Below, one piece after another: positions 1 through 64,000 of a stretch of DNA of 64,000 nucleotides. The translations under genes were made by a program, and so were the position numbers. Numbering within the stretch: the stretch's first letter is position 1; each line of letters begins with the position of its first letter. The stretch lies in the IMG/VR virus record IMGVR_UViG_3300017963_000263. One strand, given 5' to 3'. The notes beneath the pieces were generated by a model. It worked only from the letters and a program-made list of their open reading frames with translations. It was not told the origin of the DNA and did not search any database. This DNA comes from an uncultured virus (IMG/VR IMGVR_UViG_3300017963_000263) (lineage: Duplodnaviria > Heunggongvirae > Uroviricota > Caudoviricetes).

Positions 1-359
1 CGGGCCATATCACATCTCCTCAGTTGGGGTTGGACAAATTCCCAGAATGGGATAGATTCTCGGCAGAGAATATCTGCCGGACACGGCGACGAATACACGC
101 CCGGGACGCATGGTGGGCATCTCAGCTGGCCTTCCGTGCGGGGTGGGAATCGACCCGCCCGGCTCCCCACGAGCCGCCCGGGTCTTTGTTAATGCGCCTT
201 CACCCTTGCACATTCTCGCGGCCATGTCAAGCCCATTTCTAACAATTTCCCAACGCGGATAGTGTGCGCCCATTCACTGGCAAATGCAAGGGGACACGGG
301 GCACAAAATGTGGGGGTTTCCGGCGGCTGGAGACTACGGCGACACGTTTGGTCCGTGAC

Positions 360-387
360 TTGACTACGGGACCCCAAACGGGATAAT
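360..387 (+). promoter_or_regulatory. sigma70-like promoter TTGACT-16-GATAAT
   Basis: Hexamers at 360-365 and 382-387; followed by a structured non-coding stretch and a terminator. Confidence 0.5.
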
Positions 388-390
388 GAA

Positions 391-527
391 CGTGGAATTG
401 AACCCCGCGGCCCACCGCCAAGGGCCGCGCCACCCGGCGGAACCACGCTTCGCACGAACGCTTAGGCAAAACCCTGCGAAGGGCCGTTGAGCGGACGCCC
501 CCATTAGTTTGGGGGCGTCTTTCTTTC
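391..527 (+). ncRNA. Candidate small RNA 1 with possible H-type pseudoknot and intrinsic terminator
   Basis: Stem CGCGGCCC/GGGCCGCG (406-429); loop CCGCC complementary to GGCGG (436-440); CCCT-GCGA-AGGG tetraloop; terminator GACGCCCCCA/TGGGGGCGTC plus TTTCTTT (494-526). Confidence 0.45.
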
Positions 528-555
528 TTGAATTCAGTGCCGGACGTGATAGAAT
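528..555 (+). promoter_or_regulatory. sigma70-like promoter TTGAAT-16-TAGAAT with extended -10 TG
   Basis: CTTGAATTC...CGTGATAGAATG, near-identical to the promoter at 820-847. Confidence 0.6.
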
Positions 556-560
556 GAGGG

Positions 561-677
561 CTGCAAGAGGGCCTTTGCGGGCCCCAAGATAGAACGAGGC
601 CCAGTGCTGGAGATAGGCACCAGCGAAGTCCCGAGACACAACGGGCGGCCCCTCGGAAAACTCCGGGGGGCTTTTTT
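561..677 (+). ncRNA. Candidate small RNA 2
   Basis: Several short hairpins between the promoter at 528-555 and terminator GCCCCTCGGA-AAAC-TCCGGGGGGC-TTTTTT (648-677); no convincing ORF. Confidence 0.45.
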
Positions 678-819
678 GTAGATCACGGCCAGTGGCCGCT
701 GAGCCGGCCTAGCGAATCAGCGGTTTTCTTATGCTCACCATGCTTTTCTCCTGCGTTTCTGGGGGTTTGCGGGCAATTTTTGGGGCGTTCGACCCTAACA
801 TGATCACCACGCCCCCACC

Positions 820-847
820 TTGAATTCGGCGATGGCCGTGATAGAAT
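820..847 (+). promoter_or_regulatory. sigma70-like promoter TTGAAT-16-TAGAAT with extended -10 TG
   Basis: Second copy of the CTTGAATTC...CGTGATAGAATG architecture. Confidence 0.6.
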
Positions 848-852
848 GGGGC

Positions 853-918
853 GGTGTTACCACCCCGGAGATAGTATCTCCGGGCCGACGCCCTGCGCGA
901 ATGCGGGGCGTTTCTTTT
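853..918 (+). ncRNA. Candidate small RNA 3
   Basis: Palindrome CCCGGAGATA-G-TATCTCCGGG (864-884), then terminator ACGCCCTGC/GCGGGGCGT plus TTCTTTT (888-918). Confidence 0.4.
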
Positions 919-1020
919 GGCGGCAACTATTAGGGATTCCCCAATAGTTCGCGGCCTGAACCGAAAGGAGGAGGGAGGTGGACGAGCCCGAACTCAACCG
1001 CTAGGGGCGTTCAGGCGCGC

Positions 1021-1057
1021 AAAAAAACCCCGCCGCGCCGGGGAGGGCGGGCGGGGG
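1021..1057 (-). terminator. Intrinsic terminator closing the leftward small-gene array
   Basis: Minus strand CCCCGCC...GGCGGGG followed by T7. Confidence 0.65.
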
Positions 1058-1209
1058 TGGGGAGAAGGTCAGTTCTGTCCCTGGTATTCTTTGCCGCACA
1101 CGATCTCGTCGCCAGCCGTGGCAACCTCGTCGCCAAGCTCGGAGTCGATCAGGCACAACGCTCCACCTCTCCATCGCTGGACGAGCGCCGTGACTTCATG
1201 TTCCACGAA

Positions 1210-1482
1210 CTAGATATCGACACCAGCAGCGGCCACTTTTTCCTTGGCGGCACGAACGGAAATCTGCCCGTAGCGCCAGCACCGATACAACCACCGAATC
1301 CGTGCCGTGCTCCCGTTGATCGACAGTGATGGGCGAGGACTCATATGTAGTCCCCGTCGAAAATCAGGATACAATTGCCAGAGCGAATGCATCACGCCGT
1401 GCCATTCGTCGTGTTCGCGGTGGGCACGGGTGACCACACGATGGATGCGGTGCCAGTGTCGCCAGCGTTCGCGGGGTGTCAT
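1210..1482 (-). CDS. Hypothetical protein (array cassette)
   Basis: ATG sits exactly at the end of a boundary repeat with GAGGAG RBS. Confidence 0.7.
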   Translation of the reverse strand: MTPRERWRHWHRIHRVVTRAHREHDEWHGVMHSLWQLYPDFRRGLHMSPRPSLSINGSTARIRWLYRCWRYGQISVRAAKEKVAAAGVDI

Positions 1483-1522
1483 CGTCTCATCTCCTCGTGT
1501 TAGGGTAGTGCCCCGGGGGGCG

Positions 1523-1765
1523 TTAGTCCTCGGCCACCGGGTTTTTTGTCAGTGTGCCGCTCCCGGCAAATATCTCCGCACTGTATCCGTTGTCTGCTGC
1601 CCATTGCAGCACGCGCTGTCGCATTTCCTCGTAGGCATCGTCGGCGGCAGACGAGCCAATCTGTTGCACCCGCCCATCGGGATGGATGAGTTTGGCCCGC
1701 AGGAACCCGTGCCCGTACATTAGTGATACGCTGATCTGGTCGTCTCGCATTTCAGTCGTCTTCAT
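1523..1765 (-). CDS. Hypothetical protein (array cassette, MKTTEMRDD...)
   Basis: Start and TAA stop both supplied by flanking repeats. Confidence 0.75.
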   Translation of the reverse strand: MKTTEMRDDQISVSLMYGHGFLRAKLIHPDGRVQQIGSSAADDAYEEMRQRVLQWAADNGYSAEIFAGSGTLTKNPVAED

Positions 1766-1836
1766 CGTCTCGTCTCCTCGTTTGGGTTGAGCCCCGGGGG
1801 GCGTTAGTCGGTGGGGACACGCAGCCCGGGTAGGTG

Positions 1837-2022
1837 TCAGCAACCAATGATGATCTCCCTGGCAGCGTAGGGATCGTCGTTCTCCACGATCGCTACGCCC
1901 GTGGCCTGCCCGCCAACGACGGCATGGGCTGCTGCAATCGCTTCGTCGCGGGTTGCGATTGTGGTTTCCACTACGCCCCAGTGATCCGTGTTCGCTACGC
2001 GCTTCTCGATTCGATAGCTCAT
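1837..2022 (-). CDS. Hypothetical protein (array cassette)
   Basis: Repeat-supplied RBS and ATG. Confidence 0.7.
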   Translation of the reverse strand: MSYRIEKRVANTDHWGVVETTIATRDEAIAAAHAVVGGQATGVAIVENDDPYAAREIIIGC

Positions 2023-2061
2023 CGTTCTCCCTCCTCGTTAGGGTTGGTGCCCCGGGGGGCG

Positions 2062-2247
2062 TTAGTCGTCGAACAGGTCGTCCTCGTCGGCCGTCGCCTC
2101 GGAGCCTTCGAGCAAGTCTTCTATTTCGTCGAGGTCCTTGTGCGTCTTGGCCTTCTTCAGGTCATCCCACAGCGTCAGTTCGCTTTCCGGCTCCAGGCGA
2201 ATGTATTCCCGCTCCATAATGCGTTGTCGGCGGGTCTCAATGTCCAT
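2062..2247 (-). CDS. Acidic hypothetical protein (array cassette)
   Basis: Repeat-bounded; acidic C-terminus EDDLFDD. Confidence 0.75.
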   Translation of the reverse strand: MDIETRRQRIMEREYIRLEPESELTLWDDLKKAKTHKDLDEIEDLLEGSEATADEDDLFDD

Positions 2248-2286
2248 CGTCTCACTCCTCGTGTTAGGGTAGTGCCCCGGGGGGCG

Positions 2287-2472
2287 TTAGTCGTCGCTCG
2301 CTGAGCCGGAAGTCCAGTTCAGGTAGGGGTTGAACGCACCGCAGCCGATGACCCGTCCGGTGATATCGGTCGCCAAGCTACCGGGGCAATCGCCCGCGTC
2401 CTCGTCCTGGTACGCCTCGCTGTCCTCGGGGGGCAGTCGTCCGCCGCAGCATCCGCATGTTTGCTTAGCCAT
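2287..2472 (-). CDS. Cys-containing hypothetical protein (array cassette)
   Basis: Repeat-bounded; CGCC...C...C. Confidence 0.7.
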   Translation of the reverse strand: MAKQTCGCCGGRLPPEDSEAYQDEDAGDCPGSLATDITGRVIGCGAFNPYLNWTSGSASDD

Positions 2473-2511
2473 CGTCTCGTCTCCCGTGTTGGTGTTGGAA
2501 TAGTCTCGCGG

Positions 2512-2772
2512 TCAACCCATGTCGACCACTGAGCCGTCGGGCTCGTAGCCCAGCGTCGGCTTCGTCTCCACAAGCAGCAAGTCCTCCACGTCGTCGTCTG
2601 TGAGTACCGCGTACCCCTCGCTTTCGTCCACGTACAGCCACCACTGGCCGCCGAGGTGCCGCACTTGGGCGTCGTACACGTTGACGCCTTGCTCGTCCAC
2701 GACGTAACGAACGGGGGTGGTTGCACTGTCCCACACGTCTGAGAGTTCGCCGATTCGTGCTGCGTCTGTCAT
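2512..2772 (-). CDS. Acidic hypothetical protein (array cassette)
   Basis: Repeat-supplied start. Confidence 0.7.
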   Translation of the reverse strand: MTDAARIGELSDVWDSATTPVRYVVDEQGVNVYDAQVRHLGGQWWLYVDESEGYAVLTDDDVEDLLLVETKPTLGYEPDGSVVDMG

Positions 2773-2843
2773 CGTCTCGTCCTCCGAAAAAGGGTTGGGT
2801 TGTCCAAGCGCCTTTCGGCATCAGAGGGGTGCCCCGGGGGGCG

Positions 2844-3041
2844 TTAGGCGTCTTCGCTTGCGGCCTGCTCAAGGGCCTTGGCTTGGCAGTCGTCACACTC
2901 TAGCCCGTATCCGTCGCCGCCAATTGGCACCTTGGCCCAGTAGAAAGTTGGGTCGCCGTGTTTCAGGTCGTCGGGAGTCGGTTGCCGCCTGCATGTCACA
3001 CACAGAACCGGGCTCCCTCCGAGGTAATGCCGTTGCGTCAT
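2844..3041 (-). CDS. Small zinc-finger-like protein (array cassette, MTQRHYLGG...)
   Basis: Repeat-bounded; CVTC...CDDC. Confidence 0.7.
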   Translation of the reverse strand: MTQRHYLGGSPVLCVTCRRQPTPDDLKHGDPTFYWAKVPIGGDGYGLECDDCQAKALEQAASEDA

Positions 3042-3079
3042 CGTCTCATCCTCGTGTTGGTGTTGTGCCTCGGGGGGCG

Positions 3080-3286
3080 TTAGTCTTGCAGGTTCGCAGG
3101 CAGATCCGCGTAGTCGATACGCGAGCCCGCCTGCCCCTGGACGTCGTAGTCGGCGTTGGGCGTGGCCCAGTAGTCCTCGCTGGTGCCCACTTCGGCATCC
3201 TCCCAATCCAGGGCCCCGCGAGCATCCTCCGGCACGCGGGTGAACATACCATTCGTCGTGAAATATGCGGTTCGTTCAGGGTCCAT
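3080..3286 (-). CDS. Acidic hypothetical protein (array cassette, MDPERTAYF...)
   Basis: Repeat-bounded. Confidence 0.7.
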   Translation of the reverse strand: MDPERTAYFTTNGMFTRVPEDARGALDWEDAEVGTSEDYWATPNADYDVQGQAGSRIDYADLPANLQD

Positions 3287-3326
3287 CGTTCTCCCTCCTC
3301 GTGTTGGTGGTTGGTGAAAGCAGAGG

Positions 3327-3566
3327 TTACATCCACGCCTCAAGCACCACGAGGCGCTTGCCGTCATCGGTTCGTTGCGGCCCGCGAATCCCGCAATCCT
3401 GGGTAACGCACGTACAGCCACTCAACCCGCACAGCTTGCGGCGAGCCCGTTTGGACTGCGACTCACTCAGCCGGATCGTGCATTCCCCGGCGATGTGCGC
3501 CAGGCCATCGCACCGTACTACGGCCTCGGTGCCGTGGAAATTGTTTCGGAGGGTGTAGTTTCTCAT
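3327..3566 (-). CDS. Hypothetical protein, copy A of a duplicated cassette
   Basis: 79 aa; differs at 6 residues from 4026-4265. Confidence 0.8.
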   Translation of the reverse strand: MRNYTLRNNFHGTEAVVRCDGLAHIAGECTIRLSESQSKRARRKLCGLSGCTCVTQDCGIRGPQRTDDGKRLVVLEAWM

Positions 3567-3606
3567 CGTCTCGTCTCCCGTGTTGGTGGGTGGTGCCCCG
3601 GGGGCG

Positions 3607-3990
3607 TTAGGGCCGTCGCAAAATCGTGAAGCACATTTCGCACGGCGTCATGCGGTCGCCGTCGTTGGTTTCTCCCGCGCCGGTGCATACCGCGACGACG
3701 CGAAATGACGGCAGTACCACGACGTGTAGCTGCTCGTCGACGTATGGAGGCGCGACTATTTCATCGCCCGGGTTGCCCAGATCGTACGATGCGACCATGT
3801 ATTCGCGGGCTATCCATTCGTCTACCGTGTCTCGCGGCGCGTCCAGGTGGTGCGCATTCTCGGCCGTGATCCGATCCGGGCGGCCGTTGCGCATTGCGGG
3901 ATGAATCCGTGCCAGCCGTTCATCGGTCACGCTAGCCGACAATGTGAGCCCCTTTGTTGCGGCTCTCTTTTCCAGTTCGCTGCGGTTCAT
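3607..3990 (-). CDS. Hypothetical protein (array cassette, MNRSELEK...)
   Basis: Repeat-bounded. Confidence 0.7.
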   Translation of the reverse strand: MNRSELEKRAATKGLTLSASVTDERLARIHPAMRNGRPDRITAENAHHLDAPRDTVDEWIAREYMVASYDLGNPGDEIVAPPYVDEQLHVVVLPSFRVVAVCTGAGETNDGDRMTPCEMCFTILRRP

Positions 3991-4025
3991 GTCTCGTCTC
4001 CCGTGTTGGTGGTTGGTGAAGCAGA

Positions 4026-4265
4026 TTACATCCACGCCTCAAGCACCACGAGGCGCTTGCCGTCGTCGGTTCGTTGTGGCCCGCGAATCCCGCAATCCTG
4101 GCAATCGCACGTACAGCCACTCAACCCGCACAGCTTGCGGCGAACCCGTTTCGATTGCGACTCACTCAGCCGGATCGTGCACTCCCCGTAGATGTGCGAC
4201 ATGCCATCGCACCGTACTACGGCCTCGGTGCCGTGGAAATTGTTTCGGAGGGTGTAGTTTCTCAT
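4026..4265 (-). CDS. Hypothetical protein, copy B of a duplicated cassette
   Basis: Near-identical to 3327-3566. Confidence 0.8.
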   Translation of the reverse strand: MRNYTLRNNFHGTEAVVRCDGMSHIYGECTIRLSESQSKRVRRKLCGLSGCTCDCQDCGIRGPQRTDDGKRLVVLEAWM

Positions 4266-4296
4266 CGTCTCGTCTCCCGTGTGTGGTGTGGAATAG

Positions 4297-4542
4297 TCAG
4301 AACGTGGTCGTACCATCTTCGTTCAGCCATGTCCGGGCGCGACCAACGGGATAGACTTTGTCGGGTTGCACATGGGCCAGTACGTCCCACTCGTCGGTCA
4401 GCAGATCGGGGTCATCGTGAGTCAGCACCTCGACGGTGCCCTCTTCGTTCCGTGCCACGTATCGCCCACCATATCGTCCAGGTGATTGTCGCGCGGTCTT
4501 CATGGCTGCCCTGCACGCCTGCGTTACTGCATGGAAATCCAT
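4297..4542 (-). CDS. Hypothetical protein (array cassette, MDFHAVTQ...)
   Basis: Repeat-bounded. Confidence 0.7.
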   Translation of the reverse strand: MDFHAVTQACRAAMKTARQSPGRYGGRYVARNEEGTVEVLTHDDPDLLTDEWDVLAHVQPDKVYPVGRARTWLNEDGTTTF

Positions 4543-4582
4543 CGTCTCGTCTCCTCGTGTTGGTGTTGTGGCCCGAGGGCCG

Positions 4583-5149
4583 TTAGGCGGTCCCAAATCC
4601 CGCCTGTTGTAGTTCGTTCGCTTCCGCTGCCTGGGCAGCAGTCCACTCCTCGCCGCTCGGGATGCTCCCCTGGTTGACGACCCGCAGCACGCGGGCCAGA
4701 TAGCGCACCTCGCCACGCTGGACCGTGTGCCACAGTTCGCCGTTGTCGAGCACCACGCGAAACCGCCCATTGGCTCCATGTTTGCGGATGAGCTTGTTGA
4801 GTAGTTTCCGCTTGGCGATGTGTTCCCGTAGGTCTGCTGCCAAGTCCTCCGCAGCAACCCTGTCTTCGCACTCGTAGCAAGATGCGTCTGAATCATGGCC
4901 CGGGTCGGAGCACTCGTGCCAGCCAGGCAGCACGTCGGCCGGGTTGTAGTAGTCCGTGGCGTTGGCGTACTTGCTGGTATGGTGCCACTCGCACGGTTCC
5001 ATCACGGCCTTGATGTCGGCCGTGGTGATGCCGGGAAAATCGACTTTCAGATACTTTGCCAGCCGCGATACGGGGAGCTTGCCCTCGTCCTCGGCTCGTT
5101 CGGCTCGCTTGGAGCGAGACCAGCCGGAATAGCCGCTGTTCATGCTCAT
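4583..5149 (-). CDS. Phage hypothetical protein (GYSGWSRS...EWHHTSKY motif)
   Basis: Repeat-bounded; motif recalled from small phage proteins of unknown function. Confidence 0.75.
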   Translation of the reverse strand: MSMNSGYSGWSRSKRAERAEDEGKLPVSRLAKYLKVDFPGITTADIKAVMEPCEWHHTSKYANATDYYNPADVLPGWHECSDPGHDSDASCYECEDRVAAEDLAADLREHIAKRKLLNKLIRKHGANGRFRVVLDNGELWHTVQRGEVRYLARVLRVVNQGSIPSGEEWTAAQAAEANELQQAGFGTA

Positions 5150-5189
5150 CGTCTCCCTCCTCGTGTTGGTGTTGGTGCCCCGGGGGGCG

Positions 5190-5420
5190 TTAGTCGGTGA
5201 ACCTGTCTGGCGAGTGCGTCTCGCAGGGCGAGCACATTCGCCGCCCCTCGTGGGTCGCGCCAAGCACACCCGTGGCGTGCCGCCAGCGGAGGACGCACCC
5301 GCAGGAGGCGCGTTTTTGGCGGGTGTACCAGCCCCCGCCGTCGTAGTCCGCGCCCCCGATGCGCTCGACGGACACGCCCTCGAATTGTGCCGGCTCTTCA
5401 CGGCGCACTTCAAATTCCAT
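5190..5420 (-). CDS. Hypothetical protein (array cassette)
   Basis: Repeat-bounded; CGC...CSPC. Confidence 0.7.
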   Translation of the reverse strand: MEFEVRREEPAQFEGVSVERIGGADYDGGGWYTRQKRASCGCVLRWRHATGVLGATHEGRRMCSPCETHSPDRFTD

Positions 5421-5479
5421 GTCTCATCCTCCTCGTGTTGGTGTGGTGCCCCGGGGGGCGTTAGGGGGGTGGGCAGTCC

Positions 5480-5794
5480 CTACATTTCCAGGCAGTCCAG
5501 GACGTACTCAACACGATATTCGTCCATGTCCGCCGGCCAGTCGAGCGGAGCGTCCATGCACTCGGCCTGGCGGGCTGCGGCTAGTGGCGTTATGCAGGCC
5601 CGTGCGGCCGGATCGAATCCCCACTCGTCTGGTGTGCCCCACCAGTTGGCGTAGTAGTTGTCGTCGCGCGAAACTCGCATCGGCCGCGCTCGGCCGTGGC
5701 TGTCTCGGTTTGGCCATGCGTCTAGCATCAGCGTGTGTAGACGCCGGGTGTGATCTGCTCGTCGTTGCTCGGCTGTAGTGAGTAGTTCGCTCAT
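5480..5794 (-). CDS. Hypothetical protein (array cassette)
   Basis: Repeat-supplied start. Confidence 0.7.
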   Translation of the reverse strand: MSELLTTAEQRRADHTRRLHTLMLDAWPNRDSHGRARPMRVSRDDNYYANWWGTPDEWGFDPAARACITPLAAARQAECMDAPLDWPADMDEYRVEYVLDCLEM

Positions 5795-5854
5795 CGTCTC
5801 ACTCCTCGTGTGTGGTGTCAGGAATAGTCAGTCTGCCCCGCCTCCGCTCCAGTG

Positions 5855-6100
5855 TCAAGCGAACAGAGCCCGCACCTCATCACGCACCCGCTGGTCGATC
5901 GTGCGGGGCTCGTGCAAGGGCGTCATGCCATCGAATGCCGCGGGGGGCCAGTGATATACGTGCCCCTCATCCCAGCGGCCGTAGTTGTTCTCCCTGGCCA
6001 CAACTGCCAGAGGTTCGGGGCCGTGGCGGGTTATCGCCACGACTCGATAGGTGTTGCCGGCTCGGCTGCGGTAGCGGTCGCCGGGGTAGATAGTGGGCAT
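5855..6100 (-). CDS. Small SH3-like/DUF1653-like protein
   Basis: PGDRYRSRAGNTYRVVAI pattern. Confidence 0.55.
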   Translation of the reverse strand: MPTIYPGDRYRSRAGNTYRVVAITRHGPEPLAVVARENNYGRWDEGHVYHWPPAAFDGMTPLHEPRTIDQRVRDEVRALFA

Positions 6101-6142
6101 GGTTTTGTCTCCCGTAGGTTAGAGTGGTTGGTGGTTCCGAGG

Positions 6143-6412
6143 TTAGGCCAAAGATCGGCGGATTTCGGTCAACAGCCAACGGGGCTCGTGGTCAATTCGC
6201 ACGCCGCCGCGGTAGCAGAAACAGTCGCACAAGTGCCGCCCTGCGCGGCTGTCGAGAAAGTCAACCGCCTGGCTCTCACTTAGGCCGTACTTGCCGCAGA
6301 GTACGTCGTGGGCGTAGTTGTGGTATATCTCGGTGGCCTCAGCCTCGGTGCAACCTGCCTGCACCAGCGTGCCGAAAAAGCCCCACGCCTCGTTGTTGGT
6401 CTTGATAGTCAT
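6143..6412 (-). CDS. Mobile-element hypothetical protein (NEAWGFFGT...FLDSRAGRH)
   Basis: RBS GGGAGA; motif recalled from phage/plasmid hypotheticals. Confidence 0.7.
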   Translation of the reverse strand: MTIKTNNEAWGFFGTLVQAGCTEAEATEIYHNYAHDVLCGKYGLSESQAVDFLDSRAGRHLCDCFCYRGGVRIDHEPRWLLTEIRRSLA

Positions 6413-6494
6413 GGTTGTGTCTCCCGTGTCAGGGTTAAGGGTATCGTCTCAAGCGCCCCGTGCCGGAATTGCACCGGCACGCTACGCGGGGCGG

Positions 6495-6785
6495 TTAGTT
6501 GTCCTGTATCTCCACGCCGTTCTCGTAGGCTCGCCACTCGTCGTTTCCCAGCCTCGGAATGCCCTTGAGTTCTGTTCCCGCAGGCCAGCACCCGCCCCCG
6601 TAGGGGCTGGCAACGTCTTCCGTCAGGCGAACCCGCACGCTCTTGCCGTAGACTTTCGTGATAACGCCAGGGCCGTCGACCCGGAACCCGAGGCCATAGC
6701 CCCAGTACACCCGAACGGCCACGCCCTCGGCCAGTTGTGCGTTTTGTGCTGCCCAGCGTCGATAGGTTTCGGTGAAAGTTGCCAT
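6495..6785 (-). CDS. Hypothetical protein
   Basis: AAGGAGAG RBS; first gene of the array after the HNH gene. Confidence 0.7.
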   Translation of the reverse strand: MATFTETYRRWAAQNAQLAEGVAVRVYWGYGLGFRVDGPGVITKVYGKSVRVRLTEDVASPYGGGCWPAGTELKGIPRLGNDEWRAYENGVEIQDN

Positions 6786-6816
6786 GTCGTCTCTCCTTAT
6801 TACTTAGTGGTGGTGT

Positions 6817-7194
6817 TCAGTTGCCGCGGGGATCTTCAGTCTCACCGTTAATGATCGCCTTGGCCAGCTTGCGGTAGCGGCCGATTGCCCGGCGGGTGTT
6901 GCGTCGAATGTGGGCCCGCGTCTCGGGGCCCGCGAACCGATTCAGCGGCGTGTCTTTCCGTGAGCAGTTGCAGTGCCGGCAGCTCGTGACCAAGTTGTCG
7001 GGGGTGTTCTCGCCGCCGTCGCTGTCGGGGGTGACGTGGTCGAGGGTGATGTCGGTGGGGTGGGCTCCGTGCAGATCACGGAGGCAGTACAGGCAGGTGA
7101 AGCCGTCTCGGAGGTAGATGGCCAGGCGGAGGTCTTTGCGGCAGACGACGCCTTTGTAGGAACCGTTCGAGCGGCGGTTTCGTTTGGTTGTCAT
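6817..7194 (-). CDS. HNH endonuclease
   Basis: RDGFTCLYC...TLDHVTP..GGENTPDNLVTSCRHCNCSRK; alternative start at 7230. Confidence 0.9.
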   Translation of the reverse strand: MTTKRNRRSNGSYKGVVCRKDLRLAIYLRDGFTCLYCLRDLHGAHPTDITLDHVTPDSDGGENTPDNLVTSCRHCNCSRKDTPLNRFAGPETRAHIRRNTRRAIGRYRKLAKAIINGETEDPRGN

Positions 7195-7239
7195 GGCTTG
7201 GCTCGTTTTGTTTTGGGCTGTGTTTCTCATGTCACTTAC

Positions 7240-7268
7240 ATAATATACAGGCCCCGCCGTGGCGTCAA
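7240..7268 (-). promoter_or_regulatory. Promoter TTGACG-17-TATTAT driving the HNH gene and small-gene array
   Basis: Hexamers at 7263-7268 and 7240-7245. Confidence 0.65.
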
Positions 7269-7493
7269 GGTGGCCCCATGTATTTAGACGTGGATTCCCC
7301 AAAGTTTTTCCCCCCGAGGGGCCGCAAGTGCAGAAAACCCTTGCAAAATAAGAGGTTACGTCAAAACGGCCATTTTTCGGCCCCCAAAATAACTGGATAT
7401 TTTCCCGATATTGTCATGGGGCCGACTTACTGGACACTTTGGAAATAGGAAATTTTGGGGCAAATGCCCCTATTTTGCCACCCTTGGGGGGGG

Positions 7494-7667
7494 CTACGAC
7501 CGTCCGCCAAGCGCCCGAACGACCAGGGTGGCCGACAGGCTGCGACGATCTTCCGCCGCCAGCCGCTTGAGGGTGGCGTATTCGGCCTCGGTCATGCGGA
7601 CGTTCACCGTCTTGGGATAGATTGCCCCAGGCGGTCGGCCCGGACTCCGCTTTTTCTTCGCGCTCAT
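7494..7667 (-). CDS. Ribbon-helix-helix (CopG/Arc-like) DNA-binding protein, 57 aa, absent from the ORF track
   Basis: Translated by hand: MSAKKKRSPGRPPGAIYPKTVNVRMTEAEYATLKRLAAEDRRSLSATLVVRALGGRS; AAGGAG RBS; own promoter. Confidence 0.8.
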   Translation of the reverse strand: MSAKKKRSPGRPPGAIYPKTVNVRMTEAEYATLKRLAAEDRRSLSATLVVRALGGRS

Positions 7668-7690
7668 GGGTGTTCTCCTTTTCTGGTGGT

Positions 7691-7718
7691 ATTATAGCGT
7701 TATCGTGGCCCCAGTCAA
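7691..7718 (-). promoter_or_regulatory. Promoter TTGACT-16-TATAAT for the RHH gene
   Basis: Hexamers at 7713-7718 and 7691-7696. Confidence 0.7.
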
Positions 7719-7904
7719 TAGCCCCTGGCAACCTCGCCCCTCAGACGCCCCCAGCGGCCCGTATACGCCCGTTCAGTATCGAAGGGTAATCAGGCACGGG
7801 AGCGGGGAACGGCTAGGAGGCGGCTACGGGGCTTGCCTGGCGGGGCGTGGGGGGGTAGGATGGGAGTGGATTCACTGTGCCCCAAGAATAAGGGAGCCTC
7901 TACC

Positions 7905-8996
7905 ATGTCAGGCAAGTCTCGCGGATTCACCCTCGTGGAACTCATGGTCACGGTCGGCATTATCGCCATGCTGGCGGCCGCAATGCTCGGAGCTGTCCAC
8001 GTCTCGCGTGAGGCAGCCCGGAAACAAAAGACGCAGGCGACGATTCTCAAGATCCATGACGTCGTGATGGCGCAGTATGATTCCTATCGTACGCGCCGCA
8101 TGGAAGTGTTCTCCGACAGCGCCGAGCCGAAGGAACTTGCCCCGCTACGGCTTGTCGCCGTCCGCGACATCATCAGAATGGAAATGCCCGAGCGATGGGC
8201 CGACGTCGTGATGAACCCAGTCGCCGAAACGTCACCCGGCGGCCCTCCGATCCCCCGCCCCGCTCGTTCACGTACCTACCTCCGCCGATACGAGATGGCC
8301 CGGGCGCGCATGGATGCCGCCTATGGCCTCGGCCTCGATCGCGGTGAAGGACAAGAGCGACTGAACCGTTACGGCTCGGCCGAGTGTCTTTACATGATCG
8401 TCGGGAGGAATCCAATACTGCACACGGATGGTGGCGAGCTTGCCAGCGGCGGGGGAGAGTTGGCCCGATTCCACGACAACGAAGTGGGCGATGCCGATGG
8501 CGACGGGTTGTATGAATTTCACGACGGCTGGGGCAACCCGATCATGTTCCTGCGCTGGGCTCCCGGGCTCGTCGGCTCCCCGCTTCAGAAACAGGTGTTT
8601 TTCGATGCCGACGACGACAAGCTATACGAGCGGAACGCAGCAGCCGCGGAGAAGGCCGCCGCGGTCGACCACGACCTCTTCGACTCCCGCAACGTCCAGG
8701 GCAGCGCTTACCGACTCGTCCCGTACATCTACTCCGCTGGGCCTGACGGGATCTATGACGTGAATTTCGAGCCTGGCTATCAATTCACCCAGCAGCGCGA
8801 CCCGTACTCATTCGGCCCTGTCGGCAGTCCGGAACCCAACGAAGCGGGGATTCCGGTGAACAGTTGGAACGTGTCGGTCACGGCAATGGACCCGCCGGAA
8901 GATCCTGCGGACTTGTTGCACGGCCCGAAGCGGACGCCGGACTCGTTGGACAACTTCGACAACATCGACAATCACACGCTGCTGGGAGCGCAATAG
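7905..8996 (+). CDS. Prepilin-type N-terminal cleavage/methylation domain protein (type IV pilin/pseudopilin-like)
   Basis: MSGKSRG|FTLVELMVTVGIIAMLAA; D.WGNPI and IYSAGPDG motifs; only long plus-strand gene. Confidence 0.9.
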   Translation: MSGKSRGFTLVELMVTVGIIAMLAAAMLGAVHVSREAARKQKTQATILKIHDVVMAQYDSYRTRRMEVFSDSAEPKELAPLRLVAVRDIIRMEMPERWADVVMNPVAETSPGGPPIPRPARSRTYLRRYEMARARMDAAYGLGLDRGEGQERLNRYGSAECLYMIVGRNPILHTDGGELASGGGELARFHDNEVGDADGDGLYEFHDGWGNPIMFLRWAPGLVGSPLQKQVFFDADDDKLYERNAAAAEKAAAVDHDLFDSRNVQGSAYRLVPYIYSAGPDGIYDVNFEPGYQFTQQRDPYSFGPVGSPEPNEAGIPVNSWNVSVTAMDPPEDPADLLHGPKRTPDSLDNFDNIDNHTLLGAQ

Positions 8997-9062
8997 TGGT
9001 AAGCATGGCCAGTCTCGGGCGCGGCGGAGCGAAGGCCGCACCCGGCGGGCCCAATGCCCGCG

Positions 9063-9776
9063 TCAGACTGGCCACGGGGCGCTGGGCGTGTGCCAGACCC
9101 CCTGAACCACCACGCTCCTATACACGTCATGGGACGGGGCAAACGCCTCTACCGGTGGCCGCTCGTGGTGCAGGTGGCAGCCGCGGGCCGAACCGAAAAA
9201 CGGCTCCAGCCCGCGACCCTTGGTCAGACAGTCTACGAACCACACGTCCTCCCTGCCTGGTGCAATAAACCGCTCGTCATTCCCCCCCACTGCGTAGAGG
9301 TCGCTCCGGTACACGGCACCCAAGAAGAACAACGGCCGCCGCCCCTTGGGGCCGCATAATTCAACAAGCCCCGGGTTCCGTGGGTGTCCGCACCCCTTGG
9401 GGCGCAACATCTCGTCCGTATTGAGCACGGTCGCCAATACGAAACGGCCGGGGGCCATTTCCTCGACAAGCTGTTCTATCGCCTCGCCCCGGTGAACGAC
9501 ATCGTCGCTCTGACAGATAATGATCTCCCCACGCGCGCGCCGATACGCGGCATTGCGAGCGGGGGCGGGGTTGCGATATTCGTTATCCCACCGCCGCCTA
9601 ATGTAATGCACCCACTCATAGCCCCTGCACACCTCAGCAGTGGCCACTGTTGAAGGCCCGTCGTCAACTACAATCACCTCAAATGCAAAAGGGGGCTGCT
9701 GAATATAGATAGAGTCGAGCACCCGCCGCAAGGGCTCGGGCTTGTCGTGTGTGGCGATACAAATGCTAGCCTTCAT
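9063..9776 (-). CDS. Glycosyltransferase family 2
   Basis: SICIATHD...EVIVVDDG...ARNAAY...QSDD...GGNDERF...ED. Confidence 0.9.
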   Translation of the reverse strand: MKASICIATHDKPEPLRRVLDSIYIQQPPFAFEVIVVDDGPSTVATAEVCRGYEWVHYIRRRWDNEYRNPAPARNAAYRRARGEIIICQSDDVVHRGEAIEQLVEEMAPGRFVLATVLNTDEMLRPKGCGHPRNPGLVELCGPKGRRPLFFLGAVYRSDLYAVGGNDERFIAPGREDVWFVDCLTKGRGLEPFFGSARGCHLHHERPPVEAFAPSHDVYRSVVVQGVWHTPSAPWPV

Positions 9777-10462
9777 TCGCACACCCCCATTTCGCGCAGC
9801 GCACCATGCACCTCGTCCCAATTGGCCACGATCTCCGAATATGGCCGCGTCTCCTGCTTGTGCGTTGCCGGCACCGGGTCGTTCCATCGCAGCCCCAGGT
9901 GCTCGTAAATCCCGCGCACGGTATCTTCCCACCGTTCAACCAGGTCTTCATAGCGGACGGCAAAGTACGTTGACAACAATGCCCGAACCTGCTGCTGGGC
10001 TGATGTCAGCCGAGTTACATGGTAGCGAAACGCTGCCATGTCAAACAGCAGAGGCTCCGGGTGCGTTTGCCTCGGGCGCTCCGAGGCCCACGCCGCATAG
10101 TCGCCGCGCGTTAGGTCGCGGTTGGCAATGGAGACAGACAGGTATTGCCCTAGCACATCGTCTCGCGTCAAGACTATCACCCGGTTGTGAATGCGGCGCA
10201 GCTTCGTCCAGTGTTGGTGCCAGGCGGCGGGGTCCGGCGGGCAACGGCGGAACACGGCCTCGTGAAAATGCTCCATCGCGCCCACGGTCGCGTCGGGGTC
10301 AAGCCGCTTGTAATATTCCGCCAACTCGGTGGGCAGCGCACCCGGCCGCGTGGCGTACCGGCCCTGGTAATCGTGCCACGCCGCAACGTCTGGGTGCGCG
10401 CGAAAGATTGACCGCAGCATGTGCGTACCCGACCGGCCGGAACTGACCAACAGAAAGCGCAT
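9773..10462 (-). CDS. Sulfotransferase (Stf0-like)
   Basis: PAPS loop SSGRSGTHML, LTRDD...YLS, YEDL. Confidence 0.8.
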   Translation of the reverse strand: MRFLLVSSGRSGTHMLRSIFRAHPDVAAWHDYQGRYATRPGALPTELAEYYKRLDPDATVGAMEHFHEAVFRRCPPDPAAWHQHWTKLRRIHNRVIVLTRDDVLGQYLSVSIANRDLTRGDYAAWASERPRQTHPEPLLFDMAAFRYHVTRLTSAQQQVRALLSTYFAVRYEDLVERWEDTVRGIYEHLGLRWNDPVPATHKQETRPYSEIVANWDEVHGALREMGVCE

Positions 10463-10465
10463 CGC

Positions 10466-11392
10466 TCATCCCCAGTTCTTGCAGTGATCCAGGCACATCT
10501 TGCATGTACCCGCCTTTGTTTGCGCGCGGAACTCTTGGTATTTCGGGCTGTTCCACACCTCTTCCCACGGTTGCTCCAGCACGTTGCCAAAGCCATACGT
10601 CGGCGGAATGAAGCAACAGGGCTGGACCGTGCCGTCCATATTGATTACGAGTTGCTGTGAGGGGCTTTGGCATAACGGCATTCGCTGCCTTACCACCTCC
10701 CGCCGCTCGTCCGTCGTCAAGAAGCCTCGGACGACCTTTTTCTCCTTGCCCATGATTGCGTTCGCTTCCTCGATGGCCTGGAGGTTCTCGGGCGTTTCGT
10801 GCAGCACAAGGTCCTCGTCATACTGGCCGTTCTCCATCCCAGTCTGCACGGGGTCGCATAGGGGAAGGAAGCGCATTTCATCGGCCCCTACCTCCAGAGC
10901 GAAGCGGGCTAACGCAGGAGCCTCCAGGACGTTCTTTTGCGTGACGACTGCGGCGATAACAGCACGGTAGTCGTGCGGCCTGGCCATCATAGCTCGCGTG
11001 TTCGCCACGACGGTGGGCCAATGTCCTTTGGTGCCGGTCAGGGCGTCATACGTGTCCGGCACAAGGGAGTGCAGGGAAATCACGATCTCGCCCAGCCGAT
11101 AGCGCCGCACCAACTCAGGCCGCAACCTGTGCCCATTGGTCGAGAAGCAAATGCGGCCCGGCTTGGTGTCAAAATACTCCAGCAGTTGCTCGAAGAACGG
11201 CAGTAGTGTTACCTCGCCGCACCCGCCGATGTTCAGGTCTTTGGCGCTGCTCCACAAGGCGTCCAGCTTGGTAGTGATATCCTCATAGGACCAGTGCCAC
11301 ATATCTTTAACGTGCAGACGGTTAGAGCAGAACCGGCAGCGGTAGTGGCACACTGAAGTGAAGACGGCTGTAACATTGCTTGGGGGCTTCAC
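10466..11392 (-). CDS. Radical SAM/SPASM protein
   Basis: CHYRCRFC; C-terminal DGTVQPCC...FGNV...CKMC. Confidence 0.9.
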   Translation of the reverse strand: MKPPSNVTAVFTSVCHYRCRFCSNRLHVKDMWHWSYEDITTKLDALWSSAKDLNIGGCGEVTLLPFFEQLLEYFDTKPGRICFSTNGHRLRPELVRRYRLGEIVISLHSLVPDTYDALTGTKGHWPTVVANTRAMMARPHDYRAVIAAVVTQKNVLEAPALARFALEVGADEMRFLPLCDPVQTGMENGQYDEDLVLHETPENLQAIEEANAIMGKEKKVVRGFLTTDERREVVRQRMPLCQSPSQQLVINMDGTVQPCCFIPPTYGFGNVLEQPWEEVWNSPKYQEFRAQTKAGTCKMCLDHCKNWG

Positions 11393-11401
11393 GCAAATAC
11401 C

Positions 11402-12655
11402 CTACTTGTATATGGGGGTGTCTAGTGACGGGTCAATGGGCCTGCGAATTACCGAGCGGCGAAAGTAGTCTTCGGATGAGCCGATCAGGCTCATGTCAAT
11501 TAGGTCGCGCTCCGTACAGTAGTCGTAAAGTCGTGTGCCCGGCAGCGGGAAAAACCAGGTCATCTGGCTATGATTCGGCCGAAGCCGGTTGTTTAGCCGC
11601 CGGGTCGCAACAGTCAACCGGTTATCAAACGAGACCGGAAACCCTCGCATGTTGTAGGTGGTAATCCAGATATCGGGAATGGTCCGCAGCAACCGAAAGG
11701 CGGCTTTGAGTTGCGTGTTACTGTCGCGCCGATTTAGCCAGCGCCTCCGGAACTCCTCGTTGCCGCACTCTACACCGCTCGCCACGTACGTACAGCCAGT
11801 GCGACGGAGCAGGTCAACCAAATCGTCATCCACCGTATCGGCCCGAAACATGCAGCCGTAGGGTATGCCGACTTCTTTGTGTACGGCCGTGAACAGCTCG
11901 GCAACGAATCGTTTGTCGAAGGTAATCATCTCATCGCCGAAATACGCCAACTCCAGCGGATACGTGTCACGCAAGTGCTTGAGTTCGGCAATTACCGTAT
12001 CGACACAATGGGTGCGCAGCAATCCCTTGCGATACAAACGGAGAAAACTGCTGTTGCAGCAGTAGGTACAACTATATGGACACCCGCGCGTAGCGAAGAC
12101 GTAACAGAACCCGGGGAACAGATTGCCGCGCTCCCGAATGACCGAGCCCGGATTCCACGCCTCATAATCAAATCGCGGCAACGAGTCCAGGGGTGTTGGC
12201 GGTCGGAGCGGGTTGGTGACTACGCGGCGGCCCACCCGATAAACGAGATTGCGGATGTTTGTGAGGTTCCTGCCTCGCTCAATGGAATCTAGCACCTCGA
12301 CTACGAAGCCCTCGCCCTCGCCGACACAGAGATAGTCAATCGCGGCACAACTGCGCAACAGGTCACCGCCGCACACGGTTGCGTGCGCGCCCCCCAGGAT
12401 GATCGGTACATCGGGCAAGAGCGCCTTGATCGTGCGGGCCGTCGCCGCGGCCCGCTCCCAGTATAGACTCGTGGCCGACAGGAGCACAGCGCCGTACTCG
12501 CCGCCAAGTATCTGGTTGATGGCCCCTTCGTTGCCGATCCATACGGTATCCAGCAACTCCACGTCATGCCCAGCATCCCTGGCACACTGGAGCACATACC
12601 CCACGCCACGACTGATGAGCTTGTCGTTGTTGAAGTAGATCAGCGCTGCTCTCAT
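11402..12655 (-). CDS. Cobalamin-binding radical SAM protein (class B methyltransferase-like)
   Basis: ILGGAHAT, VGEGE, TRGCPYSCTYC, PLPGT. Confidence 0.9.
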   Translation of the reverse strand: MRAALIYFNNDKLISRGVGYVLQCARDAGHDVELLDTVWIGNEGAINQILGGEYGAVLLSATSLYWERAAATARTIKALLPDVPIILGGAHATVCGGDLLRSCAAIDYLCVGEGEGFVVEVLDSIERGRNLTNIRNLVYRVGRRVVTNPLRPPTPLDSLPRFDYEAWNPGSVIRERGNLFPGFCYVFATRGCPYSCTYCCNSSFLRLYRKGLLRTHCVDTVIAELKHLRDTYPLELAYFGDEMITFDKRFVAELFTAVHKEVGIPYGCMFRADTVDDDLVDLLRRTGCTYVASGVECGNEEFRRRWLNRRDSNTQLKAAFRLLRTIPDIWITTYNMRGFPVSFDNRLTVATRRLNNRLRPNHSQMTWFFPLPGTRLYDYCTERDLIDMSLIGSSEDYFRRSVIRRPIDPSLDTPIYK

Positions 12656-14175
12656 TCTTCCAGTTGCCTCCAGACGTTGTTGTTACAGAGGCATGCCCCG
12701 CAAATCGGCAGGTCATCAGCCCGTTTGTGAAACCGGGCATTGAAATCCTCATCAAACCCACAATGCAACGAGCCTGCGTCCGCTCCGATGTGCCGGTGGT
12801 TTGCGAACGCCATGCAGCAATACCACACGTTGCCATACAGATACATGAGCTGTCGTACAACGCGCCCGCTGCTGTCACGCCGTTGCGAACAGTCCGCCGG
12901 CAGGCAACCTACCTGCACCTCCGTAGGCGGCACACGGTGCGGCAACTCGTTCCAAGTAACCGCCACCCCGAGCCGCCGGTGTGTGTCGGCGTCCTCTGCC
13001 GTGCATTGGTTAGCCGAGACGACGTACCGTAATCCATAGCGGTTCGCTGTTTCTGCGACGTTGGCCGCATCGCGTCCGTTCGTGACAAACGTCACGGCGT
13101 CCGTAATGCCCGACTCTTGTAGTAGGCCGATACTTTCCGCGAACAACGGCCAGAGCGTAGGCTCGCCGCCGGATAATTCAATGGTCGCAAAATGAATCCC
13201 ACGCGATCGACAAGACTCTATGAACTGTTCTAGCTCGTCCCGGCCCATTTCGTAGTCAGGCCGTTCGCTTCTCGTGACAGCCTGGTTACAGTGCGGGCAC
13301 GCCAAGTTGCAGCGACTCGTAACCCACAAGACCAAGTGCAGCGGCGCACCGTCCCACGGTGCGTGTGAGTCGATTAGCTCACCCCACGGCCGGTTGACGT
13401 TGCGCACGAGTTGCCCGGCGCGTTCCTTGCGCAAACGAATGTTGTACGCAAACCCGGGATCGGCCTCTAGCTCTTTGATACCCCTCCGCCCATGGTACAA
13501 ATGGATTGCCTCTGCGCCCGGCGGTGCGTACACGTAGCGGCACCCGATAGCCTGTAGCCGGTCGAGTAGATCGCAGTCCTCCGAAGCGCACCCGATGAAG
13601 TCCTCATCGTATCCACCCACGTACAACAAGTGTTCACGCCGCACGGCCAGGAAGAACGGTACATCAGGGTTCGCCGGATAGAAACCGGGCGGGCGGGGGC
13701 CCTTGCGTATGCGGTCCACTACTTCGCCTAGGTGATGGGCGACCGTGGCCTTGGCCTTACCCAAGAGCGTAACCAGCCGGCCGTCGTCGTCGTACACGTC
13801 GTGCAGCGTGCTCATGGCCATGCGGTCGTTTTCGGCGGCTGCAATCACTGGCCGCAGGGTCTCGCCGATATGGAAAATGTCCGAGTTGGTTAGGACGACG
13901 ATTTCCCCCGTCGCCTGCTGAATCCCTACGTTGGCAGCAAACCCCATACACCGCCAGTATGCTTGTGTGCGCGTGCCGGTGTGAATGTGACGCACGTTCA
14001 AGCCGGCCACAACCGGCGAGGTGCGGCACAGCGACTCCGTTTCTTCGCGGTGCCCGTCATTGGCCACAATCACTTCGTGATCCATTTGCCCCAGCCCTTG
14101 ACGTTGGAGGCTGCCAAGCGCGTAGCGCAGGAAGGTGTCGCGGTTGCAGGTCGTCATCACAATGGAGAACTTCAT
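12652..14175 (-). CDS. GT2 glycosyltransferase fused to a radical SAM domain
   Basis: N-half VANDG...TNSD...GGYDEDF..SED; C-half CNLACPHC...SGGEPTL. Confidence 0.85.
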   Translation of the reverse strand: MKFSIVMTTCNRDTFLRYALGSLQRQGLGQMDHEVIVANDGHREETESLCRTSPVVAGLNVRHIHTGTRTQAYWRCMGFAANVGIQQATGEIVVLTNSDIFHIGETLRPVIAAAENDRMAMSTLHDVYDDDGRLVTLLGKAKATVAHHLGEVVDRIRKGPRPPGFYPANPDVPFFLAVRREHLLYVGGYDEDFIGCASEDCDLLDRLQAIGCRYVYAPPGAEAIHLYHGRRGIKELEADPGFAYNIRLRKERAGQLVRNVNRPWGELIDSHAPWDGAPLHLVLWVTSRCNLACPHCNQAVTRSERPDYEMGRDELEQFIESCRSRGIHFATIELSGGEPTLWPLFAESIGLLQESGITDAVTFVTNGRDAANVAETANRYGLRYVVSANQCTAEDADTHRRLGVAVTWNELPHRVPPTEVQVGCLPADCSQRRDSSGRVVRQLMYLYGNVWYCCMAFANHRHIGADAGSLHCGFDEDFNARFHKRADDLPICGACLCNNNVWRQLEE

Positions 14176-14927
14176 TGTGCTTTACATCTCCCGTATTCTT
14201 CCTGCCACCTCGTGACCCATCGCCATCGTGGATCGTTGGCCTTCAGTCGCGGGCTCCACGGGTTCGCATTGCCGCCCGTAAAGTGAATGACCCGTTTTGC
14301 ATGGTCCGGGACTCCCGGCATGTTCACGTCGTAGCTCTCGTTGTACTCGACAGGCAGCACGCCGGTCTCGTAGCGGTGCAACTGGAAGTAGTGGTTGAGG
14401 TAGCCTTGATCGCCCCCGTCGTATGCTAGGCACACTCCATCGGCAATGTCGCGCAGCAGGTCATCGTGAAACGTGGACGGCAGGTGCCGGAAGTCGAATA
14501 CCATTGTGCCCGCGTTGAACAACCGGCTACTATCTAGGCCGATCGTCCGGATAATCTTGTCGTAATAGACGACGCTGGCCGTGTCCCGACAAGCGTAGAA
14601 AGGCAATCGCCCGATAGAGCCGCTCCACAGATAGGAGCAATCGCCCACGCAGAGCATGTCTGCATCCATCAAGATCAGCCGGTCGACCCCAAGGGTCAGT
14701 GCTTGGAATTTCTTTGCCACCTCGGAGAAATGCGTCTCGCTTACCCGTACCCACGAATAGTCAACAGACAGCGGATACGCTTGGGCAAACGTGCAGGTAT
14801 CCATCCCCACGGCGTAACAGTCGACGCTATCCGGCAGGTTGCCGTAGCGCCGCAACGTGTGGAACATCACCTCAGCCCCAACGGCATAGTCACCTGTTGC
14901 AAGGATGGCAAGTGCGGTTTTCATCAC
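14172..14927 (-). CDS. Glycosyltransferase family 8
   Basis: MDADML, FNAG, GGDQGYLN, IHFTG. Confidence 0.85.
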   Translation of the reverse strand: MMKTALAILATGDYAVGAEVMFHTLRRYGNLPDSVDCYAVGMDTCTFAQAYPLSVDYSWVRVSETHFSEVAKKFQALTLGVDRLILMDADMLCVGDCSYLWSGSIGRLPFYACRDTASVVYYDKIIRTIGLDSSRLFNAGTMVFDFRHLPSTFHDDLLRDIADGVCLAYDGGDQGYLNHYFQLHRYETGVLPVEYNESYDVNMPGVPDHAKRVIHFTGGNANPWSPRLKANDPRWRWVTRWQEEYGRCKAQ

Positions 14928-15985
14928 ACAAACCCTACATGGGGAGGCAAGGGGGTCAGCGCGTACTCAATTGCGCGATTCTTCTCGTTGAACATGCAAC
15001 GGACACACCGGCGGGGGTCGAGATTGTCGAGCACCGCGCGGACTTTTTCGGAGTCCCACAGCTCGGCAAACCGCTGCTCTTGAAACGAGCCCAACCGCCC
15101 GGCCTTGTTGTAAGCGTAGATACAGCACACGTAGGCGTTCTGGTCCGCTCCCAAATACGTTACCAGGCGACTCTGCCCGCAACGGTCGTAGTCGGGGCTT
15201 GCCTGCTCCAAGTCTTCCAGCCGGTCGCCAAACAGATCGAACACCCGGAACGACTCCGTTTCCATGGCCTTGGCTTCGCGGCACAAGTCGCGCGCGGCGT
15301 GATAGAACGATCGGAAGTAGGCAATGCCCCGATTCTGAAACAGCGCGCTAATCCGGAAGTTGTCGGCCCCGTCTTCGCGCGCGTGCCTGCATGCCTGTGC
15401 TATCTCTTGCCAGTTGTACTCGTTGACGACGAACCCCACGCCCACAACGCAGTCCGGGCCTTTCTCGCTGGTGAGTCGCCGCAAGTTGCCGCGCACTCTC
15501 TGGTAGGTGTCCAGGGGTGCCCGGCGATATCGGCCGTATGTTTCCGGGGTCGCAGCATCGAAGCTGAACCGCACCCACGCGGCCTGTTTGAGTAGGTCAA
15601 CGTGGCGCTGGGACCAGCTCACACCATTCGTCACTAGGGCCAGGCTGATGTCGGCCTTGAGGATGCAATGACACAGATCGAGAAAGCGGGGGTGTACCGT
15701 GGGCTCGCCGCCCCCGGTCAACTGAATGGCCTGCACGCCCATGGCCGAGCAGTCGCGCACCACTTCCCGGAGCTTTGCCCAAGGGATCTCGTCGCGCTGC
15801 TCAAAGTCCTGGCCGGAAGTGTATTCCGCATTGCGGTAGGCGCACCCGCGGCAGTTCTGGTTGCAGCGGTTCGTTGGGATCAACTGGACGTGCAGCGGTG
15901 GGGGGTGCTGCCCTGCCTGGATGGCGTCAATGCGGTCCCGATGATGGAACACCTTGAGGGGACTATAGCAGTGCAAATCAATCAT
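14924..15985 (-). CDS. Radical SAM/SPASM protein
   Basis: CNQNCRGC, TGGGEPT, YVCC...CVRC. Confidence 0.9.
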   Translation of the reverse strand: MIDLHCYSPLKVFHHRDRIDAIQAGQHPPPLHVQLIPTNRCNQNCRGCAYRNAEYTSGQDFEQRDEIPWAKLREVVRDCSAMGVQAIQLTGGGEPTVHPRFLDLCHCILKADISLALVTNGVSWSQRHVDLLKQAAWVRFSFDAATPETYGRYRRAPLDTYQRVRGNLRRLTSEKGPDCVVGVGFVVNEYNWQEIAQACRHAREDGADNFRISALFQNRGIAYFRSFYHAARDLCREAKAMETESFRVFDLFGDRLEDLEQASPDYDRCGQSRLVTYLGADQNAYVCCIYAYNKAGRLGSFQEQRFAELWDSEKVRAVLDNLDPRRCVRCMFNEKNRAIEYALTPLPPHVGFV

Positions 15986-16730
15986 TGATCCACTCCGTTG
16001 CGTCGAAAGTCTCGCCGGGAAACGTCTTGGCCGTCGGCATCTTGGCGCTGCCAAGAGAGCTGCGCTTCCCGGTGTGCTGAATTAGGCTGGGAGCGTGAAT
16101 GTATTCCCGCCACTCGTTTAGGTTCATCGCCGTCACAACGGCCCCGTCAATGCGGGAATAGGCACGCGGAAGGCCGTTCTTCGTGCCGCCCTTGTCCCTG
16201 CCCTGGTAGTCGTGAAAGCGTCGGGCCAAGTAGCCAGAATCGAGTAAGGCAATCATCGCCGCTCGGTCGAACACCAGCCCCACCGCGCCCCGTCCTGTCT
16301 GCCACTGCTCCGACTTGTCTAAGGTGCTCGCCTCGTACCATCCCGGCGGCTTGTCCCGTACGAGCGTCTCGTTGGACTCTTGGAACGTGTAGAGGTTGAG
16401 GTAGCCGTTTGCTGGATAGGGTGTGCGCTCTAGGTACTGGCGTAGATGCCGCACGGCTAGGAGGTCGTCTTGAAAGATGGCGTAGCGGTCTGCCTCCGGC
16501 GAACGCAGGTACAACTCCCACGCCGACAGCACCCAATGCGGATAAGCATGCACATGAGGAAACCGCGTGGTGATGGGCAGGTCGAAGTGCCGGTAGTCTA
16601 CGTCAGTTTCCGCACCGTCTACGAACAGGCGAGGTTCCCCGAACCCTGCCAGTGCGAGGGAATGGAGCGTCTGCGGCAAGAGCGCGTCCAACCGCTCGGG
16701 CACCGTCGTGACTCCATATGCCCATTTCAT
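15978..16730 (-). CDS. Probable GT-A fold glycosyltransferase
   Basis: IFQDD DxD-like motif; PSLIQHTG..S. Confidence 0.6.
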   Translation of the reverse strand: MKWAYGVTTVPERLDALLPQTLHSLALAGFGEPRLFVDGAETDVDYRHFDLPITTRFPHVHAYPHWVLSAWELYLRSPEADRYAIFQDDLLAVRHLRQYLERTPYPANGYLNLYTFQESNETLVRDKPPGWYEASTLDKSEQWQTGRGAVGLVFDRAAMIALLDSGYLARRFHDYQGRDKGGTKNGLPRAYSRIDGAVVTAMNLNEWREYIHAPSLIQHTGKRSSLGSAKMPTAKTFPGETFDATEWIND

Positions 16731-17134
16731 TCCAGCAGCTCCTCCAGTTCCTTTGCCGCTTCCCGGTTGCCCCTGAACAGCCCCCGGGCTTTTTTCTCCA
16801 CCCATGCGTGCAGGAGGTTCAGCCGCTCCTTTCGCTCCTTGCACCTGCACGGCCGCCCCACCCACCTTGTGACGCGCTCTGCGGTAATGCCTACGGCTGT
16901 GAGTGCGGTTTCTACGTGGTCCCCCAGGCGTTTCCTGGGGGGTGGCGTAGGGTTTGCGACAAGGTTCGCCTCGGGGCGTTCCCTTACAACCCGTGAACGA
17001 AGTTGCGTGAGCGCATTAGATGCCCTGCACGTCCTTTTACGGCTTAGCTCCATAGGGCTCTTCCGATCAGGGTCGCATATTGGGCAGTAACCTAAACCGC
17101 CCCCAATGTCCACTAGTCTACAGATTTGGCTCAT
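16727..17134 (-). CDS. Hypothetical protein (LGD.VE...CRCKERKERLN)
   Basis: Translationally coupled to both neighbours. Confidence 0.65.
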   Translation of the reverse strand: MSQICRLVDIGGGLGYCPICDPDRKSPMELSRKRTCRASNALTQLRSRVVRERPEANLVANPTPPPRKRLGDHVETALTAVGITAERVTRWVGRPCRCKERKERLNLLHAWVEKKARGLFRGNREAAKELEELLE

Positions 17135-17703
17135 GTGATTACCGGAGTGACGGTAAGCGTATCTGGATAGCTGTCTTTGTCATAAGGGTAGAAATACTCT
17201 AATTCACCGGCATTAGGCGGGCACGGTTCCCTAACCTGACCATCATCCCGGTATGACTCGAAGCTTAAAGTCTGTTCACCGTTCGACCCAGGGAACCAAT
17301 CATAGCCGTATGTCCATTCTTGGAGAAATTGATTCCAGCCAAATCTGTCATGCCTAATTGCAACAATCAGCGACCACGAGCAATAATAGTCGGGCGCTCT
17401 ACACCTCACCCCTGCTGATATGTAGAGGTCCCAAGCATCACCACAATCGCAGTCGGGGTCAACGCAGTAGTTGTTCTCAGTGTATGTAAAGTCAAAGCAC
17501 AACGTAGGGAATATGCCAGTAAGGTTATAGTCCCCACTGAAGTCACCACAACTTGTGCAGTAGTCCGGTGCAAATGCCCCGGCAGGGATGGTTAAGTCCA
17601 CTGTCATGTTGCCTGCTGGCCTACACTTAGGGACACAACCCCCTTCACAGGTGCCAACACAGCAACTACAATCCCCATCAGTACCGTTGTACCAACCCAT
17701 CAC
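17131..17703 (-). CDS. Cys-rich distal tail/receptor-binding candidate
   Basis: CSCC...C..GC; position after tail genes; visibly lower GC. Confidence 0.55.
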   Translation of the reverse strand: MMGWYNGTDGDCSCCVGTCEGGCVPKCRPAGNMTVDLTIPAGAFAPDYCTSCGDFSGDYNLTGIFPTLCFDFTYTENNYCVDPDCDCGDAWDLYISAGVRCRAPDYYCSWSLIVAIRHDRFGWNQFLQEWTYGYDWFPGSNGEQTLSFESYRDDGQVREPCPPNAGELEYFYPYDKDSYPDTLTVTPVIT

Positions 17704-18368
17704 GGCGTCCCCGTTCCGGTTCCGGCGTCACTTGCGTCACACGCCATCTGGTACACTTCCCACCGCGCCATGTCGTCCCACCACTCGGCCATTCCCAGGG
17801 TGCCCGCGTCGCCCTCGAACTCGCTCATGCCGTCGTAGACCTCGAACTCTGTATCGGTGGCCGTCAGGCTTCCGCCCGAGGCTTCGACGAGATACGCAGT
17901 GGCGTGATCGTCTGCAACCAAAGCATCCTTCAGCTTGAACCGCCGCCGCGTTCCAATAGGCGGGGTTACAGCCAGCCACCGTCCGGACTTGTCGCGCACT
18001 ATCGGTACATACGCGCTCCCGGGCACCGCCACCCCGGACACGTTGTAGACAATCACATCCTTGCCCATGTCGCGCAAGTCGGGCACGGTGTCGGTCTCGT
18101 CAATTACGTAGATGTCACACGTTGCGCTGCCCGGCTCGTCATATCCCCCTGTGCCCGTGCCGCCGTCCCCGAGGGTTAGTCCGTCGATACCGCCCGCCGG
18201 CGTCTTAGCCACATACACTTCCGGGGCCTGGTGATCGTCGTTCTCCGCGTGTTGCCGCTCGCGAGGGAAGCGCCCGCGCGTGTTGAGCCCCTGTTTTTCG
18301 GCCCACGCGATAAGTCGCCGCAATACTGCTACGTCCCCAGAAGACAATCCGTGCAACGGTTCGGGCAT
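17700..18368 (-). CDS. Putative tail protein with GTGT motifs
   Basis: Position downstream of tape measure. Confidence 0.6.
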   Translation of the reverse strand: MPEPLHGLSSGDVAVLRRLIAWAEKQGLNTRGRFPRERQHAENDDHQAPEVYVAKTPAGGIDGLTLGDGGTGTGGYDEPGSATCDIYVIDETDTVPDLRDMGKDVIVYNVSGVAVPGSAYVPIVRDKSGRWLAVTPPIGTRRRFKLKDALVADDHATAYLVEASGGSLTATDTEFEVYDGMSEFEGDAGTLGMAEWWDDMARWEVYQMACDASDAGTGTGTP

Positions 18369-18372
18369 GTCA

Positions 18373-18855
18373 TCACCTCGGGAGCGCGTGGAGTATGCAG
18401 CGAACCTCGCCGCCGGGGCAGGCGACTTCTACCGGGTGCTCTGCACCGGCCGCCCAGTTGGGACTAAAGCGGGCAGACTCACCCACAGGGACGCGCCAAG
18501 AGAAATGGCCGGACACACCGCGGGGCCTAACAAGCACAGCCAGGCTTTCCGGGTCGGGCTGCTTCTCTTGGATGAACTGCATCCGTGGGAGGCCGCGGTT
18601 GTCGAGAATGAACAGGCCAGGCTCGTCAATCCACCCGAAGTCAAGGAGCCGCCATTCGGGGCCCACGCTGATTTTGCGGGTGTACGGCTGCTCGTCGCTT
18701 TCAAGCGTCCGGCTGAACGTAGCCTGAAAATGTTCCGGCTCATCCCCCGGAACCTGGTAATAGAGGTTGTCGACCACCGTTAACCGCGGCTTGGCATGCC
18801 GCATAGCGCCGAGGTCGATCTCTTGCTTTTCGCCGACTCGCTCCACGTCGGACAT
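18373..18855 (-). CDS. Putative virion protein
   Basis: Position; beta-rich; weak resemblance to 18874-19299. Confidence 0.55.
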   Translation of the reverse strand: MSDVERVGEKQEIDLGAMRHAKPRLTVVDNLYYQVPGDEPEHFQATFSRTLESDEQPYTRKISVGPEWRLLDFGWIDEPGLFILDNRGLPRMQFIQEKQPDPESLAVLVRPRGVSGHFSWRVPVGESARFSPNWAAGAEHPVEVACPGGEVRCILHALPR

Positions 18856-18873
18856 TGCTCGCTCCCTTTGTCT

Positions 18874-19299
18874 CTACGCCTCGAATGCCCCCACATAACA
18901 CTCACACGCCGCCGTATCGGCTTTCAGTCGCAGCGAGTTGCCCGAGCCAATGGTCCCCGTCCCGGTCCCCGTCTCCTGTCCCAGGTATCGCCAGAGGCGA
19001 AGGTCAACCCATTCACCGGGCAGTAATTCGCCCAGCCCGAAAAAGATGCTGTCGGTGGCGTCCCAGATTCCATAGGCGACGTGGTTTGTGTCGTCTAGGT
19101 TCATGATGCGGCACGCGCCGGGCGTCGACAGTTCCGTCAAATCAATGTTGACACCAGCCACCGTGGCCTGCACCGCACCGGGTACCGGGCCCTTAGCCGT
19201 CCCGCTCACGTCAAACGTGAAACTGGTAGGGTGTTCCCGCCAGTCCACATTGCCCTTTTTGTATGACAGGCTGCTGCGCCGCGTAGCTTCGTCACTCAT
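18874..19299 (-). CDS. Putative virion protein
   Basis: Position; GTGTGT motif. Confidence 0.6.
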   Translation of the reverse strand: MSDEATRRSSLSYKKGNVDWREHPTSFTFDVSGTAKGPVPGAVQATVAGVNIDLTELSTPGACRIMNLDDTNHVAYGIWDATDSIFFGLGELLPGEWVDLRLWRYLGQETGTGTGTIGSGNSLRLKADTAACECYVGAFEA

Positions 19300-19309
19300 A
19301 TTTAGCCCC

Positions 19310-20284
19310 CTAGAAGGAGGTTGGAATTCCGAGAGTCAGGAAGTTGCTCTCGTCAAAATGCTCGATGTCGATATACACTATGTCGTCCCCCGTGCCTGTG
19401 CCCGTACCGCTGCCCGATAGCGGCCGGCCGTATCCGTTCAACAACACGCGGCAGTTTTCACCGTTCACGTCCTTGAACCGCATAAAGTCCTGCGGGTTGT
19501 CCTCATCGACCCCGCTCGCCTCTGTCCACACGGGCGGGTCTACCTTTCGATTCCAATCGCCCTTGATGCACATATTGGAGTAGTCCGGCGTCTGTCGATC
19601 CCAGGTGCCGTAGTCGATGTCAAAATCAAACGTCCGTTTATAGTAGTAGTCGCACGTTCCATAGATCAGCCGCTGCCAAGAGACGTTTGAAAGGAGGATG
19701 GTGCGCGTGGCCAGGCCCCAGAGCGTGTCATCGTTCACCGTGAGATACATGGAAGCGAACGTGCTCAGCCCCAGGGCCGCCACGTTCTGCGACACTCGCA
19801 CGGTCGGGTTGCCGGCAGGGAATTCCACGTCCGGCCCCTGGAGCGGCTGGTGCGACGATGTCTTGAGCAGAGTGCCGTAGCGGTCTGTGGTAATTTCCTG
19901 GGTATACTTTACAAAACTGCCAGACACGTCCTGCGGCTCCAGCAGCGGGTCCTCAATAGACTCGTCCTGGCACCGTTTCATGGGGATCGTGGAAAACGTC
20001 TGCTCAACGTGCCACAAGCGAGCCGGGTGGCCGGGCGGAACGCCGGGAGCATGTGTTACGTTCATCGTCGGCAAACAGTACGCAAACGAATCTGCGCCGC
20101 CATAGTTCCATGTGCTCCCAATGGCCGGCAACCCCGTCGCCGACATAATGACGCTCGGGCCATCCGACACGTCCGCCGACACGCACCACGTTACGTGATA
20201 GGTGCGGTGTCCTTCGCGGTTCCGCTCCAGCCGCCACGCCACCCGTCGCAAGTTGCTGTCACCGTCTAGGGCGGTTGCACTCAT
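19310..20284 (-). CDS. Putative distal tail/hub protein
   Basis: Immediately follows tape measure. Confidence 0.6.
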   Translation of the reverse strand: MSATALDGDSNLRRVAWRLERNREGHRTYHVTWCVSADVSDGPSVIMSATGLPAIGSTWNYGGADSFAYCLPTMNVTHAPGVPPGHPARLWHVEQTFSTIPMKRCQDESIEDPLLEPQDVSGSFVKYTQEITTDRYGTLLKTSSHQPLQGPDVEFPAGNPTVRVSQNVAALGLSTFASMYLTVNDDTLWGLATRTILLSNVSWQRLIYGTCDYYYKRTFDFDIDYGTWDRQTPDYSNMCIKGDWNRKVDPPVWTEASGVDEDNPQDFMRFKDVNGENCRVLLNGYGRPLSGSGTGTGTGDDIVYIDIEHFDESNFLTLGIPTSF

Positions 20285-22428
20285 TATGCCATGCCCCCCA
20301 GGTCGGCAGCCTCCAGCCCGTGTGACTGCATGGTGGCGTTCAGAACGTCCAGTTTGTTTGCCAGGGGGGCCGTGGCGTTTGCAATGGCCCCCAGTTTCCT
20401 GCTGTCCTCTTGTGCCTGGCTGGGTTCCTGCGCGCTCATCGCAAGGCGCGACTCTTGGATGAGAAGCTGCTCGGCCACCGAACCGCGGCGGATCGTCTGC
20501 ACCGCTTCGGGCTGGATACGCTCAACACCCCCGACAGCATTTTCGTATTCGTCGATGGCCGCCTTGGTCGCGCGCCGGAACGTCTCGCCGAACTGCTCCT
20601 CTCCGAGGACATCGAGCATGCGTTTGTAATCTGCGATCTTCTTTTGGGCAATCTCAAAGGGGGTGGCGAATTGCTCAATCAGTGCCTCGCCTTGCTGCTG
20701 GGTTTCTAACTTCTCCCGGTCGGCTAGCATACCGGCCACAGCGTTTTCGTAGTCCTCGAAGAATGCCGCGGCCCCGCCAAACGGCGCGAATGCTTCTTCG
20801 GGAAGCTGGTCCATCTCCTCGTGGATACGCACCATTGCCTGTTCAAGGTCAGTAGCCCCCTGCAACTCAAACCTCACATCGCGCCACTGGTCTTCGATTT
20901 CACCAAGAGCATCCTCTGGCCCTGAAGTATCAATCTCTAACGGGATGGGTGCCATCATGGCTTGGCGGGCATCTTCGGCCTTCTGTCTCAAGCGGTTTAG
21001 CCGTTGCTCTTCCTCCTCGATATACAAAGCGGCAATGTCGAGCCCGACCCCCATGCCACCAATCTGTACGGTGCCAGCGCCCGGCACCTGCTGGCGCACT
21101 GACTCTTCTTCATAGGCAAATGCCTTTTTGATTGCTGCTAGTTTCTCCTCGGCCTCCGCAACTTGCGCAGACAAAGCCAGAAATTGCTGCCTCTCTACGG
21201 GCATTTCATTGACTGCCCGCGAAGCATTGCGCACCGATTCCGCATAGCCATCCGTTGCCGCCGCAGCTTGATCCATGGCCGTTTTCGCCGCGCCGCCCAT
21301 TTTGGCTACCCCTTTTCCCGACTCCTCCGCTTCTTTGGTGGCCTCCTGAACGCGGTTGCGATATAGCATGATAGCACCAGTGGCAACCGTGAGGCCGCCA
21401 GCAATAGCAAGCCACCCCTTGGGACCAGCCATCGCTTTGAAGGCGATCGCCGCAACCGTCGCCGCCTGCGTTGCGATATAGAACGCCACGGTCTGGATCT
21501 TTGCGGCCAGGGCCGCAAAGCTATAAGCCTTGAGCCCTGTCGCCAGCCAGGGAAGGATTTTTGCCAGCGTGGACATCGTGAGCAAGACGGGGCCAACTGT
21601 TGCAGCGAGCCCGGCCGTAACAATAACAACCTCCTTGATGCTTGTGGGTAGGGCATGAAACCACCGCACCAACTCTTCCACCACGCCAATAAGCGGCTTG
21701 AGGTACTTGGCCATAATCTGCCCAATTTCCTCTTGCAGCACATCACCCATTACGTTCTTCAGTTGCTGCAAGCGCCCCCCAAATGACTCAGCCTCAGCTT
21801 CTGCAACAGCAAACATCGTGCCCAGCATTCGGTGGGCCTCGGCAACCCGCTCTTCCTGGTCTTCTATCAAACGCAGCGACGGAAGGTAGCGATTCAACAT
21901 CATTGTTTCGCCTTGCGCCAATGCCGCGGTATATCGTCCTGCGCTGCGTGCGTTCATGCCAACGGCCGCCGCCAATGCCTTGGCCTCGCGCGCAGCCACC
22001 TTGGCCTGCTCGGCCGTAAGCCCCAGGGCAAAGGAGGTACGCAGCATTTCTAGGTACGCCTCATCGCCTGTAGTGGTGATGAGTTGCAGGCCGCTTGCGA
22101 ACTCCTGAAGATCGGCAAAGCTCTTTTCTGTGTATTGATCGGTGGCCTGCATGATGCCGCGCAGGGTGATCTCGGCATTCTCCTGAACCGCATATGCCGC
22201 AGTAGCCACGGCCGTCATGGCTGCCAGGGGCGCAGTAACGGCAAGCGACATTTGCTTGCCAAGGTTCTCCAGGTCCGCGGCGTAGCGTTCGATTCTCTCG
22301 CCCGCTTCCTCAACCTTGTCAGCGGTCTCTTCCGTCCCTTCCTCAGCCTCCTTGAGCATGGCAAGATAGCTCTCGGCATCGCCGATAAGCCTCATCACCA
22401 TCCGTTCAAGTTCAACTTCGCTACTCAT
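20284..22428 (-). CDS. Tail tape measure protein
   Basis: 714 aa, Ala-rich helical, central hydrophobic segment, follows the chaperone pair. Confidence 0.85.
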   Translation of the reverse strand: MSSEVELERMVMRLIGDAESYLAMLKEAEEGTEETADKVEEAGERIERYAADLENLGKQMSLAVTAPLAAMTAVATAAYAVQENAEITLRGIMQATDQYTEKSFADLQEFASGLQLITTTGDEAYLEMLRTSFALGLTAEQAKVAAREAKALAAAVGMNARSAGRYTAALAQGETMMLNRYLPSLRLIEDQEERVAEAHRMLGTMFAVAEAEAESFGGRLQQLKNVMGDVLQEEIGQIMAKYLKPLIGVVEELVRWFHALPTSIKEVVIVTAGLAATVGPVLLTMSTLAKILPWLATGLKAYSFAALAAKIQTVAFYIATQAATVAAIAFKAMAGPKGWLAIAGGLTVATGAIMLYRNRVQEATKEAEESGKGVAKMGGAAKTAMDQAAAATDGYAESVRNASRAVNEMPVERQQFLALSAQVAEAEEKLAAIKKAFAYEEESVRQQVPGAGTVQIGGMGVGLDIAALYIEEEEQRLNRLRQKAEDARQAMMAPIPLEIDTSGPEDALGEIEDQWRDVRFELQGATDLEQAMVRIHEEMDQLPEEAFAPFGGAAAFFEDYENAVAGMLADREKLETQQQGEALIEQFATPFEIAQKKIADYKRMLDVLGEEQFGETFRRATKAAIDEYENAVGGVERIQPEAVQTIRRGSVAEQLLIQESRLAMSAQEPSQAQEDSRKLGAIANATAPLANKLDVLNATMQSHGLEAADLGGMA

Positions 22429-22810
22429 TATTTCTCGGCCGCGTCTTGTACTTGATCTTGCCGCCCATCGCCCGCATGATCCCCTTCCACAACCCCTTGT
22501 CGCGCTTCAGCTTGTCTGCCTTCTCCTCTTCCGTAAGTGGTTCTTCGGGTTCTTCAAACTGAATCAGTTGGTCGTCTAACAGGATTTGCCCCGGCTCCTT
22601 GGACAACACTTGCTGCACGCGCTGGCCAACACGGGCCAGGAAGTACAACACCGGGTCCATCATTACGCGGTCAATGGGGCCGGGCTGTGGCCACCTGCGC
22701 TTTTCCACCTCCAACCAGGTACGGTATTCCCTCCAGGTGACGGCCTTCATCGTCTGGCGAAGCGGCAAACCTACTTGAGCGGACAGACGCATCCAACTCC
22801 CGTAGGTCAC
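22421..22810 (-). CDS. Tail assembly chaperone, frameshift extension (gpT-like)
   Basis: Lies in the -1 frame after slippery G GGA AAC. Confidence 0.7.
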   Translation of the reverse strand: MTYGSWMRLSAQVGLPLRQTMKAVTWREYRTWLEVEKRRWPQPGPIDRVMMDPVLYFLARVGQRVQQVLSKEPGQILLDDQLIQFEEPEEPLTEEEKADKLKRDKGLWKGIMRAMGGKIKYKTRPRNNE

Positions 22811-23298
22811 TGCGCGTTTCCCAGCGACTCCTCTTGCTGCGACATGGATTCAATGTGCTCGTTCAGCTTGTCGCGTTGTTCGCGCAACGACTTCAGCGTA
22901 CCACGAACTTCGGTCAGCTCGCTGATTTCCTCTGCCTTCTCGTAGAGTTGTTTGACGATGCGAGCGGGCCAGGTGCGGATAGTAGCCTCGGGCACGCGGA
23001 CGGGGTGACTGTCGCCGTTTTCTCCGTCCACCATCTTCCGGCGCAGTTCCCCGCCGTGATCCTCGGCCTCGAACAGGCAGAGGTGAACCAGCAGCGGCTC
23101 CCGGTCGGCGAACCCATGCACCCCGAACTCCTTGCCCTCTTTGGACGCGCGCACGGCCGCGAACGTCCAGTTGCGGAACTTGGTGCCGGCCTCGCCGTCG
23201 GCCTCGCACAGAAGATAGACGTGGCCCCCGTACCTTACCGGAATCTGGATCGGGGTCAGGTCGTCAAAGTTGAATTCGCTCCCTTGTACTTCACTCAC
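22807..23298 (-). CDS. Tail assembly chaperone (gpG-like)
   Basis: Between tail tube and tape measure; ends at the slippery site. Confidence 0.75.
   Translation of the reverse strand: MSEVQGSEFNFDDLTPIQIPVRYGGHVYLLCEADGEAGTKFRNWTFAAVRASKEGKEFGVHGFADREPLLVHLCLFEAEDHGGELRRKMVDGENGDSHPVRVPEATIRTWPARIVKQLYEKAEEISELTEVRGTLKSLREQRDKLNEHIESMSQQEESLGNAQ
22816..22822 (-). other. Programmed -1 frameshift heptamer GGGAAAC
   Basis: CTG GGA AAC GCG CAG TGA; -1 slip gives GGG AAA CGC GCA GTG ACC TAC, entering 22421-22810. Confidence 0.8.
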
Positions 23299-23319
23299 GG
23301 TTCGCTCCTTATAGTGTGA

Positions 23320-23808
23320 TTACGTGCCGGCAACCTCCGTCATAACAGGACCGGCTTCCAGGCGGTTGACCGGGTCCCAGTTGGTCGGGACCAGGACGAT
23401 ATCAGCAAGAGGGTAAGTGCCCCGCGCAAGTCGCTGAGCCTTGAAGGATCGCAGGTATCCCCAACAGTCCAGCGTAGAGCCGTCGGGGAATTGGATCGTG
23501 AAAGACGAGTCGGAACTGTCGTCCTTATTGCAGATCGCTATGCACTCGTCGTAGGCGTCGGGGTCGTAGCCGACCACCGCAGACACGGGCTCCAGGTCGA
23601 TGAGCGCTTGCGCAATCTTCGTTATGTACGTCGAGTTGTGCATCGTCGTAGTGTCGATCGGCTCGCCGCCCTCGACGCCCGGCGGCGTCACCTCCTTGAT
23701 CCACAGCGAGATGTTCGTGTCTTCGCCAAACCCGATAAGAGTCTGGTAGCCGTCCTTCAGGTCGATACCGTCGGGAGCCACGGGGGTAATGGTGGAAGGG
23801 TCGGCCAT
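23320..23808 (-). CDS. Major tail tube protein
   Basis: VTPPGVEGGEPIDTTT...FPDGS..GYL pattern; position. Confidence 0.75.
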   Translation of the reverse strand: MADPSTITPVAPDGIDLKDGYQTLIGFGEDTNISLWIKEVTPPGVEGGEPIDTTTMHNSTYITKIAQALIDLEPVSAVVGYDPDAYDECIAICNKDDSSDSSFTIQFPDGSTLDCWGYLRSFKAQRLARGTYPLADIVLVPTNWDPVNRLEAGPVMTEVAGT

Positions 23809-23825
23809 GGTATATCTCCCGGGGT

Positions 23826-24275
23826 TTAAGCTGTTTGTCTCAAAGCGACGTCGTAGTTAAGCGCGAACACCACACGCCCACGGCTTTCCGGTTCTGCGCC
23901 AAGGGCCAGGGGGCCATTCATGCGCGAAGCGTTGTATACGAGGTAGGTAGCACTGCCGACGTTGGTGGACGTTAGCCGGACGCTCTTGTCCAGAGCCTGG
24001 GCGGCATCGTTTGCCTTTGCGTAGCCGGTGTCGTCGGAGCCCGAGCGTACCCGTACCTGCACGCCGAACCGATCGCACACCAGTCCGTCTTGCATGTGCG
24101 AGCCCTCAAGGGTTACGCCCGAATCCAAAACGGTGATGCAGTTGTCGGGGTCTCCCGGTTCGCGCGTGGCGAACACAGGCCAGCTCCCCGCGTCGGCCGG
24201 GTCGGTGCCGATAGACAGGTCTTCCAGCAATTGCCGAACAACCCGCGCCGGACTGTGGTCTAATGCTCCGCTCAT
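23826..24275 (-). CDS. Tail terminator/minor capsid-like protein
   Basis: VQVRVRS...Y..A; position. Confidence 0.65.
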   Translation of the reverse strand: MSGALDHSPARVVRQLLEDLSIGTDPADAGSWPVFATREPGDPDNCITVLDSGVTLEGSHMQDGLVCDRFGVQVRVRSGSDDTGYAKANDAAQALDKSVRLTSTNVGSATYLVYNASRMNGPLALGAEPESRGRVVFALNYDVALRQTA

Positions 24276-24712
24276 CCGGCCACCTGCTGGCGTGTCTTGA
24301 TAACGTCTGCCCTGATGGCGTCGGATTGGGCCCGCGCGTCTGCCGCGGCAGACCCAGCGTCCTTTTCCAGTGCCGTGAACGCGCTTGCCTTGAGGGCGCT
24401 CGTGTCAACCGGCGTGTTCGTTTGGCTGTCCCGCTGGAGCCTTAGCCCAGCCAGAAGCAAGCCCTGCTCAAGGCCCGCCTTGGAACGCATCGCCTGCCGG
24501 ACAATGGCGGGCAACGTCGTGCGCAACGCGGTGGCCGCACGTTGCAGATACTTCCATCCACCCACACGGTAGTTCCTATCCGTCTCGTGAACCCACAGGG
24601 CGTAGTTCTGTGTGTAGCCCACAACGACCGAGACGTAGCGGTGCCGTGCTGCCTTGGCATAAAGTTGCCGCAGTAGGCGAGTGACGTTCTCTGCTCGTTC
24701 GAGTTTGGCCAT
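24272..24712 (-). CDS. Neck protein (HK97 gp10-like)
   Basis: YALWVHE, KYL, PVDTSALKAS. Confidence 0.7.
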   Translation of the reverse strand: MAKLERAENVTRLLRQLYAKAARHRYVSVVVGYTQNYALWVHETDRNYRVGGWKYLQRAATALRTTLPAIVRQAMRSKAGLEQGLLLAGLRLQRDSQTNTPVDTSALKASAFTALEKDAGSAAADARAQSDAIRADVIKTRQQVAG

Positions 24713-25125
24713 TAGTCCCTGTTCGCGTAGTCGGTCTGTGACGATGGAGGCAATCCAAGCCACGTAACGTCCACCGTGGTCACTCCCTCGTCGAGGTCGC
24801 GGAGGTAGCCGGTCACGTCCATAATCATGGCTGATTGGCCCCACTGCGTGGACGAGAGCCCCATGCCGAATTGCCCCTGGTACGTTGCAGAAGCGCCGCC
24901 TGTAGATTCGCTCGCGTATTGCTGGTGCCGATGTGCGGCAAAATGCGCGGCCAGGTACTTCTCGATCTCCGCGAGCATCGCGTCGGTAAGCTCGTCGGAG
25001 CTATCCTCTGCGGCGACCTTGTCCGTCAGAGCGTTGGCCGTGTCGAGAAACGGGCGCATGGAATCCGTGTCCTTGACCTCAATCAAGTCGCGGATCTCCT
25101 GCTCGTCCGACACCCGCCATCCCAT
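24712..25125 (-). CDS. Head-tail connector/adaptor
   Basis: YLAAH...SES.GG...ST.WGQ. Confidence 0.7.
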   Translation of the reverse strand: MGWRVSDEQEIRDLIEVKDTDSMRPFLDTANALTDKVAAEDSSDELTDAMLAEIEKYLAAHFAAHRHQQYASESTGGASATYQGQFGMGLSSTQWGQSAMIMDVTGYLRDLDEGVTTVDVTWLGLPPSSQTDYANRD

Positions 25126-25130
25126 GTCCT

Positions 25131-25559
25131 TTACTCCTGGTCACGCTCTTGCCGTACCATGCGAATCCACTCGATGATGTCTGCCTTCTTTGTGGCCTCG
25201 CCAAGGTCGATCTCCTCGGCAACGGACAACTCCCGAAGCTGCGCCACGGTCATCGCCTCCAGCTCGTCCACGGGCGGTGCGTTGCCGTCGTACTTGTCCG
25301 GCATGGAATCGTCGACTCGCTCGAATTTCTTCGCGCCGTGGGCGGGGTTGTGCTTGGACAGGTCGCTGCGAGAGGCCACGATGTCGCCATCGACATAGAC
25401 GCGAGGGCTGAACATCGGCGCTCCCGTCGGGTCTCTCCGGTAGGTGCCTGGTATCGCACCCTCGGAATGAACACCCTCTTTGATGCGGAATTTCCCGACG
25501 ACAGGACGAAGGGACCAGGGGTCAACAGCTTCTTTGACCCCGGTGGGGGCAGAACTCAT
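25131..25559 (-). CDS. Protein with C-terminal Rho-N/HeH-like helical motif
   Basis: LEAMTVAQLREL...KKADII; follows capsid. Confidence 0.6.
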   Translation of the reverse strand: MSSAPTGVKEAVDPWSLRPVVGKFRIKEGVHSEGAIPGTYRRDPTGAPMFSPRVYVDGDIVASRSDLSKHNPAHGAKKFERVDDSMPDKYDGNAPPVDELEAMTVAQLRELSVAEEIDLGEATKKADIIEWIRMVRQERDQE

Positions 25560-25627
25560 AAGATCGCTCCTTATGGTATTTACGCCCCACTGGGCCCTGC
25601 CCGCCCGGTGGGGCGCGGGGGTGATGG

Positions 25628-26842
25628 TTACGACGTGGTTCCGTGGACGATCGACGCATACTTTGTGCTCGTCGACGTCCCGATGTATCGCTCTCGCATG
25701 GCCGGGACCTGGATGGCCATCACGCGGAAATGTACCATTGAACCGCCCTGGCTTTCCCACTGGACGGTCGTCAACTCCATTCCGTTAATAGCCTCAAGCG
25801 TGTCGTCCCAACCAACCAGAAGCAGTTCATCCGTGCTGGTGAAGAACTGGAGGGGCTTCACCTCGCGGATCTCTTCCAGCTCCAGCACCCGCTGCTTGAC
25901 CGTCTTGGTCGGCGCGGCACCGCCGCTGGTGACGTAGGTCCAGTAATCTCGGTTGAGATACTGGGCCCAAGAGGTTGAGTAGTACAGGGTGAACGGGCCA
26001 TACATATTCTGGGCCCGAGCCAATTCGATCATAGCCATCACGTCGGTCAGGAACGTGGTGGCGACAAACGAGGCGGTGGCCGTGACGTCGGTTTTCGTGA
26101 TCCGGCCGGGCTGCGTACGGAAACCGTAGATTCCCCGGCGCGTGTAGGTGTCGGAACTTCCAATCGTGAGGCTTGACAGATCGGTCATGCCGATCGTTAC
26201 CTTCTCGATCAGTTCGCCCACGGCCTTGCCGGCTTCGGCCGCCATTCCCGTCTCAAGCGGCGTGCCGGCGTTGCGGGCCACGGCCAGTTCGCGCTGGTCG
26301 AACTCAAAGCCGCATTGCGTGATCGGCAGGGGCAACGTGTCGAGGTCGTAGAGCTGCCGGTCTTGACGCGTCTGCGTCGAAACGTGCATGCTCATCGTCG
26401 CATCGGACGCCCCGGTGACCCGGTGCCTGGACAGGCCCATGACCCCCATGGCATCGAAGCCGCCGTACGTCCCGTGCGCCCGCAGGTCCGCCCACGCCTG
26501 CATGGGCTTGCGCGCCGCAGGAATGACGCGCTGGTCGATCTTCTCCCACGCGTCCTTCGTCAACGCGGTGGCGTTGTAGGTCGGCGGCACCAGCCCCTTC
26601 TGGACGAGGTAGTCTACGGGCACCGCTTTGACTTCCGGCACCTCCTGGCCAGCGGCGTTCGTCGTAAACTTGCCGGTGCGAACGTCGCAATAGGCGCGAC
26701 CGTCTCGCCGGGAGAGGAAGGGGCGCTTGAGACCGGGATCGAAATTGATCCGTTGCATCTCTTGGGCGACTTCGCCGTCACCGACAAACCCACCGTTCCC
26801 GTTCGGGGTCAACCAGTCGAGTTGAGCGTTGCTCACGTACAT
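25628..26842 (-). CDS. Major capsid protein (HK97 fold, encapsulin/linocin-like type)
   Basis: 404 aa; PLPITQCGF..DQREL, IYGFRTQP, YGPFTLY; position. Confidence 0.8.
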   Translation of the reverse strand: MYVSNAQLDWLTPNGNGGFVGDGEVAQEMQRINFDPGLKRPFLSRRDGRAYCDVRTGKFTTNAAGQEVPEVKAVPVDYLVQKGLVPPTYNATALTKDAWEKIDQRVIPAARKPMQAWADLRAHGTYGGFDAMGVMGLSRHRVTGASDATMSMHVSTQTRQDRQLYDLDTLPLPITQCGFEFDQRELAVARNAGTPLETGMAAEAGKAVGELIEKVTIGMTDLSSLTIGSSDTYTRRGIYGFRTQPGRITKTDVTATASFVATTFLTDVMAMIELARAQNMYGPFTLYYSTSWAQYLNRDYWTYVTSGGAAPTKTVKQRVLELEEIREVKPLQFFTSTDELLLVGWDDTLEAINGMELTTVQWESQGGSMVHFRVMAIQVPAMRERYIGTSTSTKYASIVHGTTS

Positions 26843-26871
26843 ATTAAGGGTCTCCCTTTTCGGGCTAGGGG

Positions 26872-27399
26872 TTAGGCTCCATGTCCGCGGAACATCACCC
26901 AGTTGTGGGCATCCGCAGTCAGCGCCGTGGTCACAGCCTCCATGATGTGGAACGGGTGGGCCTCGGCGTCCGAATCGCATGCCAGCAGCTTGCCCGTGCC
27001 GTCGTCCACCATGAGTTCCTGCCCGAGGGTAAACGTGTCACCCGTGCCGGACTGGTTCTGGAGGATCATGTTGAACTCTTCGCCTGCTACCGGGATGTAC
27101 AGGTAGCACATATCCCCGGCCGCATAGGCGTCGTCGTAGGTCTTTCCCTCCTTGTAGTTTTCAAGGAGGATGGCGATCAGTTTGCGGTCACCGTCGGCAG
27201 TGACGAAGTTGCCGCCGCTCGCGGCCGTGACGCCGTAGGGTGTCCAGTAGAAGAAGCTGGAGACCGCCGCGGTGGCCGTCATCTCCATCACCGTTCCCGG
27301 CTTCGGAGTCTGGCCGGTGGCGATCAACCCTTCTTTGTAGATCCCCTTGGCAGCGCCGCCGGGATGGGACACTTGGATTCGCGTTCCCTTCATACCCAT
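26872..27399 (-). CDS. Head decoration/cement protein
   Basis: Between protease-scaffold and capsid; KPG...DDAYAAGD...G.GKL. Confidence 0.65.
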   Translation of the reverse strand: MGMKGTRIQVSHPGGAAKGIYKEGLIATGQTPKPGTVMEMTATAAVSSFFYWTPYGVTAASGGNFVTADGDRKLIAILLENYKEGKTYDDAYAAGDMCYLYIPVAGEEFNMILQNQSGTGDTFTLGQELMVDDGTGKLLACDSDAEAHPFHIMEAVTTALTADAHNWVMFRGHGA

Positions 27400-27433
27400 A
27401 TTTAGGGCTCCTTATTCGGAAGGTAGTTGTCGG

Positions 27434-28720
27434 TTATTCGGCCGGCTCGAAATTCCACGTAGGCGTTCCAAGGGGCGTTTCCTTTTCGCCGCCGGCGTCC
27501 GCTGCGGGAACGGTGCCATAGTTGGCCGTGGGGCGAGGCTTGGGCACGAGTACGGCGAAGTCTCGAATCTGGTCGAGTGAGAGCGTGGCCAGGTGCTTCT
27601 CCACCCTGGCTTTCTCGTCGCCTGACAGGTTGGCCGTGACGGTGTCGATGGCCTCTTGTCGCTGCTCGGCCATGACGTTGGCCGCGAAGTCCAATCGATC
27701 CCGAATACCCTGCGGCGCTTGTGCCAGCCACTCCTCTTCGGTGGGCGGCGACGTGTTTTCGGTCTTCTTTTTCTTGTCCACGTCTTCCTCCTCCTCCTCC
27801 TCTTCGTCGCCACCCTTTTTGGCAGCGGCTTTCTTGAACGCCTCGGGGAGTGCGTTGACCGCAACGTCTCCGAGGCCGAAGGTCTCGCGCGCGGCGTTGG
27901 CTACGAGGTCCAGTTCGCTTTTCTCTTCCGCGAGTTTGGAAAACGCCGTCAACTGGTTGTCCGTCAACTGCTCCAGCTCGGAGCGGTCGTCTGCGTCCCA
28001 GCAACAGCCGACGAGGTTGTCAATGAGCGACTTGCGCTCTGCGGCGGTCATGGCCATATCTGTCTCCTCGTTGGTAGAGGGTTCGTTGTCACCTGTTTTG
28101 CCGGGCTCGGCTCCGAGCAGCCCCGCTAACGTGTTCGCCGTCTGGTGGTAAAGGTCCACCAGCTTCTCCAGCGCACCGCGGTTGTCTTTGTTGACGTTCA
28201 CTCCGCATCCGTCGTCTACCGAGCATGCCCCCGTCTCGTCGGGGAGAATCGCCAGGTGGTCGGGGCGGTAGTTGGTCGCAACGTGCGTGTACGCGCGCCC
28301 GTTGTGCTGGCCGTTCTTCACGGGTTTGTTTTCCGTGTAGAGGCCCGTCGATAGTTCGCCACGTTCGCCCGACTCGATAGAACGCAGCAGTTGGGGCGAT
28401 TCCTTTTCGAGGTTCGCAACGTCAAACCACCCCTCGGCGGTCAGCTTGTCTTGGTAGGTGGCGTTGCGTACGTCGCCCAGAACAACCCCGCCCTCTCGCG
28501 CGGGCACAAGCCGCCCGTCTTTGCGCGGATGCCGCAGCGTGATAGGCACGCCGTTCCACGCCTCCGTGGTGCGCTGGATCTCATCCGGTGGGTAGTAGAG
28601 CGCACCCTGGGAGCCGTTCAGCACGCCCGGGACAATGAGCGTGAGCGGGGCAACGATATAATCGCGCCCAGCCTCGGACACCCGACGGGGAGTTGAGAGG
28701 TTAGCTATTACGGTTTCCAT
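27434..28720 (-). CDS. DUF2213-like prohead protease/scaffold
   Basis: WNGVPITLRHP, ELSTG, PDHLAILPDETGACSVDDGCG; acidic scaffold tail. Confidence 0.85.
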   Translation of the reverse strand: METVIANLSTPRRVSEAGRDYIVAPLTLIVPGVLNGSQGALYYPPDEIQRTTEAWNGVPITLRHPRKDGRLVPAREGGVVLGDVRNATYQDKLTAEGWFDVANLEKESPQLLRSIESGERGELSTGLYTENKPVKNGQHNGRAYTHVATNYRPDHLAILPDETGACSVDDGCGVNVNKDNRGALEKLVDLYHQTANTLAGLLGAEPGKTGDNEPSTNEETDMAMTAAERKSLIDNLVGCCWDADDRSELEQLTDNQLTAFSKLAEEKSELDLVANAARETFGLGDVAVNALPEAFKKAAAKKGGDEEEEEEEDVDKKKKTENTSPPTEEEWLAQAPQGIRDRLDFAANVMAEQRQEAIDTVTANLSGDEKARVEKHLATLSLDQIRDFAVLVPKPRPTANYGTVPAADAGGEKETPLGTPTWNFEPAE

Positions 28721-28819
28721 ACTCTATGAGAGTACGGATACCCGTAGGAATTGCGTTGGGAACAGGGTGAAACGCACCCACAAGAGGGTGTGTCTACTTT
28801 GGGGACGGGGAAAGAGAGG

Positions 28820-29110
28820 CTACCCCTTTGTGGAGGCCGTCGCTCCGTTGTTTCGGAAAAGCGCCTGATAGGCAAACGGACACAACTGGACCCAGCAGTA
28901 TTCAAAGCGACGATGGTGGACGACGCATAGAATGTTCTGTCCCTGGGGCCTCAGCAGCTTGCGCATCGCAGCCAGGTGGGGCTTGAGGTTGCTGCGCTTG
29001 GGCCCGCACAGGCACGCCTCCAATTCTTTGCGCTGGTGCGGCTTCCCGTCTGCCAACACCTTGAGAATGCGCAGTTGTGTCTTCGTAAATCCGTCGAGGT
29101 TTACGCTCAC
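28820..29110 (-). CDS. Small winged-helix DNA-binding protein
   Basis: TQLRILKVLADGKPHQRKEL...HLAAMRKLL. Confidence 0.55.
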   Translation of the reverse strand: MSVNLDGFTKTQLRILKVLADGKPHQRKELEACLCGPKRSNLKPHLAAMRKLLRPQGQNILCVVHHRRFEYCWVQLCPFAYQALFRNNGATASTKG

Positions 29111-30348
29111 TTCTTCAGCCCTACTAACGGTTGCGGTCGTTTGCGCCCGATCTTCGTATCTGCTCCGCCCCAACGTGTCTTCGCTCGCTTCTCTTCTAGG
29201 GTGCGCTTGCCGCCTACCTCCTTGCGGATCGAGCGGTCAATTGCCTTGCGTATCTCGGCGCGGGTGCGCTTTTGTTCCTTCGTGGATTCGCCGACGTTTG
29301 CCGGGATGTAGGAACAGCGGCAGTTCGGATGCCTCGGCAACAACCCCCGCGCCTCCTCCAGTTTCATTACGATGCCTTGTAGCGGCGCGCACACCTCGCA
29401 CGGCGAAGGGTTTCCCAGTTCCGTGACCCCGAGCCCGCTTGTGCTCCACTCGACGGCCACCCCCAACTCTTCGACCCCCAGCATTTCCAGGGCGTCGAGT
29501 TGCCCCTCCGCGTGTGCGCGTATCGTCTCGGTCTGCGCGATGCGAAACGCCCGCTTCCGCCCGATCTCCACCTGCTTGTTGAGCCGTCGCGCCACCTCAC
29601 GCGGGTTCATGCCCTGCACCAGCCCCTCGGTCAGTACCCGCGTCATGCGCGTGCCCATATCTTGGGTGATGCCCTTGAGGTCGGTGAACACGCGGCCGGC
29701 GACAAGCTCCACCTTTTCCTTGGCAATCGGGAACGCGAACGAGTCGAGCAGGAATTGCTTTTTCGTCCCGGCGTAGAACTCGCCCTCGCCTGCGCCCCAC
29801 TTCCAGCGGCGGGTGTCCTCGAACGCACGCCCCGCCCCTTGACGATAGCCCCGTTCGATGAAGTCGGCCCAGTAGGCGTCCGCGGACATGCCGGGCCCCG
29901 TAATAACATGCAGTTCATCGGCAAGCCATCGCTCGAACTCGGCTATCTTCTGGGCTTGGGTGCGAAAACGCCAGCGGATGTTGAGGGTGGTTGTTGGGCC
30001 GCCCGGAAACGGCGAGCCGAGTTTCGGCACCGCCGCCTCCACCCTGTTCGCCTGCTTGAGCCCCAGAGCATCCTCCTTGACAATCAGCTCCAAGATCCGG
30101 CCCTTGAGTTGCCGGAATCGCTTGGAGAATGCGGCAGAGAACGTCTTGCGCAGCATCAGGGTCCGGGTAGGATCGCGGCGGAGTGGGTTGGGGGGGCGGC
30201 GGGTAGCATTGGCCACGCGCTGGCTTGCTTTGATCGCGCGCGCCTGCTCAAGCGCCCGCGCGACCGCGCCCTCGCCCACGTAGCACTTCCCGCGGTCGCC
30301 CCACTTCCAGCCGAGCTTGCCGCGTACTTTGCATCGTTGCAGGGGCAT
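29107..30348 (-). CDS. Head morphogenesis protein (MuF/SPP1 gp7)
   Basis: RIAQTETIRAH...CEVC..L.G...PRHPNCRC. Confidence 0.9.
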   Translation of the reverse strand: MPLQRCKVRGKLGWKWGDRGKCYVGEGAVARALEQARAIKASQRVANATRRPPNPLRRDPTRTLMLRKTFSAAFSKRFRQLKGRILELIVKEDALGLKQANRVEAAVPKLGSPFPGGPTTTLNIRWRFRTQAQKIAEFERWLADELHVITGPGMSADAYWADFIERGYRQGAGRAFEDTRRWKWGAGEGEFYAGTKKQFLLDSFAFPIAKEKVELVAGRVFTDLKGITQDMGTRMTRVLTEGLVQGMNPREVARRLNKQVEIGRKRAFRIAQTETIRAHAEGQLDALEMLGVEELGVAVEWSTSGLGVTELGNPSPCEVCAPLQGIVMKLEEARGLLPRHPNCRCSYIPANVGESTKEQKRTRAEIRKAIDRSIRKEVGGKRTLEEKRAKTRWGGADTKIGRKRPQPLVGLKK

Positions 30349-30350
30349 GC

Positions 30351-30512
30351 CTACTCCTTGTCCCGCTTGCGCTTGTACGGCAGCGGCTTCCAGCGCCGCA
30401 TCTTGGAACTGCGACGCCTGCGCCTCGCCATGCGGATCTCAGCCCTCGCCTCCGCTATCTCTTCGGGCGTCGGGTCGGGCTTCCTGTTGCTGGGCTCGTT
30501 GCGGGGTTTCAT
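30351..30512 (-). CDS. Small basic protein (MKPRNEPSNRKPDPTPEEIAEARAEIR...)
   Basis: 53-aa ORF filling the gap between portal and MuF; translated by hand. Confidence 0.45.
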   Translation of the reverse strand: MKPRNEPSNRKPDPTPEEIAEARAEIRMARRRRRSSKMRRWKPLPYKRKRDKE

Positions 30513-30517
30513 GGGAA

Positions 30518-32419
30518 CTAGCCGATAAGCGATGCTTTGGAAATATCCATGTTCTCATGGCGTGTGGCCATTGTTACATGGCGCTGCGCTGTGGCTTTGT
30601 GGCGTTCAGCGGTTTTCTGGTCCCCCGCCGTTGTTGCCTCTCGGTGGACTCGCATATTTGCATCGCTTGCTTTCAGGTGGGCTTCTCGCGCTATGTCGTG
30701 GTGCATGCGTGTCCCTGCCTCAATAGCCACCTGTGTCGCAAGATCCGCTTGCTCGCTAAACTCTTCTGCATCACTTAGGGCTGATGCGTCGAGCGTCGCT
30801 ACGCCACCTCCACTCCCAAACCGCCCCTGCTCGTCTCGCGGCTGGTCAGGGTTCCAGTTTTCGGCAAAGGGGTTGTCGCCTTCTTCTTCCTCAACCTCTT
30901 CCTCTTCCGCCACTTCGTTTTCCTCGGCCTCTTCCGCCTCACGTTCCGCCGTCTCCTTTTCCTCTTGATCGGCCGCCTTAATGATCTCCATAGCCTCTTC
31001 CTGCGAGTAGTCCATCTCGCGCGTCAGGAAATCCAGCGGGGCCATGAGCCCAAACACCGAACCGCCCACGTACTTCGCCATCGCCTCCACGCGAGTGGAG
31101 GCCATCGTGGCCTTTTCCTGCGGCGACGACTCGCGCAAGTTCGGCCACACTACCCCGTATTTCTCGGGCGGAGGTAGAACACCGAGCATGATGCAACGGT
31201 CAATGAACGGGACGATAAGACGCGGGGTTATGTAGCCGTTCTGCCGGCCCATCATTCGATCGGCCCAACCGCGCTCGTCTTGAGAGCTTGCCAACTCGCC
31301 ACGCTCCGAGCCCCAGAAGATACGCTCCGGAACCCCGAGCTTGATGCAAATCAGCTTCACTTGCGCTATCAAGTGCGCCGTCGGATCAGCCACTGCCGGG
31401 TTCAACGTCTTGGCGCTCAGCCCCGCAAGCCGTAGGTTCCGCTGCAAACCCGTCTGGAATTTCTCCACCTCGGAAAGCATGTTCGACGGGAACCGCACCT
31501 TCCCGCCAAGCTGCGGGTGGGTTTCAAGGATCAGGTCCCGACTACCATGCAACCAATAGAACTCACCACTCGCCCCGCCAATCTTCCGGCAGTTAAGCAG
31601 CTCGTTGTAGACCGGCCGCATGCGAGGAATGGCCAACACGTCACTCGCCGTGCTCTGGTGGAAGATATCCGCGACGTGCAGCACACGTGACCAGTGGACC
31701 TTGACTGACTTCGTATCGGGCAACGCCCCGGAGGAAGTCCCCTCGGTCTTGTACCCGGCCACGTTGATCGAATACATGATAGGGTGACCGTAGCGGGGGT
31801 TGCTCTCGTCCCGTTCGTACCCGTCAACCCGCACCTTCGTCTGGTCGTACGCGCGCAGGTACACCAAATCGTTCTTCGCGCTTCCCTCCTGCCTCCCGTC
31901 CTCGCCCACGCCCGCCGCCGGCTGCGACAAGTCATCATCACCAGCCAACCCAAGCAGCAGCACCCCAAACTCCCCCACACCCGACAACTCGTCCACCTGC
32001 TGAAGCGCTTGCCAGATCGGGTTGCCCAACTCGTCCTCTTTCGATTCGTACCAGCTATCCCCGCGCAGGCTCTTAGCCAGGTCGCCCCAGGCGGTCTCAA
32101 ACGTCGTCGTCGTAGAAGCGTCCTCATCCTCCTGGACGGACGGAGGGGTCTTCCACGACTCACGCGGCGCTATCTCCACCACGCGCGCCGCAACCGAGCA
32201 CCGCTCGAACAGATACGCATAATCCTCCAGATTGATCTGCCCGCGGCGAGGAAAACCACACTCGTCGTCAATGTCACGGCGAGGACTGCCCCCAGGGCTG
32301 TACGTGCCCCCGCGCGGAAGCCCGTAAGTAGCATTGTGAACCGCCTGGTTGGCGGTCACCTGCGCAACCATCGGGGTATGCCAATGGGCACCCGCCCCGC
32401 TCACAAATTGGTCTGGCAT
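30518..32419 (-). CDS. Portal protein (DUF1073-like) with C-terminal extension
   Basis: VHWSRVLH, GVPERIFWGSERGELASSQD; position after terL. Confidence 0.85.
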   Translation of the reverse strand: MPDQFVSGAGAHWHTPMVAQVTANQAVHNATYGLPRGGTYSPGGSPRRDIDDECGFPRRGQINLEDYAYLFERCSVAARVVEIAPRESWKTPPSVQEDEDASTTTTFETAWGDLAKSLRGDSWYESKEDELGNPIWQALQQVDELSGVGEFGVLLLGLAGDDDLSQPAAGVGEDGRQEGSAKNDLVYLRAYDQTKVRVDGYERDESNPRYGHPIMYSINVAGYKTEGTSSGALPDTKSVKVHWSRVLHVADIFHQSTASDVLAIPRMRPVYNELLNCRKIGGASGEFYWLHGSRDLILETHPQLGGKVRFPSNMLSEVEKFQTGLQRNLRLAGLSAKTLNPAVADPTAHLIAQVKLICIKLGVPERIFWGSERGELASSQDERGWADRMMGRQNGYITPRLIVPFIDRCIMLGVLPPPEKYGVVWPNLRESSPQEKATMASTRVEAMAKYVGGSVFGLMAPLDFLTREMDYSQEEAMEIIKAADQEEKETAEREAEEAEENEVAEEEEVEEEEGDNPFAENWNPDQPRDEQGRFGSGGGVATLDASALSDAEEFSEQADLATQVAIEAGTRMHHDIAREAHLKASDANMRVHREATTAGDQKTAERHKATAQRHVTMATRHENMDISKASLIG

Positions 32420-32423
32420 CAGT

Positions 32424-33020
32424 CTATTCCCTGGGGTTCAGTTCTCGAATCCGCTTCTCGCAACGTGCTATGTCTTGCTCCAAATCCGCCAACGCCTGTT
32501 TGGACGGGGCTAGGTCCAGCCGATCGTGTTTGGTCAGGGGGAGGTACGAATCAAAGCCGTCGTCTCCCACACGCCGCGTCCACGATACCGACCGCATTTG
32601 CAGGGGCATGCTCTTCCGCACCTGAATGCTCTCGACCATCTCGATATAGTTGCGGTGAGCATCGCGGAACGTCCGCAACTGGGCACGGCACGCCTCGTAA
32701 TACGCCACCTGCAACTCGCGCAGCTTGTGCGGCTCCTGCGGTGGAGGCAGCTCCGTCCCGCCGGGATCGTACGCATCACAACGCCACCCGTCTTCCCACA
32801 CCAGCCATTCGTCAATCTGCACGGGACAGCCGCCGTGCTCCTTGTTGAACTCCTCTCGGTAGGTGTCCCAGTCCATCTCGCACGCGGCGAGATTCTGCAA
32901 CGCCATGCCAGGCTGGCCGTAGAGCGCCTCCCCAACGGCACCCTCCGTCTGACCCGTGTGGTCAAGGAAAGGGCTGGGAGGAGTGACTTCAGGGGGAATC
33001 AGGCGGGGGTCAGGGGGCAT
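32424..33020 (-). CDS. Hypothetical protein
   Basis: ORF in operon. Confidence 0.6.
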   Translation of the reverse strand: MPPDPRLIPPEVTPPSPFLDHTGQTEGAVGEALYGQPGMALQNLAACEMDWDTYREEFNKEHGGCPVQIDEWLVWEDGWRCDAYDPGGTELPPPQEPHKLRELQVAYYEACRAQLRTFRDAHRNYIEMVESIQVRKSMPLQMRSVSWTRRVGDDGFDSYLPLTKHDRLDLAPSKQALADLEQDIARCEKRIRELNPRE

Positions 33021-33538
33021 AGCGGCGGCACCTTTCTAAGTAATACATTGAGGTCGACTCTGGGACGTCCCGGGTGAACCGGAATTGACCGGCCGGGGTG
33101 CATGGTCACGAATACAAACACCGCATACCCAGTTTTGCGGGTGAAGTCGAACCCACCGATGCGACCGTCTTTTGACATGCACAACATTCCACAAAGCTGC
33201 TGCGGCTCAGGGCCACACTCTACGATAGTGATATCGTAGATCTGTAGAGTCCCCGCAGCGTGGCCAAGATAGGGGAGGGAATTGACTTGCCCGCTACGAC
33301 CCATTAGGGCTTCCGGAAGGAAATCGGGACGAACACTCCCGTTACATCGCCTAGGAAACTCCCCGTAAAAGCCAGCACACCCGCTTTCATTCCAGGGCAA
33401 CCGTGGCTTCATGGCCAGCCGAATGTTCGGGCTCTCGTCTACCCCACGAACAACAACCTTCCGGCGGCGCTCCCTGCCCGGCAACAACCATCTCACAACT
33501 GCCACCCCACACATCGCAAATAGGTTTCTACGGTTCAT
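32999..33538 (-). CDS. Hypothetical protein (Tat-like N-terminus MNRRNLF)
   Basis: ORF in operon. Confidence 0.5.
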   Translation of the reverse strand: MNRRNLFAMCGVAVVRWLLPGRERRRKVVVRGVDESPNIRLAMKPRLPWNESGCAGFYGEFPRRCNGSVRPDFLPEALMGRSGQVNSLPYLGHAAGTLQIYDITIVECGPEPQQLCGMLCMSKDGRIGGFDFTRKTGYAVFVFVTMHPGRSIPVHPGRPRVDLNVLLRKVPPLCPLTPA

Positions 33539-34076
33539 TGCTTCGCTCCTCGCTCTCCGGGGCCTTTGGTTTCAGTCCCATACGCTCGTCAAGCACCTCG
33601 TTGACTTTCGTCGCAACAGCCGGCCAGTCGTCGTGCGCGTCGGGGTCGATCCCGAGGGCCTGGGCCAACTCCAGAAGGCGTGATTGATTTGTGTCGCTTG
33701 TACATGCACACTGGCCATAGTTTCGCACTTTCCTGCGGCGATCAATGGCATACTTGGGCAGTCGCTCGATGGGGTTCTTTTGCGCAGGGGGTGGAGACGA
33801 CGATTGGCCAGCGTTATCGTCACTTTCGTCCGCGCCTCCAAATATGAACCGACACACTGGATCTGCGCTAAGGTACACCGCCGCAACTGGCATCCATATC
33901 GGGCTTGCGACCCACGCCACGCAGCGACAGATAGGCACCCAGGTCTCATCCGCCACACACCGCACGACAATCCACGCAAACAAGTACCACGCCACAATTC
34001 CGCCCACTGCGTACGCCCACGGATTAGCCTCCAGCCAGCCCGCTATTTGGGCCCAGTCAACTTCTACTCGTATCAT
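33528..34076 (-). CDS. Membrane protein
   Basis: Two hydrophobic N-terminal segments. Confidence 0.55.
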   Translation of the reverse strand: MIRVEVDWAQIAGWLEANPWAYAVGGIVAWYLFAWIVVRCVADETWVPICRCVAWVASPIWMPVAAVYLSADPVCRFIFGGADESDDNAGQSSSPPPAQKNPIERLPKYAIDRRRKVRNYGQCACTSDTNQSRLLELAQALGIDPDAHDDWPAVATKVNEVLDERMGLKPKAPESEERSNEP

Positions 34077-34097
34077 CGCTTCGCTCCTCTAAAAAAG

Positions 34098-35696
34098 TTA
34101 GTAACCCACCCCCACCGTCGACCAACGATCCTCCGACTCCAGCCCGTACACCGCCAACGCTACCGCGTCCAACTCGTCCGGACTGCAACCCACCAACTCC
34201 GTCAACGTCTCTCGCTTGTCCTTCTCGTCACGACGTGTCTTCGGACGAATGCAAATCTGACCCTCTTCGTTGTAATCCAACGGCACCGCCTGCATCTGCT
34301 CCCGTAACGATGGACCCCCGTCCGCGCGCGGGCGGTTCAGGACCTCTCCAGGCAGCGCGAAGTTGTAACCCTCCGCAGGGTTCAAGTATTTCCGAAAAAT
34401 CCCGTACAACTCCGAACGCTTGTTCTTGTACGCCGACCTGCGCTCCCCGTGGGAAATACGCTCGTCCAACGTCACCACGCCAGGCTCCGGCTCCGGCGTT
34501 GCAGCCGCACCGAAGTAAACCGTCCGAACGTCATAACCGTGCTGCCTCAGAACACACGCATGCTGGTACCCTCCTCCCCCCTGGTCAAAATAAATCCGCT
34601 CCGGTCGCAGCAACGGGTATCGACGCAACAACTCCACCGTGCGGTCCACGATATGCGTCGTGTCGGGGGTCTTAAGCCCGTCCAGCGCCAAGAGGGCCTT
34701 GCGATTGGCCGCGGCAAACGAGCTGTTGTCCCCCCCCTGCGCACTGTCCACGCCCGCAGACTCCGCCTGCGTCCCATATCCACCCTGCTTGGCTAGCTCC
34801 TCCGCCCGGTCGATCCATTCGGGCGGGAACATCTTGACGTGCTCATCCTCGGGAAATTCCGCGTCCAGTGAGACCTGCTGCTGGATAGGGTCCCACAACT
34901 CCCGGTTTTTCACGTACTCATTCCACGGCTTCACCCCCGGGATAATCACCTCGCCCGTAGGCTCCAAGCCCTTAGCAAGCTGAATGCGCGCAAGGCGAAT
35001 GTTCGGCGACACCTCCGCCGGCATCTGGAAGCACCGCCGATAGAACCCGTTGCCATCAGGGCGAGGGATATCGCCACCCCGATCCTTCGTCCCAGGCCGC
35101 CCCTTCAAGGCCCACTTGTAGAAATTCTCGCAGGGCCAAGTGTTGCCGAACCACCCGCCACGACGCGCCCACGAAGTGGTCATCTTGTGAATGCCGTTGC
35201 GCAGGCTGCTGGCCTCATCACCGAAGATCGCCGTCCGAGGTATCCCGTCCCCCGTGTCCGCAATATGGTGGCCCTGGAAACTCTCCATCGTGTCGTCATT
35301 GGCCACCATGCCGCGGACGTAGCTCAACGGGCACTCCGTCCCGTCGACCACCTTTTTCAACTCCCTCTGATTGACGATCAGGTTCCCGTTCTGCTTGACG
35401 GACAACGGAACCACGCTCTCCTGAATTGCCTTGTGGATCTCGCCCCATAGAACGGCCAGGTGAGCGTCTTTCGTGGAGGTGGTGATAATGCGACAGGGGT
35501 GCCGCGTGAGGAAAAACAACACAACCCCCCGCCCGAACACGAAATCCTTGCCCAGCATGTTCCCCGCGTAGACGTAGGTTTCGTCGTTCTCCCAAACGCT
35601 ACGTAGGATCTCCTGCTGCTCCCGGTAGAAACGCACCTCGGGCCAGAGGGCTCTAGCCAGGCGGAGAGGGTCGTAGGTGCGTGAGGTTTGGATCAT
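34098..35696 (-). CDS. terL: Terminase large subunit
   Basis: Walker A AGNMLGKD, Walker B IFGDEAS, nuclease GVDSAQGGD and SPDELDA. Confidence 0.9.
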   Translation of the reverse strand: MIQTSRTYDPLRLARALWPEVRFYREQQEILRSVWENDETYVYAGNMLGKDFVFGRGVVLFFLTRHPCRIITTSTKDAHLAVLWGEIHKAIQESVVPLSVKQNGNLIVNQRELKKVVDGTECPLSYVRGMVANDDTMESFQGHHIADTGDGIPRTAIFGDEASSLRNGIHKMTTSWARRGGWFGNTWPCENFYKWALKGRPGTKDRGGDIPRPDGNGFYRRCFQMPAEVSPNIRLARIQLAKGLEPTGEVIIPGVKPWNEYVKNRELWDPIQQQVSLDAEFPEDEHVKMFPPEWIDRAEELAKQGGYGTQAESAGVDSAQGGDNSSFAAANRKALLALDGLKTPDTTHIVDRTVELLRRYPLLRPERIYFDQGGGGYQHACVLRQHGYDVRTVYFGAAATPEPEPGVVTLDERISHGERRSAYKNKRSELYGIFRKYLNPAEGYNFALPGEVLNRPRADGGPSLREQMQAVPLDYNEEGQICIRPKTRRDEKDKRETLTELVGCSPDELDAVALAVYGLESEDRWSTVGVGY

Positions 35697-35807
35697 GGTT
35701 CTGTGCCAACGAAAAAGGCCGCGCAGAGGTGCAGCCCTGCACGGCCTTCTCGTTGGCGTAAACCCGGAACGTCGACTTTCCGGGGATCGGTTAGGTTGTA
35801 AAGGGGG

Positions 35808-36071
35808 TTAGGTTGGGGGCTCCAGGGATCTGTTGCGTTCGGCCAGCATGGCGTCGGCGGCCTCGTAAGCGCAGGCTGCCAGGCACGCTAGGTCTCCTTC
35901 AGTAAACGGATTCTTCCACTTGTCTCGCCAGAGGTGGGATTGCATCGCCTTCGCCGCGAAGTAGTCACGGAGGGACATGCCGGGGCAGCCCGGCTTGAAC
36001 GCATAGTCATTCGCGCCCGCGATAGTATGGGGCATTGGAAATGCCGAGCCACCATCGTCAGTCGACATCAT
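35808..36071 (-). CDS. Common phage hypothetical protein (DGGSAFP...GMSLRDYFAAKAM...AY..ADAML)
   Basis: Recognisable phage motif. Confidence 0.8.
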   Translation of the reverse strand: MMSTDDGGSAFPMPHTIAGANDYAFKPGCPGMSLRDYFAAKAMQSHLWRDKWKNPFTEGDLACLAACAYEAADAMLAERNRSLEPPT

Positions 36072-36241
36072 TTCGCTCCTTCGCTTCGCTCCTTTTGCCG
36101 GTACTTTTCCCGCCTCTTCCGCCTCCGCTCCATCTGGTAGTACGTCACCAGCCAATCTTGCGGGCTCCGCGGCTCCAGGTCACACAGGGCCATGAGGAGA
36201 CGGTAGAAGTTGTAGCGGGCTATCTCGCGGGACGTGGGCAT
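36068..36241 (-). CDS. Small hypothetical protein (MPTSREIARYNF..., 57 aa)
   Basis: Starts right after the recombinase stop; ATGA-coupled to the next gene. Confidence 0.5.
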   Translation of the reverse strand: MPTSREIARYNFYRLLMALCDLEPRSPQDWLVTYYQMERRRKRREKYRQKERSEGAK

Positions 36242-36844
36242 TTAGGTAGGCTCCCATTTTCTCGCCTTCACGGCGTCTATCACGGCCTGTGGGGCTATGT
36301 GGTCTAGGTAGCGTGCCGTCGTAGCGATCGACGAATGCCCGAGCTGCCGGCTGATGACCCCGATATCCACGCCCTCCGCCCTCATCTCCGCTGCCCCCGT
36401 GTGACGTAGCCCGTGGGCATGTACGCGCTTGTCTATGCCCGCCTTGCGCGCGAGACGGGGAAAGAGCTGCCTGATGTAGGCTGGCGTCATGGGCCGCCTC
36501 TGGAGCGTACAGAATAGGGGCTGTCGGCCGTTGGCCCCACACTTGCTTCGGGCCATTTGCCACAGATCCACAAGCGCCCAGCCCGCCTCGTCCATGGCCA
36601 CGGTACGGGCTTTGTCGCCCTTGCCGTGGAGCACGCGAATCGTGCCGGCCTTTCTATCCAGGTCCTTCGGTCTCAATGCCAGTGCCTCGCTAATGCGCAA
36701 CTGTGCCCGGTAGAGCACCGCTATCAGGGCTCGGTTCCGTATGCCCGTAGGGGCACGCTTGGAACATGCTTTCAGGAGCCGGTTCACCTCGTCTGCCGTG
36801 AGTACCTCTGGCGGCAACTTCCGCCCATTCTGTATCTCGCACAT
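36242..36844 (-). CDS. Tyrosine recombinase, catalytic domain only (resolvase/Xer-like)
   Basis: LRISE (R), GKGDKAR (K), HGLRH, LGHSS...TARY; 200 aa. Confidence 0.95.
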   Translation of the reverse strand: MCEIQNGRKLPPEVLTADEVNRLLKACSKRAPTGIRNRALIAVLYRAQLRISEALALRPKDLDRKAGTIRVLHGKGDKARTVAMDEAGWALVDLWQMARSKCGANGRQPLFCTLQRRPMTPAYIRQLFPRLARKAGIDKRVHAHGLRHTGAAEMRAEGVDIGVISRQLGHSSIATTARYLDHIAPQAVIDAVKARKWEPT

Positions 36845-36862
36845 TTCAGGGCCCTCCGTCGT

Positions 36863-36896
36863 TATAGTTACGGTTTGGCGTACAACCGTAATTATA
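36863..36896. promoter_or_regulatory. 13-8-13 inverted repeat, candidate recombination site
   Basis: TATAGTTACGGTT-TGGCGTAC-AACCGTAATTATA (1 mismatch). Confidence 0.7.
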
Positions 36897-36918
36897 TACG
36901 CCCATTTGGGCCCGTCAA
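36891..36918 (-). promoter_or_regulatory. Promoter TTGACG-16-TATAAT of the recombinase
   Basis: -10 box coincides with the outer part of one repeat arm. Confidence 0.7.
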
Positions 36919-36941
36919 TGCAGAAACGTAACTCTATGCCC

Positions 36942-37172
36942 CTATTCAGGCATCCCCGCTACCCTCGGCTCGAACAGCCCGCAGGCACGCTCACCCGGCA
37001 GGATCGGAGGCCGCGCACCCGCCGGCTTCGGCCCCGTAGGCGTCATCACCGCAACCACCCCCGGAGGCATCGCGTAGCACACCCCCGCCGATCCGTGGGA
37101 GTTGAGCACCCGAACACCAGGCCCCGCTGGAGGCTTACCGAACCACTTACACCCTCCGCACGTCTCACTCAT
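36942..37172 (-). CDS. Small Cys-containing protein (MSETCGGCKWF...)
   Basis: GAGGTGG RBS; CxxC...C...CG.F. Confidence 0.6.
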   Translation of the reverse strand: MSETCGGCKWFGKPPAGPGVRVLNSHGSAGVCYAMPPGVVAVMTPTGPKPAGARPPILPGERACGLFEPRVAGMPE

Positions 37173-37794
37173 CACCCACCTCTTCGCTCTTGTCTTCGAT
37201 CGCCCTCTGTTCCTCGGCTGCGAGCCTCCCTTCGATCTCGTCGGGTGGGAGCGGCTCGGACAGCTTGGCGAGGATGTTTTGGGTCGTCCCAACTTGTACG
37301 TTCACTTCCTCGGGCGCGTTGAGTCCCAGGTGCTTCATTGCCTGCTCCCTGGCCACGGCATGCGGCGTCAACTTGTACTCCACCTCTCGCATTTCATCGC
37401 CGTTCTCTGCTGTCCACAGCACCTTGACCTTGTAGCCGTCGACGATAGACCGGCACCGCTTAGGCAGTTGGTGCGGCAATTTCGGCGTGCCGTCTTCCCG
37501 ACAAAAGTCGGCCAAATCCCTCGTCAGAGCATAGTACAACTGCCGCAACGCTTCGTGCCGATCCAATTCCAACTGCTCAACATCCAGTCGCTCTAGCTTG
37601 CCGATGTACGCCTTGATAATTGGGTTGTTCAACAACTTGTTGGCGGTCACCGCCGCGCAGCTTTCGGCATACCCAGCTCGCACCGCGGCAGCCTTTGGTC
37701 GTTTGTCGATAAGATACTCAGCAACGAACCGCCTCTGCTTATCGCTTTTAAGGCGACCCAGATTAGCACCCCTTTCCCTTAGTTCCGTTAGCAT
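37165..37794 (-). CDS. terS: Terminase small subunit
   Basis: KQRRFVAEYLID....AAVRAGY...A..LL.NP.I. Confidence 0.9.
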   Translation of the reverse strand: MLTELRERGANLGRLKSDKQRRFVAEYLIDKRPKAAAVRAGYAESCAAVTANKLLNNPIIKAYIGKLERLDVEQLELDRHEALRQLYYALTRDLADFCREDGTPKLPHQLPKRCRSIVDGYKVKVLWTAENGDEMREVEYKLTPHAVAREQAMKHLGLNAPEEVNVQVGTTQNILAKLSEPLPPDEIEGRLAAEEQRAIEDKSEEVGDE

Positions 37795-37923
37795 GGTTAT
37801 TAGCCCGCGTTACCCCTGCCTTACCTCTTTACTATGCCAATTGCTGTTGATATTACCCACCCCTTACCACTACTCTCGTGTTAAGTTAGGTAAGGGTTGT
37901 CAACAATTGTTGACGTTTTGGGG

Positions 37924-38397
37924 TTACTTGTCTGGCAGGGTGGGGGTTGTTCTGCCTGCCGCTTTGAGCACTAGTCGCCGTCGCACCTTCAGGGCTGCGG
38001 CCAGCACGGCTCCGTAGATACCGTTGTTCCGGTCGTGTTTGTCCAGTTGTTCTTTGCTGAGGCTGCTTCGGTCGACTTGCAGGCTTCGCTTGTGGGACCT
38101 GCCCAGTTTTCTTAGGGCAACCTTCCGTTGTCGGTGGTTGTAGTCGCTGGCGTCCTCGTCTGTGCAAATGACAAGGGCTCCGTGGTCGTTTCGGACCGTA
38201 ACGGGCCTTCCGCGGTCAGCCAGTTCCCTTTCAATCTGCTGTTTCAGGTTGAGGGATTTCCAGACGAAGTCCTTGTGACCTTCCTTGATTCGGAAAATGT
38301 CTTCGAGTTCGGCTACCGGGAGCACGTCACCCTTGTTGAGGGCGTCGAAGTCTACGGGGTAGCGGTTTGGTTGCCCGGCTGCAACTGTAGTTGACAT
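37924..38397 (-). CDS. Hypothetical protein, putative partner of the RAMP-like/pentamer-array locus
   Basis: 157 aa from MSTTVAAG; GGAG RBS just downstream of the last pentamer tract. Confidence 0.75.
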   Translation of the reverse strand: MSTTVAAGQPNRYPVDFDALNKGDVLPVAELEDIFRIKEGHKDFVWKSLNLKQQIERELADRGRPVTVRNDHGALVICTDEDASDYNHRQRKVALRKLGRSHKRSLQVDRSSLSKEQLDKHDRNNGIYGAVLAAALKVRRRLVLKAAGRTTPTLPDK

Positions 38398-38424
38398 AGT
38401 TTCGCTCCGAGATTGTGAGTAAAA

Positions 38425-38699
38425 ACCCTTCCTTTCCCCTCCGATCCGGTCCTGTCCACTCCTTTCCGCTCCGCTCACATCCAGACCATTCCATTCCAGT
38501 CCGCTCCAATCGCCTCCCATTCTATTGTATGGACAATTGCAGCCCTTTCCCCTCCTTTCCGTTCCCATCATCTCCGCTGCGCTCCTATCCGCTCTCTCTC
38601 CCCTCCACTACCGAAAGATGATGACAACCTTTCCTTTCCTCTCCGCTCCCGTCCTATCCGCTCCTCGCCATTCCTTTCCCATCCTTTCCTGTCCAATCC
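38425..38699 (-). repeat. Three tracts of phased (GGA-NN)n pentamers, probable non-coding guide-like RNA array
   Basis: Tracts 38627-38699 (15 triplets), 38543-38606 (13, one extra base) and 38425-38517 (19); separated by 20- and 25-nt linkers. Confidence 0.9.
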
Positions 38700-39280
38700 T
38701 ATGCCGAAACATCCACAACCTCGAATAGCCCATATTTCCGCTGCCAATCGCTCAGCCCCACCTCGTCACCCGCGATTGCCAGCCACCCCTCAAGGTCCTT
38801 TGCGTTGAACTTGGACGGGTTCCAGAGCAGTTCGCATTTCAGTTCCCATTCGGAAAATATGGGCCGCGTTCGCATGACCTTGACCTGCCCAACCCTTACC
38901 AGTTTGGAGAACCGATACTTCGGGTCAAGCGCCCACAGTTCATCGGCTGTCTTGGGGCCGTCGTAGATCAGCGGCCAATTACCGTTGCACCGAAGGCCCT
39001 TGTCAACCTGCTTGCCCATTTTCTCGGTTTTGGCTGCCGTCTTCAGCATGGCCTCGATATTCTCGCCCGGCCAACATGGGGCCCCGCGATCGTCTACGTA
39101 CAGCCCGCCGTACCACTCAAGCCGCATCAGTTCGGCGAGGTCCTCCGCGGTCTTCTTCCGCTTTGAGGTGATCTCCTTTATTGCCCTGGCCCATTGGTTC
39201 ATCGGATCTGCCAATTGCCCGTTGTGCATGATCGTCGGCACCAATCCACGAATCCGTACCCCCATCGTCTCGTAAGCCAT
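38699..39280 (-). CDS. Stand-alone RAMP/Cas7-like protein
   Basis: N-terminal strand VRIRGLVPTIMH; PCWPGENIEAML (cf. Cas7/Csm3 P.IPGSS.KG); RTRPIF..W; C-terminal Gly loop GDEVGLSDWQRKYGLFEV. Confidence 0.7.
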   Translation of the reverse strand: MAYETMGVRIRGLVPTIMHNGQLADPMNQWARAIKEITSKRKKTAEDLAELMRLEWYGGLYVDDRGAPCWPGENIEAMLKTAAKTEKMGKQVDKGLRCNGNWPLIYDGPKTADELWALDPKYRFSKLVRVGQVKVMRTRPIFSEWELKCELLWNPSKFNAKDLEGWLAIAGDEVGLSDWQRKYGLFEVVDVSA

Positions 39281-39299
39281 TTTGTTCGCTCCTTTTTCG

Positions 39300-39677
39300 T
39301 TACCCCAACTCTGGTAGCGTATCGCTGTACCTTGCCAGCGACAGTTCTCTTCTCGTGGCCCTATTCCTCACGCACGGCGTATGCACTCGGTCGACCACCT
39401 TCATCAGGTCCACGGGTGGGGTGGCGAGGTCTTCTTTCTCGCCTAGCCACATGATGGAGTCTAGGGGCACGTCCCGGTCGACCACTACCTCGGCAGTGAT
39501 GGCCACAGTGTTCCCCTGCGCGTCGGAACCTTCCCGTTGCACCTCCACCCAGCGGCAATTGACCTCTACGGCGGCGGCGACAATCGGTCGTCCTTTTTCA
39601 TCATGTTTCGGGGCCGTTGTGGCCGCCGCCCAGAGGACAGCTTTCTGGCACAGGCCGTGTTCTGCTAATCGTGTCAT
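39300..39677 (-). CDS. Head closure/adaptor-like protein
   Basis: QKAVLW...DEKGRP...EVNCRW...DAQGNTV. Confidence 0.55.
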   Translation of the reverse strand: MTRLAEHGLCQKAVLWAAATTAPKHDEKGRPIVAAAVEVNCRWVEVQREGSDAQGNTVAITAEVVVDRDVPLDSIMWLGEKEDLATPPVDLMKVVDRVHTPCVRNRATRRELSLARYSDTLPELG

Positions 39678-40009
39678 GCTGTGTCGTGAATTTGGACCCT
39701 GAAGTGCCCTGCCTCGACCGGAAACGATTCGCCCAGCGTACCGTCATAGACCACAAAGTAGGCATGGAAGGTGCCGGCCGTGTCTACGTCGGCGGCCGCG
39801 GGGGCATAGTACACCTTTCCGTTCGTGGCGTCGTTCACCGTGACGTTATCGGTGGTCTCCGCGACAACCGCTGTCCCCTGGCTATCCACCATCTTGAATT
39901 TGACGGTCAACCCGGTCACATCTACGGCCGTTCCGTCCGGGCGGACAAGTTGTGCGGCGATCGCTGTACGCCGATCTCCTACCTGTCTATGCTGCGTTTT
40001 TCTGGCCAT
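39674..40009 (-). CDS. BppU N-terminal-like Ig-fold virion protein
   Basis: GD....A.L...DGTAVDVTG.TV.F.M...G.V.Y.....DVDTAG.F.A.F...FP. Confidence 0.7.
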   Translation of the reverse strand: MARKTQHRQVGDRRTAIAAQLVRPDGTAVDVTGLTVKFKMVDSQGTAVVAETTDNVTVNDATNGKVYYAPAAADVDTAGTFHAYFVVYDGTLGESFPVEAGHFRVQIHDTA

Positions 40010-40203
40010 TAGGTGGCCCCCGTGATTTTCATGTAGCCCTGCTCGGTGCCCGTGGTTTCCTGGTACCCCGATTCCGTGCCTATTGCCGTCTGGTAGCCGG
40101 TCTCTGCGCCCTCGATTTCCAGGTATTCATCAACCGCCACTACGGGGCTGGCTGATTTCCGACCCGTGACCAACGCCAGCAGGTCCCAGAATCCAGCCAT
40201 CAC
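40009..40203 (-). CDS. Small virion-associated protein with GTE.GY repeats
   Basis: GAETGYQ, GTESGYQ, GTEQGYM. Confidence 0.5.
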   Translation of the reverse strand: MMAGFWDLLALVTGRKSASPVVAVDEYLEIEGAETGYQTAIGTESGYQETTGTEQGYMKITGAT

Positions 40204-41027
40204 GTTACCCCCGTGATGGGACTAGCATCGGCGTCCACGGTAACCGTCTTCGTGGCGTGTGTAGTGCTGCCGTCTGTGCGTTTGATCGTCCAGGTAGTGC
40301 CGCTGATGGCACTTTCGAGCATGGCCAGGATTACTGTGCCTAGACAATGCTCGGGCATCGTAGCCTCGACATTGTCGACATCCCGCTGCACAATCGCATC
40401 CGCCACGCTGTTGCGCTCACCTGCCGTCAACGCCATTGCGTCCCCCGCGACGGCAAACCCCGTTGCCTTACTCGCCGTGCGGCTTTCGGAATCGGTAGTA
40501 ACGTCCGGCAGGTTCGTAAACGTGCTCCCGTCCAGTGTTGCCGGCAGGCAGTCCACGTATTCGCTAAGCGCTGTCAACTGGGTGTCTAGGTCGGCAGAGG
40601 CGAGCCCAATGGCCCCGCGTATTCCGGCCGCATCAAGGGGCGTCCTGGTGTTGGCGCTGTCCGTGCCCCGCATGTACCGATTCTCAATCGAGAATTCCCC
40701 AATCACCCTAACAACCGCCTGCGAGTCGACCGTCTCGTCTGGGCTCAGCACCACAGAATAGTCACTCCCGGTCGCCCAGAAGCCATCGTCTCCCGTATCG
40801 TTCGACGTGTCGATCGCCAGCAGGTGTAGCCCGGTGACTGAATCGAACGGGCTCGTCATCGTGAGGCCGTTGGCCGTTGTCTTTTCGTTGGCCGCCCCGT
40901 TCTTGTAGATTTTGACGTCGGTGTTCTCGAACGCATCGGACGGAGCCACGGCCCCTCCGTCTCCATCGTGCGTGGTGAAGAATACGTAGACCGTCGAGTC
41001 TTCAGCGAAGTCGCCCTTGTAGCTCAT
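40200..41027 (-). CDS. Putative virion structural protein
   Basis: Thr/Asp/Ala-rich; coupled to neighbours. Confidence 0.6.
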   Translation of the reverse strand: MSYKGDFAEDSTVYVFFTTHDGDGGAVAPSDAFENTDVKIYKNGAANEKTTANGLTMTSPFDSVTGLHLLAIDTSNDTGDDGFWATGSDYSVVLSPDETVDSQAVVRVIGEFSIENRYMRGTDSANTRTPLDAAGIRGAIGLASADLDTQLTALSEYVDCLPATLDGSTFTNLPDVTTDSESRTASKATGFAVAGDAMALTAGERNSVADAIVQRDVDNVEATMPEHCLGTVILAMLESAISGTTWTIKRTDGSTTHATKTVTVDADASPITGVT

Positions 41028-42154
41028 CCAACCAGCCCTCCATTTATCAGCACGGGCGCTCCGCCACTGCCGCCCGCCGGCTGAATCGCTCCCTTCCACG
41101 GGTAACTGGGATTTGCCGCCAGCCACAGAGCGAAGTCCGGCCAACCGCCCTCAGCCCCAGTGCCCAACCCCTTCACGTTGCCGACATCCGCCGGGGTAAA
41201 GTTACCACTTCCCGCGTTCGGTAGTGGATCATTGCCGCCGGTCAGTGTTTCGTTGTCTTCCAGGAACAGGCAGTTCGCGGTCACGCTCGCGTTGTATGGG
41301 GTCGTGCAGTTGTACACGGCGTTCCGAGCAATCATCTTTGCCTGGAGGGACGTGGTGGAGTGCTGGTCTATTCCAGTGCACCCAACACCGCTCAACCCTG
41401 CTACTATGTTGCCTATGACTAATGAGTTCACCCCATCGGTATTTATTCCTATTTCGTTTGCTGCCCCGCCTGTCGACCAGATAGTGTTGTGGAGAATGCA
41501 AGTCGATGTACCACTGTTGTAGATGCCGCTCGTACCAGAACACACTACGATATTTCTTTCGACGACCGCAGCCGACGACACCCCAATCATCCTATTGGTA
41601 GGTGTGGCGTCAGTTGGATGGACGTAACAGCCCGACACCACTGCGTACCCTTGACCCGCAAAAATTGCGTAGTTACCACCGCAGCCGTACACCTCGCAAT
41701 TCAGCACCGTCAGGAATTGGTCCGCGTCAATTCCACGCTCATTCGTGCTGCCGTGGATTTTGCAGGCCCACACACTGCCGTAGTCGTCGAACTGCAAGAC
41801 AGGGTTTGCCCCTGTGTTCCGAGCGGTCAAAGCGGAGAAGACGATATGGTCTAGGGTGGTGCTTGCCCAAACAGAGGCGGAGGCGTTCCCGTCCAATATG
41901 CTAGACGCAGCCCCCTCGCCGCGAAACCAAAACGGCTTGGTGATTGACGGGGTGTAGCTCCCGAAGTATGCACACGTCGCCAAGTTTTTGCTCAACGTGT
42001 GGCTTCCCCGAATGTTAAGCCTGTCGCCGCCTGCGCCTTGGGCAACAATGCCCGTGTCAAGGGCATACTCCGGCGTGGCCCAAGCGTCACCCCACGACGT
42101 ACCGCCGTTGCCGTTGTTGCCGGAATCCGAGACGTAGTAGTCGGTCAGAGCCAC
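41024..42154 (-). CDS. Right-handed beta-helix protein (tailspike/pectate-lyase-like)
   Basis: YYVSDSGN...G.SW.DAWAT start; repeated N-I/V, G-I beta-helix pattern. Confidence 0.7.
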   Translation of the reverse strand: MALTDYYVSDSGNNGNGGTSWGDAWATPEYALDTGIVAQGAGGDRLNIRGSHTLSKNLATCAYFGSYTPSITKPFWFRGEGAASSILDGNASASVWASTTLDHIVFSALTARNTGANPVLQFDDYGSVWACKIHGSTNERGIDADQFLTVLNCEVYGCGGNYAIFAGQGYAVVSGCYVHPTDATPTNRMIGVSSAAVVERNIVVCSGTSGIYNSGTSTCILHNTIWSTGGAANEIGINTDGVNSLVIGNIVAGLSGVGCTGIDQHSTTSLQAKMIARNAVYNCTTPYNASVTANCLFLEDNETLTGGNDPLPNAGSGNFTPADVGNVKGLGTGAEGGWPDFALWLAANPSYPWKGAIQPAGGSGGAPVLINGGLVG

Positions 42155-42157
42155 GAA

Positions 42158-42487
42158 TCACCCCGCATTCACACCAACTGCCTTGACGAGTAACGGCCGA
42201 CTTTCTTCCTGCGTGCCCATCAAGCCCCTTGCAATTTGCTGGAGCGTTTGAAACTCCTCTTTCGTTAGGGGCTTTGCTCCTGCAAGGCCCGTGCTGCTTG
42301 GGATGCGTTCCCCCGGGTCGAGCGAATCGACCACAGCATCGACGTTGTCGACAGCAAACTGATTCCACGTCGGGCCGTCGGCCTCTGCCGCCAAATGAGC
42401 GAGCGAAGAAAACACGCCTCGCAAAAACGTGTCGTATCTGCCGAGGTCTGCTTTCTGTTCAACGGTCAAGCTATCGTAGGTGGCCAC
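42158..42487 (-). CDS. Hypothetical protein
   Basis: GGGGAG RBS, GTG start. Confidence 0.6.
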   Translation of the reverse strand: MATYDSLTVEQKADLGRYDTFLRGVFSSLAHLAAEADGPTWNQFAVDNVDAVVDSLDPGERIPSSTGLAGAKPLTKEEFQTLQQIARGLMGTQEESRPLLVKAVGVNAG

Positions 42488-42818
42488 GATGTCTCCCCTT
42501 TTCGTTTTTGGATTGTTCAGTTATCGCCGTTTCCAGTTCGTACCGAAACGTCTCGCCTAGTTGTTCGTTGTCAGGTTCCATCACACAGAGTCCGGTGTCT
42601 TGCTTGGGTTTCGGTTCCGTCGTTGGCCCCAGGTATTCAGTGCCTTCCAGGCCGTCGAAAACCGATAGCCCGGAGCCTTCTCGCTGTAGTCGTGACCGTA
42701 TAGTTTGCGGAGGGTCTTACGTGCCTTGCGGATTCTCACGGCAGCACCACCTCCGAGTTGTGTCGGTTGTCAGGTTCCGGCTTCCCGTTTCCGTTCTTGC
42801 CGTGCAGTCTGGGTTTCT

Positions 42819-43112
42819 TCAGTCGCCATAGTTCGGCGTCCACCCCGAGGCTACCGGTTCGCCGTCCGATAAAGTCACATAGCCACGCTCTTTCACGCGC
42901 TTGTAATCATCCCAACTAAGGTCGCGCACCTTGACGACGCGCCCGCCACACGGACAGCGCGAGCCTTGCCCAGGGAAAAGCCCACCACAAACGCACTGAT
43001 ACTCTCCGCACTTTTGGCACTGCATAACTCGCGGGTCACCAAGCGGCGTGCCGCAACCTGCAACCGCAAAGAACAACACCGCTGCGCCAATCACTCCCAG
43101 TAACCACTTCAT
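42819..43112 (-). CDS. Putative lipoprotein
   Basis: Signal peptide with lipobox VAGC. Confidence 0.5.
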   Translation of the reverse strand: MKWLLGVIGAAVLFFAVAGCGTPLGDPRVMQCQKCGEYQCVCGGLFPGQGSRCPCGGRVVKVRDLSWDDYKRVKERGYVTLSDGEPVASGWTPNYGD

Positions 43113-43138
43113 CGCTCGCTCCTTATGCTTCATTGCGT

Positions 43139-43462
43139 TCACTCGCCTGCGCTTTTCCGCTCTTGCCTTCGCTCGACGATCGCCACCTTTTCCTTGAGAG
43201 TGCCTATCTCGTCGGCATGCTCAACGCACCGCCGGTCTCGCTTCAAGAAGGCTCGCTGCACCTCCTGAATCGCCTTACGGTTTTCGTCCAGGTGCCGCGC
43301 GGTGCTGTCGAATTTTCGTTGCCACGGCCCGTCGCCGTTCAACGCCTTTTCGATTGCACGCAGCTTGGCTGTCCACTCCCCTGCCCGATAGGCGACTATA
43401 GCGAACGTGAAAAACCCACCGCCGCCAAGCACTAGGCCGCTAATCCCTATCGCCAGCTCCAT
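43139..43462 (-). CDS. N-terminal TM plus coiled-coil protein (holin-like)
   Basis: Hydrophobic N-terminus; basic C-terminus. Confidence 0.45.
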   Translation of the reverse strand: MELAIGISGLVLGGGGFFTFAIVAYRAGEWTAKLRAIEKALNGDGPWQRKFDSTARHLDENRKAIQEVQRAFLKRDRRCVEHADEIGTLKEKVAIVERRQERKSAGE

Positions 43463-43463
43463 G

Positions 43464-43679
43464 TCAGTCCCTCACCAGTTTGTCTTCCGTGTCGACCACC
43501 CGCTGCTGAAGTCGCTGCAACACCGCACGGTGTTCACACGTCAACAGACCATTCGGGGCGGCATCGTCATCCAACAAAAGGGTCCGCAGTGCATTACGCG
43601 CCTTGCCCAATGCCTGTATCGCTGTTTCGCGGCTGTCCTTTTTGGTGGGGCCGGTGCTGGTGGTCTCGGAGAAGCTCAT
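43464..43679 (-). CDS. Hypothetical protein
   Basis: ORF in operon. Confidence 0.5.
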   Translation of the reverse strand: MSFSETTSTGPTKKDSRETAIQALGKARNALRTLLLDDDAAPNGLLTCEHRAVLQRLQQRVVDTEDKLVRD

Positions 43680-43702
43680 CTCTTAGTTCCTGCGGAACAG
43701 GG

Positions 43703-43954
43703 CTACCAAAACATACGCGCGATAAAGTCGATTATGGGGTCACCTATCCAATACAGCGCGGCGACAAACAGAAGGATTGGCATAAAAACTGGAGCCAAGG
43801 CCCATGCCGCCGCCCATGATTCTGGCTGCCCCCAATCCACTGGTATATCTCGCCATTCTGCACCCGCCCGCGCAGCATAAAGGACGGGCCAATACAACAG
43901 GTACGTCAGAACCACGTAGCAGCCGATGGCAAAGCCTCGCTGTTCACTGCTCAT
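43703..43954 (-). CDS. Small membrane protein
   Basis: Two hydrophobic helices. Confidence 0.5.
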   Translation of the reverse strand: MSSEQRGFAIGCYVVLTYLLYWPVLYAARAGAEWRDIPVDWGQPESWAAAWALAPVFMPILLFVAALYWIGDPIIDFIARMFW

Positions 43955-44075
43955 TTCTTCTTTCGCTCCCCGGGCCACGTTAGCAGCACCGTAAACAGGA
44001 TCCCCATACCGCCCGCGCCTGTCATAATCCCAAACAGATAGGCCATGCGTGTACAAAGTAGAATTTCTTCCTGAC

Positions 44076-45506
44076 TCATTTCTTCTCCTTTACACGAGCG
44101 TAGCCCAAAGCATTCAAAGCCGCCTCGCGGCCACGATCAATGAGAAAGTCATCAACCTGCCCGGGAATCGTCCGCTTTACCCAATTCAAGAACGGATCGA
44201 CTGCCAGCGGGTCGCCAGTCTTCTTGTAATCCTCTAGGTCGGCCTTGACGAACCTCACCGCCCGTCGACCAAACAACGCAACGACCGCCAACACCACGGT
44301 TAGAATAAGCGACCAGAGCATGTTGCCACCCAGCGCCCACTTGATCCAGCCAAACGGAGCCGTCGCCACAGCCTTCGCGCCGTCGATAGCCTTGCGAATG
44401 ATGCCAGTGCGTTCCGCCTTGGCTTCCTCGGCAACCTGTTTCACCGTAGTCTCGATGCCGAGCGCCTTGGCGATAGCCTCCAGAGCTTTCGCTTTCGCCT
44501 CCTTGGCTTCGGTCTCCGCGGCCGTCGCTTTGGTGATAGCCTCGGTGCCCGGCTTGCCCGCGTCCTTCTCCAACGCTTCAAGCCGGGACGTGAGGGCGTC
44601 CACCTCAGCCCGCAGTTCCGCAACGTCCTTTTCCACTCGCACTGACACGTATTCTGTTGGCGGCGGGGCAGGAATCGGGCCACCGTCTCGCACCTCCTGC
44701 TGCACTTGGTCCCTAGCTCGGAACCACAAGAACGGATATTTCGTATCAGCACACAATTCCCGAATGGCATCGAGTGAGGCCCCCCACGTTCGGTCTGGCC
44801 CCATTGGGTTGCCGCGCGTCGAACGGGAAACGATGCTTACAAGCTTGTCGTCGCTGTCGAATATCGGCCCACCTGAGTCGCCCGCTTGCGCCTCGCCGCT
44901 CATCACCATAATGTCCCGGGGGCCGCACTCGCGCCCGCCGTAGCCCTCGCCGGTGTACTGCAGCACCTTGCCGCGTATGGCCCGATACACGTCGTTTGGG
45001 CCATAGCCGCACGCCCACACGGTATCGCCTATCGCGGGCTGCTTGTCGGCAATCCAGCATTGCGTATCGAGCGTTTCCTTCGACTCGACTTTCAATAGGG
45101 CGATATCCGCCGCCTTGTCGGCCAGAATGCTCCCGTCCGCCCGAAAGTAGATATCGGCCGTGCATTGTGTCCCGTCCGGCAGCCGCACGTTGAAGCCTGT
45201 GTACGGGTGGCCCTCTACGACGTGATAGGCCGTCAGAATGGCCACCTCCTGCTCGGCCATGCCTGCAATCACACCAGACGCCCCAAGGACATGGACGGCG
45301 ATACTGGGCGGCTTGACTCGCTGCTCCTCTGACTTGCCGAGGATAGGGTCGACGAGCCGGCCGAGCATTCCGGGCTGTTCGTAGCCGCTACCAGGGCGTG
45401 GGCAGTAGGTACCGGGGGGGCACTGGCACTTCACGGTCGTCGGCGTGGCCATTGCCGCCCCAAACAAAAACGCCGCCAAAATCAGGCCGGTTAGTAATCG
45501 TTTCAT
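44076..45506 (-). CDS. Exported trypsin-like serine protease with coiled coil and C-terminal TM
   Basis: Signal peptide; triad motifs LTAYHV, DIALL, GDSGGP. Confidence 0.85.
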   Translation of the reverse strand: MKRLLTGLILAAFLFGAAMATPTTVKCQCPPGTYCPRPGSGYEQPGMLGRLVDPILGKSEEQRVKPPSIAVHVLGASGVIAGMAEQEVAILTAYHVVEGHPYTGFNVRLPDGTQCTADIYFRADGSILADKAADIALLKVESKETLDTQCWIADKQPAIGDTVWACGYGPNDVYRAIRGKVLQYTGEGYGGRECGPRDIMVMSGEAQAGDSGGPIFDSDDKLVSIVSRSTRGNPMGPDRTWGASLDAIRELCADTKYPFLWFRARDQVQQEVRDGGPIPAPPPTEYVSVRVEKDVAELRAEVDALTSRLEALEKDAGKPGTEAITKATAAETEAKEAKAKALEAIAKALGIETTVKQVAEEAKAERTGIIRKAIDGAKAVATAPFGWIKWALGGNMLWSLILTVVLAVVALFGRRAVRFVKADLEDYKKTGDPLAVDPFLNWVKRTIPGQVDDFLIDRGREAALNALGYARVKEKK

Positions 45507-45526
45507 CGTGTTTCACCTTTGCTGGG

Positions 45527-46591
45527 TTACGCTGTGAATTCAAACTCTCGCTGCAACAACCGCTCTTTTGCCGTGTCGCACCACTTTTGTTCTATGTCTA
45601 TCCCGATACCCCGCCGCCCAAAGTTCCGTGCCGCGCGTAGCGTGTTCCCCGAACCCATGAAGCAGTCAAGCACCGTCGCCCCCTCTCGGCTGCTGGTCTC
45701 GACGATGTGCTCCAACATGGCCAGCGGTTTTTCGCACGGGTGCTTGCCGGGGTAGTCTTGGACGGTGGGGAACGTCCACACGTCCGTGTAGGGGCGGTCA
45801 GGGGTGGCGTTGAATGGACGCCGTAGGTCTTCGTACTCACGCCGGAGGTCTTCGTACTCACGCCGTAGGTCTTCGTACTCGCGGCGGAGGTATTTCGGGC
45901 CGCTGCCGTTCATGGAGGGGTTGAGCACCTGCTGCAACCACTCATAAGCCCAGTCGCTTGGCAATTGCCATTGCACCTCGGAAAACCAATGTCCAGCCTG
46001 GCCCGTGACGGTACGGCTGCCGGTCTTCTTTTGAAATGCCTCCGCCACCCGTCGCGTCGTCCATCCCGCTTTATCCCGTTCCCCCGCCAGATACGCCCTC
46101 AACGGCTCGAACACGAACCCTCGCAACTCGTCGCACTTGACACCGTACCCCGCCTCCCCTTTGGCGTGGTTGTCGGCGTTGTAGTGCTCGGCGAATAGGA
46201 TGGTTTCCGAGGCCGGGAAAGGTGCCCGCAGTTCCTCCTTGACGAACATTTCCGCCTTGGTGCTGAACGGCGGCTTCTGCCAGCGGATATTGGTCAGCAG
46301 GTTGAACCGCCGCCTCACCTCCCCCTCAACACCCCACGCCATTTGAGGAGACGCGAACACATAGAGACTCCCGTTCGGCTTCAGCACCCGCTGCCACTCG
46401 TCACACAGCCGCCCTATCCATTCAAGGAACTGCTCGGGCTTGTTCCACTGCCGGTCCCACCATTCGCCCTTCACCTTGTAGTAGGGCGGGTCGGTGACGA
46501 TAAGGTCGACGGGTTCAAGGTGGGGCAGGATCTCCAGAGCGTCCTCGCAATAGATGGTTTGGCCGATGAGTTGGTGGTAGGGGGCTATCAT
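45527..46591 (-). CDS. DNA methyltransferase (N6A/N4C, beta class) with internal insertion
   Basis: TDPPY, HPCEKP, DCFMGSG. Confidence 0.95.
   Translation of the reverse strand: MIAPYHQLIGQTIYCEDALEILPHLEPVDLIVTDPPYYKVKGEWWDRQWNKPEQFLEWIGRLCDEWQRVLKPNGSLYVFASPQMAWGVEGEVRRRFNLLTNIRWQKPPFSTKAEMFVKEELRAPFPASETILFAEHYNADNHAKGEAGYGVKCDELRGFVFEPLRAYLAGERDKAGWTTRRVAEAFQKKTGSRTVTGQAGHWFSEVQWQLPSDWAYEWLQQVLNPSMNGSGPKYLRREYEDLRREYEDLRREYEDLRRPFNATPDRPYTDVWTFPTVQDYPGKHPCEKPLAMLEHIVETSSREGATVLDCFMGSGNTLRAARNFGRRGIGIDIEQKWCDTAKERLLQREFEFTA
45818..45890. repeat. 21-bp tandem repeat x3 encoding (RREYEDL)n
   Basis: ACGCCG(T/G)AGGTCTTCGTACTC units. Confidence 0.9.
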
Positions 46592-47232
46592 TCTGCCGGC
46601 GGCTCCAAACACTCGAACGTAATCTGTTCCACGTACTCACCGGCCCGCTCTAGGAATGCGTCCAGTTCGTCGGCGTGCCGGTAGCCGCGTTGACGGGCGA
46701 GTCGAGCCATTGTCAGAGCGTAACTATGCACCTCGCGTGCGAACCCGATAGACTCACGGGCCCGTCGCCGGGAACCGTTCTCCAGACCCGCCACGGCACC
46801 GCACACGTAGGCCGAGAGTTCATCCAACAGATAGAGCGGCTGCCGGTCCCATTCGCTCCAGGCCAGCATCACGCGGCCACCGATGCCCCGACGCCGCACC
46901 TCCGAGAGCGAGACGTTGGGCTCGGGCAGGACAAGCGCGCTCCCACCAGGGAGATAACTGGCGTTGACTTTGCCGGTGCCGCCGTGTCGGTTGCGGATGG
47001 CTGAATTGATGGCGTGCCCGAGGTAGTGTCCCCGTGTCACCACGTCGGACGAGTCGCCATAGAATGCCGCGTCTCGGGCCGATAGCCGCTCCCTTAGTTC
47101 CTCCAGCATCCCGCCCCGCATGGGCCGTACGGGCTCCACCTCGTAGAGTTCGCCGAATAGCGGGGTGGCCAGCCAGAACGCCAAGATCCAGGCCAACAAC
47201 GCACCGAGGATGTCACGCCACCAACCGTTCAC
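46588..47232 (-). CDS. Exported protein, possibly a degenerate zincin
   Basis: Signal/TM; HYLGH plus DELSAY. Confidence 0.5.
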   Translation of the reverse strand: MNGWWRDILGALLAWILAFWLATPLFGELYEVEPVRPMRGGMLEELRERLSARDAAFYGDSSDVVTRGHYLGHAINSAIRNRHGGTGKVNASYLPGGSALVLPEPNVSLSEVRRRGIGGRVMLAWSEWDRQPLYLLDELSAYVCGAVAGLENGSRRRARESIGFAREVHSYALTMARLARQRGYRHADELDAFLERAGEYVEQITFECLEPPAE

Positions 47233-47684
47233 AGCCGCTTCTCCTCGTTCATGGCGTATTCGGTAACGGGGGAAGCGGGACCTTCGCCGTGGATGCGCTT
47301 CAGGGCGGCGATTCGCTCAAGACTGCGATGGATGCTCCTCTCCTCTTTTTCGACTGCCGCATCAAGCGTTTCCACCTCAATAGTAAGCGGGCATCCGGAT
47401 GGAAACTTCTGTTCAATTTCCTGTACGAAACGCACCAGTTCCGCCCGAGGAGTCGCGTCCCGATAGCCGGACAAAGTGACTGTCAGGTGCCCATCCCCGC
47501 CGCCTACCGTGCCGCCGACTTCTGCTCGATCCATGATGTAGCGTCCGATAGCATCACAGTCCGCCCTCGTGCCCCAACCTGATTCATAAATCACCCACGG
47601 CTGGTGCTCTGGTTGCGACTGATGCCCCGCGCACCCCACCATCCCCGCCAGGCACACCACCATGAGTCCCGCAAAGGCTTTCAT
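47229..47684 (-). CDS. Putative lipoprotein
   Basis: MKAFAGLMVVCLAGMVGC. Confidence 0.55.
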   Translation of the reverse strand: MKAFAGLMVVCLAGMVGCAGHQSQPEHQPWVIYESGWGTRADCDAIGRYIMDRAEVGGTVGGGDGHLTVTLSGYRDATPRAELVRFVQEIEQKFPSGCPLTIEVETLDAAVEKEERSIHRSLERIAALKRIHGEGPASPVTEYAMNEEKRL

Positions 47685-48013
47685 TCGTCCGCCTCCCCCC
47701 TGAAGTACACGTTCCGCCCGTCCCATCGGGCCAATAGCTTGCTGGCCAACCGTCGGCTCCGCCGATCTGATGAGCGCGCCAACGTAGCGAGATCGCGACG
47801 AAACGCCTCCAGCACCAGAATCCGCAGGCTACACAGGGCCGCCGCCAATTGCACGCGGCTAATGCAAAAGTCCCACTCAGGGTGAGGGGGCATAACACCC
47901 GACCAACTCCAGTTCACCCTGACACCACCGTCGCCATCTTTCGTCACCCGAAAGCGTCCGCAGGGGGGACCGTGGCGGGTGAGGCTATCCGTAATCGCAG
48001 CTGCCCTTGTCAT
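47681..48013 (-). CDS. Hypothetical protein
   Basis: ATGA coupling on both sides. Confidence 0.5.
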   Translation of the reverse strand: MTRAAAITDSLTRHGPPCGRFRVTKDGDGGVRVNWSWSGVMPPHPEWDFCISRVQLAAALCSLRILVLEAFRRDLATLARSSDRRSRRLASKLLARWDGRNVYFRGEADE

Positions 48014-48228
48014 TCGTCCGGCCCCTTCGCTGCTGCGCTTTTTCTAGCCAAATCTCGGACGCCACAAACAATACACACCACGCCGTAGGCGGCTGTAATT
48101 ACTACCAGCAGCAAGTCCCAGTGGTCCCCGCCCGGGCCGAATTCGCCGTCGCCCCAAATCGCCCACGCCCACCAGGCGGAGGCTAGGGCTGCGCCGAACA
48201 ACGGACCGATTAGGGCCTTAGCGAGCAT
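48010..48228 (-). CDS. Small two-TM membrane protein
   Basis: Hydrophobicity. Confidence 0.55.
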   Translation of the reverse strand: MLAKALIGPLFGAALASAWWAWAIWGDGEFGPGGDHWDLLLVVITAAYGVVCIVCGVRDLARKSAAAKGPDE

Positions 48229-48672
48229 TCCCTCACCCTCCCCACCAGCGAAACAGACTCACCAGTCCCCACACCACCAGCCCAGACGAAACGACTACGG
48301 CAGCAGCGCAGGCAAGGAAAACCAGGGGCCTCCATACCAGAGCCGCCACCACGGCGAACAACGCACGGCGGAAATCGTCTCGATAGGGATCAGTCACGGC
48401 GTACTCTCCCCGGTTCGGAGTCTCAGTTCCCGCCCCTCCAGCATGTTGGGGCGGCCCGATTGCTTGATGAGTTCGGCGGCAGACGCCGGGCGGCAGAGGC
48501 CGCTAAGAATGCTCCAGCGCAACGGCGGCAGGCCACGAGAACACAGGGCCTTTAGGTCGCAGTTGTCGGCAATGATGGATCGCTGGTTAGTCACGGCGCA
48601 CCCTCCCCGAAGAATTCACACGAGGGGCCCACCCCAAGCAGAGAAACCGCACAGACACTAATTCGGGGGGGG

Positions 48673-48764
48673 CAAGAAAAAGACAAGGGACGCTCAGCTC
48701 ACCAGCGGTTGGTGGCACAGCGTCCCCTCGCCCGCTATTGTAACCTTTGGGGCGGGACTGTCAA
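48673..48764 (-). promoter_or_regulatory. Promoter TTGACA-16-TACAAT followed by a short hairpin-terminated leader
   Basis: Hexamers 48759-48764 and 48737-48742; GGGACGCT/AGCGTCCC stem then TTGTCTTTTTCTT. Confidence 0.6.
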
Positions 48765-48844
48765 CCCAAAAGATAGGCCCGGCCGGCGGGTGGTACAGTG
48801 AGGGAACACTGCGCCTTGGTGTCCGCTCGGCCGGGCCGTGTTCA

Positions 48845-49108
48845 TTAGTACGCCCACGAGCCCCGGTCGCTTCCGCACACGATACGGCCAGGCACGTCTT
48901 CGTCCATTCCGGCAGGCAGCGGTATCTGAGGGAGGCCGTAGGCGTCGCAGGCCACTATCGGGGAACTCAGGTCCCACTCACGCACAACAGGCACGCCCGG
49001 ATCTCCGCTCCGCCGCCCGCTGGCAATGCCGAGGGCAAACATTAGTCGCCCCTTGTCCAGTTCGTCCCACTCGTCGGGCCACTCGATCTCGAACACCTTT
49101 ACCGCCAT
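48845..49108 (-). CDS. Hypothetical protein
   Basis: AGGAGAG RBS. Confidence 0.55.
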   Translation of the reverse strand: MAVKVFEIEWPDEWDELDKGRLMFALGIASGRRSGDPGVPVVREWDLSSPIVACDAYGLPQIPLPAGMDEDVPGRIVCGSDRGSWAY

Positions 49109-49151
49109 ATCGGCTCTCCTTTCATTCTCGTCCCGCTCGGCCGGGCCGTGT

Positions 49152-49748
49152 TCATAGGTCAGCGCCGCCGTTGTGCTCGAACCCCGTCAAATGCCCCGTA
49201 CCCTCCCGCTCCATCCACGCTGGCCGCTCCGTGTCCGCCAGCCCCAGCCACGCGGCCTCTTGCCGAAACGACGAACGAGCCAACTGCCAGTCCCATACCG
49301 GCTCTGGCTGCTTGCCCCCATTCTGAAGCCACTCCCACTCGGCATCGCCAACAACCTGATCTATCTTCTTGACTTGCGGCTTGTGGAACGAGCCAATCGG
49401 CAACCCAAACCGCAGGCACACCGCCTCGCCAACCCGGAACTCCAGCCACCGAAACGCTTCCATTTCGTCCAGGTGTTTCAAGTCGCACACCATCTCGCCA
49501 ACGTACGCCTCGGCCGCGTCGTGCAAGAGAAGCATCTTGGCAAATTCCTTGTCTCCGTCTCGCCCAATAGCTAGCCGAACGTTGACGGAGTGCTGCGCCA
49601 CTGAATAGGGCACGATGCCCCGGCCACCGAAACGGGTGAGTTGCCCGAGGGCGTGGGCGATGTCGTCCAGTTCAATCAGCGCCGGGTCGGGACGCAGGAG
49701 GTTGAACCGATTGCCCGAGGGGTACATTGTGATTGTTCCGGGGGCCAT
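49152..49748 (-). CDS. HD-domain phosphohydrolase (YfbR-like)
   Basis: DIAHAL...RF.G...YSVAQHSV...LLHDAAEAY. Confidence 0.9.
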   Translation of the reverse strand: MAPGTITMYPSGNRFNLLRPDPALIELDDIAHALGQLTRFGGRGIVPYSVAQHSVNVRLAIGRDGDKEFAKMLLLHDAAEAYVGEMVCDLKHLDEMEAFRWLEFRVGEAVCLRFGLPIGSFHKPQVKKIDQVVGDAEWEWLQNGGKQPEPVWDWQLARSSFRQEAAWLGLADTERPAWMEREGTGHLTGFEHNGGADL

Positions 49749-49798
49749 TCGCTGCACTCCTTTTCGTTGTCTCGGGGGCAATTACGTGGCTTGCGTAA

Positions 49799-50131
49799 TC
49801 ACGTTTTCGGTTTCAGTTCCACACCAAAATACTCCGCCAACAGACTCGCGGTGCGCATGTTTAGCCCTTGCTCACCACGTAGCCAGCGGACGAGACTCGA
49901 CTTGTCTATGCCCGCATCGCGTTCAAAGGCATAGCCTGTCACGCCCGCTTCTCTCGCCTTCATCACCAGGGCCCGCAACTGCCTATCCAGCACGTTGCCC
50001 GAACGCGCCCTGAGCCACCGCGCCCTTGCCCTGGAGTCTATTGGTGGCGGCTCCTCGGCCATGCACTTTGCAAGTTCAGCCGCTATCTCGTCGGCTGATA
50101 TTCTGTTTCGCTTATTTCGTTTACATGCCAT
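49799..50131 (-). CDS. HTH protein
   Basis: GYAFERDAGIDKSSLVRWLRGE..L....A..LA..FG. Confidence 0.7.
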   Translation of the reverse strand: MACKRNKRNRISADEIAAELAKCMAEEPPPIDSRARARWLRARSGNVLDRQLRALVMKAREAGVTGYAFERDAGIDKSSLVRWLRGEQGLNMRTASLLAEYFGVELKPKT

Positions 50132-51026
50132 AGTTCGCGCTCTCTATTGCTGGCCTGTCGATCTTCCAGAGCTTGTGGCGGGTGTATACGTCTTCGTCGC
50201 CAGCCCTCACGAGGGTGCCGCCTATTTGGGGCTGTGTCTGTCTCGCCCCGGCCACCTTGTAGACAAAAGGGGTCTTCAGTTGCCAACCGGCCGTGGTGCA
50301 GGCTGTAGCGAAGCCCTTATAGGACTGGATGCGGGTCTCGACGTTTCGGTGTCGATGGCTGCGGACTATCACGTCCGGGATCTCGTCATTCCACCGACCC
50401 GCCTCCACGAACGACTGCTCCATCTCTTTCTGCACCGCCGTCGTTTCGTAGGCCAGGCTCCCCGCCGTGCCGATGTGGTGCATGATGTGGACTAGGCCGG
50501 GCTCGCTTTTCGCGCCCAATTTGAACCACAACTCCCACCGCGCGTGGTTGCCCTCCGCGTCCGGCTTGGCTCCCAGTTCTTCAGCAAGCGTCTCCTCTTC
50601 CTGGCCGCTTGGGCCAACATGGGCCTCGGTCCCGCGAATGTGGTAGTACCTGCCTTCGCACAACTCGACAACCGGCTTGAGCAGGGCAAGGGCAATGCGG
50701 CGTTGGTCGGAAAGGTTCTGCGATACTTGCGTTACAGATCCGTGGTGTTTTCCGTCAATGGCATCCCCATTGTTCACCACGGCGAACGGCTCGCCGCGCG
50801 TCACCTGCGGCACCCACACGCCCCAGAATGTCTCCCACCAGCCGTAGACTATTTTCTGAAGTCGAGACGGCCAGTAAGTGCCACCCCCGTCAAGTGCCAC
50901 AGGCCCCGGCGGACAGAGCCCAAACCGACAACCGCAGTGCTGGTCCGAGATGACGATGAGGTTGGATATCGGCGTCGGCTTCCGCTTCACCCGCCCTGGT
51001 TTCTTCGCCGTTCGTTTTTTGGCCAT
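50121..51026 (-). CDS. Calcineurin-like metallophosphoesterase
   Basis: ISDQHCG, NGDAIDG, RGTEAH, RSHRH. Confidence 0.85.
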   Translation of the reverse strand: MAKKRTAKKPGRVKRKPTPISNLIVISDQHCGCRFGLCPPGPVALDGGGTYWPSRLQKIVYGWWETFWGVWVPQVTRGEPFAVVNNGDAIDGKHHGSVTQVSQNLSDQRRIALALLKPVVELCEGRYYHIRGTEAHVGPSGQEEETLAEELGAKPDAEGNHARWELWFKLGAKSEPGLVHIMHHIGTAGSLAYETTAVQKEMEQSFVEAGRWNDEIPDVIVRSHRHRNVETRIQSYKGFATACTTAGWQLKTPFVYKVAGARQTQPQIGGTLVRAGDEDVYTRHKLWKIDRPAIESANYGM

Positions 51027-51340
51027 TACGCTTCCCCTTTCAGCCAGTGTAAATAGGCTTCAAACACCTTGCCCCTTGCCGCCTCGAACCACTCCCCGTG
51101 ATCGTCCACGTCCATGCCCCACGCCAGCGCGTGGGAGTATTCGTGCAGCAGCACCCCGAGGGCTGCATCTGTTTCGATATGCCGCTCCACGCGAATGTAG
51201 AACCGCTTGTCGCCTCACGTGCAGTCGCCCCGTGACTGGTCTCGCCGTGGCATCTTGGACAACCGTACCGACACTGGAAACACGGTAGGGACGTGCTCCC
51301 GTAGGTGCCTGGCAAGGCTGTGTATGCGTCGTGCGTCCAT
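51026..51340 (-). pseudogene. SprT-like zinc metalloprotease interrupted by an in-frame TGA
   Basis: MDARRIHSL...GDCT*GDKRFYIRV...LLHEYSHALAW...DHGEWF; TGA at 51215-51217; TAATG-coupled to the next gene. Confidence 0.65.
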
Positions 51341-51344
51341 CACA

Positions 51345-51683
51345 TCACCCCAGCTTGATCCTGTTCATTGCCGCGGCCTCCAGTTCACCGTACCCGCATT
51401 CCGGGCAGGGTGTGTATTGTTTGCCGTCTGTCCACTCGTGCCGGCACAGTGGGCAGGCGTGGTGGTATCGGCCCGTGTGTCCTACCTCCCCCCGCCAGCG
51501 ACGATGACACCACAGCCGCGCAAGGCGCTCGGCAGGGGTTTCGTCGCTGTCGCTTTCTTCGAGGTGCACCCGGTCCAGGCGGCGGCATTTCTGGCAAAAC
51601 AGAAATGCCACAGAGCGCTTTTGGCCGCCGCACTTGGGGCAGATGCCGGGGGGCGTGGTCTTTATCGTGGCAAGCGACATCAC
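51345..51683 (-). CDS. Zinc-finger protein
   Basis: CPKC, CQKC, CPLC, CPEC. Confidence 0.6.
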   Translation of the reverse strand: MMSLATIKTTPPGICPKCGGQKRSVAFLFCQKCRRLDRVHLEESDSDETPAERLARLWCHRRWRGEVGHTGRYHHACPLCRHEWTDGKQYTPCPECGYGELEAAAMNRIKLG

Positions 51684-51837
51684 TTCTCCTTAACCCAAAT
51701 GAACGGCCCGCTCTCCATCCGAATCATCCGCAAGCAGGCCGTGCAGACGTGATATATTTTGCCGTCCCCGCGGCGCTCGACTATGTGCGGAGCCAACTCG
51801 CCGCAGAATTGACATGGGGGATAGCTGGTCAAGACTA

Positions 51838-52110
51838 TCATGTCACCACCTTGTGGACCAACTCATTCGCAATAACAATCGAGAAGAAGAACACTGCCAG
51901 CACGGTAATCGTGAGGACGTAAATGGCGATCTCTATCCGTCCCAGTTTTCTCAGGACGTCCTCGGGCGTCGGCTCACTATCAGCCTGTTTCCCGGCCCAC
52001 GCCATCGCCTCAGCTTGATGCGGAAACGTCTCCACAAGCGTGCCGTCTATGGTATAGACGCCCCAGCCCTTTCCGTAGGTGAGGCGGCGAATTCTGTAGT
52101 CAGCCATCAT
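51838..52110 (-). CDS. Small protein with C-terminal TM
   Basis: AAGGAG RBS. Confidence 0.6.
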   Translation of the reverse strand: MMADYRIRRLTYGKGWGVYTIDGTLVETFPHQAEAMAWAGKQADSEPTPEDVLRKLGRIEIAIYVLTITVLAVFFFSIVIANELVHKVVT

Positions 52111-52151
52111 TTCTCCTTTCGTCCCCAGCCAGGCCCGGCGGGGTTAGGGGG

Positions 52152-52877
52152 TTAGGCATCGTCTTCTCCAAACGGCAGCACGCCCTGACGGAGGCGCTCT
52201 ACGGCTATGTCGCAGTACGCTTTTTCAGCTTCAATCAGCACACATCGCGTATTCATGTCCTGGCACGCCTCGCCCGTTGTTCCACTCCCGGCGAAGGGGT
52301 CCACAATCAGATCCGTTTGCTCTGACCACCACTTCACCAGCCAGCAAACGTGTTGGGGCTTTCTTGGGCACGGATGCGACGACTTGTAGCCGTTCCTTGC
52401 TGTCGGCAGGCACCGCCCCGGAATGACACGGCGGCCGGGAGCGGAGGGTGGCGGCTCGCCGTACAAGTACGCCACATCCGACGTATACAGGAGCCGTCCC
52501 TTGTAATGCGGTGGAACATACTCCAGCCAGCAGACGCGAAAGAACGCAAGGCGAGGCGGAACACACGACATCAACATGGGGTCTGTGTCACACCCCATCT
52601 GGACCGCTAGTCGCTTCACCGACCCAGGCAGTGCTTTACACATCTCGCCGAACAACTCAAATGGGCGGTCGCTACCAAGTAGCGGCACACTGGCGTTGGG
52701 CCATACGGGATCTGTCACGATGGTATCCGGCTCCAACAGCGGCAGGACCTCCCTACAGTCGGCATGGTACAGAGTAATCCCGTCCTTGCACTTGCACGGC
52801 TGCGACTTGCAGCGGTAGCAGGGGGGAAGCGTTGAGAGCTTCGCCCGGCGTTCAGGATCGGGGGTGGGGTTAGTCAT
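52152..52877 (-). CDS. DNA methyltransferase (N6A/N4C)
   Basis: TDPVW (variant of DPPY), HPCPRK, DPFAGSGTT. Confidence 0.85.
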   Translation of the reverse strand: MTNPTPDPERRAKLSTLPPCYRCKSQPCKCKDGITLYHADCREVLPLLEPDTIVTDPVWPNASVPLLGSDRPFELFGEMCKALPGSVKRLAVQMGCDTDPMLMSCVPPRLAFFRVCWLEYVPPHYKGRLLYTSDVAYLYGEPPPSAPGRRVIPGRCLPTARNGYKSSHPCPRKPQHVCWLVKWWSEQTDLIVDPFAGSGTTGEACQDMNTRCVLIEAEKAYCDIAVERLRQGVLPFGEDDA

Positions 52878-53173
52878 TCGTCTTCTCCAAACGGCAACAC
52901 GCCCTTCGCCTGCCGTTTCGCAATATCGTAGGGGTCCAGCCCGTACAGCCGTGCGGCTTTTGCGAGGAGCGAAAACGTAGGAAAGTTGCGTCCTCGCTCG
53001 ACGTTGCACAAGTGGACGTTCGACACGCCCAGGCGTTCCGCCGCATGTGTTTGCGTCAGTTCAGCCATTACCCGTGAGATCCTGAATCCACGCCCAAGTG
53101 CTGTCCGCAATTCCTCGCAGGACAGCGAAGCAAGATCACGCGGACTGTCGCGGTCGTCTTTGGGTATCGTCAT
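52874..53173 (-). CDS. XRE-family HTH protein
   Basis: LTQTHAAERLGVSNVHLCNVERG...P. Confidence 0.85.
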   Translation of the reverse strand: MTIPKDDRDSPRDLASLSCEELRTALGRGFRISRVMAELTQTHAAERLGVSNVHLCNVERGRNFPTFSLLAKAARLYGLDPYDIAKRQAKGVLPFGEDE

Positions 53174-53212
53174 TGTTTCACCGCCCGGCGCTCAGTATCG
53201 GGGGTTGGTTGG

Positions 53213-54073
53213 TCAGTCATCGTCTTCTCCAAACGGCAGCACGCCCTGACGTAGGCGCTCTACGGCTGTCTGGCAGTATTTCTCTTCGATCTCGATGCCA
53301 ATGCAGCGGCGGCCTAAGTCCTTGGCGGCGCGGAGGGTTGTGCCGGAACCCATGAAGGGGTCGATGCAAAGCCCGTCCGGCGGTACCATTGCGGCAATAT
53401 GTTTTCGGATAATCCCGAGCGGCTTTTGTGTTGGGTGGTCGCACTTTCCGGGTTGACCATATCGGTAACTGTCAGCAACCCAGACGTTGCGGCGTTTAGT
53501 ATTTTCATCACAAAACCAGGGGGACTTGCGGTATCCGTAATAAGCAAGCTCAAAGGCTGATGGCCACCAATTGCCGGGGCATGCCGGCGGCGGGCACGCC
53601 TTGACCCATGCTGCCGGTTTCACAACAAAGCCCGCCCGCCTTGCTGGTTCTGCGTATCGTTCAGCCGAGTCGAAGCCAACCCACACAAAGCAGGACGCCG
53701 TCGGCCTGCATAGTCTGAACGCCGAAGTCAAGCCGCTTCGCACGTCATCAACGATGACTTGTGTATCCCACTCGAATTGCAGCCTACGGTTCCCGTCCAG
53801 GCGGTTCTGTGAACCAAACTGGTTGACAATCCCATACGGCGGATCGGCATACACCACATCCACACTCCCCTCCTCCAGCAGAGGCAGGATGTCCCGGCAG
53901 TCGGCGTGGTATATCGTGCAGCCGTCCTTGCAAACGCACGGCTGCGAACGGCAGCGGTAGCAGGGGGGGAGGGTTGAGAGCCCCGGCGTTACCCCCTTTC
54001 CGGGGTCTTGCTCGGTCAGGGGGCTTAACGGGGAGTCACCACCCGCCGCCGGGGTATTCGGTCGAGTGTTCAT
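53213..54073 (-). CDS. DNA methyltransferase (N6A/N4C)
   Basis: ADPPY, HPTQKP, DPFMGSGTT. Confidence 0.95.
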   Translation of the reverse strand: MNTRPNTPAAGGDSPLSPLTEQDPGKGVTPGLSTLPPCYRCRSQPCVCKDGCTIYHADCRDILPLLEEGSVDVVYADPPYGIVNQFGSQNRLDGNRRLQFEWDTQVIVDDVRSGLTSAFRLCRPTASCFVWVGFDSAERYAEPARRAGFVVKPAAWVKACPPPACPGNWWPSAFELAYYGYRKSPWFCDENTKRRNVWVADSYRYGQPGKCDHPTQKPLGIIRKHIAAMVPPDGLCIDPFMGSGTTLRAAKDLGRRCIGIEIEEKYCQTAVERLRQGVLPFGEDDD

Positions 54074-54747
54074 CGGTTCACGGAAGTGCTTGCACTATTC
54101 GGCCAGTTTGGTACAATGAGGGCAGTCGGGAGCCTTCCCGGCGGAGTCACGTTCTTGGAATTGGGGTCTTGAGCCGTGGTTCTACCCACCACAGAACTCG
54201 GTATACAAAACGTGCGGTGTTCAACTCCACCGCAGAGTCGCCGTAGCCTAAAGGCTGTTCCCCCGCCTAAACGCGGTTCTTTCCCGGGCAACGGGCACAG
54301 GTTGTGTGTGTCACCCCCGACGCCCCGGTCCACTTGGCCCAGTAATGGAACGGCTGTCACTACGGCGCAGCGGCTCGCCACCGCTGCCACGGCTTCTCGA
54401 AACGCAGTCGCGCTGACAGAGCAGCGGCGCGTCTGAACTCCAAGGGCTACCGGATAGCGCTCTATATGCCAACCCGCTGGGGTTGGGCCGAGGGATGGGG
54501 GTGTGGACTGAGAAGGAAGGTGGTGCCCCCCGAACACCCACAGCCCGAACAGAAACCCCAGCCCCACCCCACATAGCACCAGCCCGACAATGCACAAGGT
54601 CTCCGCCCGCGTCCACGGTGTCTCTCGGTTCTCCATCGCGTCAAGCCAGTCCTCGGCCCGCCACTTCTCTCTGAACCACACTGCCGGCTCGCCGTCGCAG
54701 TCAATACGCCAGAGGCCGCCTTCGCGGTCGATCGTGTATTTGCTCAT
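54070..54747 (-). CDS. Membrane protein (MSKYTID...); only the first ~75 aa look protein-like
   Basis: Same layout as 51838-52110; the frame stays open across the structured region. Confidence 0.4.
   Translation of the reverse strand: MSKYTIDREGGLWRIDCDGEPAVWFREKWRAEDWLDAMENRETPWTRAETLCIVGLVLCGVGLGFLFGLWVFGGHHLPSQSTPPSLGPTPAGWHIERYPVALGVQTRRCSVSATAFREAVAAVASRCAVVTAVPLLGQVDRGVGGDTHNLCPLPGKEPRLGGGTAFRLRRLCGGVEHRTFCIPSSVVGRTTAQDPNSKNVTPPGRLPTALIVPNWPNSASTSVNR
54090..54117 (+). promoter_or_regulatory. Promoter TTGCAC-16-TACAAT, antisense to the operon
   Basis: Followed by GAGGGC, as is the promoter at 528-555. Confidence 0.55.
54123..54510 (+). ncRNA. Candidate ~390-nt structured RNA
   Basis: Nested long-range helices and many hairpins (see findings). 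Confidence 0.5.
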
Positions 54748-54953
54748 GGGTACGTCACTCCGCATCGCTCGAACACCGCCCCGAATCGCTCCCTCACCAA
54801 GGCGTCGTACCAGCCGGTCAGCCAGCCGGTGCGCTGATTGTCGCCGATCGGATATGGGCACTCGTGTTGTGTCTGCCCGTCTGCGTGGGCCTGTTGCCCC
54901 TCCTGGCATTGAGGGGTGTCGCGGGGCACGTCAATAATTTCAGGTTCGCTCAT
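54744..54953 (-). CDS. Rmf/CrpP-like small protein
   Basis: G..A..DG....CPY......R..W..GW. Confidence 0.6.
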   Translation of the reverse strand: MSEPEIIDVPRDTPQCQEGQQAHADGQTQHECPYPIGDNQRTGWLTGWYDALVRERFGAVFERCGVTYP

Positions 54954-55438
54954 CGGTTCGGCTCCTTTGTTCGTAGCACGTCCGGCGCGCCGTCGCCGGA
55001 CTGCACCCACTTCCGCAGCTCGTCCAACGCCCATTCACGCTCGGAGTGATCGATCGCCAAAAATTCATCCCAACACCAATCACGACTGATTAACACGAGC
55101 CCGGCGAGGGACCGCTTGGCGACGACGTTGCCAGCGGCGCGGCGGAGGATCTCAGCGATTAGGTCGTGAGATTGCCAGTTTAGTCGTGCTCCTTCGAGCG
55201 AGGCTCCGTTGAGCAAGGCTCTGTTGAGCCAGGCTCTGTTGAGCCAGGCTCCTTCGAGCGAGACTCCGTTGAGCGAGGCTCCGTTGAGCAAGGCTCTGTT
55301 GAGCAAGGCTCCTTCGAGCGAGGCTCCGTCGAGCGAGGCTCCGTCGTTGACGGCCTGCCGCAACGCCTCGGCTAACGAGTCGGCCTCGCACTCGTACAGC
55401 GTTCGGCCGCCGAATCGGTTTTTGATCGTCTGTTTCAT
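54950..55438 (-). CDS. Pentapeptide-repeat protein
   Basis: (GASL[DEN])/(RALLN) repeats; 15-bp DNA repeats ~55186-55345. Confidence 0.9.
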   Translation of the reverse strand: MKQTIKNRFGGRTLYECEADSLAEALRQAVNDGASLDGASLEGALLNRALLNGASLNGVSLEGAWLNRAWLNRALLNGASLEGARLNWQSHDLIAEILRRAAGNVVAKRSLAGLVLISRDWCWDEFLAIDHSEREWALDELRKWVQSGDGAPDVLRTKEPNR

Positions 55439-55454
55439 TTTCTCCTCCGCGTCG

Positions 55455-55886
55455 TCAGTCCGTCACCAATCCCCGCCAATTCTCCGGCGGCTCCCATTCC
55501 CAAATTCCCTGCTGCCCCCTCGCCGGGATCGGCTCCCTGAACCGCCGCACGTTGTCCAGGATGAGCCCATACAGCCCGTCGGCCGGGCACAGTGCGGCCT
55601 TCGCATCGGCGTCTGTGAGGCGTCTATGGGCTATGACATCCGCGAGGCAGACGATCACGCCCGAATAGGCGATCGCGTGGTCGAGCGCCTCATTCATTCG
55701 CGCAGAAGGCACCTGGAATTGCCGCTCGATGTAACTGAAGGGAACGAACACACGCTTTTGTCCCCCATGAATCGCCACCGTCTCGCCCACCAGCCCACGG
55801 AAGCGGTCATGCCGCCGCGTCTCGATCGACTTGAGGCCGAATGCCACGAAGGATGACCACGGCCGGTGGAGGGTAATAGATTTCAT
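55455..55886 (-). CDS. ASCH-domain protein
   Basis: SITLHRPW...GLKSIETR...AIHG...RGQQGIW. Confidence 0.85.
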   Translation of the reverse strand: MKSITLHRPWSSFVAFGLKSIETRRHDRFRGLVGETVAIHGGQKRVFVPFSYIERQFQVPSARMNEALDHAIAYSGVIVCLADVIAHRRLTDADAKAALCPADGLYGLILDNVRRFREPIPARGQQGIWEWEPPENWRGLVTD

Positions 55887-56257
55887 TACTTCTCCTCCTG
55901 CGCCGCTTCCACGGCTTCTCGGGTGCTCGCAACACGGAACACTGGGAGCCACACACGCACACCGTTGTGCGTTTCGCAGAGCACGTCACGGTAGCCGACA
56001 GCCGCAACCACCAGTTTGCACGCGGACACGAGCTGCATTACCGCCTCTCCGCTCGTGCAGCGTGTGGCCGGGAAATTGAACACCTCACTACCAGGCAACA
56101 ATGGCCCGTCCTGCACCAACTCCCCGGCAGCGTTCAACCGCCAGCACTTGGGCAGCTTAGCCTTGAGGGCTTCGAGTTCGCACATTGGGCATGGTGATTG
56201 CATCGCCGGGTCGGAGACATCCAACCACTTTGTTCCGCACCTATCGCATTTGACCAC
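55886..56257 (-). CDS. Hypothetical protein
   Basis: CDRC...CPMC; coupled. Confidence 0.55.
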   Translation of the reverse strand: MVKCDRCGTKWLDVSDPAMQSPCPMCELEALKAKLPKCWRLNAAGELVQDGPLLPGSEVFNFPATRCTSGEAVMQLVSACKLVVAAVGYRDVLCETHNGVRVWLPVFRVASTREAVEAAQEEK

Positions 56258-56588
56258 CTCGCTCCTCCTTCGCTGCTTCAGCGGCTGTCAGCGCCCCATC
56301 AATTTCTGCCACGATCCCGCCCTCTGAGTTCGCGGCATACTTGAGCCAGTCGCGGATACGGGAGAGTTTTTCACGCAGCCGCTCCACCTCGTCCTGCACT
56401 ATGCCGGGAGCAACCACCTCGGTGGCCTGCTGGATATCATCGAGCTCGGCACGCAGCCGCTCCACCTCATCCTGCAACCGCCGAAATTCCGCGTGAGCAC
56501 ACTGCCGGCAGATCCAGCCGTCGATGTCCAAACCGATCATCGGCTTGGTTTGCTCACTCCACCTATCGCACTTCTTGCATCGGACCAT
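56241..56588 (-). CDS. Zn-finger plus coiled-coil protein
   Basis: CKKC, CRQC, QDEVERLR x2. Confidence 0.55.
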   Translation of the reverse strand: MVRCKKCDRWSEQTKPMIGLDIDGWICRQCAHAEFRRLQDEVERLRAELDDIQQATEVVAPGIVQDEVERLREKLSRIRDWLKYAANSEGGIVAEIDGALTAAEAAKEERGGQMR

Positions 56589-56589
56589 C

Positions 56590-57033
56590 TCACTCCTCCT
56601 TTCCCTTGATCGCCGCCGCGATCGCTCGACTGGTGGCGAGGGCTTCGGCTTTGGCTCGGATCTCCTCGTCTGTGTCGCCAGTGACTTCGCGGAACATACA
56701 TTCCCCGCTGTAGCCGCCGCGAATAACACACTGGATGCCTACCAGGCGCTCGCCTTCGGCCAGGGTATCCAGTAACCATTCGCCCGCCTTCCGTCTCGCC
56801 TCGCCAGCGTGAGCGGCAGTGGTGGAGGGGGACCAGTACCGCACACTGATCCAATCGCGTGTTCCCTCGCCTCTTTTCCACGCACCGCATCTTGGATATT
56901 CACGCTTAGGGCCACCACCTATCTGAATCTCATAAGGCGGCAACCATTCCCACCCCATCCACTCCGTCGCTATCCACGCATCCAGTTCCGGGCTAGCTTG
57001 CAATTCGGTGGGGTCGATGTCTTGTGGGTTCAT
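56590..57033 (-). CDS. Phage ABA-sandwich-like hypothetical protein
   Basis: ELDAWIA...MGW...YWSPST..A.A. Confidence 0.5.
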   Translation of the reverse strand: MNPQDIDPTELQASPELDAWIATEWMGWEWLPPYEIQIGGGPKREYPRCGAWKRGEGTRDWISVRYWSPSTTAAHAGEARRKAGEWLLDTLAEGERLVGIQCVIRGGYSGECMFREVTGDTDEEIRAKAEALATSRAIAAAIKGKEE

Positions 57034-57201
57034 GGCCTGGGTCCTGTTCAAAAGCACTCTTCACAGACTGGCTCGTCGGCTTCGTCTTCCGGCTGTGCCG
57101 CCTGACACTCCAGGCAGACGAATCGCCCACACCGGCAGCAGCCGACGAAATCCTCGGTTTCCTTGCCGCATCGTTCGCACTTCATCATGCCAACCTCCCG
57201 A

Positions 57202-57387
57202 CTATTCCTCTATGGGGACGCATTTGACTCTCTTCCCATTGCTGGACGGACACACACCTCCTGTGCAGTTGGGGCCTTGCGGATGTGGCTTCCAGTGTTG
57301 GTGCCAGCATTCCCGGTCACATGCCCCTGCGTGGTCGCAGACATAGAGTTGCTCGGGTTCGGCGGGGTCGACGTCTTGTGGGTCCAT
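57202..57387 (-). CDS. Small Cys/His-rich protein
   Basis: GGAGG RBS. Confidence 0.55.
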   Translation of the reverse strand: MDPQDVDPAEPEQLYVCDHAGACDRECWHQHWKPHPQGPNCTGGVCPSSNGKRVKCVPIEE

Positions 57388-57390
57388 TAT

Positions 57391-58071
57391 TCAACCTCCC
57401 TTGATTCGCAAGAACCACGCCCACGGATTGGCTTCCCATTTCTGTCTGGGCGTTTTGGCGAGGCGGGTGTCCCAGAACGCCGCGAAGCGTTCCCGGAATT
57501 GCTGGTCGCCGGAATCACACACGGCTGTTGGCCCGGCACCAAAGCCGTCCTCTTCGCCGTCACGAATGCCCACCCGCTCGATGTCGTCGATCGTGATACT
57601 CTGCACCTGCCGTACTTCGACGGAGGTGAGGAGACGGCGGATGCGGGAGGCCCGCTTGGGCATGTTGGAAGGGGGACGCCACTTCTTGGCACTCGTCTTG
57701 ATGGTGGTTCCAGGCTTTAGGCGTGACTCAACTTCCAAGTGCCCTTGCGGGTTGTCGGCCCGGTACACCACCGAATGTGTTTCCGCCTGCATCTTCTTAC
57801 TGCCACACCCACACCAATAGCCGTCCCACAACGGGCAATAGTCTTGCCACGGCTCCCGCCCCCACAGCACCGTGCCTGGGGAGCCGTAGGGACATGGCCA
57901 ATCGTGCGTCTCGGCCGGAAAGTCTCGACAAAACCCGCGGCAGTCCGACATGCCCATCTCTCGCGTGTCGGGTGGCGGCTGCTTCTTCAACGGCCTCACC
58001 ACCAGCGTCAACCGGCCGTCAAGAGCGGCGAGGACTTCGGCGGGCGTGAGAATTATTGGGCGGGTTTTCAT
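57391..58071 (-). CDS. Phage ASCH/PUA-like protein
   Basis: PII....V.A.LDGR...CPYG.PG..LW.RE.W...WRP...MP..ASR...W..NPW. Confidence 0.8.
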   Translation of the reverse strand: MKTRPIILTPAEVLAALDGRLTLVVRPLKKQPPPDTREMGMSDCRGFCRDFPAETHDWPCPYGSPGTVLWGREPWQDYCPLWDGYWCGCGSKKMQAETHSVVYRADNPQGHLEVESRLKPGTTIKTSAKKWRPPSNMPKRASRIRRLLTSVEVRQVQSITIDDIERVGIRDGEEDGFGAGPTAVCDSGDQQFRERFAAFWDTRLAKTPRQKWEANPWAWFLRIKGG

Positions 58072-58097
58072 TTGCTCGGCTCCTTTCGCCGTTGTGC

Positions 58098-58433
58098 TTA
58101 GTCGCAAGCCTTCAGCAGCTCCGCGATTCGCGTCTCCCGGCTCCGCTTCTCCGACCCGTACGCAAACGCCGCCATCGACTCCCAGAGCGTTTGGTTTCCG
58201 AAGCCGGTCAGCCCGAAACTCGATAGCTCCTGGTCGTTTTCCTCGAACGACACCGAATACACCACGAGCACGTCCCGAATGCGGTGCTTGACTCGCAACT
58301 CGGCCAAATCGTCGTAAAACGCTTTCGCCGCCGCCTCGGCATCGGCTCGCGTGGAATGCGGCTCGGACGCCTGCCGGTATCGTTTCAGGTCGGGCTCGAA
58401 TCCGCCGGGAAGCGATTGTTGTTGGTCGGCCAT
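58098..58433 (-). CDS. Hypothetical protein
   Basis: GGAGG RBS. Confidence 0.6.
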   Translation of the reverse strand: MADQQQSLPGGFEPDLKRYRQASEPHSTRADAEAAAKAFYDDLAELRVKHRIRDVLVVYSVSFEENDQELSSFGLTGFGNQTLWESMAAFAYGSEKRSRETRIAELLKACD

Positions 58434-58455
58434 TACTCAACCTCCTGTCCTGTTT

Positions 58456-58977
58456 CTATGTGTCGGTCAATATCTCGATTTCCAGCCGCGCCACCCAGTC
58501 CCACCGTTTTCGGAGCGTCCCGTCTCCAATCCGCTCGTCGCGCCTGAATAGGCAATCGAGCACGGCCTTGTCGACGTTGTCCCTGTCCGGTTTGCTCCGG
58601 TGTATCGTCCCCATCACTGCCACCCGCCGCTTCTTGGGCCACGACTTGGGCGGCTCAAAGTACGCTGTCCAGTTCACTTCGGCGACTTGCTCCTCAGCCG
58701 GGAGCGAATCGCCGACAGCCTCTCGCACGCGGTCGCACCAGTCGCGGTACCGCATCACGCACGGCCGTTTTTTCCACTTGTCGCGTTGGGTCATTCTGGG
58801 CTTACCGGGCGCAGGGCCGGGAACTACGATCCGCATGGTGCCATTGGGACGCGCCTCGACCGTGACCATCTCCGCGCGGCTCTTGTCGGCCTCGGACAAG
58901 AGCCTGCCGTTGACCGCCGCCGTAGCAATTAGGGCTTCGGGTATGCCCATGCGTCGTAGTTCGTCGGCCGTGTTCAT
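58456..58977 (-). CDS. rusA: RusA-like Holliday junction resolvase
   Basis: KPRMTQRDKW...PKSW...HRSKPDRDNVDKAVLD. Confidence 0.85.
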   Translation of the reverse strand: MNTADELRRMGIPEALIATAAVNGRLLSEADKSRAEMVTVEARPNGTMRIVVPGPAPGKPRMTQRDKWKKRPCVMRYRDWCDRVREAVGDSLPAEEQVAEVNWTAYFEPPKSWPKKRRVAVMGTIHRSKPDRDNVDKAVLDCLFRRDERIGDGTLRKRWDWVARLEIEILTDT

Positions 58978-59393
58978 TCGCTCGTCTCCTCCAGCCTTGC
59001 CCTACACTCTTCCACCGTCGCCCCCTCTTCCAGCCACCCCAATACTTCGTCCACCTCGGCCTCGGTTACAGCGTCGGGGGCGCGCCGTCGTAGTCTATTG
59101 ACTGCCTCTCGGTCGTAGTGCTCCGGGTCGGCGCGTTTCTTCAAGGCGAGTTGCACGGCGATTGGCATGCCTGACATCTCCTCGTGACACCCGCCGTTCA
59201 ATCCTTGGCAGAGCTGAAGCCACGCGGCGGGGTGCTTCAGCGCCCGTTGCCGGTGAACGCCTCTTGGTATTTCGTGGCACTCGAAGCGCCATGGGCCTAT
59301 GTCCTTGTCGTAACTGTTGCCGGTGAAACTGCTCCTGCCGCAAGCGAAACAGAACAAGTAAGTCCGGGCCCATTCCTTGCGGGTGATGGTCAT
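58974..59393 (-). CDS. HNH-like zinc-binding protein
   Basis: CFAC...CHEI.RG...LC....CH. Confidence 0.55.
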   Translation of the reverse strand: MTITRKEWARTYLFCFACGRSSFTGNSYDKDIGPWRFECHEIPRGVHRQRALKHPAAWLQLCQGLNGGCHEEMSGMPIAVQLALKKRADPEHYDREAVNRLRRRAPDAVTEAEVDEVLGWLEEGATVEECRARLEETSE

Positions 59394-59561
59394 TAGTCGT
59401 CGTTGATTAGTTTGACGCCCCAAAACAGCGCTATGCCGCCACAAAATACGAATGATGCAATGTTGCCTGGTGCAGGAAAGAACGGAATATTGATGCAAGC
59501 ACATCCCAGAGGGATAAGAACTCCCAGCACATACGGTCCAGTTTTCATCACGTTTCTCCTT

Positions 59562-60170
59562 TCACGTCGGGGTAATGATTCGTCGATCAGGCCCGTCCAG
59601 AAAATGTTGCGTACCCGCCCCTAGCCGGCTCGCAATCCGCTTGTCGTACAATTTCTCCAGCGTCCCGAGCGTATGGTTGCTGATGTAGATCGCTGGCCGG
59701 TTGTCTCGCCAGTCAAGGAAGTGCTTCACCGCGTCGTATTCCCAACGGCCTCGGGCGTCGGCGTGAGTGTCCCGGGTGCCCAACTCGTCCAGAATCGCAA
59801 CACTCGGCATTCCCGGTCGGCCCCATGAGCGAGTCCACGGCGGCTCTTTTTCAGAATCAGCCATCAGGTCCAAGACGTTGCTGACCGTCCAGTAGCGGGC
59901 GAATTCCGCCAAGTCGCACACCACCAGCGCCGCCCGCGTTTTGCCGACGCCGACGGGGCCGTGAAGAAAAAGCGGCCACGCAGACTTGCCCGCAGTCAGT
60001 TCCCGCAGGACGACACGGAGGCCGTCATCGACGCCGGCGAGGTGTCGTTCCACATCGGGACGGACGCGGAACTTGTCCACTTTTCGCGGCGGCACTCGCT
60101 CGAAGCAGCCGGGCCGGTCAGTGTACTCGGCCATCTGGGCGGTTAGGTTGCTGATTGGTTCGAGGGGCAT
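59562..60170 (-). CDS. DnaC/IstB-like AAA+ helicase loader
   Basis: GPVGVGKT, ILDELG, ISN, RIASRL. Confidence 0.85.
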   Translation of the reverse strand: MPLEPISNLTAQMAEYTDRPGCFERVPPRKVDKFRVRPDVERHLAGVDDGLRVVLRELTAGKSAWPLFLHGPVGVGKTRAALVVCDLAEFARYWTVSNVLDLMADSEKEPPWTRSWGRPGMPSVAILDELGTRDTHADARGRWEYDAVKHFLDWRDNRPAIYISNHTLGTLEKLYDKRIASRLGAGTQHFLDGPDRRIITPT

Positions 60171-60759
60171 TGTTCTTTTCCCATGTGCGGACAGCGGCCC
60201 GCCAGTCTTTCATCGAAACACCGCCCTTGAGCTTCCAGCCCCGTGTGGCGTAGTAGTCGACGAATGCCTGGGGGTCGATCCCGTTCCGGCGCTCAGTGCA
60301 ATAGACACGGACGTCCGCCACGCTGGGCGGTTGAAACCTATATGTATTCTTCTTCTCTTCTCTTCTCTTCTCTTCTCTAGGTAACGCTTTAGTAACGGTC
60401 GCAGCGTTACCCTTTTTCGCCTTACATCGAGCCACTCGCCGCGACGTAAGTGCCCGCGTTTTAGCACTTTCGGAAATATGCCTCTCAAAGTTCGGGATGC
60501 TGATTCCGGCGTTCCCAATGTCCAACCACCCCGCTTCTTGCATTGCGGCGGCAAACCCGGTAACGCCGAGGTAACGGTCGAGAAACGTTTTGGTAACGCC
60601 GGGTGCGTTACCATCTTTCGTCTGCTGGTCGCCCCAAATCCAAAACCGGAGGAGCTTACCCACCACCTCGTCCTCAGACAAATCAAGGGCCGCAGCGATG
60701 GCGATCACCGCTGGGTCGGTGGGCAGGTCATGTCTAACTTTCAGCCAGTCCCCGGCCAT
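60118..60759 (-). CDS. Replication initiator protein
   Basis: MAGDWLK...P.V...GKL.RFW.W.D; REEKRREE linker; F.DYY...GW...MKDWRAAVRTW. Confidence 0.8.
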   Translation of the reverse strand: MAGDWLKVRHDLPTDPAVIAIAAALDLSEDEVVGKLLRFWIWGDQQTKDGNAPGVTKTFLDRYLGVTGFAAAMQEAGWLDIGNAGISIPNFERHISESAKTRALTSRRVARCKAKKGNAATVTKALPREEKRREEKKNTYRFQPPSVADVRVYCTERRNGIDPQAFVDYYATRGWKLKGGVSMKDWRAAVRTWEKNNAPRTNQQPNRPDGRVH

Positions 60760-60762
60760 CCC

Positions 60763-61293
60763 TCACTCCGTCATTTTTTCTTTAGCCGCCCTCAGCCGGA
60801 CGGCGTATTCGATCCGCATGTCCACCAGTTCCTCACGGCTGAACTGCCGTGTGGTAGTCTTGAGTTGCTCCAGCCGCTCCACCGTCTCCTCCCCCCTCGC
60901 AAGCAACATCCACTCGCGGAACCGTTGCGGCGCACCACTCTCGTAGCGGTTGCACCGCGAACACTGGGGGGCCACGTTCTCTTCCTCGAACAGAATCGCG
61001 TTCCGCCGAGATGCCAAAAAATGCCCGGTGTGAAATCCGCCCAAGCCGCCGCTCCACGGCCCCACCTTCCCGTAGGTGACACAGACGCATTCCCCTTTGT
61101 TGCGAGCAACCAGGGTCGGCTCCCCCTGTTTGATGCACCATTCAGAACGCGCTGGCTGGGCCGCGGCCTCTGCGCGGATCATTTGCTGAAACACCGGAGC
61201 CACGTACCTGCGGATATACGTCCCAGTGGAATACTGGCGAGCGGTATCGAGCATCCGTTGACGTTTGCGTTCGGCTTTCTCTTCGGGCATCAT
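60763..61293 (-). CDS. ninG: NinG/Rap-like recombination endonuclease
   Basis: FQQMIR...CVT.G...GHF..R....F.EENV..QC..CN. Confidence 0.75.
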   Translation of the reverse strand: MMPEEKAERKRQRMLDTARQYSTGTYIRRYVAPVFQQMIRAEAAAQPARSEWCIKQGEPTLVARNKGECVCVTYGKVGPWSGGLGGFHTGHFLASRRNAILFEEENVAPQCSRCNRYESGAPQRFREWMLLARGEETVERLEQLKTTTRQFSREELVDMRIEYAVRLRAAKEKMTE

Positions 61294-61354
61294 TCGTCTC
61301 CCCAATGCGACTTGCCGCCTCACTCCATCTTCCCCAGGCAGTCGGCGGCGGTGC

Positions 61355-61981
61355 TCAGAACGGGATATTATCCTTCCCTTCATTCGCCGCTTCCTGCATT
61401 GCCGCATTAACAGGATCTTCCCTGGGCGCGTCCTTCTCGACCGCCGGCGGCTTCGGCGGCTTGCCTTTAGGGGTGGCAGCGTTCCGCTTCGCATTGCCTG
61501 CCAGGGCCCGCAGGGCCGCCCCGTGTTGCGTCTTGAGAGCGGCCACGGCTTCCGGGCTCATTTCCCGTTTTCCGCCAGGGGTGGCATCGTAGGCGTTCAC
61601 GAAGGCAATCGGAAACTGGTTGTACTGGGCTCGCTCTGGATTCGTCTCTTCGTTGATAACCACTTGGCACGGCGTCGGCTGCCACGTCCGGCCCGTGAAC
61701 GAATCAAAATCACCGTCCCATCCGGCATGGTCGATGAGATTTTGAACGGTGGATTCGTTCAGGCTGCCATCTTTCTTCACGAGCCATTGCAGCCCATCGG
61801 CCTGCATTTCATATTCGGCCCACGGCACCCACTCGCCGTCCTGTCCAGCATCGGCGTCCCACATCTCGGTGAGTTGCACCGTGATGGACAACGGAATAGC
61901 TCCGCTCTTGAAAGGGGCCATCAGGCAGTAGTCGGTAATCTGGGCACGGAACGTGCCCTCTCGATCGAGTTGTTGAGGCAT
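61355..61981 (-). CDS. Phage ssDNA-binding-like protein (DUF669-like)
   Basis: Position after the AAA ATPase; C-terminal DNIPF. Confidence 0.6.
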   Translation of the reverse strand: MPQQLDREGTFRAQITDYCLMAPFKSGAIPLSITVQLTEMWDADAGQDGEWVPWAEYEMQADGLQWLVKKDGSLNESTVQNLIDHAGWDGDFDSFTGRTWQPTPCQVVINEETNPERAQYNQFPIAFVNAYDATPGGKREMSPEAVAALKTQHGAALRALAGNAKRNAATPKGKPPKPPAVEKDAPREDPVNAAMQEAANEGKDNIPF

Positions 61982-61983
61982 TC

Positions 61984-62193
61984 TTAATTCTCCTCATCGT
62001 GAAAGTCTGTGCCCCGAGGCATTGGGGCGTTATCGTCACAACAACAGTTTTCCAACCACTCGTCACACTCAGGGCAAACGTCGTCTTCCATGCCCCATTC
62101 TTCACACTCGCAGTCTGCAAACATTTCTCCACATCCGTCGCAGATGTCCGTTAGGTCGTATTGGTCTGCACCATCGCCCATGTCATTCCTCAA
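61984..62193 (-). CDS. Acidic Cys-rich small protein
   Basis: CDGC...CEC, CPEC...CCC. Confidence 0.5.
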   Translation of the reverse strand: MRNDMGDGADQYDLTDICDGCGEMFADCECEEWGMEDDVCPECDEWLENCCCDDNAPMPRGTDFHDEEN

Positions 62194-63052
62194 TACCTAA
62201 CAATTGTCGCCAAAGCGTAGCATCGCCCTGGAGATAAGGAATGGGGTCAAACGGCGTCCTGGACTTGGCCAGATAACCCGGCAATTCCTTGGAGTAAATG
62301 GTCCGTGTACCAACGCCTTTGCCCTTGCCCGCTTTGTCCTTCTCGCCCTTGCTGACACTGGTGTCGTAGCCGACGTAGAGAAGATGGGTGGCCCATTCCC
62401 GAACCTTGAGGCGAATAGATGCTTTGCCTTTGCCGGAATGTTGAAGCCGTGGCGCAATTTGAATCCAGTCGTCTCCCATCGCGTTGGATACTACATCAGT
62501 GCAATCATGGGCCGTGCAAATGATGTGCTTGCCGGTCCGAAACACCTTGTCAAGGTCCTGCAACAACTTCAGGAACGTGCCGTAAATGTGAGTGAAGCCT
62601 TTGCCCCAGCCGTAATCTTCGATGTTTTCGACCGTGCGTGGCTTGTCGACAGAATACTTGATATTGGCCAGGACCCACGCCGAAGCCATCTCTTCTGCCT
62701 TGGTGAAGCTGTCAATTACTACTGCTCCAAAAGGCTCCAGTAATGCGGTATCCAGCAAAACTGCCCGCAGGTCATTCCATGAGTCGATTTCTATACGAGC
62801 CACATCGAGATGCCCTGTCTCGTTGTCAAGGTCGATGAATAACGGGGTAATGCCCACCTCCGACAACAACGAGCACAACTCCGACTTCCCGACGCCACCG
62901 GGGCCATAAATCACCGTCTTATGATGGGTGAGTGTTCGGCCGGTTTGGATTTTGAAATCCTTGGCCGCTGGCGTACTGTTGGCCGGTGGGGGCGTGCCCT
63001 TAGCCGGCGGCGGTTTCTTCGGTTTGCTCGGTGGCGGTGCGGTTGCCATCAT
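62183..63052 (-). CDS. AAA_24/Sak4-like ATPase
   Basis: IYGPGGVGKS, VVIDS, GWGKGF, TAH. Confidence 0.85.
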   Translation of the reverse strand: MMATAPPPSKPKKPPPAKGTPPPANSTPAAKDFKIQTGRTLTHHKTVIYGPGGVGKSELCSLLSEVGITPLFIDLDNETGHLDVARIEIDSWNDLRAVLLDTALLEPFGAVVIDSFTKAEEMASAWVLANIKYSVDKPRTVENIEDYGWGKGFTHIYGTFLKLLQDLDKVFRTGKHIICTAHDCTDVVSNAMGDDWIQIAPRLQHSGKGKASIRLKVREWATHLLYVGYDTSVSKGEKDKAGKGKGVGTRTIYSKELPGYLAKSRTPFDPIPYLQGDATLWRQLLGIEE

Positions 63053-64000
63053 TCATCTCCAGTTCGGGGTGAGGATTGTCTATTACCTGAAAGCCTTCGG
63101 GCATCGGATCTACACTTGGGTCAAATCCGGTAGTACACAAATCAAAGTAGCTGCAATATGGACAGGTGTTCCGATTGACTGTTCGGAACCACCGATTGTT
63201 TCGTTGCGCTTCCCGAATCGTCTGTTGGATTTCCCACAGCTCGTGAGCGCATTCTTCAAGCTCGCAATCCAGCCTGGGAATTTCGACACGAGCAAAGTAG
63301 AAATCCGGGCGAGCTGCAATGTCGTCGTTCAATTTCTCGCCCCATTCTTCGACGGTCATCGGGCGGGTGTTCAGAACGTAGCCTTTTTCCTTATCCGCTG
63401 TCTGGCGGGGTTCTCCGTTCTTCTTGAACACCCGCATGTTAGTGCGGTCAGTAACAATTTTGAGGCCGTCCTCGTCCGTCAACGGTACATCGGCCGGCTT
63501 GATGGTTGGCTTCCTTGCCACGTCGTAGAGAACCGTGGCCACGTCGTAGCCAAGCCTCCTGGCCGCGTTGACGTAGAAGCTGATTTGGTGGTCGATACGA
63601 AGACGCTTCCACAACGGAGCATCAATGCCGATGTCTTCGCCAATCGTCTTGTGCTCCATCACGGCAAGCCGTCCGTCTTCCAATTTCACGATGCCGTCGA
63701 TCTTCCCGGCCAACCGGAAAACAGTGGTGGACTTGCCTGTGGCGGGGTTCTCCAGCCCCAACTCGAAAGCCTTTTCAGCGGCGATGTATTCCAATCCGTC
63801 ATCCTGCCAACGCCAGTCGTAGCCACAGACAAGTCGCACCAGTGTTTCACATTCGTAATTCCAATCGGTTTCGTCGAATTGCTCGGGGCAATAGAGATAG
63901 GCTTTTCGGATGTATTCCACGGCTGAATCCAAATCCGTTACCAACAACTCCAGGGCCCGATGCCAGACACTTCCCATCCGCAATGCCCTCGCGTCGTACA
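63000..64000 (-). CDS. PD-(D/E)XK exonuclease (RecB/Cas4-like), 5' end beyond the window
   Basis: GSVWH, E..F, GKIDG, MEHKT, QISFY, CPYCSYFDLC. Confidence 0.85.
   Translation of the reverse strand, partial: YDARALRMGSVWHRALELLVTDLDSAVEYIRKAYLYCPEQFDETDWNYECETLVRLVCGYDWRWQDDGLEYIAAEKAFELGLENPATGKSTTVFRLAGKIDGIVKLEDGRLAVMEHKTIGEDIGIDAPLWKRLRIDHQISFYVNAARRLGYDVATVLYDVARKPTIKPADVPLTDEDGLKIVTDRTNMRVFKKNGEPRQTADKEKGYVLNTRPMTVEEWGEKLNDDIAARPDFYFARVEIPRLDCELEECAHELWEIQQTIREAQRNNRWFRTVNRNTCPYCSYFDLCTTGFDPSVDPMPEGFQVIDNPHPELEMNDGNRTATEQTEETAAG

Follow-up and report, generated by a model that had tools for sequence, protein, structure and literature searches.

Integron cassettes are promoterless, share one orientation behind a common promoter and are each followed by a repeat whose start coincides with the stop codon or lies close to it; this attC site, from the inverse core RYYYAAC to the core GTTRRRY, folds as an imperfect inverted repeat of 57-141 nt, and many such sites include the stop codon. 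Repeats of another kind are the promoter-early stem-loops (PeSLs) of T4-type phages, on which Comeau et al. (2014, PMC4122927) have reportedly worked as well. According to Arbiol et al. 2010 (PMC2839356), PeSLs are composite intergenic repeats, clustered in a plastic region, in which the upstream stop is followed by a G/C stem-loop and then by the Shine-Dalgarno sequence and start codon of a downstream ORFan; each contains a sigma-70 promoter and a stem-loop that terminates transcription, and they have been shown to mediate modular shuffling and mini-circles. The SAS/ESAS of cluster K mycobacteriophages, as presented in PMC3203893 (2011) and PMC12699233, are asymmetric conserved motifs with a Shine-Dalgarno core, located just 5' of mostly ATG starts (at a distance of 3-7 bp), in one orientation and only before non-structural genes, which belong to various families; an upstream inverted repeat accompanies about half of the SAS sites, with a consensus that varies between phage groups, and the function remained unverified as of 2025. 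In the Gordonia cluster DJ phages, PMC9671010 and PMC9753669 report multiple intergenic 50-bp repeats upstream of ATG, which lie among small genes of unknown function in a stretch of about 7 kb that follows the tail genes; the motif includes a -10 promoter box, the start is leaderless, and only five copies are given for phage Vardy.

The array described here occupies the minus strand, 7194-1210, of the window, i.e., the whole 64-kb stretch of DNA analysed, and consists of one HNH gene followed by 18 short ORFs (61-188 aa), with the following features.

7691-7718, minus strand: second sigma-70-like promoter TTGACT-16-TATAAT (11/12), before the RHH-like ORF; scan
7494-7667, minus strand: 57-aa RHH-like ORF with a weak ribbon-helix-helix signature; ORF call and profile match
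7240-7268, minus strand: array promoter TTGACG-17-TATTAT (10/12), sigma-70-like; consensus scan
6817-7194, minus strand: g0, HNH endonuclease (125 aa; PF01844, E 1.4e-11), first gene of the operon
6785-6495, minus strand: g1, open, ATG start
6412-6143, minus strand: g2, open, ATG start; phrog_8020 (function unknown)
6100-5855, minus strand: g3, open, ATG start
5794-5480, minus strand: g4, open, ATG start
5420-5190, minus strand: g5, open, ATG start
5149-4583, minus strand: g6, open, ATG start
4542-4297, minus strand: g7, open, ATG start
4265-4026, minus strand: g8, open, ATG start
3990-3607, minus strand: g9, open, ATG start
3566-3327, minus strand: g10, open, ATG start
3286-3080, minus strand: g11, open, ATG start
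3041-2844, minus strand: g12, open, ATG start
2772-2512, minus strand: g13, open, ATG start
2472-2287, minus strand: g14, open, ATG start
2247-2062, minus strand: g15, open, ATG start
2022-1837, minus strand: g16, open, ATG start
1765-1523, minus strand: g17, open, ATG start
1482-1210, minus strand: g18, open, ATG start
1021-1043, minus strand: intrinsic terminator, 5 G-C pairs (stem 1043-1028) followed by TTTTTTT; sequence scan

The accessory genes of this uncultured tailed phage, the host of which is possibly a planctomycete, are laid out in the array as a single polycistronic operon. The first-pass annotation had described a cassette-like array of small genes bracketed by one promoter and one terminator, and both points were borne out: the genes are promoterless behind the upstream promoter, no sigma-70-like promoter being found by the consensus scan on the minus strand inside 1210-7194, every junction included, and the two bracketing signals are the sole minus-strand sites of their kind in 800-7600, with a further strong promoter-like site at 7718-7691. 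The 57-aa ORF upstream matches NikA-like (E 3.9e-4) and RHH_1 (E 0.087) profiles, both under the Pfam cut-offs, and may be regarded, as a lead only, as a candidate regulator of the array promoter. Since GC3 (0.62-0.83) is above both GC1 and GC2 in all 19 genes (g0-g18), they bear a coding signature, and 12 of the 18 array proteins have a pI below 6. The first-pass annotation had conjectured an early host-takeover or anti-defence module; no Pfam match at or above the curated score or named PHROG was obtained for 17 of its 18 proteins, the exception being g2; the fold search with the g8 protein gave no match and the Atlas search with the g6 protein no usable one.

The likeness to an integron lies in the promoterless genes, the one upstream promoter (by consensus scan), the repeat that takes in the stop codon, as in many attC sites, and the presence in the 64 kb of a single integrase-like ORF (200 aa, 36242-36844), and the first-pass annotation had drawn the analogy. 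As a mechanism, however, in which a site-specific recombinase would excise and insert cassettes at the boundary repeat, it does not hold up and is very improbable: the array is headed by an HNH endonuclease gene and not by an integrase gene, the integrase-like ORF is some 29 kb distant, with terS on one side and terL on the other, no IntI-type tyrosine recombinase is adjacent, and there is no attC structure or attC-like site at the junctions (GTTRRRY at 0/18, RYYYAAC at 4/18), the palindrome measuring 12 nt against the 57-141 nt of the folded site. Unlike attC, moreover, the array repeat provides the next gene with its ribosome site and start codon.

The closest known analogues of the array are the SAS/ESAS and the PeSLs. 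As in the latter, the array linker has a stop at its 5' end and a Shine-Dalgarno sequence with a start at its 3' end, before ORFans, whereas the array repeats have no promoter and their stem no T-run, and it is for the PeSLs that shuffling has been demonstrated. The likeness to SAS/ESAS, which is one of analogy and not of homology, comprises an asymmetric Shine-Dalgarno motif before ATG, one orientation, a restriction to non-structural genes and a palindrome (at 10/18 junctions); unlike them, the array units are contiguous in one operon and include the upstream stop and an A/C-rich spacer, and the sequence differs, the inverted repeat measures just 12 nt and the likely host phylum is another. 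A search with the 13-bp SAS consensus (from PMC3203893) at up to 2 mismatches gave four matches in the window and none at the array starts. With the DJ repeats the array has in common multiple intergenic repeats before ATG among small genes, but not the promoter box and leaderless start.

The linkers themselves are near-identical tracts of 40-50 nt, located on the minus strand as follows ("anatomy" standing for junction anatomy, "model" for a sequence model derived from 14 of the junctions).

5792-5832, minus strand: g3>g4, class B GACTATTCC and start motif; anatomy, model
5421-5465, minus strand: g4>g5, full linker, TAA out of the g4 frame; anatomy, model
5147-5194, minus strand: g5>g6, full linker, class A; model, 49.9 bits
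4540-4587, minus strand: g6>g7, full linker, palindrome variant GGCCCTCGGGCC with one compensatory pair change; anatomy, model
4263-4301, minus strand: g7>g8, class B and start motif; anatomy, model
3988-4031, minus strand: g8>g9, A/C-rich spacer and start motif, no palindrome; anatomy, model
3564-3611, minus strand: g9>g10, full linker whose palindrome is shorter by one C; anatomy, model
3284-3330, minus strand: g10>g11, A/C-rich spacer and start motif, no palindrome; anatomy, model
3039-3084, minus strand: g11>g12, full linker, one mismatch in the palindrome; anatomy, model
2826-2848, minus strand: g12>g13, 5' element only, then a longer hairpin, then GAGACGATG; anatomy, folding, model
2470-2505, minus strand: g13>g14, class B and start motif; anatomy, model
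2245-2291, minus strand: g14>g15, full linker; anatomy, model
2020-2066, minus strand: g15>g16, full linker; anatomy, model
1763-1808, minus strand: g16>g17, full linker, GAC-TAA in the g16 frame 10 codons beyond the TGA at 1839-1837
1480-1527, minus strand: g17>g18, full linker with the top model score, 52.9 bits; anatomy, model

The complete repeat had been ascribed to nearly every junction, which stands for its 3' half and not for the whole, found at about half of them. The start motif ACACG(A)GGAG..GAGACG-ATG was recovered by regular expression at 14 of the 18 junctions and the exact GAGACGATG at 11, the counts of the 3' element patterns being far over chance and clustered in the array; all 18 downstream starts are ATG, with GGAG 8 nt upstream in most, and the intergenic length is 38-42 nt at 10/18 junctions. 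The 5' half is of two classes: class A (TAAC with the GC palindrome) at 10/18 junctions and class B, GACTATTCC, at 3/18. At up to 3 mismatches, the sequence of the 5' element, TAACGCCCCCCGGGGC, is matched 11 times in the 64 kb (7 exact), 10 of the matches falling at 1510-5463 on the minus strand, against 1.47 +/- 1.35 matches in shuffled sequence, with 11 reached in 0/100 shuffles. GAC-TAA precedes the palindrome at 6/10 class A junctions and five array proteins end in Asp; the TAAC tracts said to persist apart from the real stop are also confirmed, at 1806, where the TAA is in the g16 frame 10 codons past the TGA, and at 5463, where the TAA falls in the g4 +1 frame. The spacer is composed of A 32%, C 45%, G 12% and T 11%, as compared with 31% G in the whole array, and an A+C content of at least 0.75 at -36..-17 characterizes 12/18 array starts versus 3/53 other window ORFs, a set that includes one window-edge ORF without upstream sequence. 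In a scan of the window, the 14-junction model matches only within 1480-5832, and the linker repeat is restricted to the array within the 64 kb.

In the searches made, close relatives of the array were not found. The linker architecture recurs in other phages: at least four other viral contigs have it in smaller operons behind strong promoters, leading from the stop through a GC hairpin, of a different sequence in each and flanked on both sides by an ACC-rich run, to ACGGGAG-NN-GAGACGATG.

L011: at least 4 linkers of the same architecture in a 6-gene operon
L010, L019 and L251: the same linker architecture after strong promoters

A junction of L251 (3257-3314), which was not the seed of that locus, matches positions 2-49 of the window model (E 2e-4), and the exonuclease of L019 is 52% identical to that of the window. 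The likeness of the start motifs across phages may reflect a host translation preference rather than linker exchange, because GGAGCGA is also found, by our reading of the output, before 6/53 non-array genes of the window.

The palindromes invite two further explanations. REP-type stabilisers and the processing of T7 early mRNA are the models for an RNA-level one, according to which the mRNA would be cut in the A/C-rich spacers and hairpins would protect the new 3' ends, so that each gene would have its own stable mRNA. The position of the hairpin directly 3' of the stop codon, followed by an unstructured tract, fits this, as do the stronger hairpins (6-11 bp) that L010, L011 and L019 have in this position; the stem in the window, however, is a GC stem of only 4 bp without a T-run (10/18 junctions), hairpin-less junctions are frequent, and the junction RNA folds no better than shuffles do (z about 0 to +0.7 in 9/11 window junctions). 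The covariation of the palindrome amounts to a single compensatory pair, matched by 70/500 shuffles. Since there is no folding excess and one such pair is also frequent in shuffles, an RNA hairpin role for the palindrome in the window is weakly supported, and RNA processing is improbable as the explanation. At the DNA level, the CCCCGGGG-centred palindrome might be an operator or a cleavage site for a phage protein (RHH-like or HNH), which would regulate transcription of the array or make recombination-stimulating breaks. The copies are identical within the genome and different in each related phage, a pattern which for the ESAS was taken by Pope et al. (PMC3203893) as a sign of DNA-binding proteins, and an RHH-like ORF and the HNH gene stand at the head of the array, but the RHH match is under the Pfam thresholds and the palindrome is absent from 8/18 junctions; we regard protein binding as improbable, if slightly less so than RNA processing.

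The traces of recombination inside the array are of two sorts, the first being a duplication.

4002-4288, minus strand: g8 cassette, duplicated segment beginning at the start motif upstream and reaching ACACG downstream (alignment columns 138-427)
3300-3588, minus strand: g10 cassette, second copy of the g8 segment (alignment)

The homology of about 288 bp begins in one start motif and stops at the next, with 13 differences across the 240-nt ORF and 92% amino acid identity, so that the duplication is cassette-exact, with both end-points within linkers. Secondly, the linkers are mosaic and their halves reassorted, the class A and B 5' elements being found in all four combinations with the GGGAGAC and GAGGAGT start motifs (at g9>g10; at g14>g15; at g7>g8 and g13>g14; at g3>g4). 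Seven exact 16-mers occur, six of them extending to one 18-mer, and the non-adjacent junctions g14>g15 and g17>g18 have near-identical 40-nt linkers, including positions without obvious constraint; because identical copies of 16-49 nt cannot come from convergence, the linkers were spread by copying. The repeat-mediated shuffling proposed in the first-pass annotation keeps these internal traces in its favour and loses its integron mechanism. The phage has recombination genes of its own, namely an exonuclease (phrog_1218), a Sak4-like annealase (phrog_124), RusA (phrog_140) and NinG/Rap (phrog_5034).

It could be argued that the linker serves expression alone, kept by purifying selection on translation or mRNA function and with no part of linker recombination in gene turnover. 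The start motif common to unrelated phages, its weaker GGAGCGA form before other genes of the phage and the identity of the array in two runs are consistent with that, but the exact 16-mers and the 40-nt linkers alike even where constraint is not apparent, the duplication ending in linkers and the four combinations of linker halves make it unlikely. Mis-joining of contigs by the repeats, such that the array or its gene order would not be real, is barely credible: 31-mer contigs are indeed interrupted by the repeats and by the two copies of the g8/g10 cassette, but the inter-repeat segments are all present at an even depth of about 7-10, the contigs of the two runs found to contain the array (possibly one data set) carry it with 0 differences, the exact repeats are by our reading below about 70 nt and so shorter than typical reads, and none of the 19 ORFs is disrupted or out of phase with its linkers. 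In the contigs of the two runs, which drop rare variants, there were no alternative joints inside the array.

On balance, the array is probably built on a standardised intercistronic expression linker, spread by copying and serving as a short recombination homology. Read 5' to 3', such a linker would open with the final codon and stop of the gene before it and continue with a short GC palindrome and a G-poor A/C-rich spacer of 15-20 nt; the start region would then be made up of GGAG as Shine-Dalgarno sequence, 8 nt of fixed purine-rich spacer and ATG. Its 3' half would be a region that initiates translation strongly and in which secondary structure is avoided, and its 5' half as an insulator or an mRNA-stabilising hairpin separating this region from the upstream gene; the timing of expression is likewise what we infer. 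Any ORF placed between two linkers would then be expressed, and the linkers would provide homology for the recombination functions of the phage (exonuclease, Sak4-like annealase, RusA and NinG/Rap), by which at least one cassette may have been duplicated and the linker halves reassorted. Beyond this standardised linker, it is possible, though we put it forward tentatively, that a recombinase-independent "plug-and-play" cassette system exists, in which a portable linker common to otherwise unrelated environmental phages would be both expression adaptor and homology tract for the capture, duplication and exchange of ORFans via Sak4/exonuclease, the 18-gene array being its most expanded example.

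The array bears on the way in which phages acquire, keep and express a large load of small ORFan genes. For modular shuffling driven by regulatory repeats, PeSLs are the one demonstrated case among the systems compared. The array is a version of this kind that is compact and free of promoters, with 18 genes, one transcript and near-identical linkers, and it has smaller counterparts in other phages. It opens the idea that a standard start region may make any inserted ORF expressible and that the same 40-50 nt may double as recombination homology. The linker is also a possible translation part for high-GC, hard-to-engineer hosts, and, should the small acidic and Cys-rich proteins prove to be host-takeover or counter-defence factors, the array would be a ready list of candidates.

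The array, beginning with the minus-strand HNH gene and continuing with the 18 short ORFs g1 to g18 (6785-1210), is bracketed, in a consensus scan, by a promoter-like site (7240-7268) and a terminator (1021-1043), in line with the first-pass annotation, and its elements are as follows.

Elements of the array and of the region in front of it
7718-7691: sigma-70-like site TTGACT-16-TATAAT (11 of 12), upstream of the 57-aa ORF
7667-7494, minus strand: 57-aa ORF with sub-threshold ribbon-helix-helix (RHH) matches
7268-7240, minus strand: sigma-70-like site TTGACG-17-TATTAT, a consensus-type promoter in front of the array
7194-6817, minus strand: HNH endonuclease gene g0, the first gene after the 7268 promoter
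Down to 1210, minus strand: 18 ORFs of 61-188 aa, following the HNH gene
1043-1021, minus strand: intrinsic terminator with a G-C stem and a run of seven T, at the end of the array

Between the RHH-like ORF and the array promoter lie 225 bp of AT-richer, non-coding DNA (7269-7493) with a GGGGCAtttGCCCC hairpin; the array is probably controlled from this stretch and the ORF. The DNA of the window is 60% G+C and long spurious ORFs occur on the strand opposite the array; nevertheless, the 19 ORFs are taken as real genes, because all of them are open, start with ATG and have a GC3 (0.62-0.83) above GC1 and GC2. The pI is below 6 in 12 of the 18 array proteins (near 4.1 in g11, g13, g14 and g15), and several carry CxxC pairs. 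Apart from the HNH gene, the only family match in the PHROG and Pfam scans was that of g2 to phrog_8020, of unknown function; the predicted structure of g8 (pLDDT 67) matched no PDB fold at E <= 0.001, and g6 gave no usable Atlas match. Three homologues of g8 (67-77% identity) were found on short ENA contigs; the sole match of the array proteins among all fetched loci was the N-terminus of g6 in L002, a phage contig without such repeats. Inside the HNH gene, contigs of two sequencing runs, X1 and X2, at a depth of 65-70x (the phage being at 8-9x) join 6937 to 7112 and bear five base differences at 7072-7090; these are most likely the HNH genes of other, commoner organisms and not a variant of the phage.

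The repeat described earlier at nearly every junction is composed of two halves of different occurrence. The 3' half, the start motif ACG(A)GGAG..GAGA.CG-ATG, is present at 14 of the 18 junctions (as the exact GAGACGATG at 11), and the variant ACGGGAGACAnAACCATG is common to g1>2 and g2>3, that is, to the junctions between g1 and g2 and between g2 and g3; the class A 5' element TAAC-GCCCCCCGGGGC, however, occupies only 10 junctions (10 copies at no more than three mismatches, seven of them exact, within 1510-5463 of the minus strand), and a class B type containing GACTATTCC was found at g3>4, g7>8 and g13>14. Outside the array, the 5' element has a single weak match in the window, with 1.5 expected by chance. 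The intergenic length is 38-42 nt at 10 of the 18 junctions, and the 14 aligned junctions yield a 49-mer consensus; a sequence model built from these junctions has 15 matches in the window, which all fall at 1480-5832, the remaining 58 kb having none. Directly ahead of the ribosome site, 20 nt consist of 32% A, 45% C, 12% G and 11% T, against 31% G in the array overall; an A+C fraction of at least 0.75 at -36..-17 characterizes 12 of the 18 array starts and 3 of the 53 other window ORFs, whose starts were picked roughly and one of which lies at the window edge without upstream sequence. A related, weaker start context, GGAGCGA(A/G)C.., precedes 6 of these 53 genes, several of them late ones, by our reading of the upstream sequences, and the array start motif looks like the extreme of a preference that runs through the phage or its host. 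The GAGACG before the array ATGs is the reverse complement of CGTCTC, a type IIS restriction site; the likeness is probably a coincidence, although the retention of at least 11 copies by a phage is odd.

GAC-TAA, to which the Asp ends of several upstream proteins were attributed, stands before the palindrome at six of the ten class A junctions. Longer upstream letters are shared pairwise, CGACGAC-TAA by g14 and g15, CACCGAC-TAA by g5 and the site after g16, so the copied unit takes in the last few bases of the gene before it. Both sites at which TAAC persists although the real stop lies elsewhere are real. The g16 gene stops at a TGA (1837-1839, minus strand), followed by 10 sense codons and then by the in-frame linker TAA at 1806; most simply, a nonsense change, perhaps recent, or read-through has affected a gene whose earlier end was ...PTD-TAA, as in its neighbours. 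The linker TAA at 5463 falls in frame +1 relative to g4, a frame with 39 open codons upstream. Both sites fit a linker kept or copied as a unit, and a further role of TAAC is required at neither.

The copying is evident from the linkers themselves: seven identical 16-mers (six of which extend to the same 18-mer) and five identical 15-mers stand beside unrelated genes, and the non-adjacent junctions g14>15 and g17>18, also flanked by unrelated genes, have near-identical 40-nt linkers, so that convergence cannot be their source. The g8 and g10 proteins are 92% identical, and their DNA is homologous over about 288 bp (4288-4002 and 3588-3300; 13 differences in the 240-nt ORF), from within the upstream A/C spacer and start motif to the ACACG of the next start motif, with no similarity beyond either end in the DNA alignment and with the unrelated g9 between the copies. 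Judged from this alignment, the pair is a cassette-exact duplication. Furthermore, each of the two 5' types is joined with each of two start-motif types, which differ from one another at several positions: A with GGGAGAC (g9>10), A with GAGGAGT (g14>15), B with GGGAGAC (g7>8 and g13>14) and B with GAGGAGT (g3>4). Had the linkers not recombined internally, several bases at once would have had to converge more than once. The recombination genes of the phage comprise those for an exonuclease, a Sak4-like annealase, RusA and NinG/Rap (PHROG/Pfam), and phage annealases of the Sak4 kind recombine short and diverged homologies. The proposal that genes recombined at the repeats is supported, for the past, by the linker-bounded duplication and by the four half-combinations; against ongoing shuffling, the contigs display no alternative joints. 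Two runs from two studies contain the array, their 31-mer contigs being interrupted at the repeats and where the two copies g8 and g10 lie; inside the array, the contigs of both runs have no differences and no alternative joints, with the reservation that the two runs may be one data set and that contigs hide rare variants.

The array is not an integron, to which it had been likened in function, because the attC core GTTRRRY occurs at none of the 18 junctions and no integrase is adjacent. Neither is the array a set of promoter cassettes of the PeSL type, since no promoter-like site was found within it, and the junctions do not look like intrinsic terminators, as at none of them is the stem followed by a T-run. 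The motifs of a CsrA-type site, of extended 16S rRNA pairing and of lambda nut-like sites do not fit the linker. An RNA-hairpin role of the palindrome in the window phage is plausible but weakly supported: the stem has only 4 bp, only the long junctions g12>13 (z -1.8) and g1>2 (z -1.0) fold better than shuffles, and the covariation measure was reached by 70 of 500 shuffles. Among the ten palindrome copies, that of g6>7 has a single compensatory pair change, that of g9>10 a deletion in the loop and that of g11>12 a disrupting change. Rfam provided no matching family, the one sub-threshold match being at the terminator.

No relative of the phage was found in the phage database by DNA or by the tape-measure protein, and the array has no close relative in that database, IMG/VR, the JGI metagenomes or, among the matches listed, the representative genomes. 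A near-identical IMG/VR contig (G001/G002) covers only 8433-39144 of the window and ends before the array. Matches of the 5' 18-mer elsewhere (one viral, 10 metagenomic) were in single or unrelated contexts and are read as chance; the start-motif pattern gave at least 120 single matches in representative genomes of many phyla, with no two-copy locus among the matches listed. In the viral contigs, start-motif matches had the A/C-rich upstream tract in only 7 of 118 cases and are mostly chance, and the exonuclease as a single-protein query gave no match.

However, a few viral contigs repeat the whole linker design behind strong sigma-70-like promoters. The contig L011 has a six-gene operon with at least four linkers of its own in the order TGA, caccac, CCGCCCGGCC..GGCCGGGC, caccaccacga, ACGGGAGACGA(GA)CGATG, whose upstream proteins end in Asp as in the array; this pattern matched L011 alone. 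Two genes show the design in L010, and two in L019, where the 7-bp stem has a GCAA loop; the L019 exonuclease shares 52% identity with that of the window. L251 has three linkers with a CGGGGCAT box, one junction of which, not the seed of that locus, fits the window model over its full length (E 2e-4). L251 and L253 are identical copies, as are L008, L009 and L012, and neither set permits a comparison within itself. The hairpins of these other phages have 6-11 bp, and their sequence is own to each phage, whereas the spacer and start motif are nearly the same across phages; given the related start context of other window genes, part of this likeness may reflect the preference of host ribosomes. 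The 37.7-kb contig L008 also carries a CRISPR-like array (4305-5370; 36-nt repeat, period of about 73 nt, about 14 copies) some 640 bp upstream of a start-motif match.

Among the closest known systems, the SAS/ESAS of cluster K mycobacteriophages, of unknown function (PMC3203893, PMC12699233), share the logic with a different sequence. According to Pope et al. (PMC3203893), ESAS keep one form in each genome and vary from genome to genome, as do the hairpins of the window and the L-contigs. The PeSLs of T4-type phages make the same stop-to-start composite and have a demonstrated role in shuffling (PMC2839356), each with its own promoter and terminator, unlike the array linkers. The 50-bp repeats of DJ-cluster Gordonia phages (PMC9671010, PMC9753669) are likewise among the closest systems. 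No such array was described for planctomycete or other environmental phages in the literature searched for this linker.

By the PHROG and Pfam scans, the window is a segment of a tailed phage with nearly all genes on the minus strand, and represents most of the phage, as the g8 protein is recorded in the protein database on a 70,695-bp contig.

Other genes of the window
63983-63000, minus strand: exonuclease, first in gene order (PHROG/Pfam)
After the exonuclease: Sak4-like annealase, NinG/Rap, replication initiator, DnaC-like loader, RusA (PHROG/Pfam)
58456-58977, minus strand: RusA, with the start context GGAGGAGACGAGCGA-ATG
45527-46612, 52152-53009 and 53213-54073, minus strand: three N6/N4 DNA methyltransferases (PHROG/Pfam)
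37794-37165, minus strand: small terminase gene terS
36242-36844, minus strand: 200-aa integrase-like ORF, catalytic part only (phrog_1, E 1e-39)
35696-34098, minus strand: large terminase gene terL
After terL in gene order: portal, MuF-like protein, protease, capsid (PHROG/Pfam)
22428-20284: tape measure protein, after the capsid and followed by tail genes (PHROG/Pfam)
16054-9063, minus strand: radical-SAM/glycosyltransferase cluster, downstream of the tail genes
7833-8996, plus strand: 387-aa pseudopilin-like gene with an N-terminal methylation (pseudopilin) motif

The integrase-like ORF, to which a strong promoter-like site at 36918 belongs, lies between terS and terL, an odd site for an integrase, and three N6/N4 methyltransferase genes occur in one phage. 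A surface glycan or a peptide could be the substrate of the cluster at 9063-16054, which comprises a glycosyltransferase/radical-SAM fusion, three other radical-SAM proteins, of which one is B12-binding and two have SPASM, and another two glycosyltransferases. The pseudopilin-like gene is the sole clear plus-strand gene of the window; its nearest Atlas clusters are planctomycete and it may be host-derived. The portal protein had no match in the 401 Planctomycetota genomes searched, nor in three handles, and a planctomycete host, suggested by the pseudopilin-like gene only, therefore stays a lead.

The array is thus read, with somewhat better than even chances, as held together by a composite element, both an expression linker and a recombination homology, in which the translation role of the 3' half is the firmest part, past recombination at the linkers comes second and the RNA-hairpin role of the palindrome last. 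Transcription of the operon would start at the 7268 promoter, perhaps also at that of 7718 and perhaps under the RHH-like protein, with each cistron translated from a standard, unstructured start region and the element after each stop codon insulating or stabilising. The integrase-like ORF, together with the array's own promoter and terminator, leaves room, beside early expression, for the array to be expressed as a moron may be, namely as a self-contained unit active in the prophage. With the same linker at all sites, unequal or inter-genome homologous recombination within it would allow whole genes to be duplicated, deleted or swapped, their expression being unbroken.
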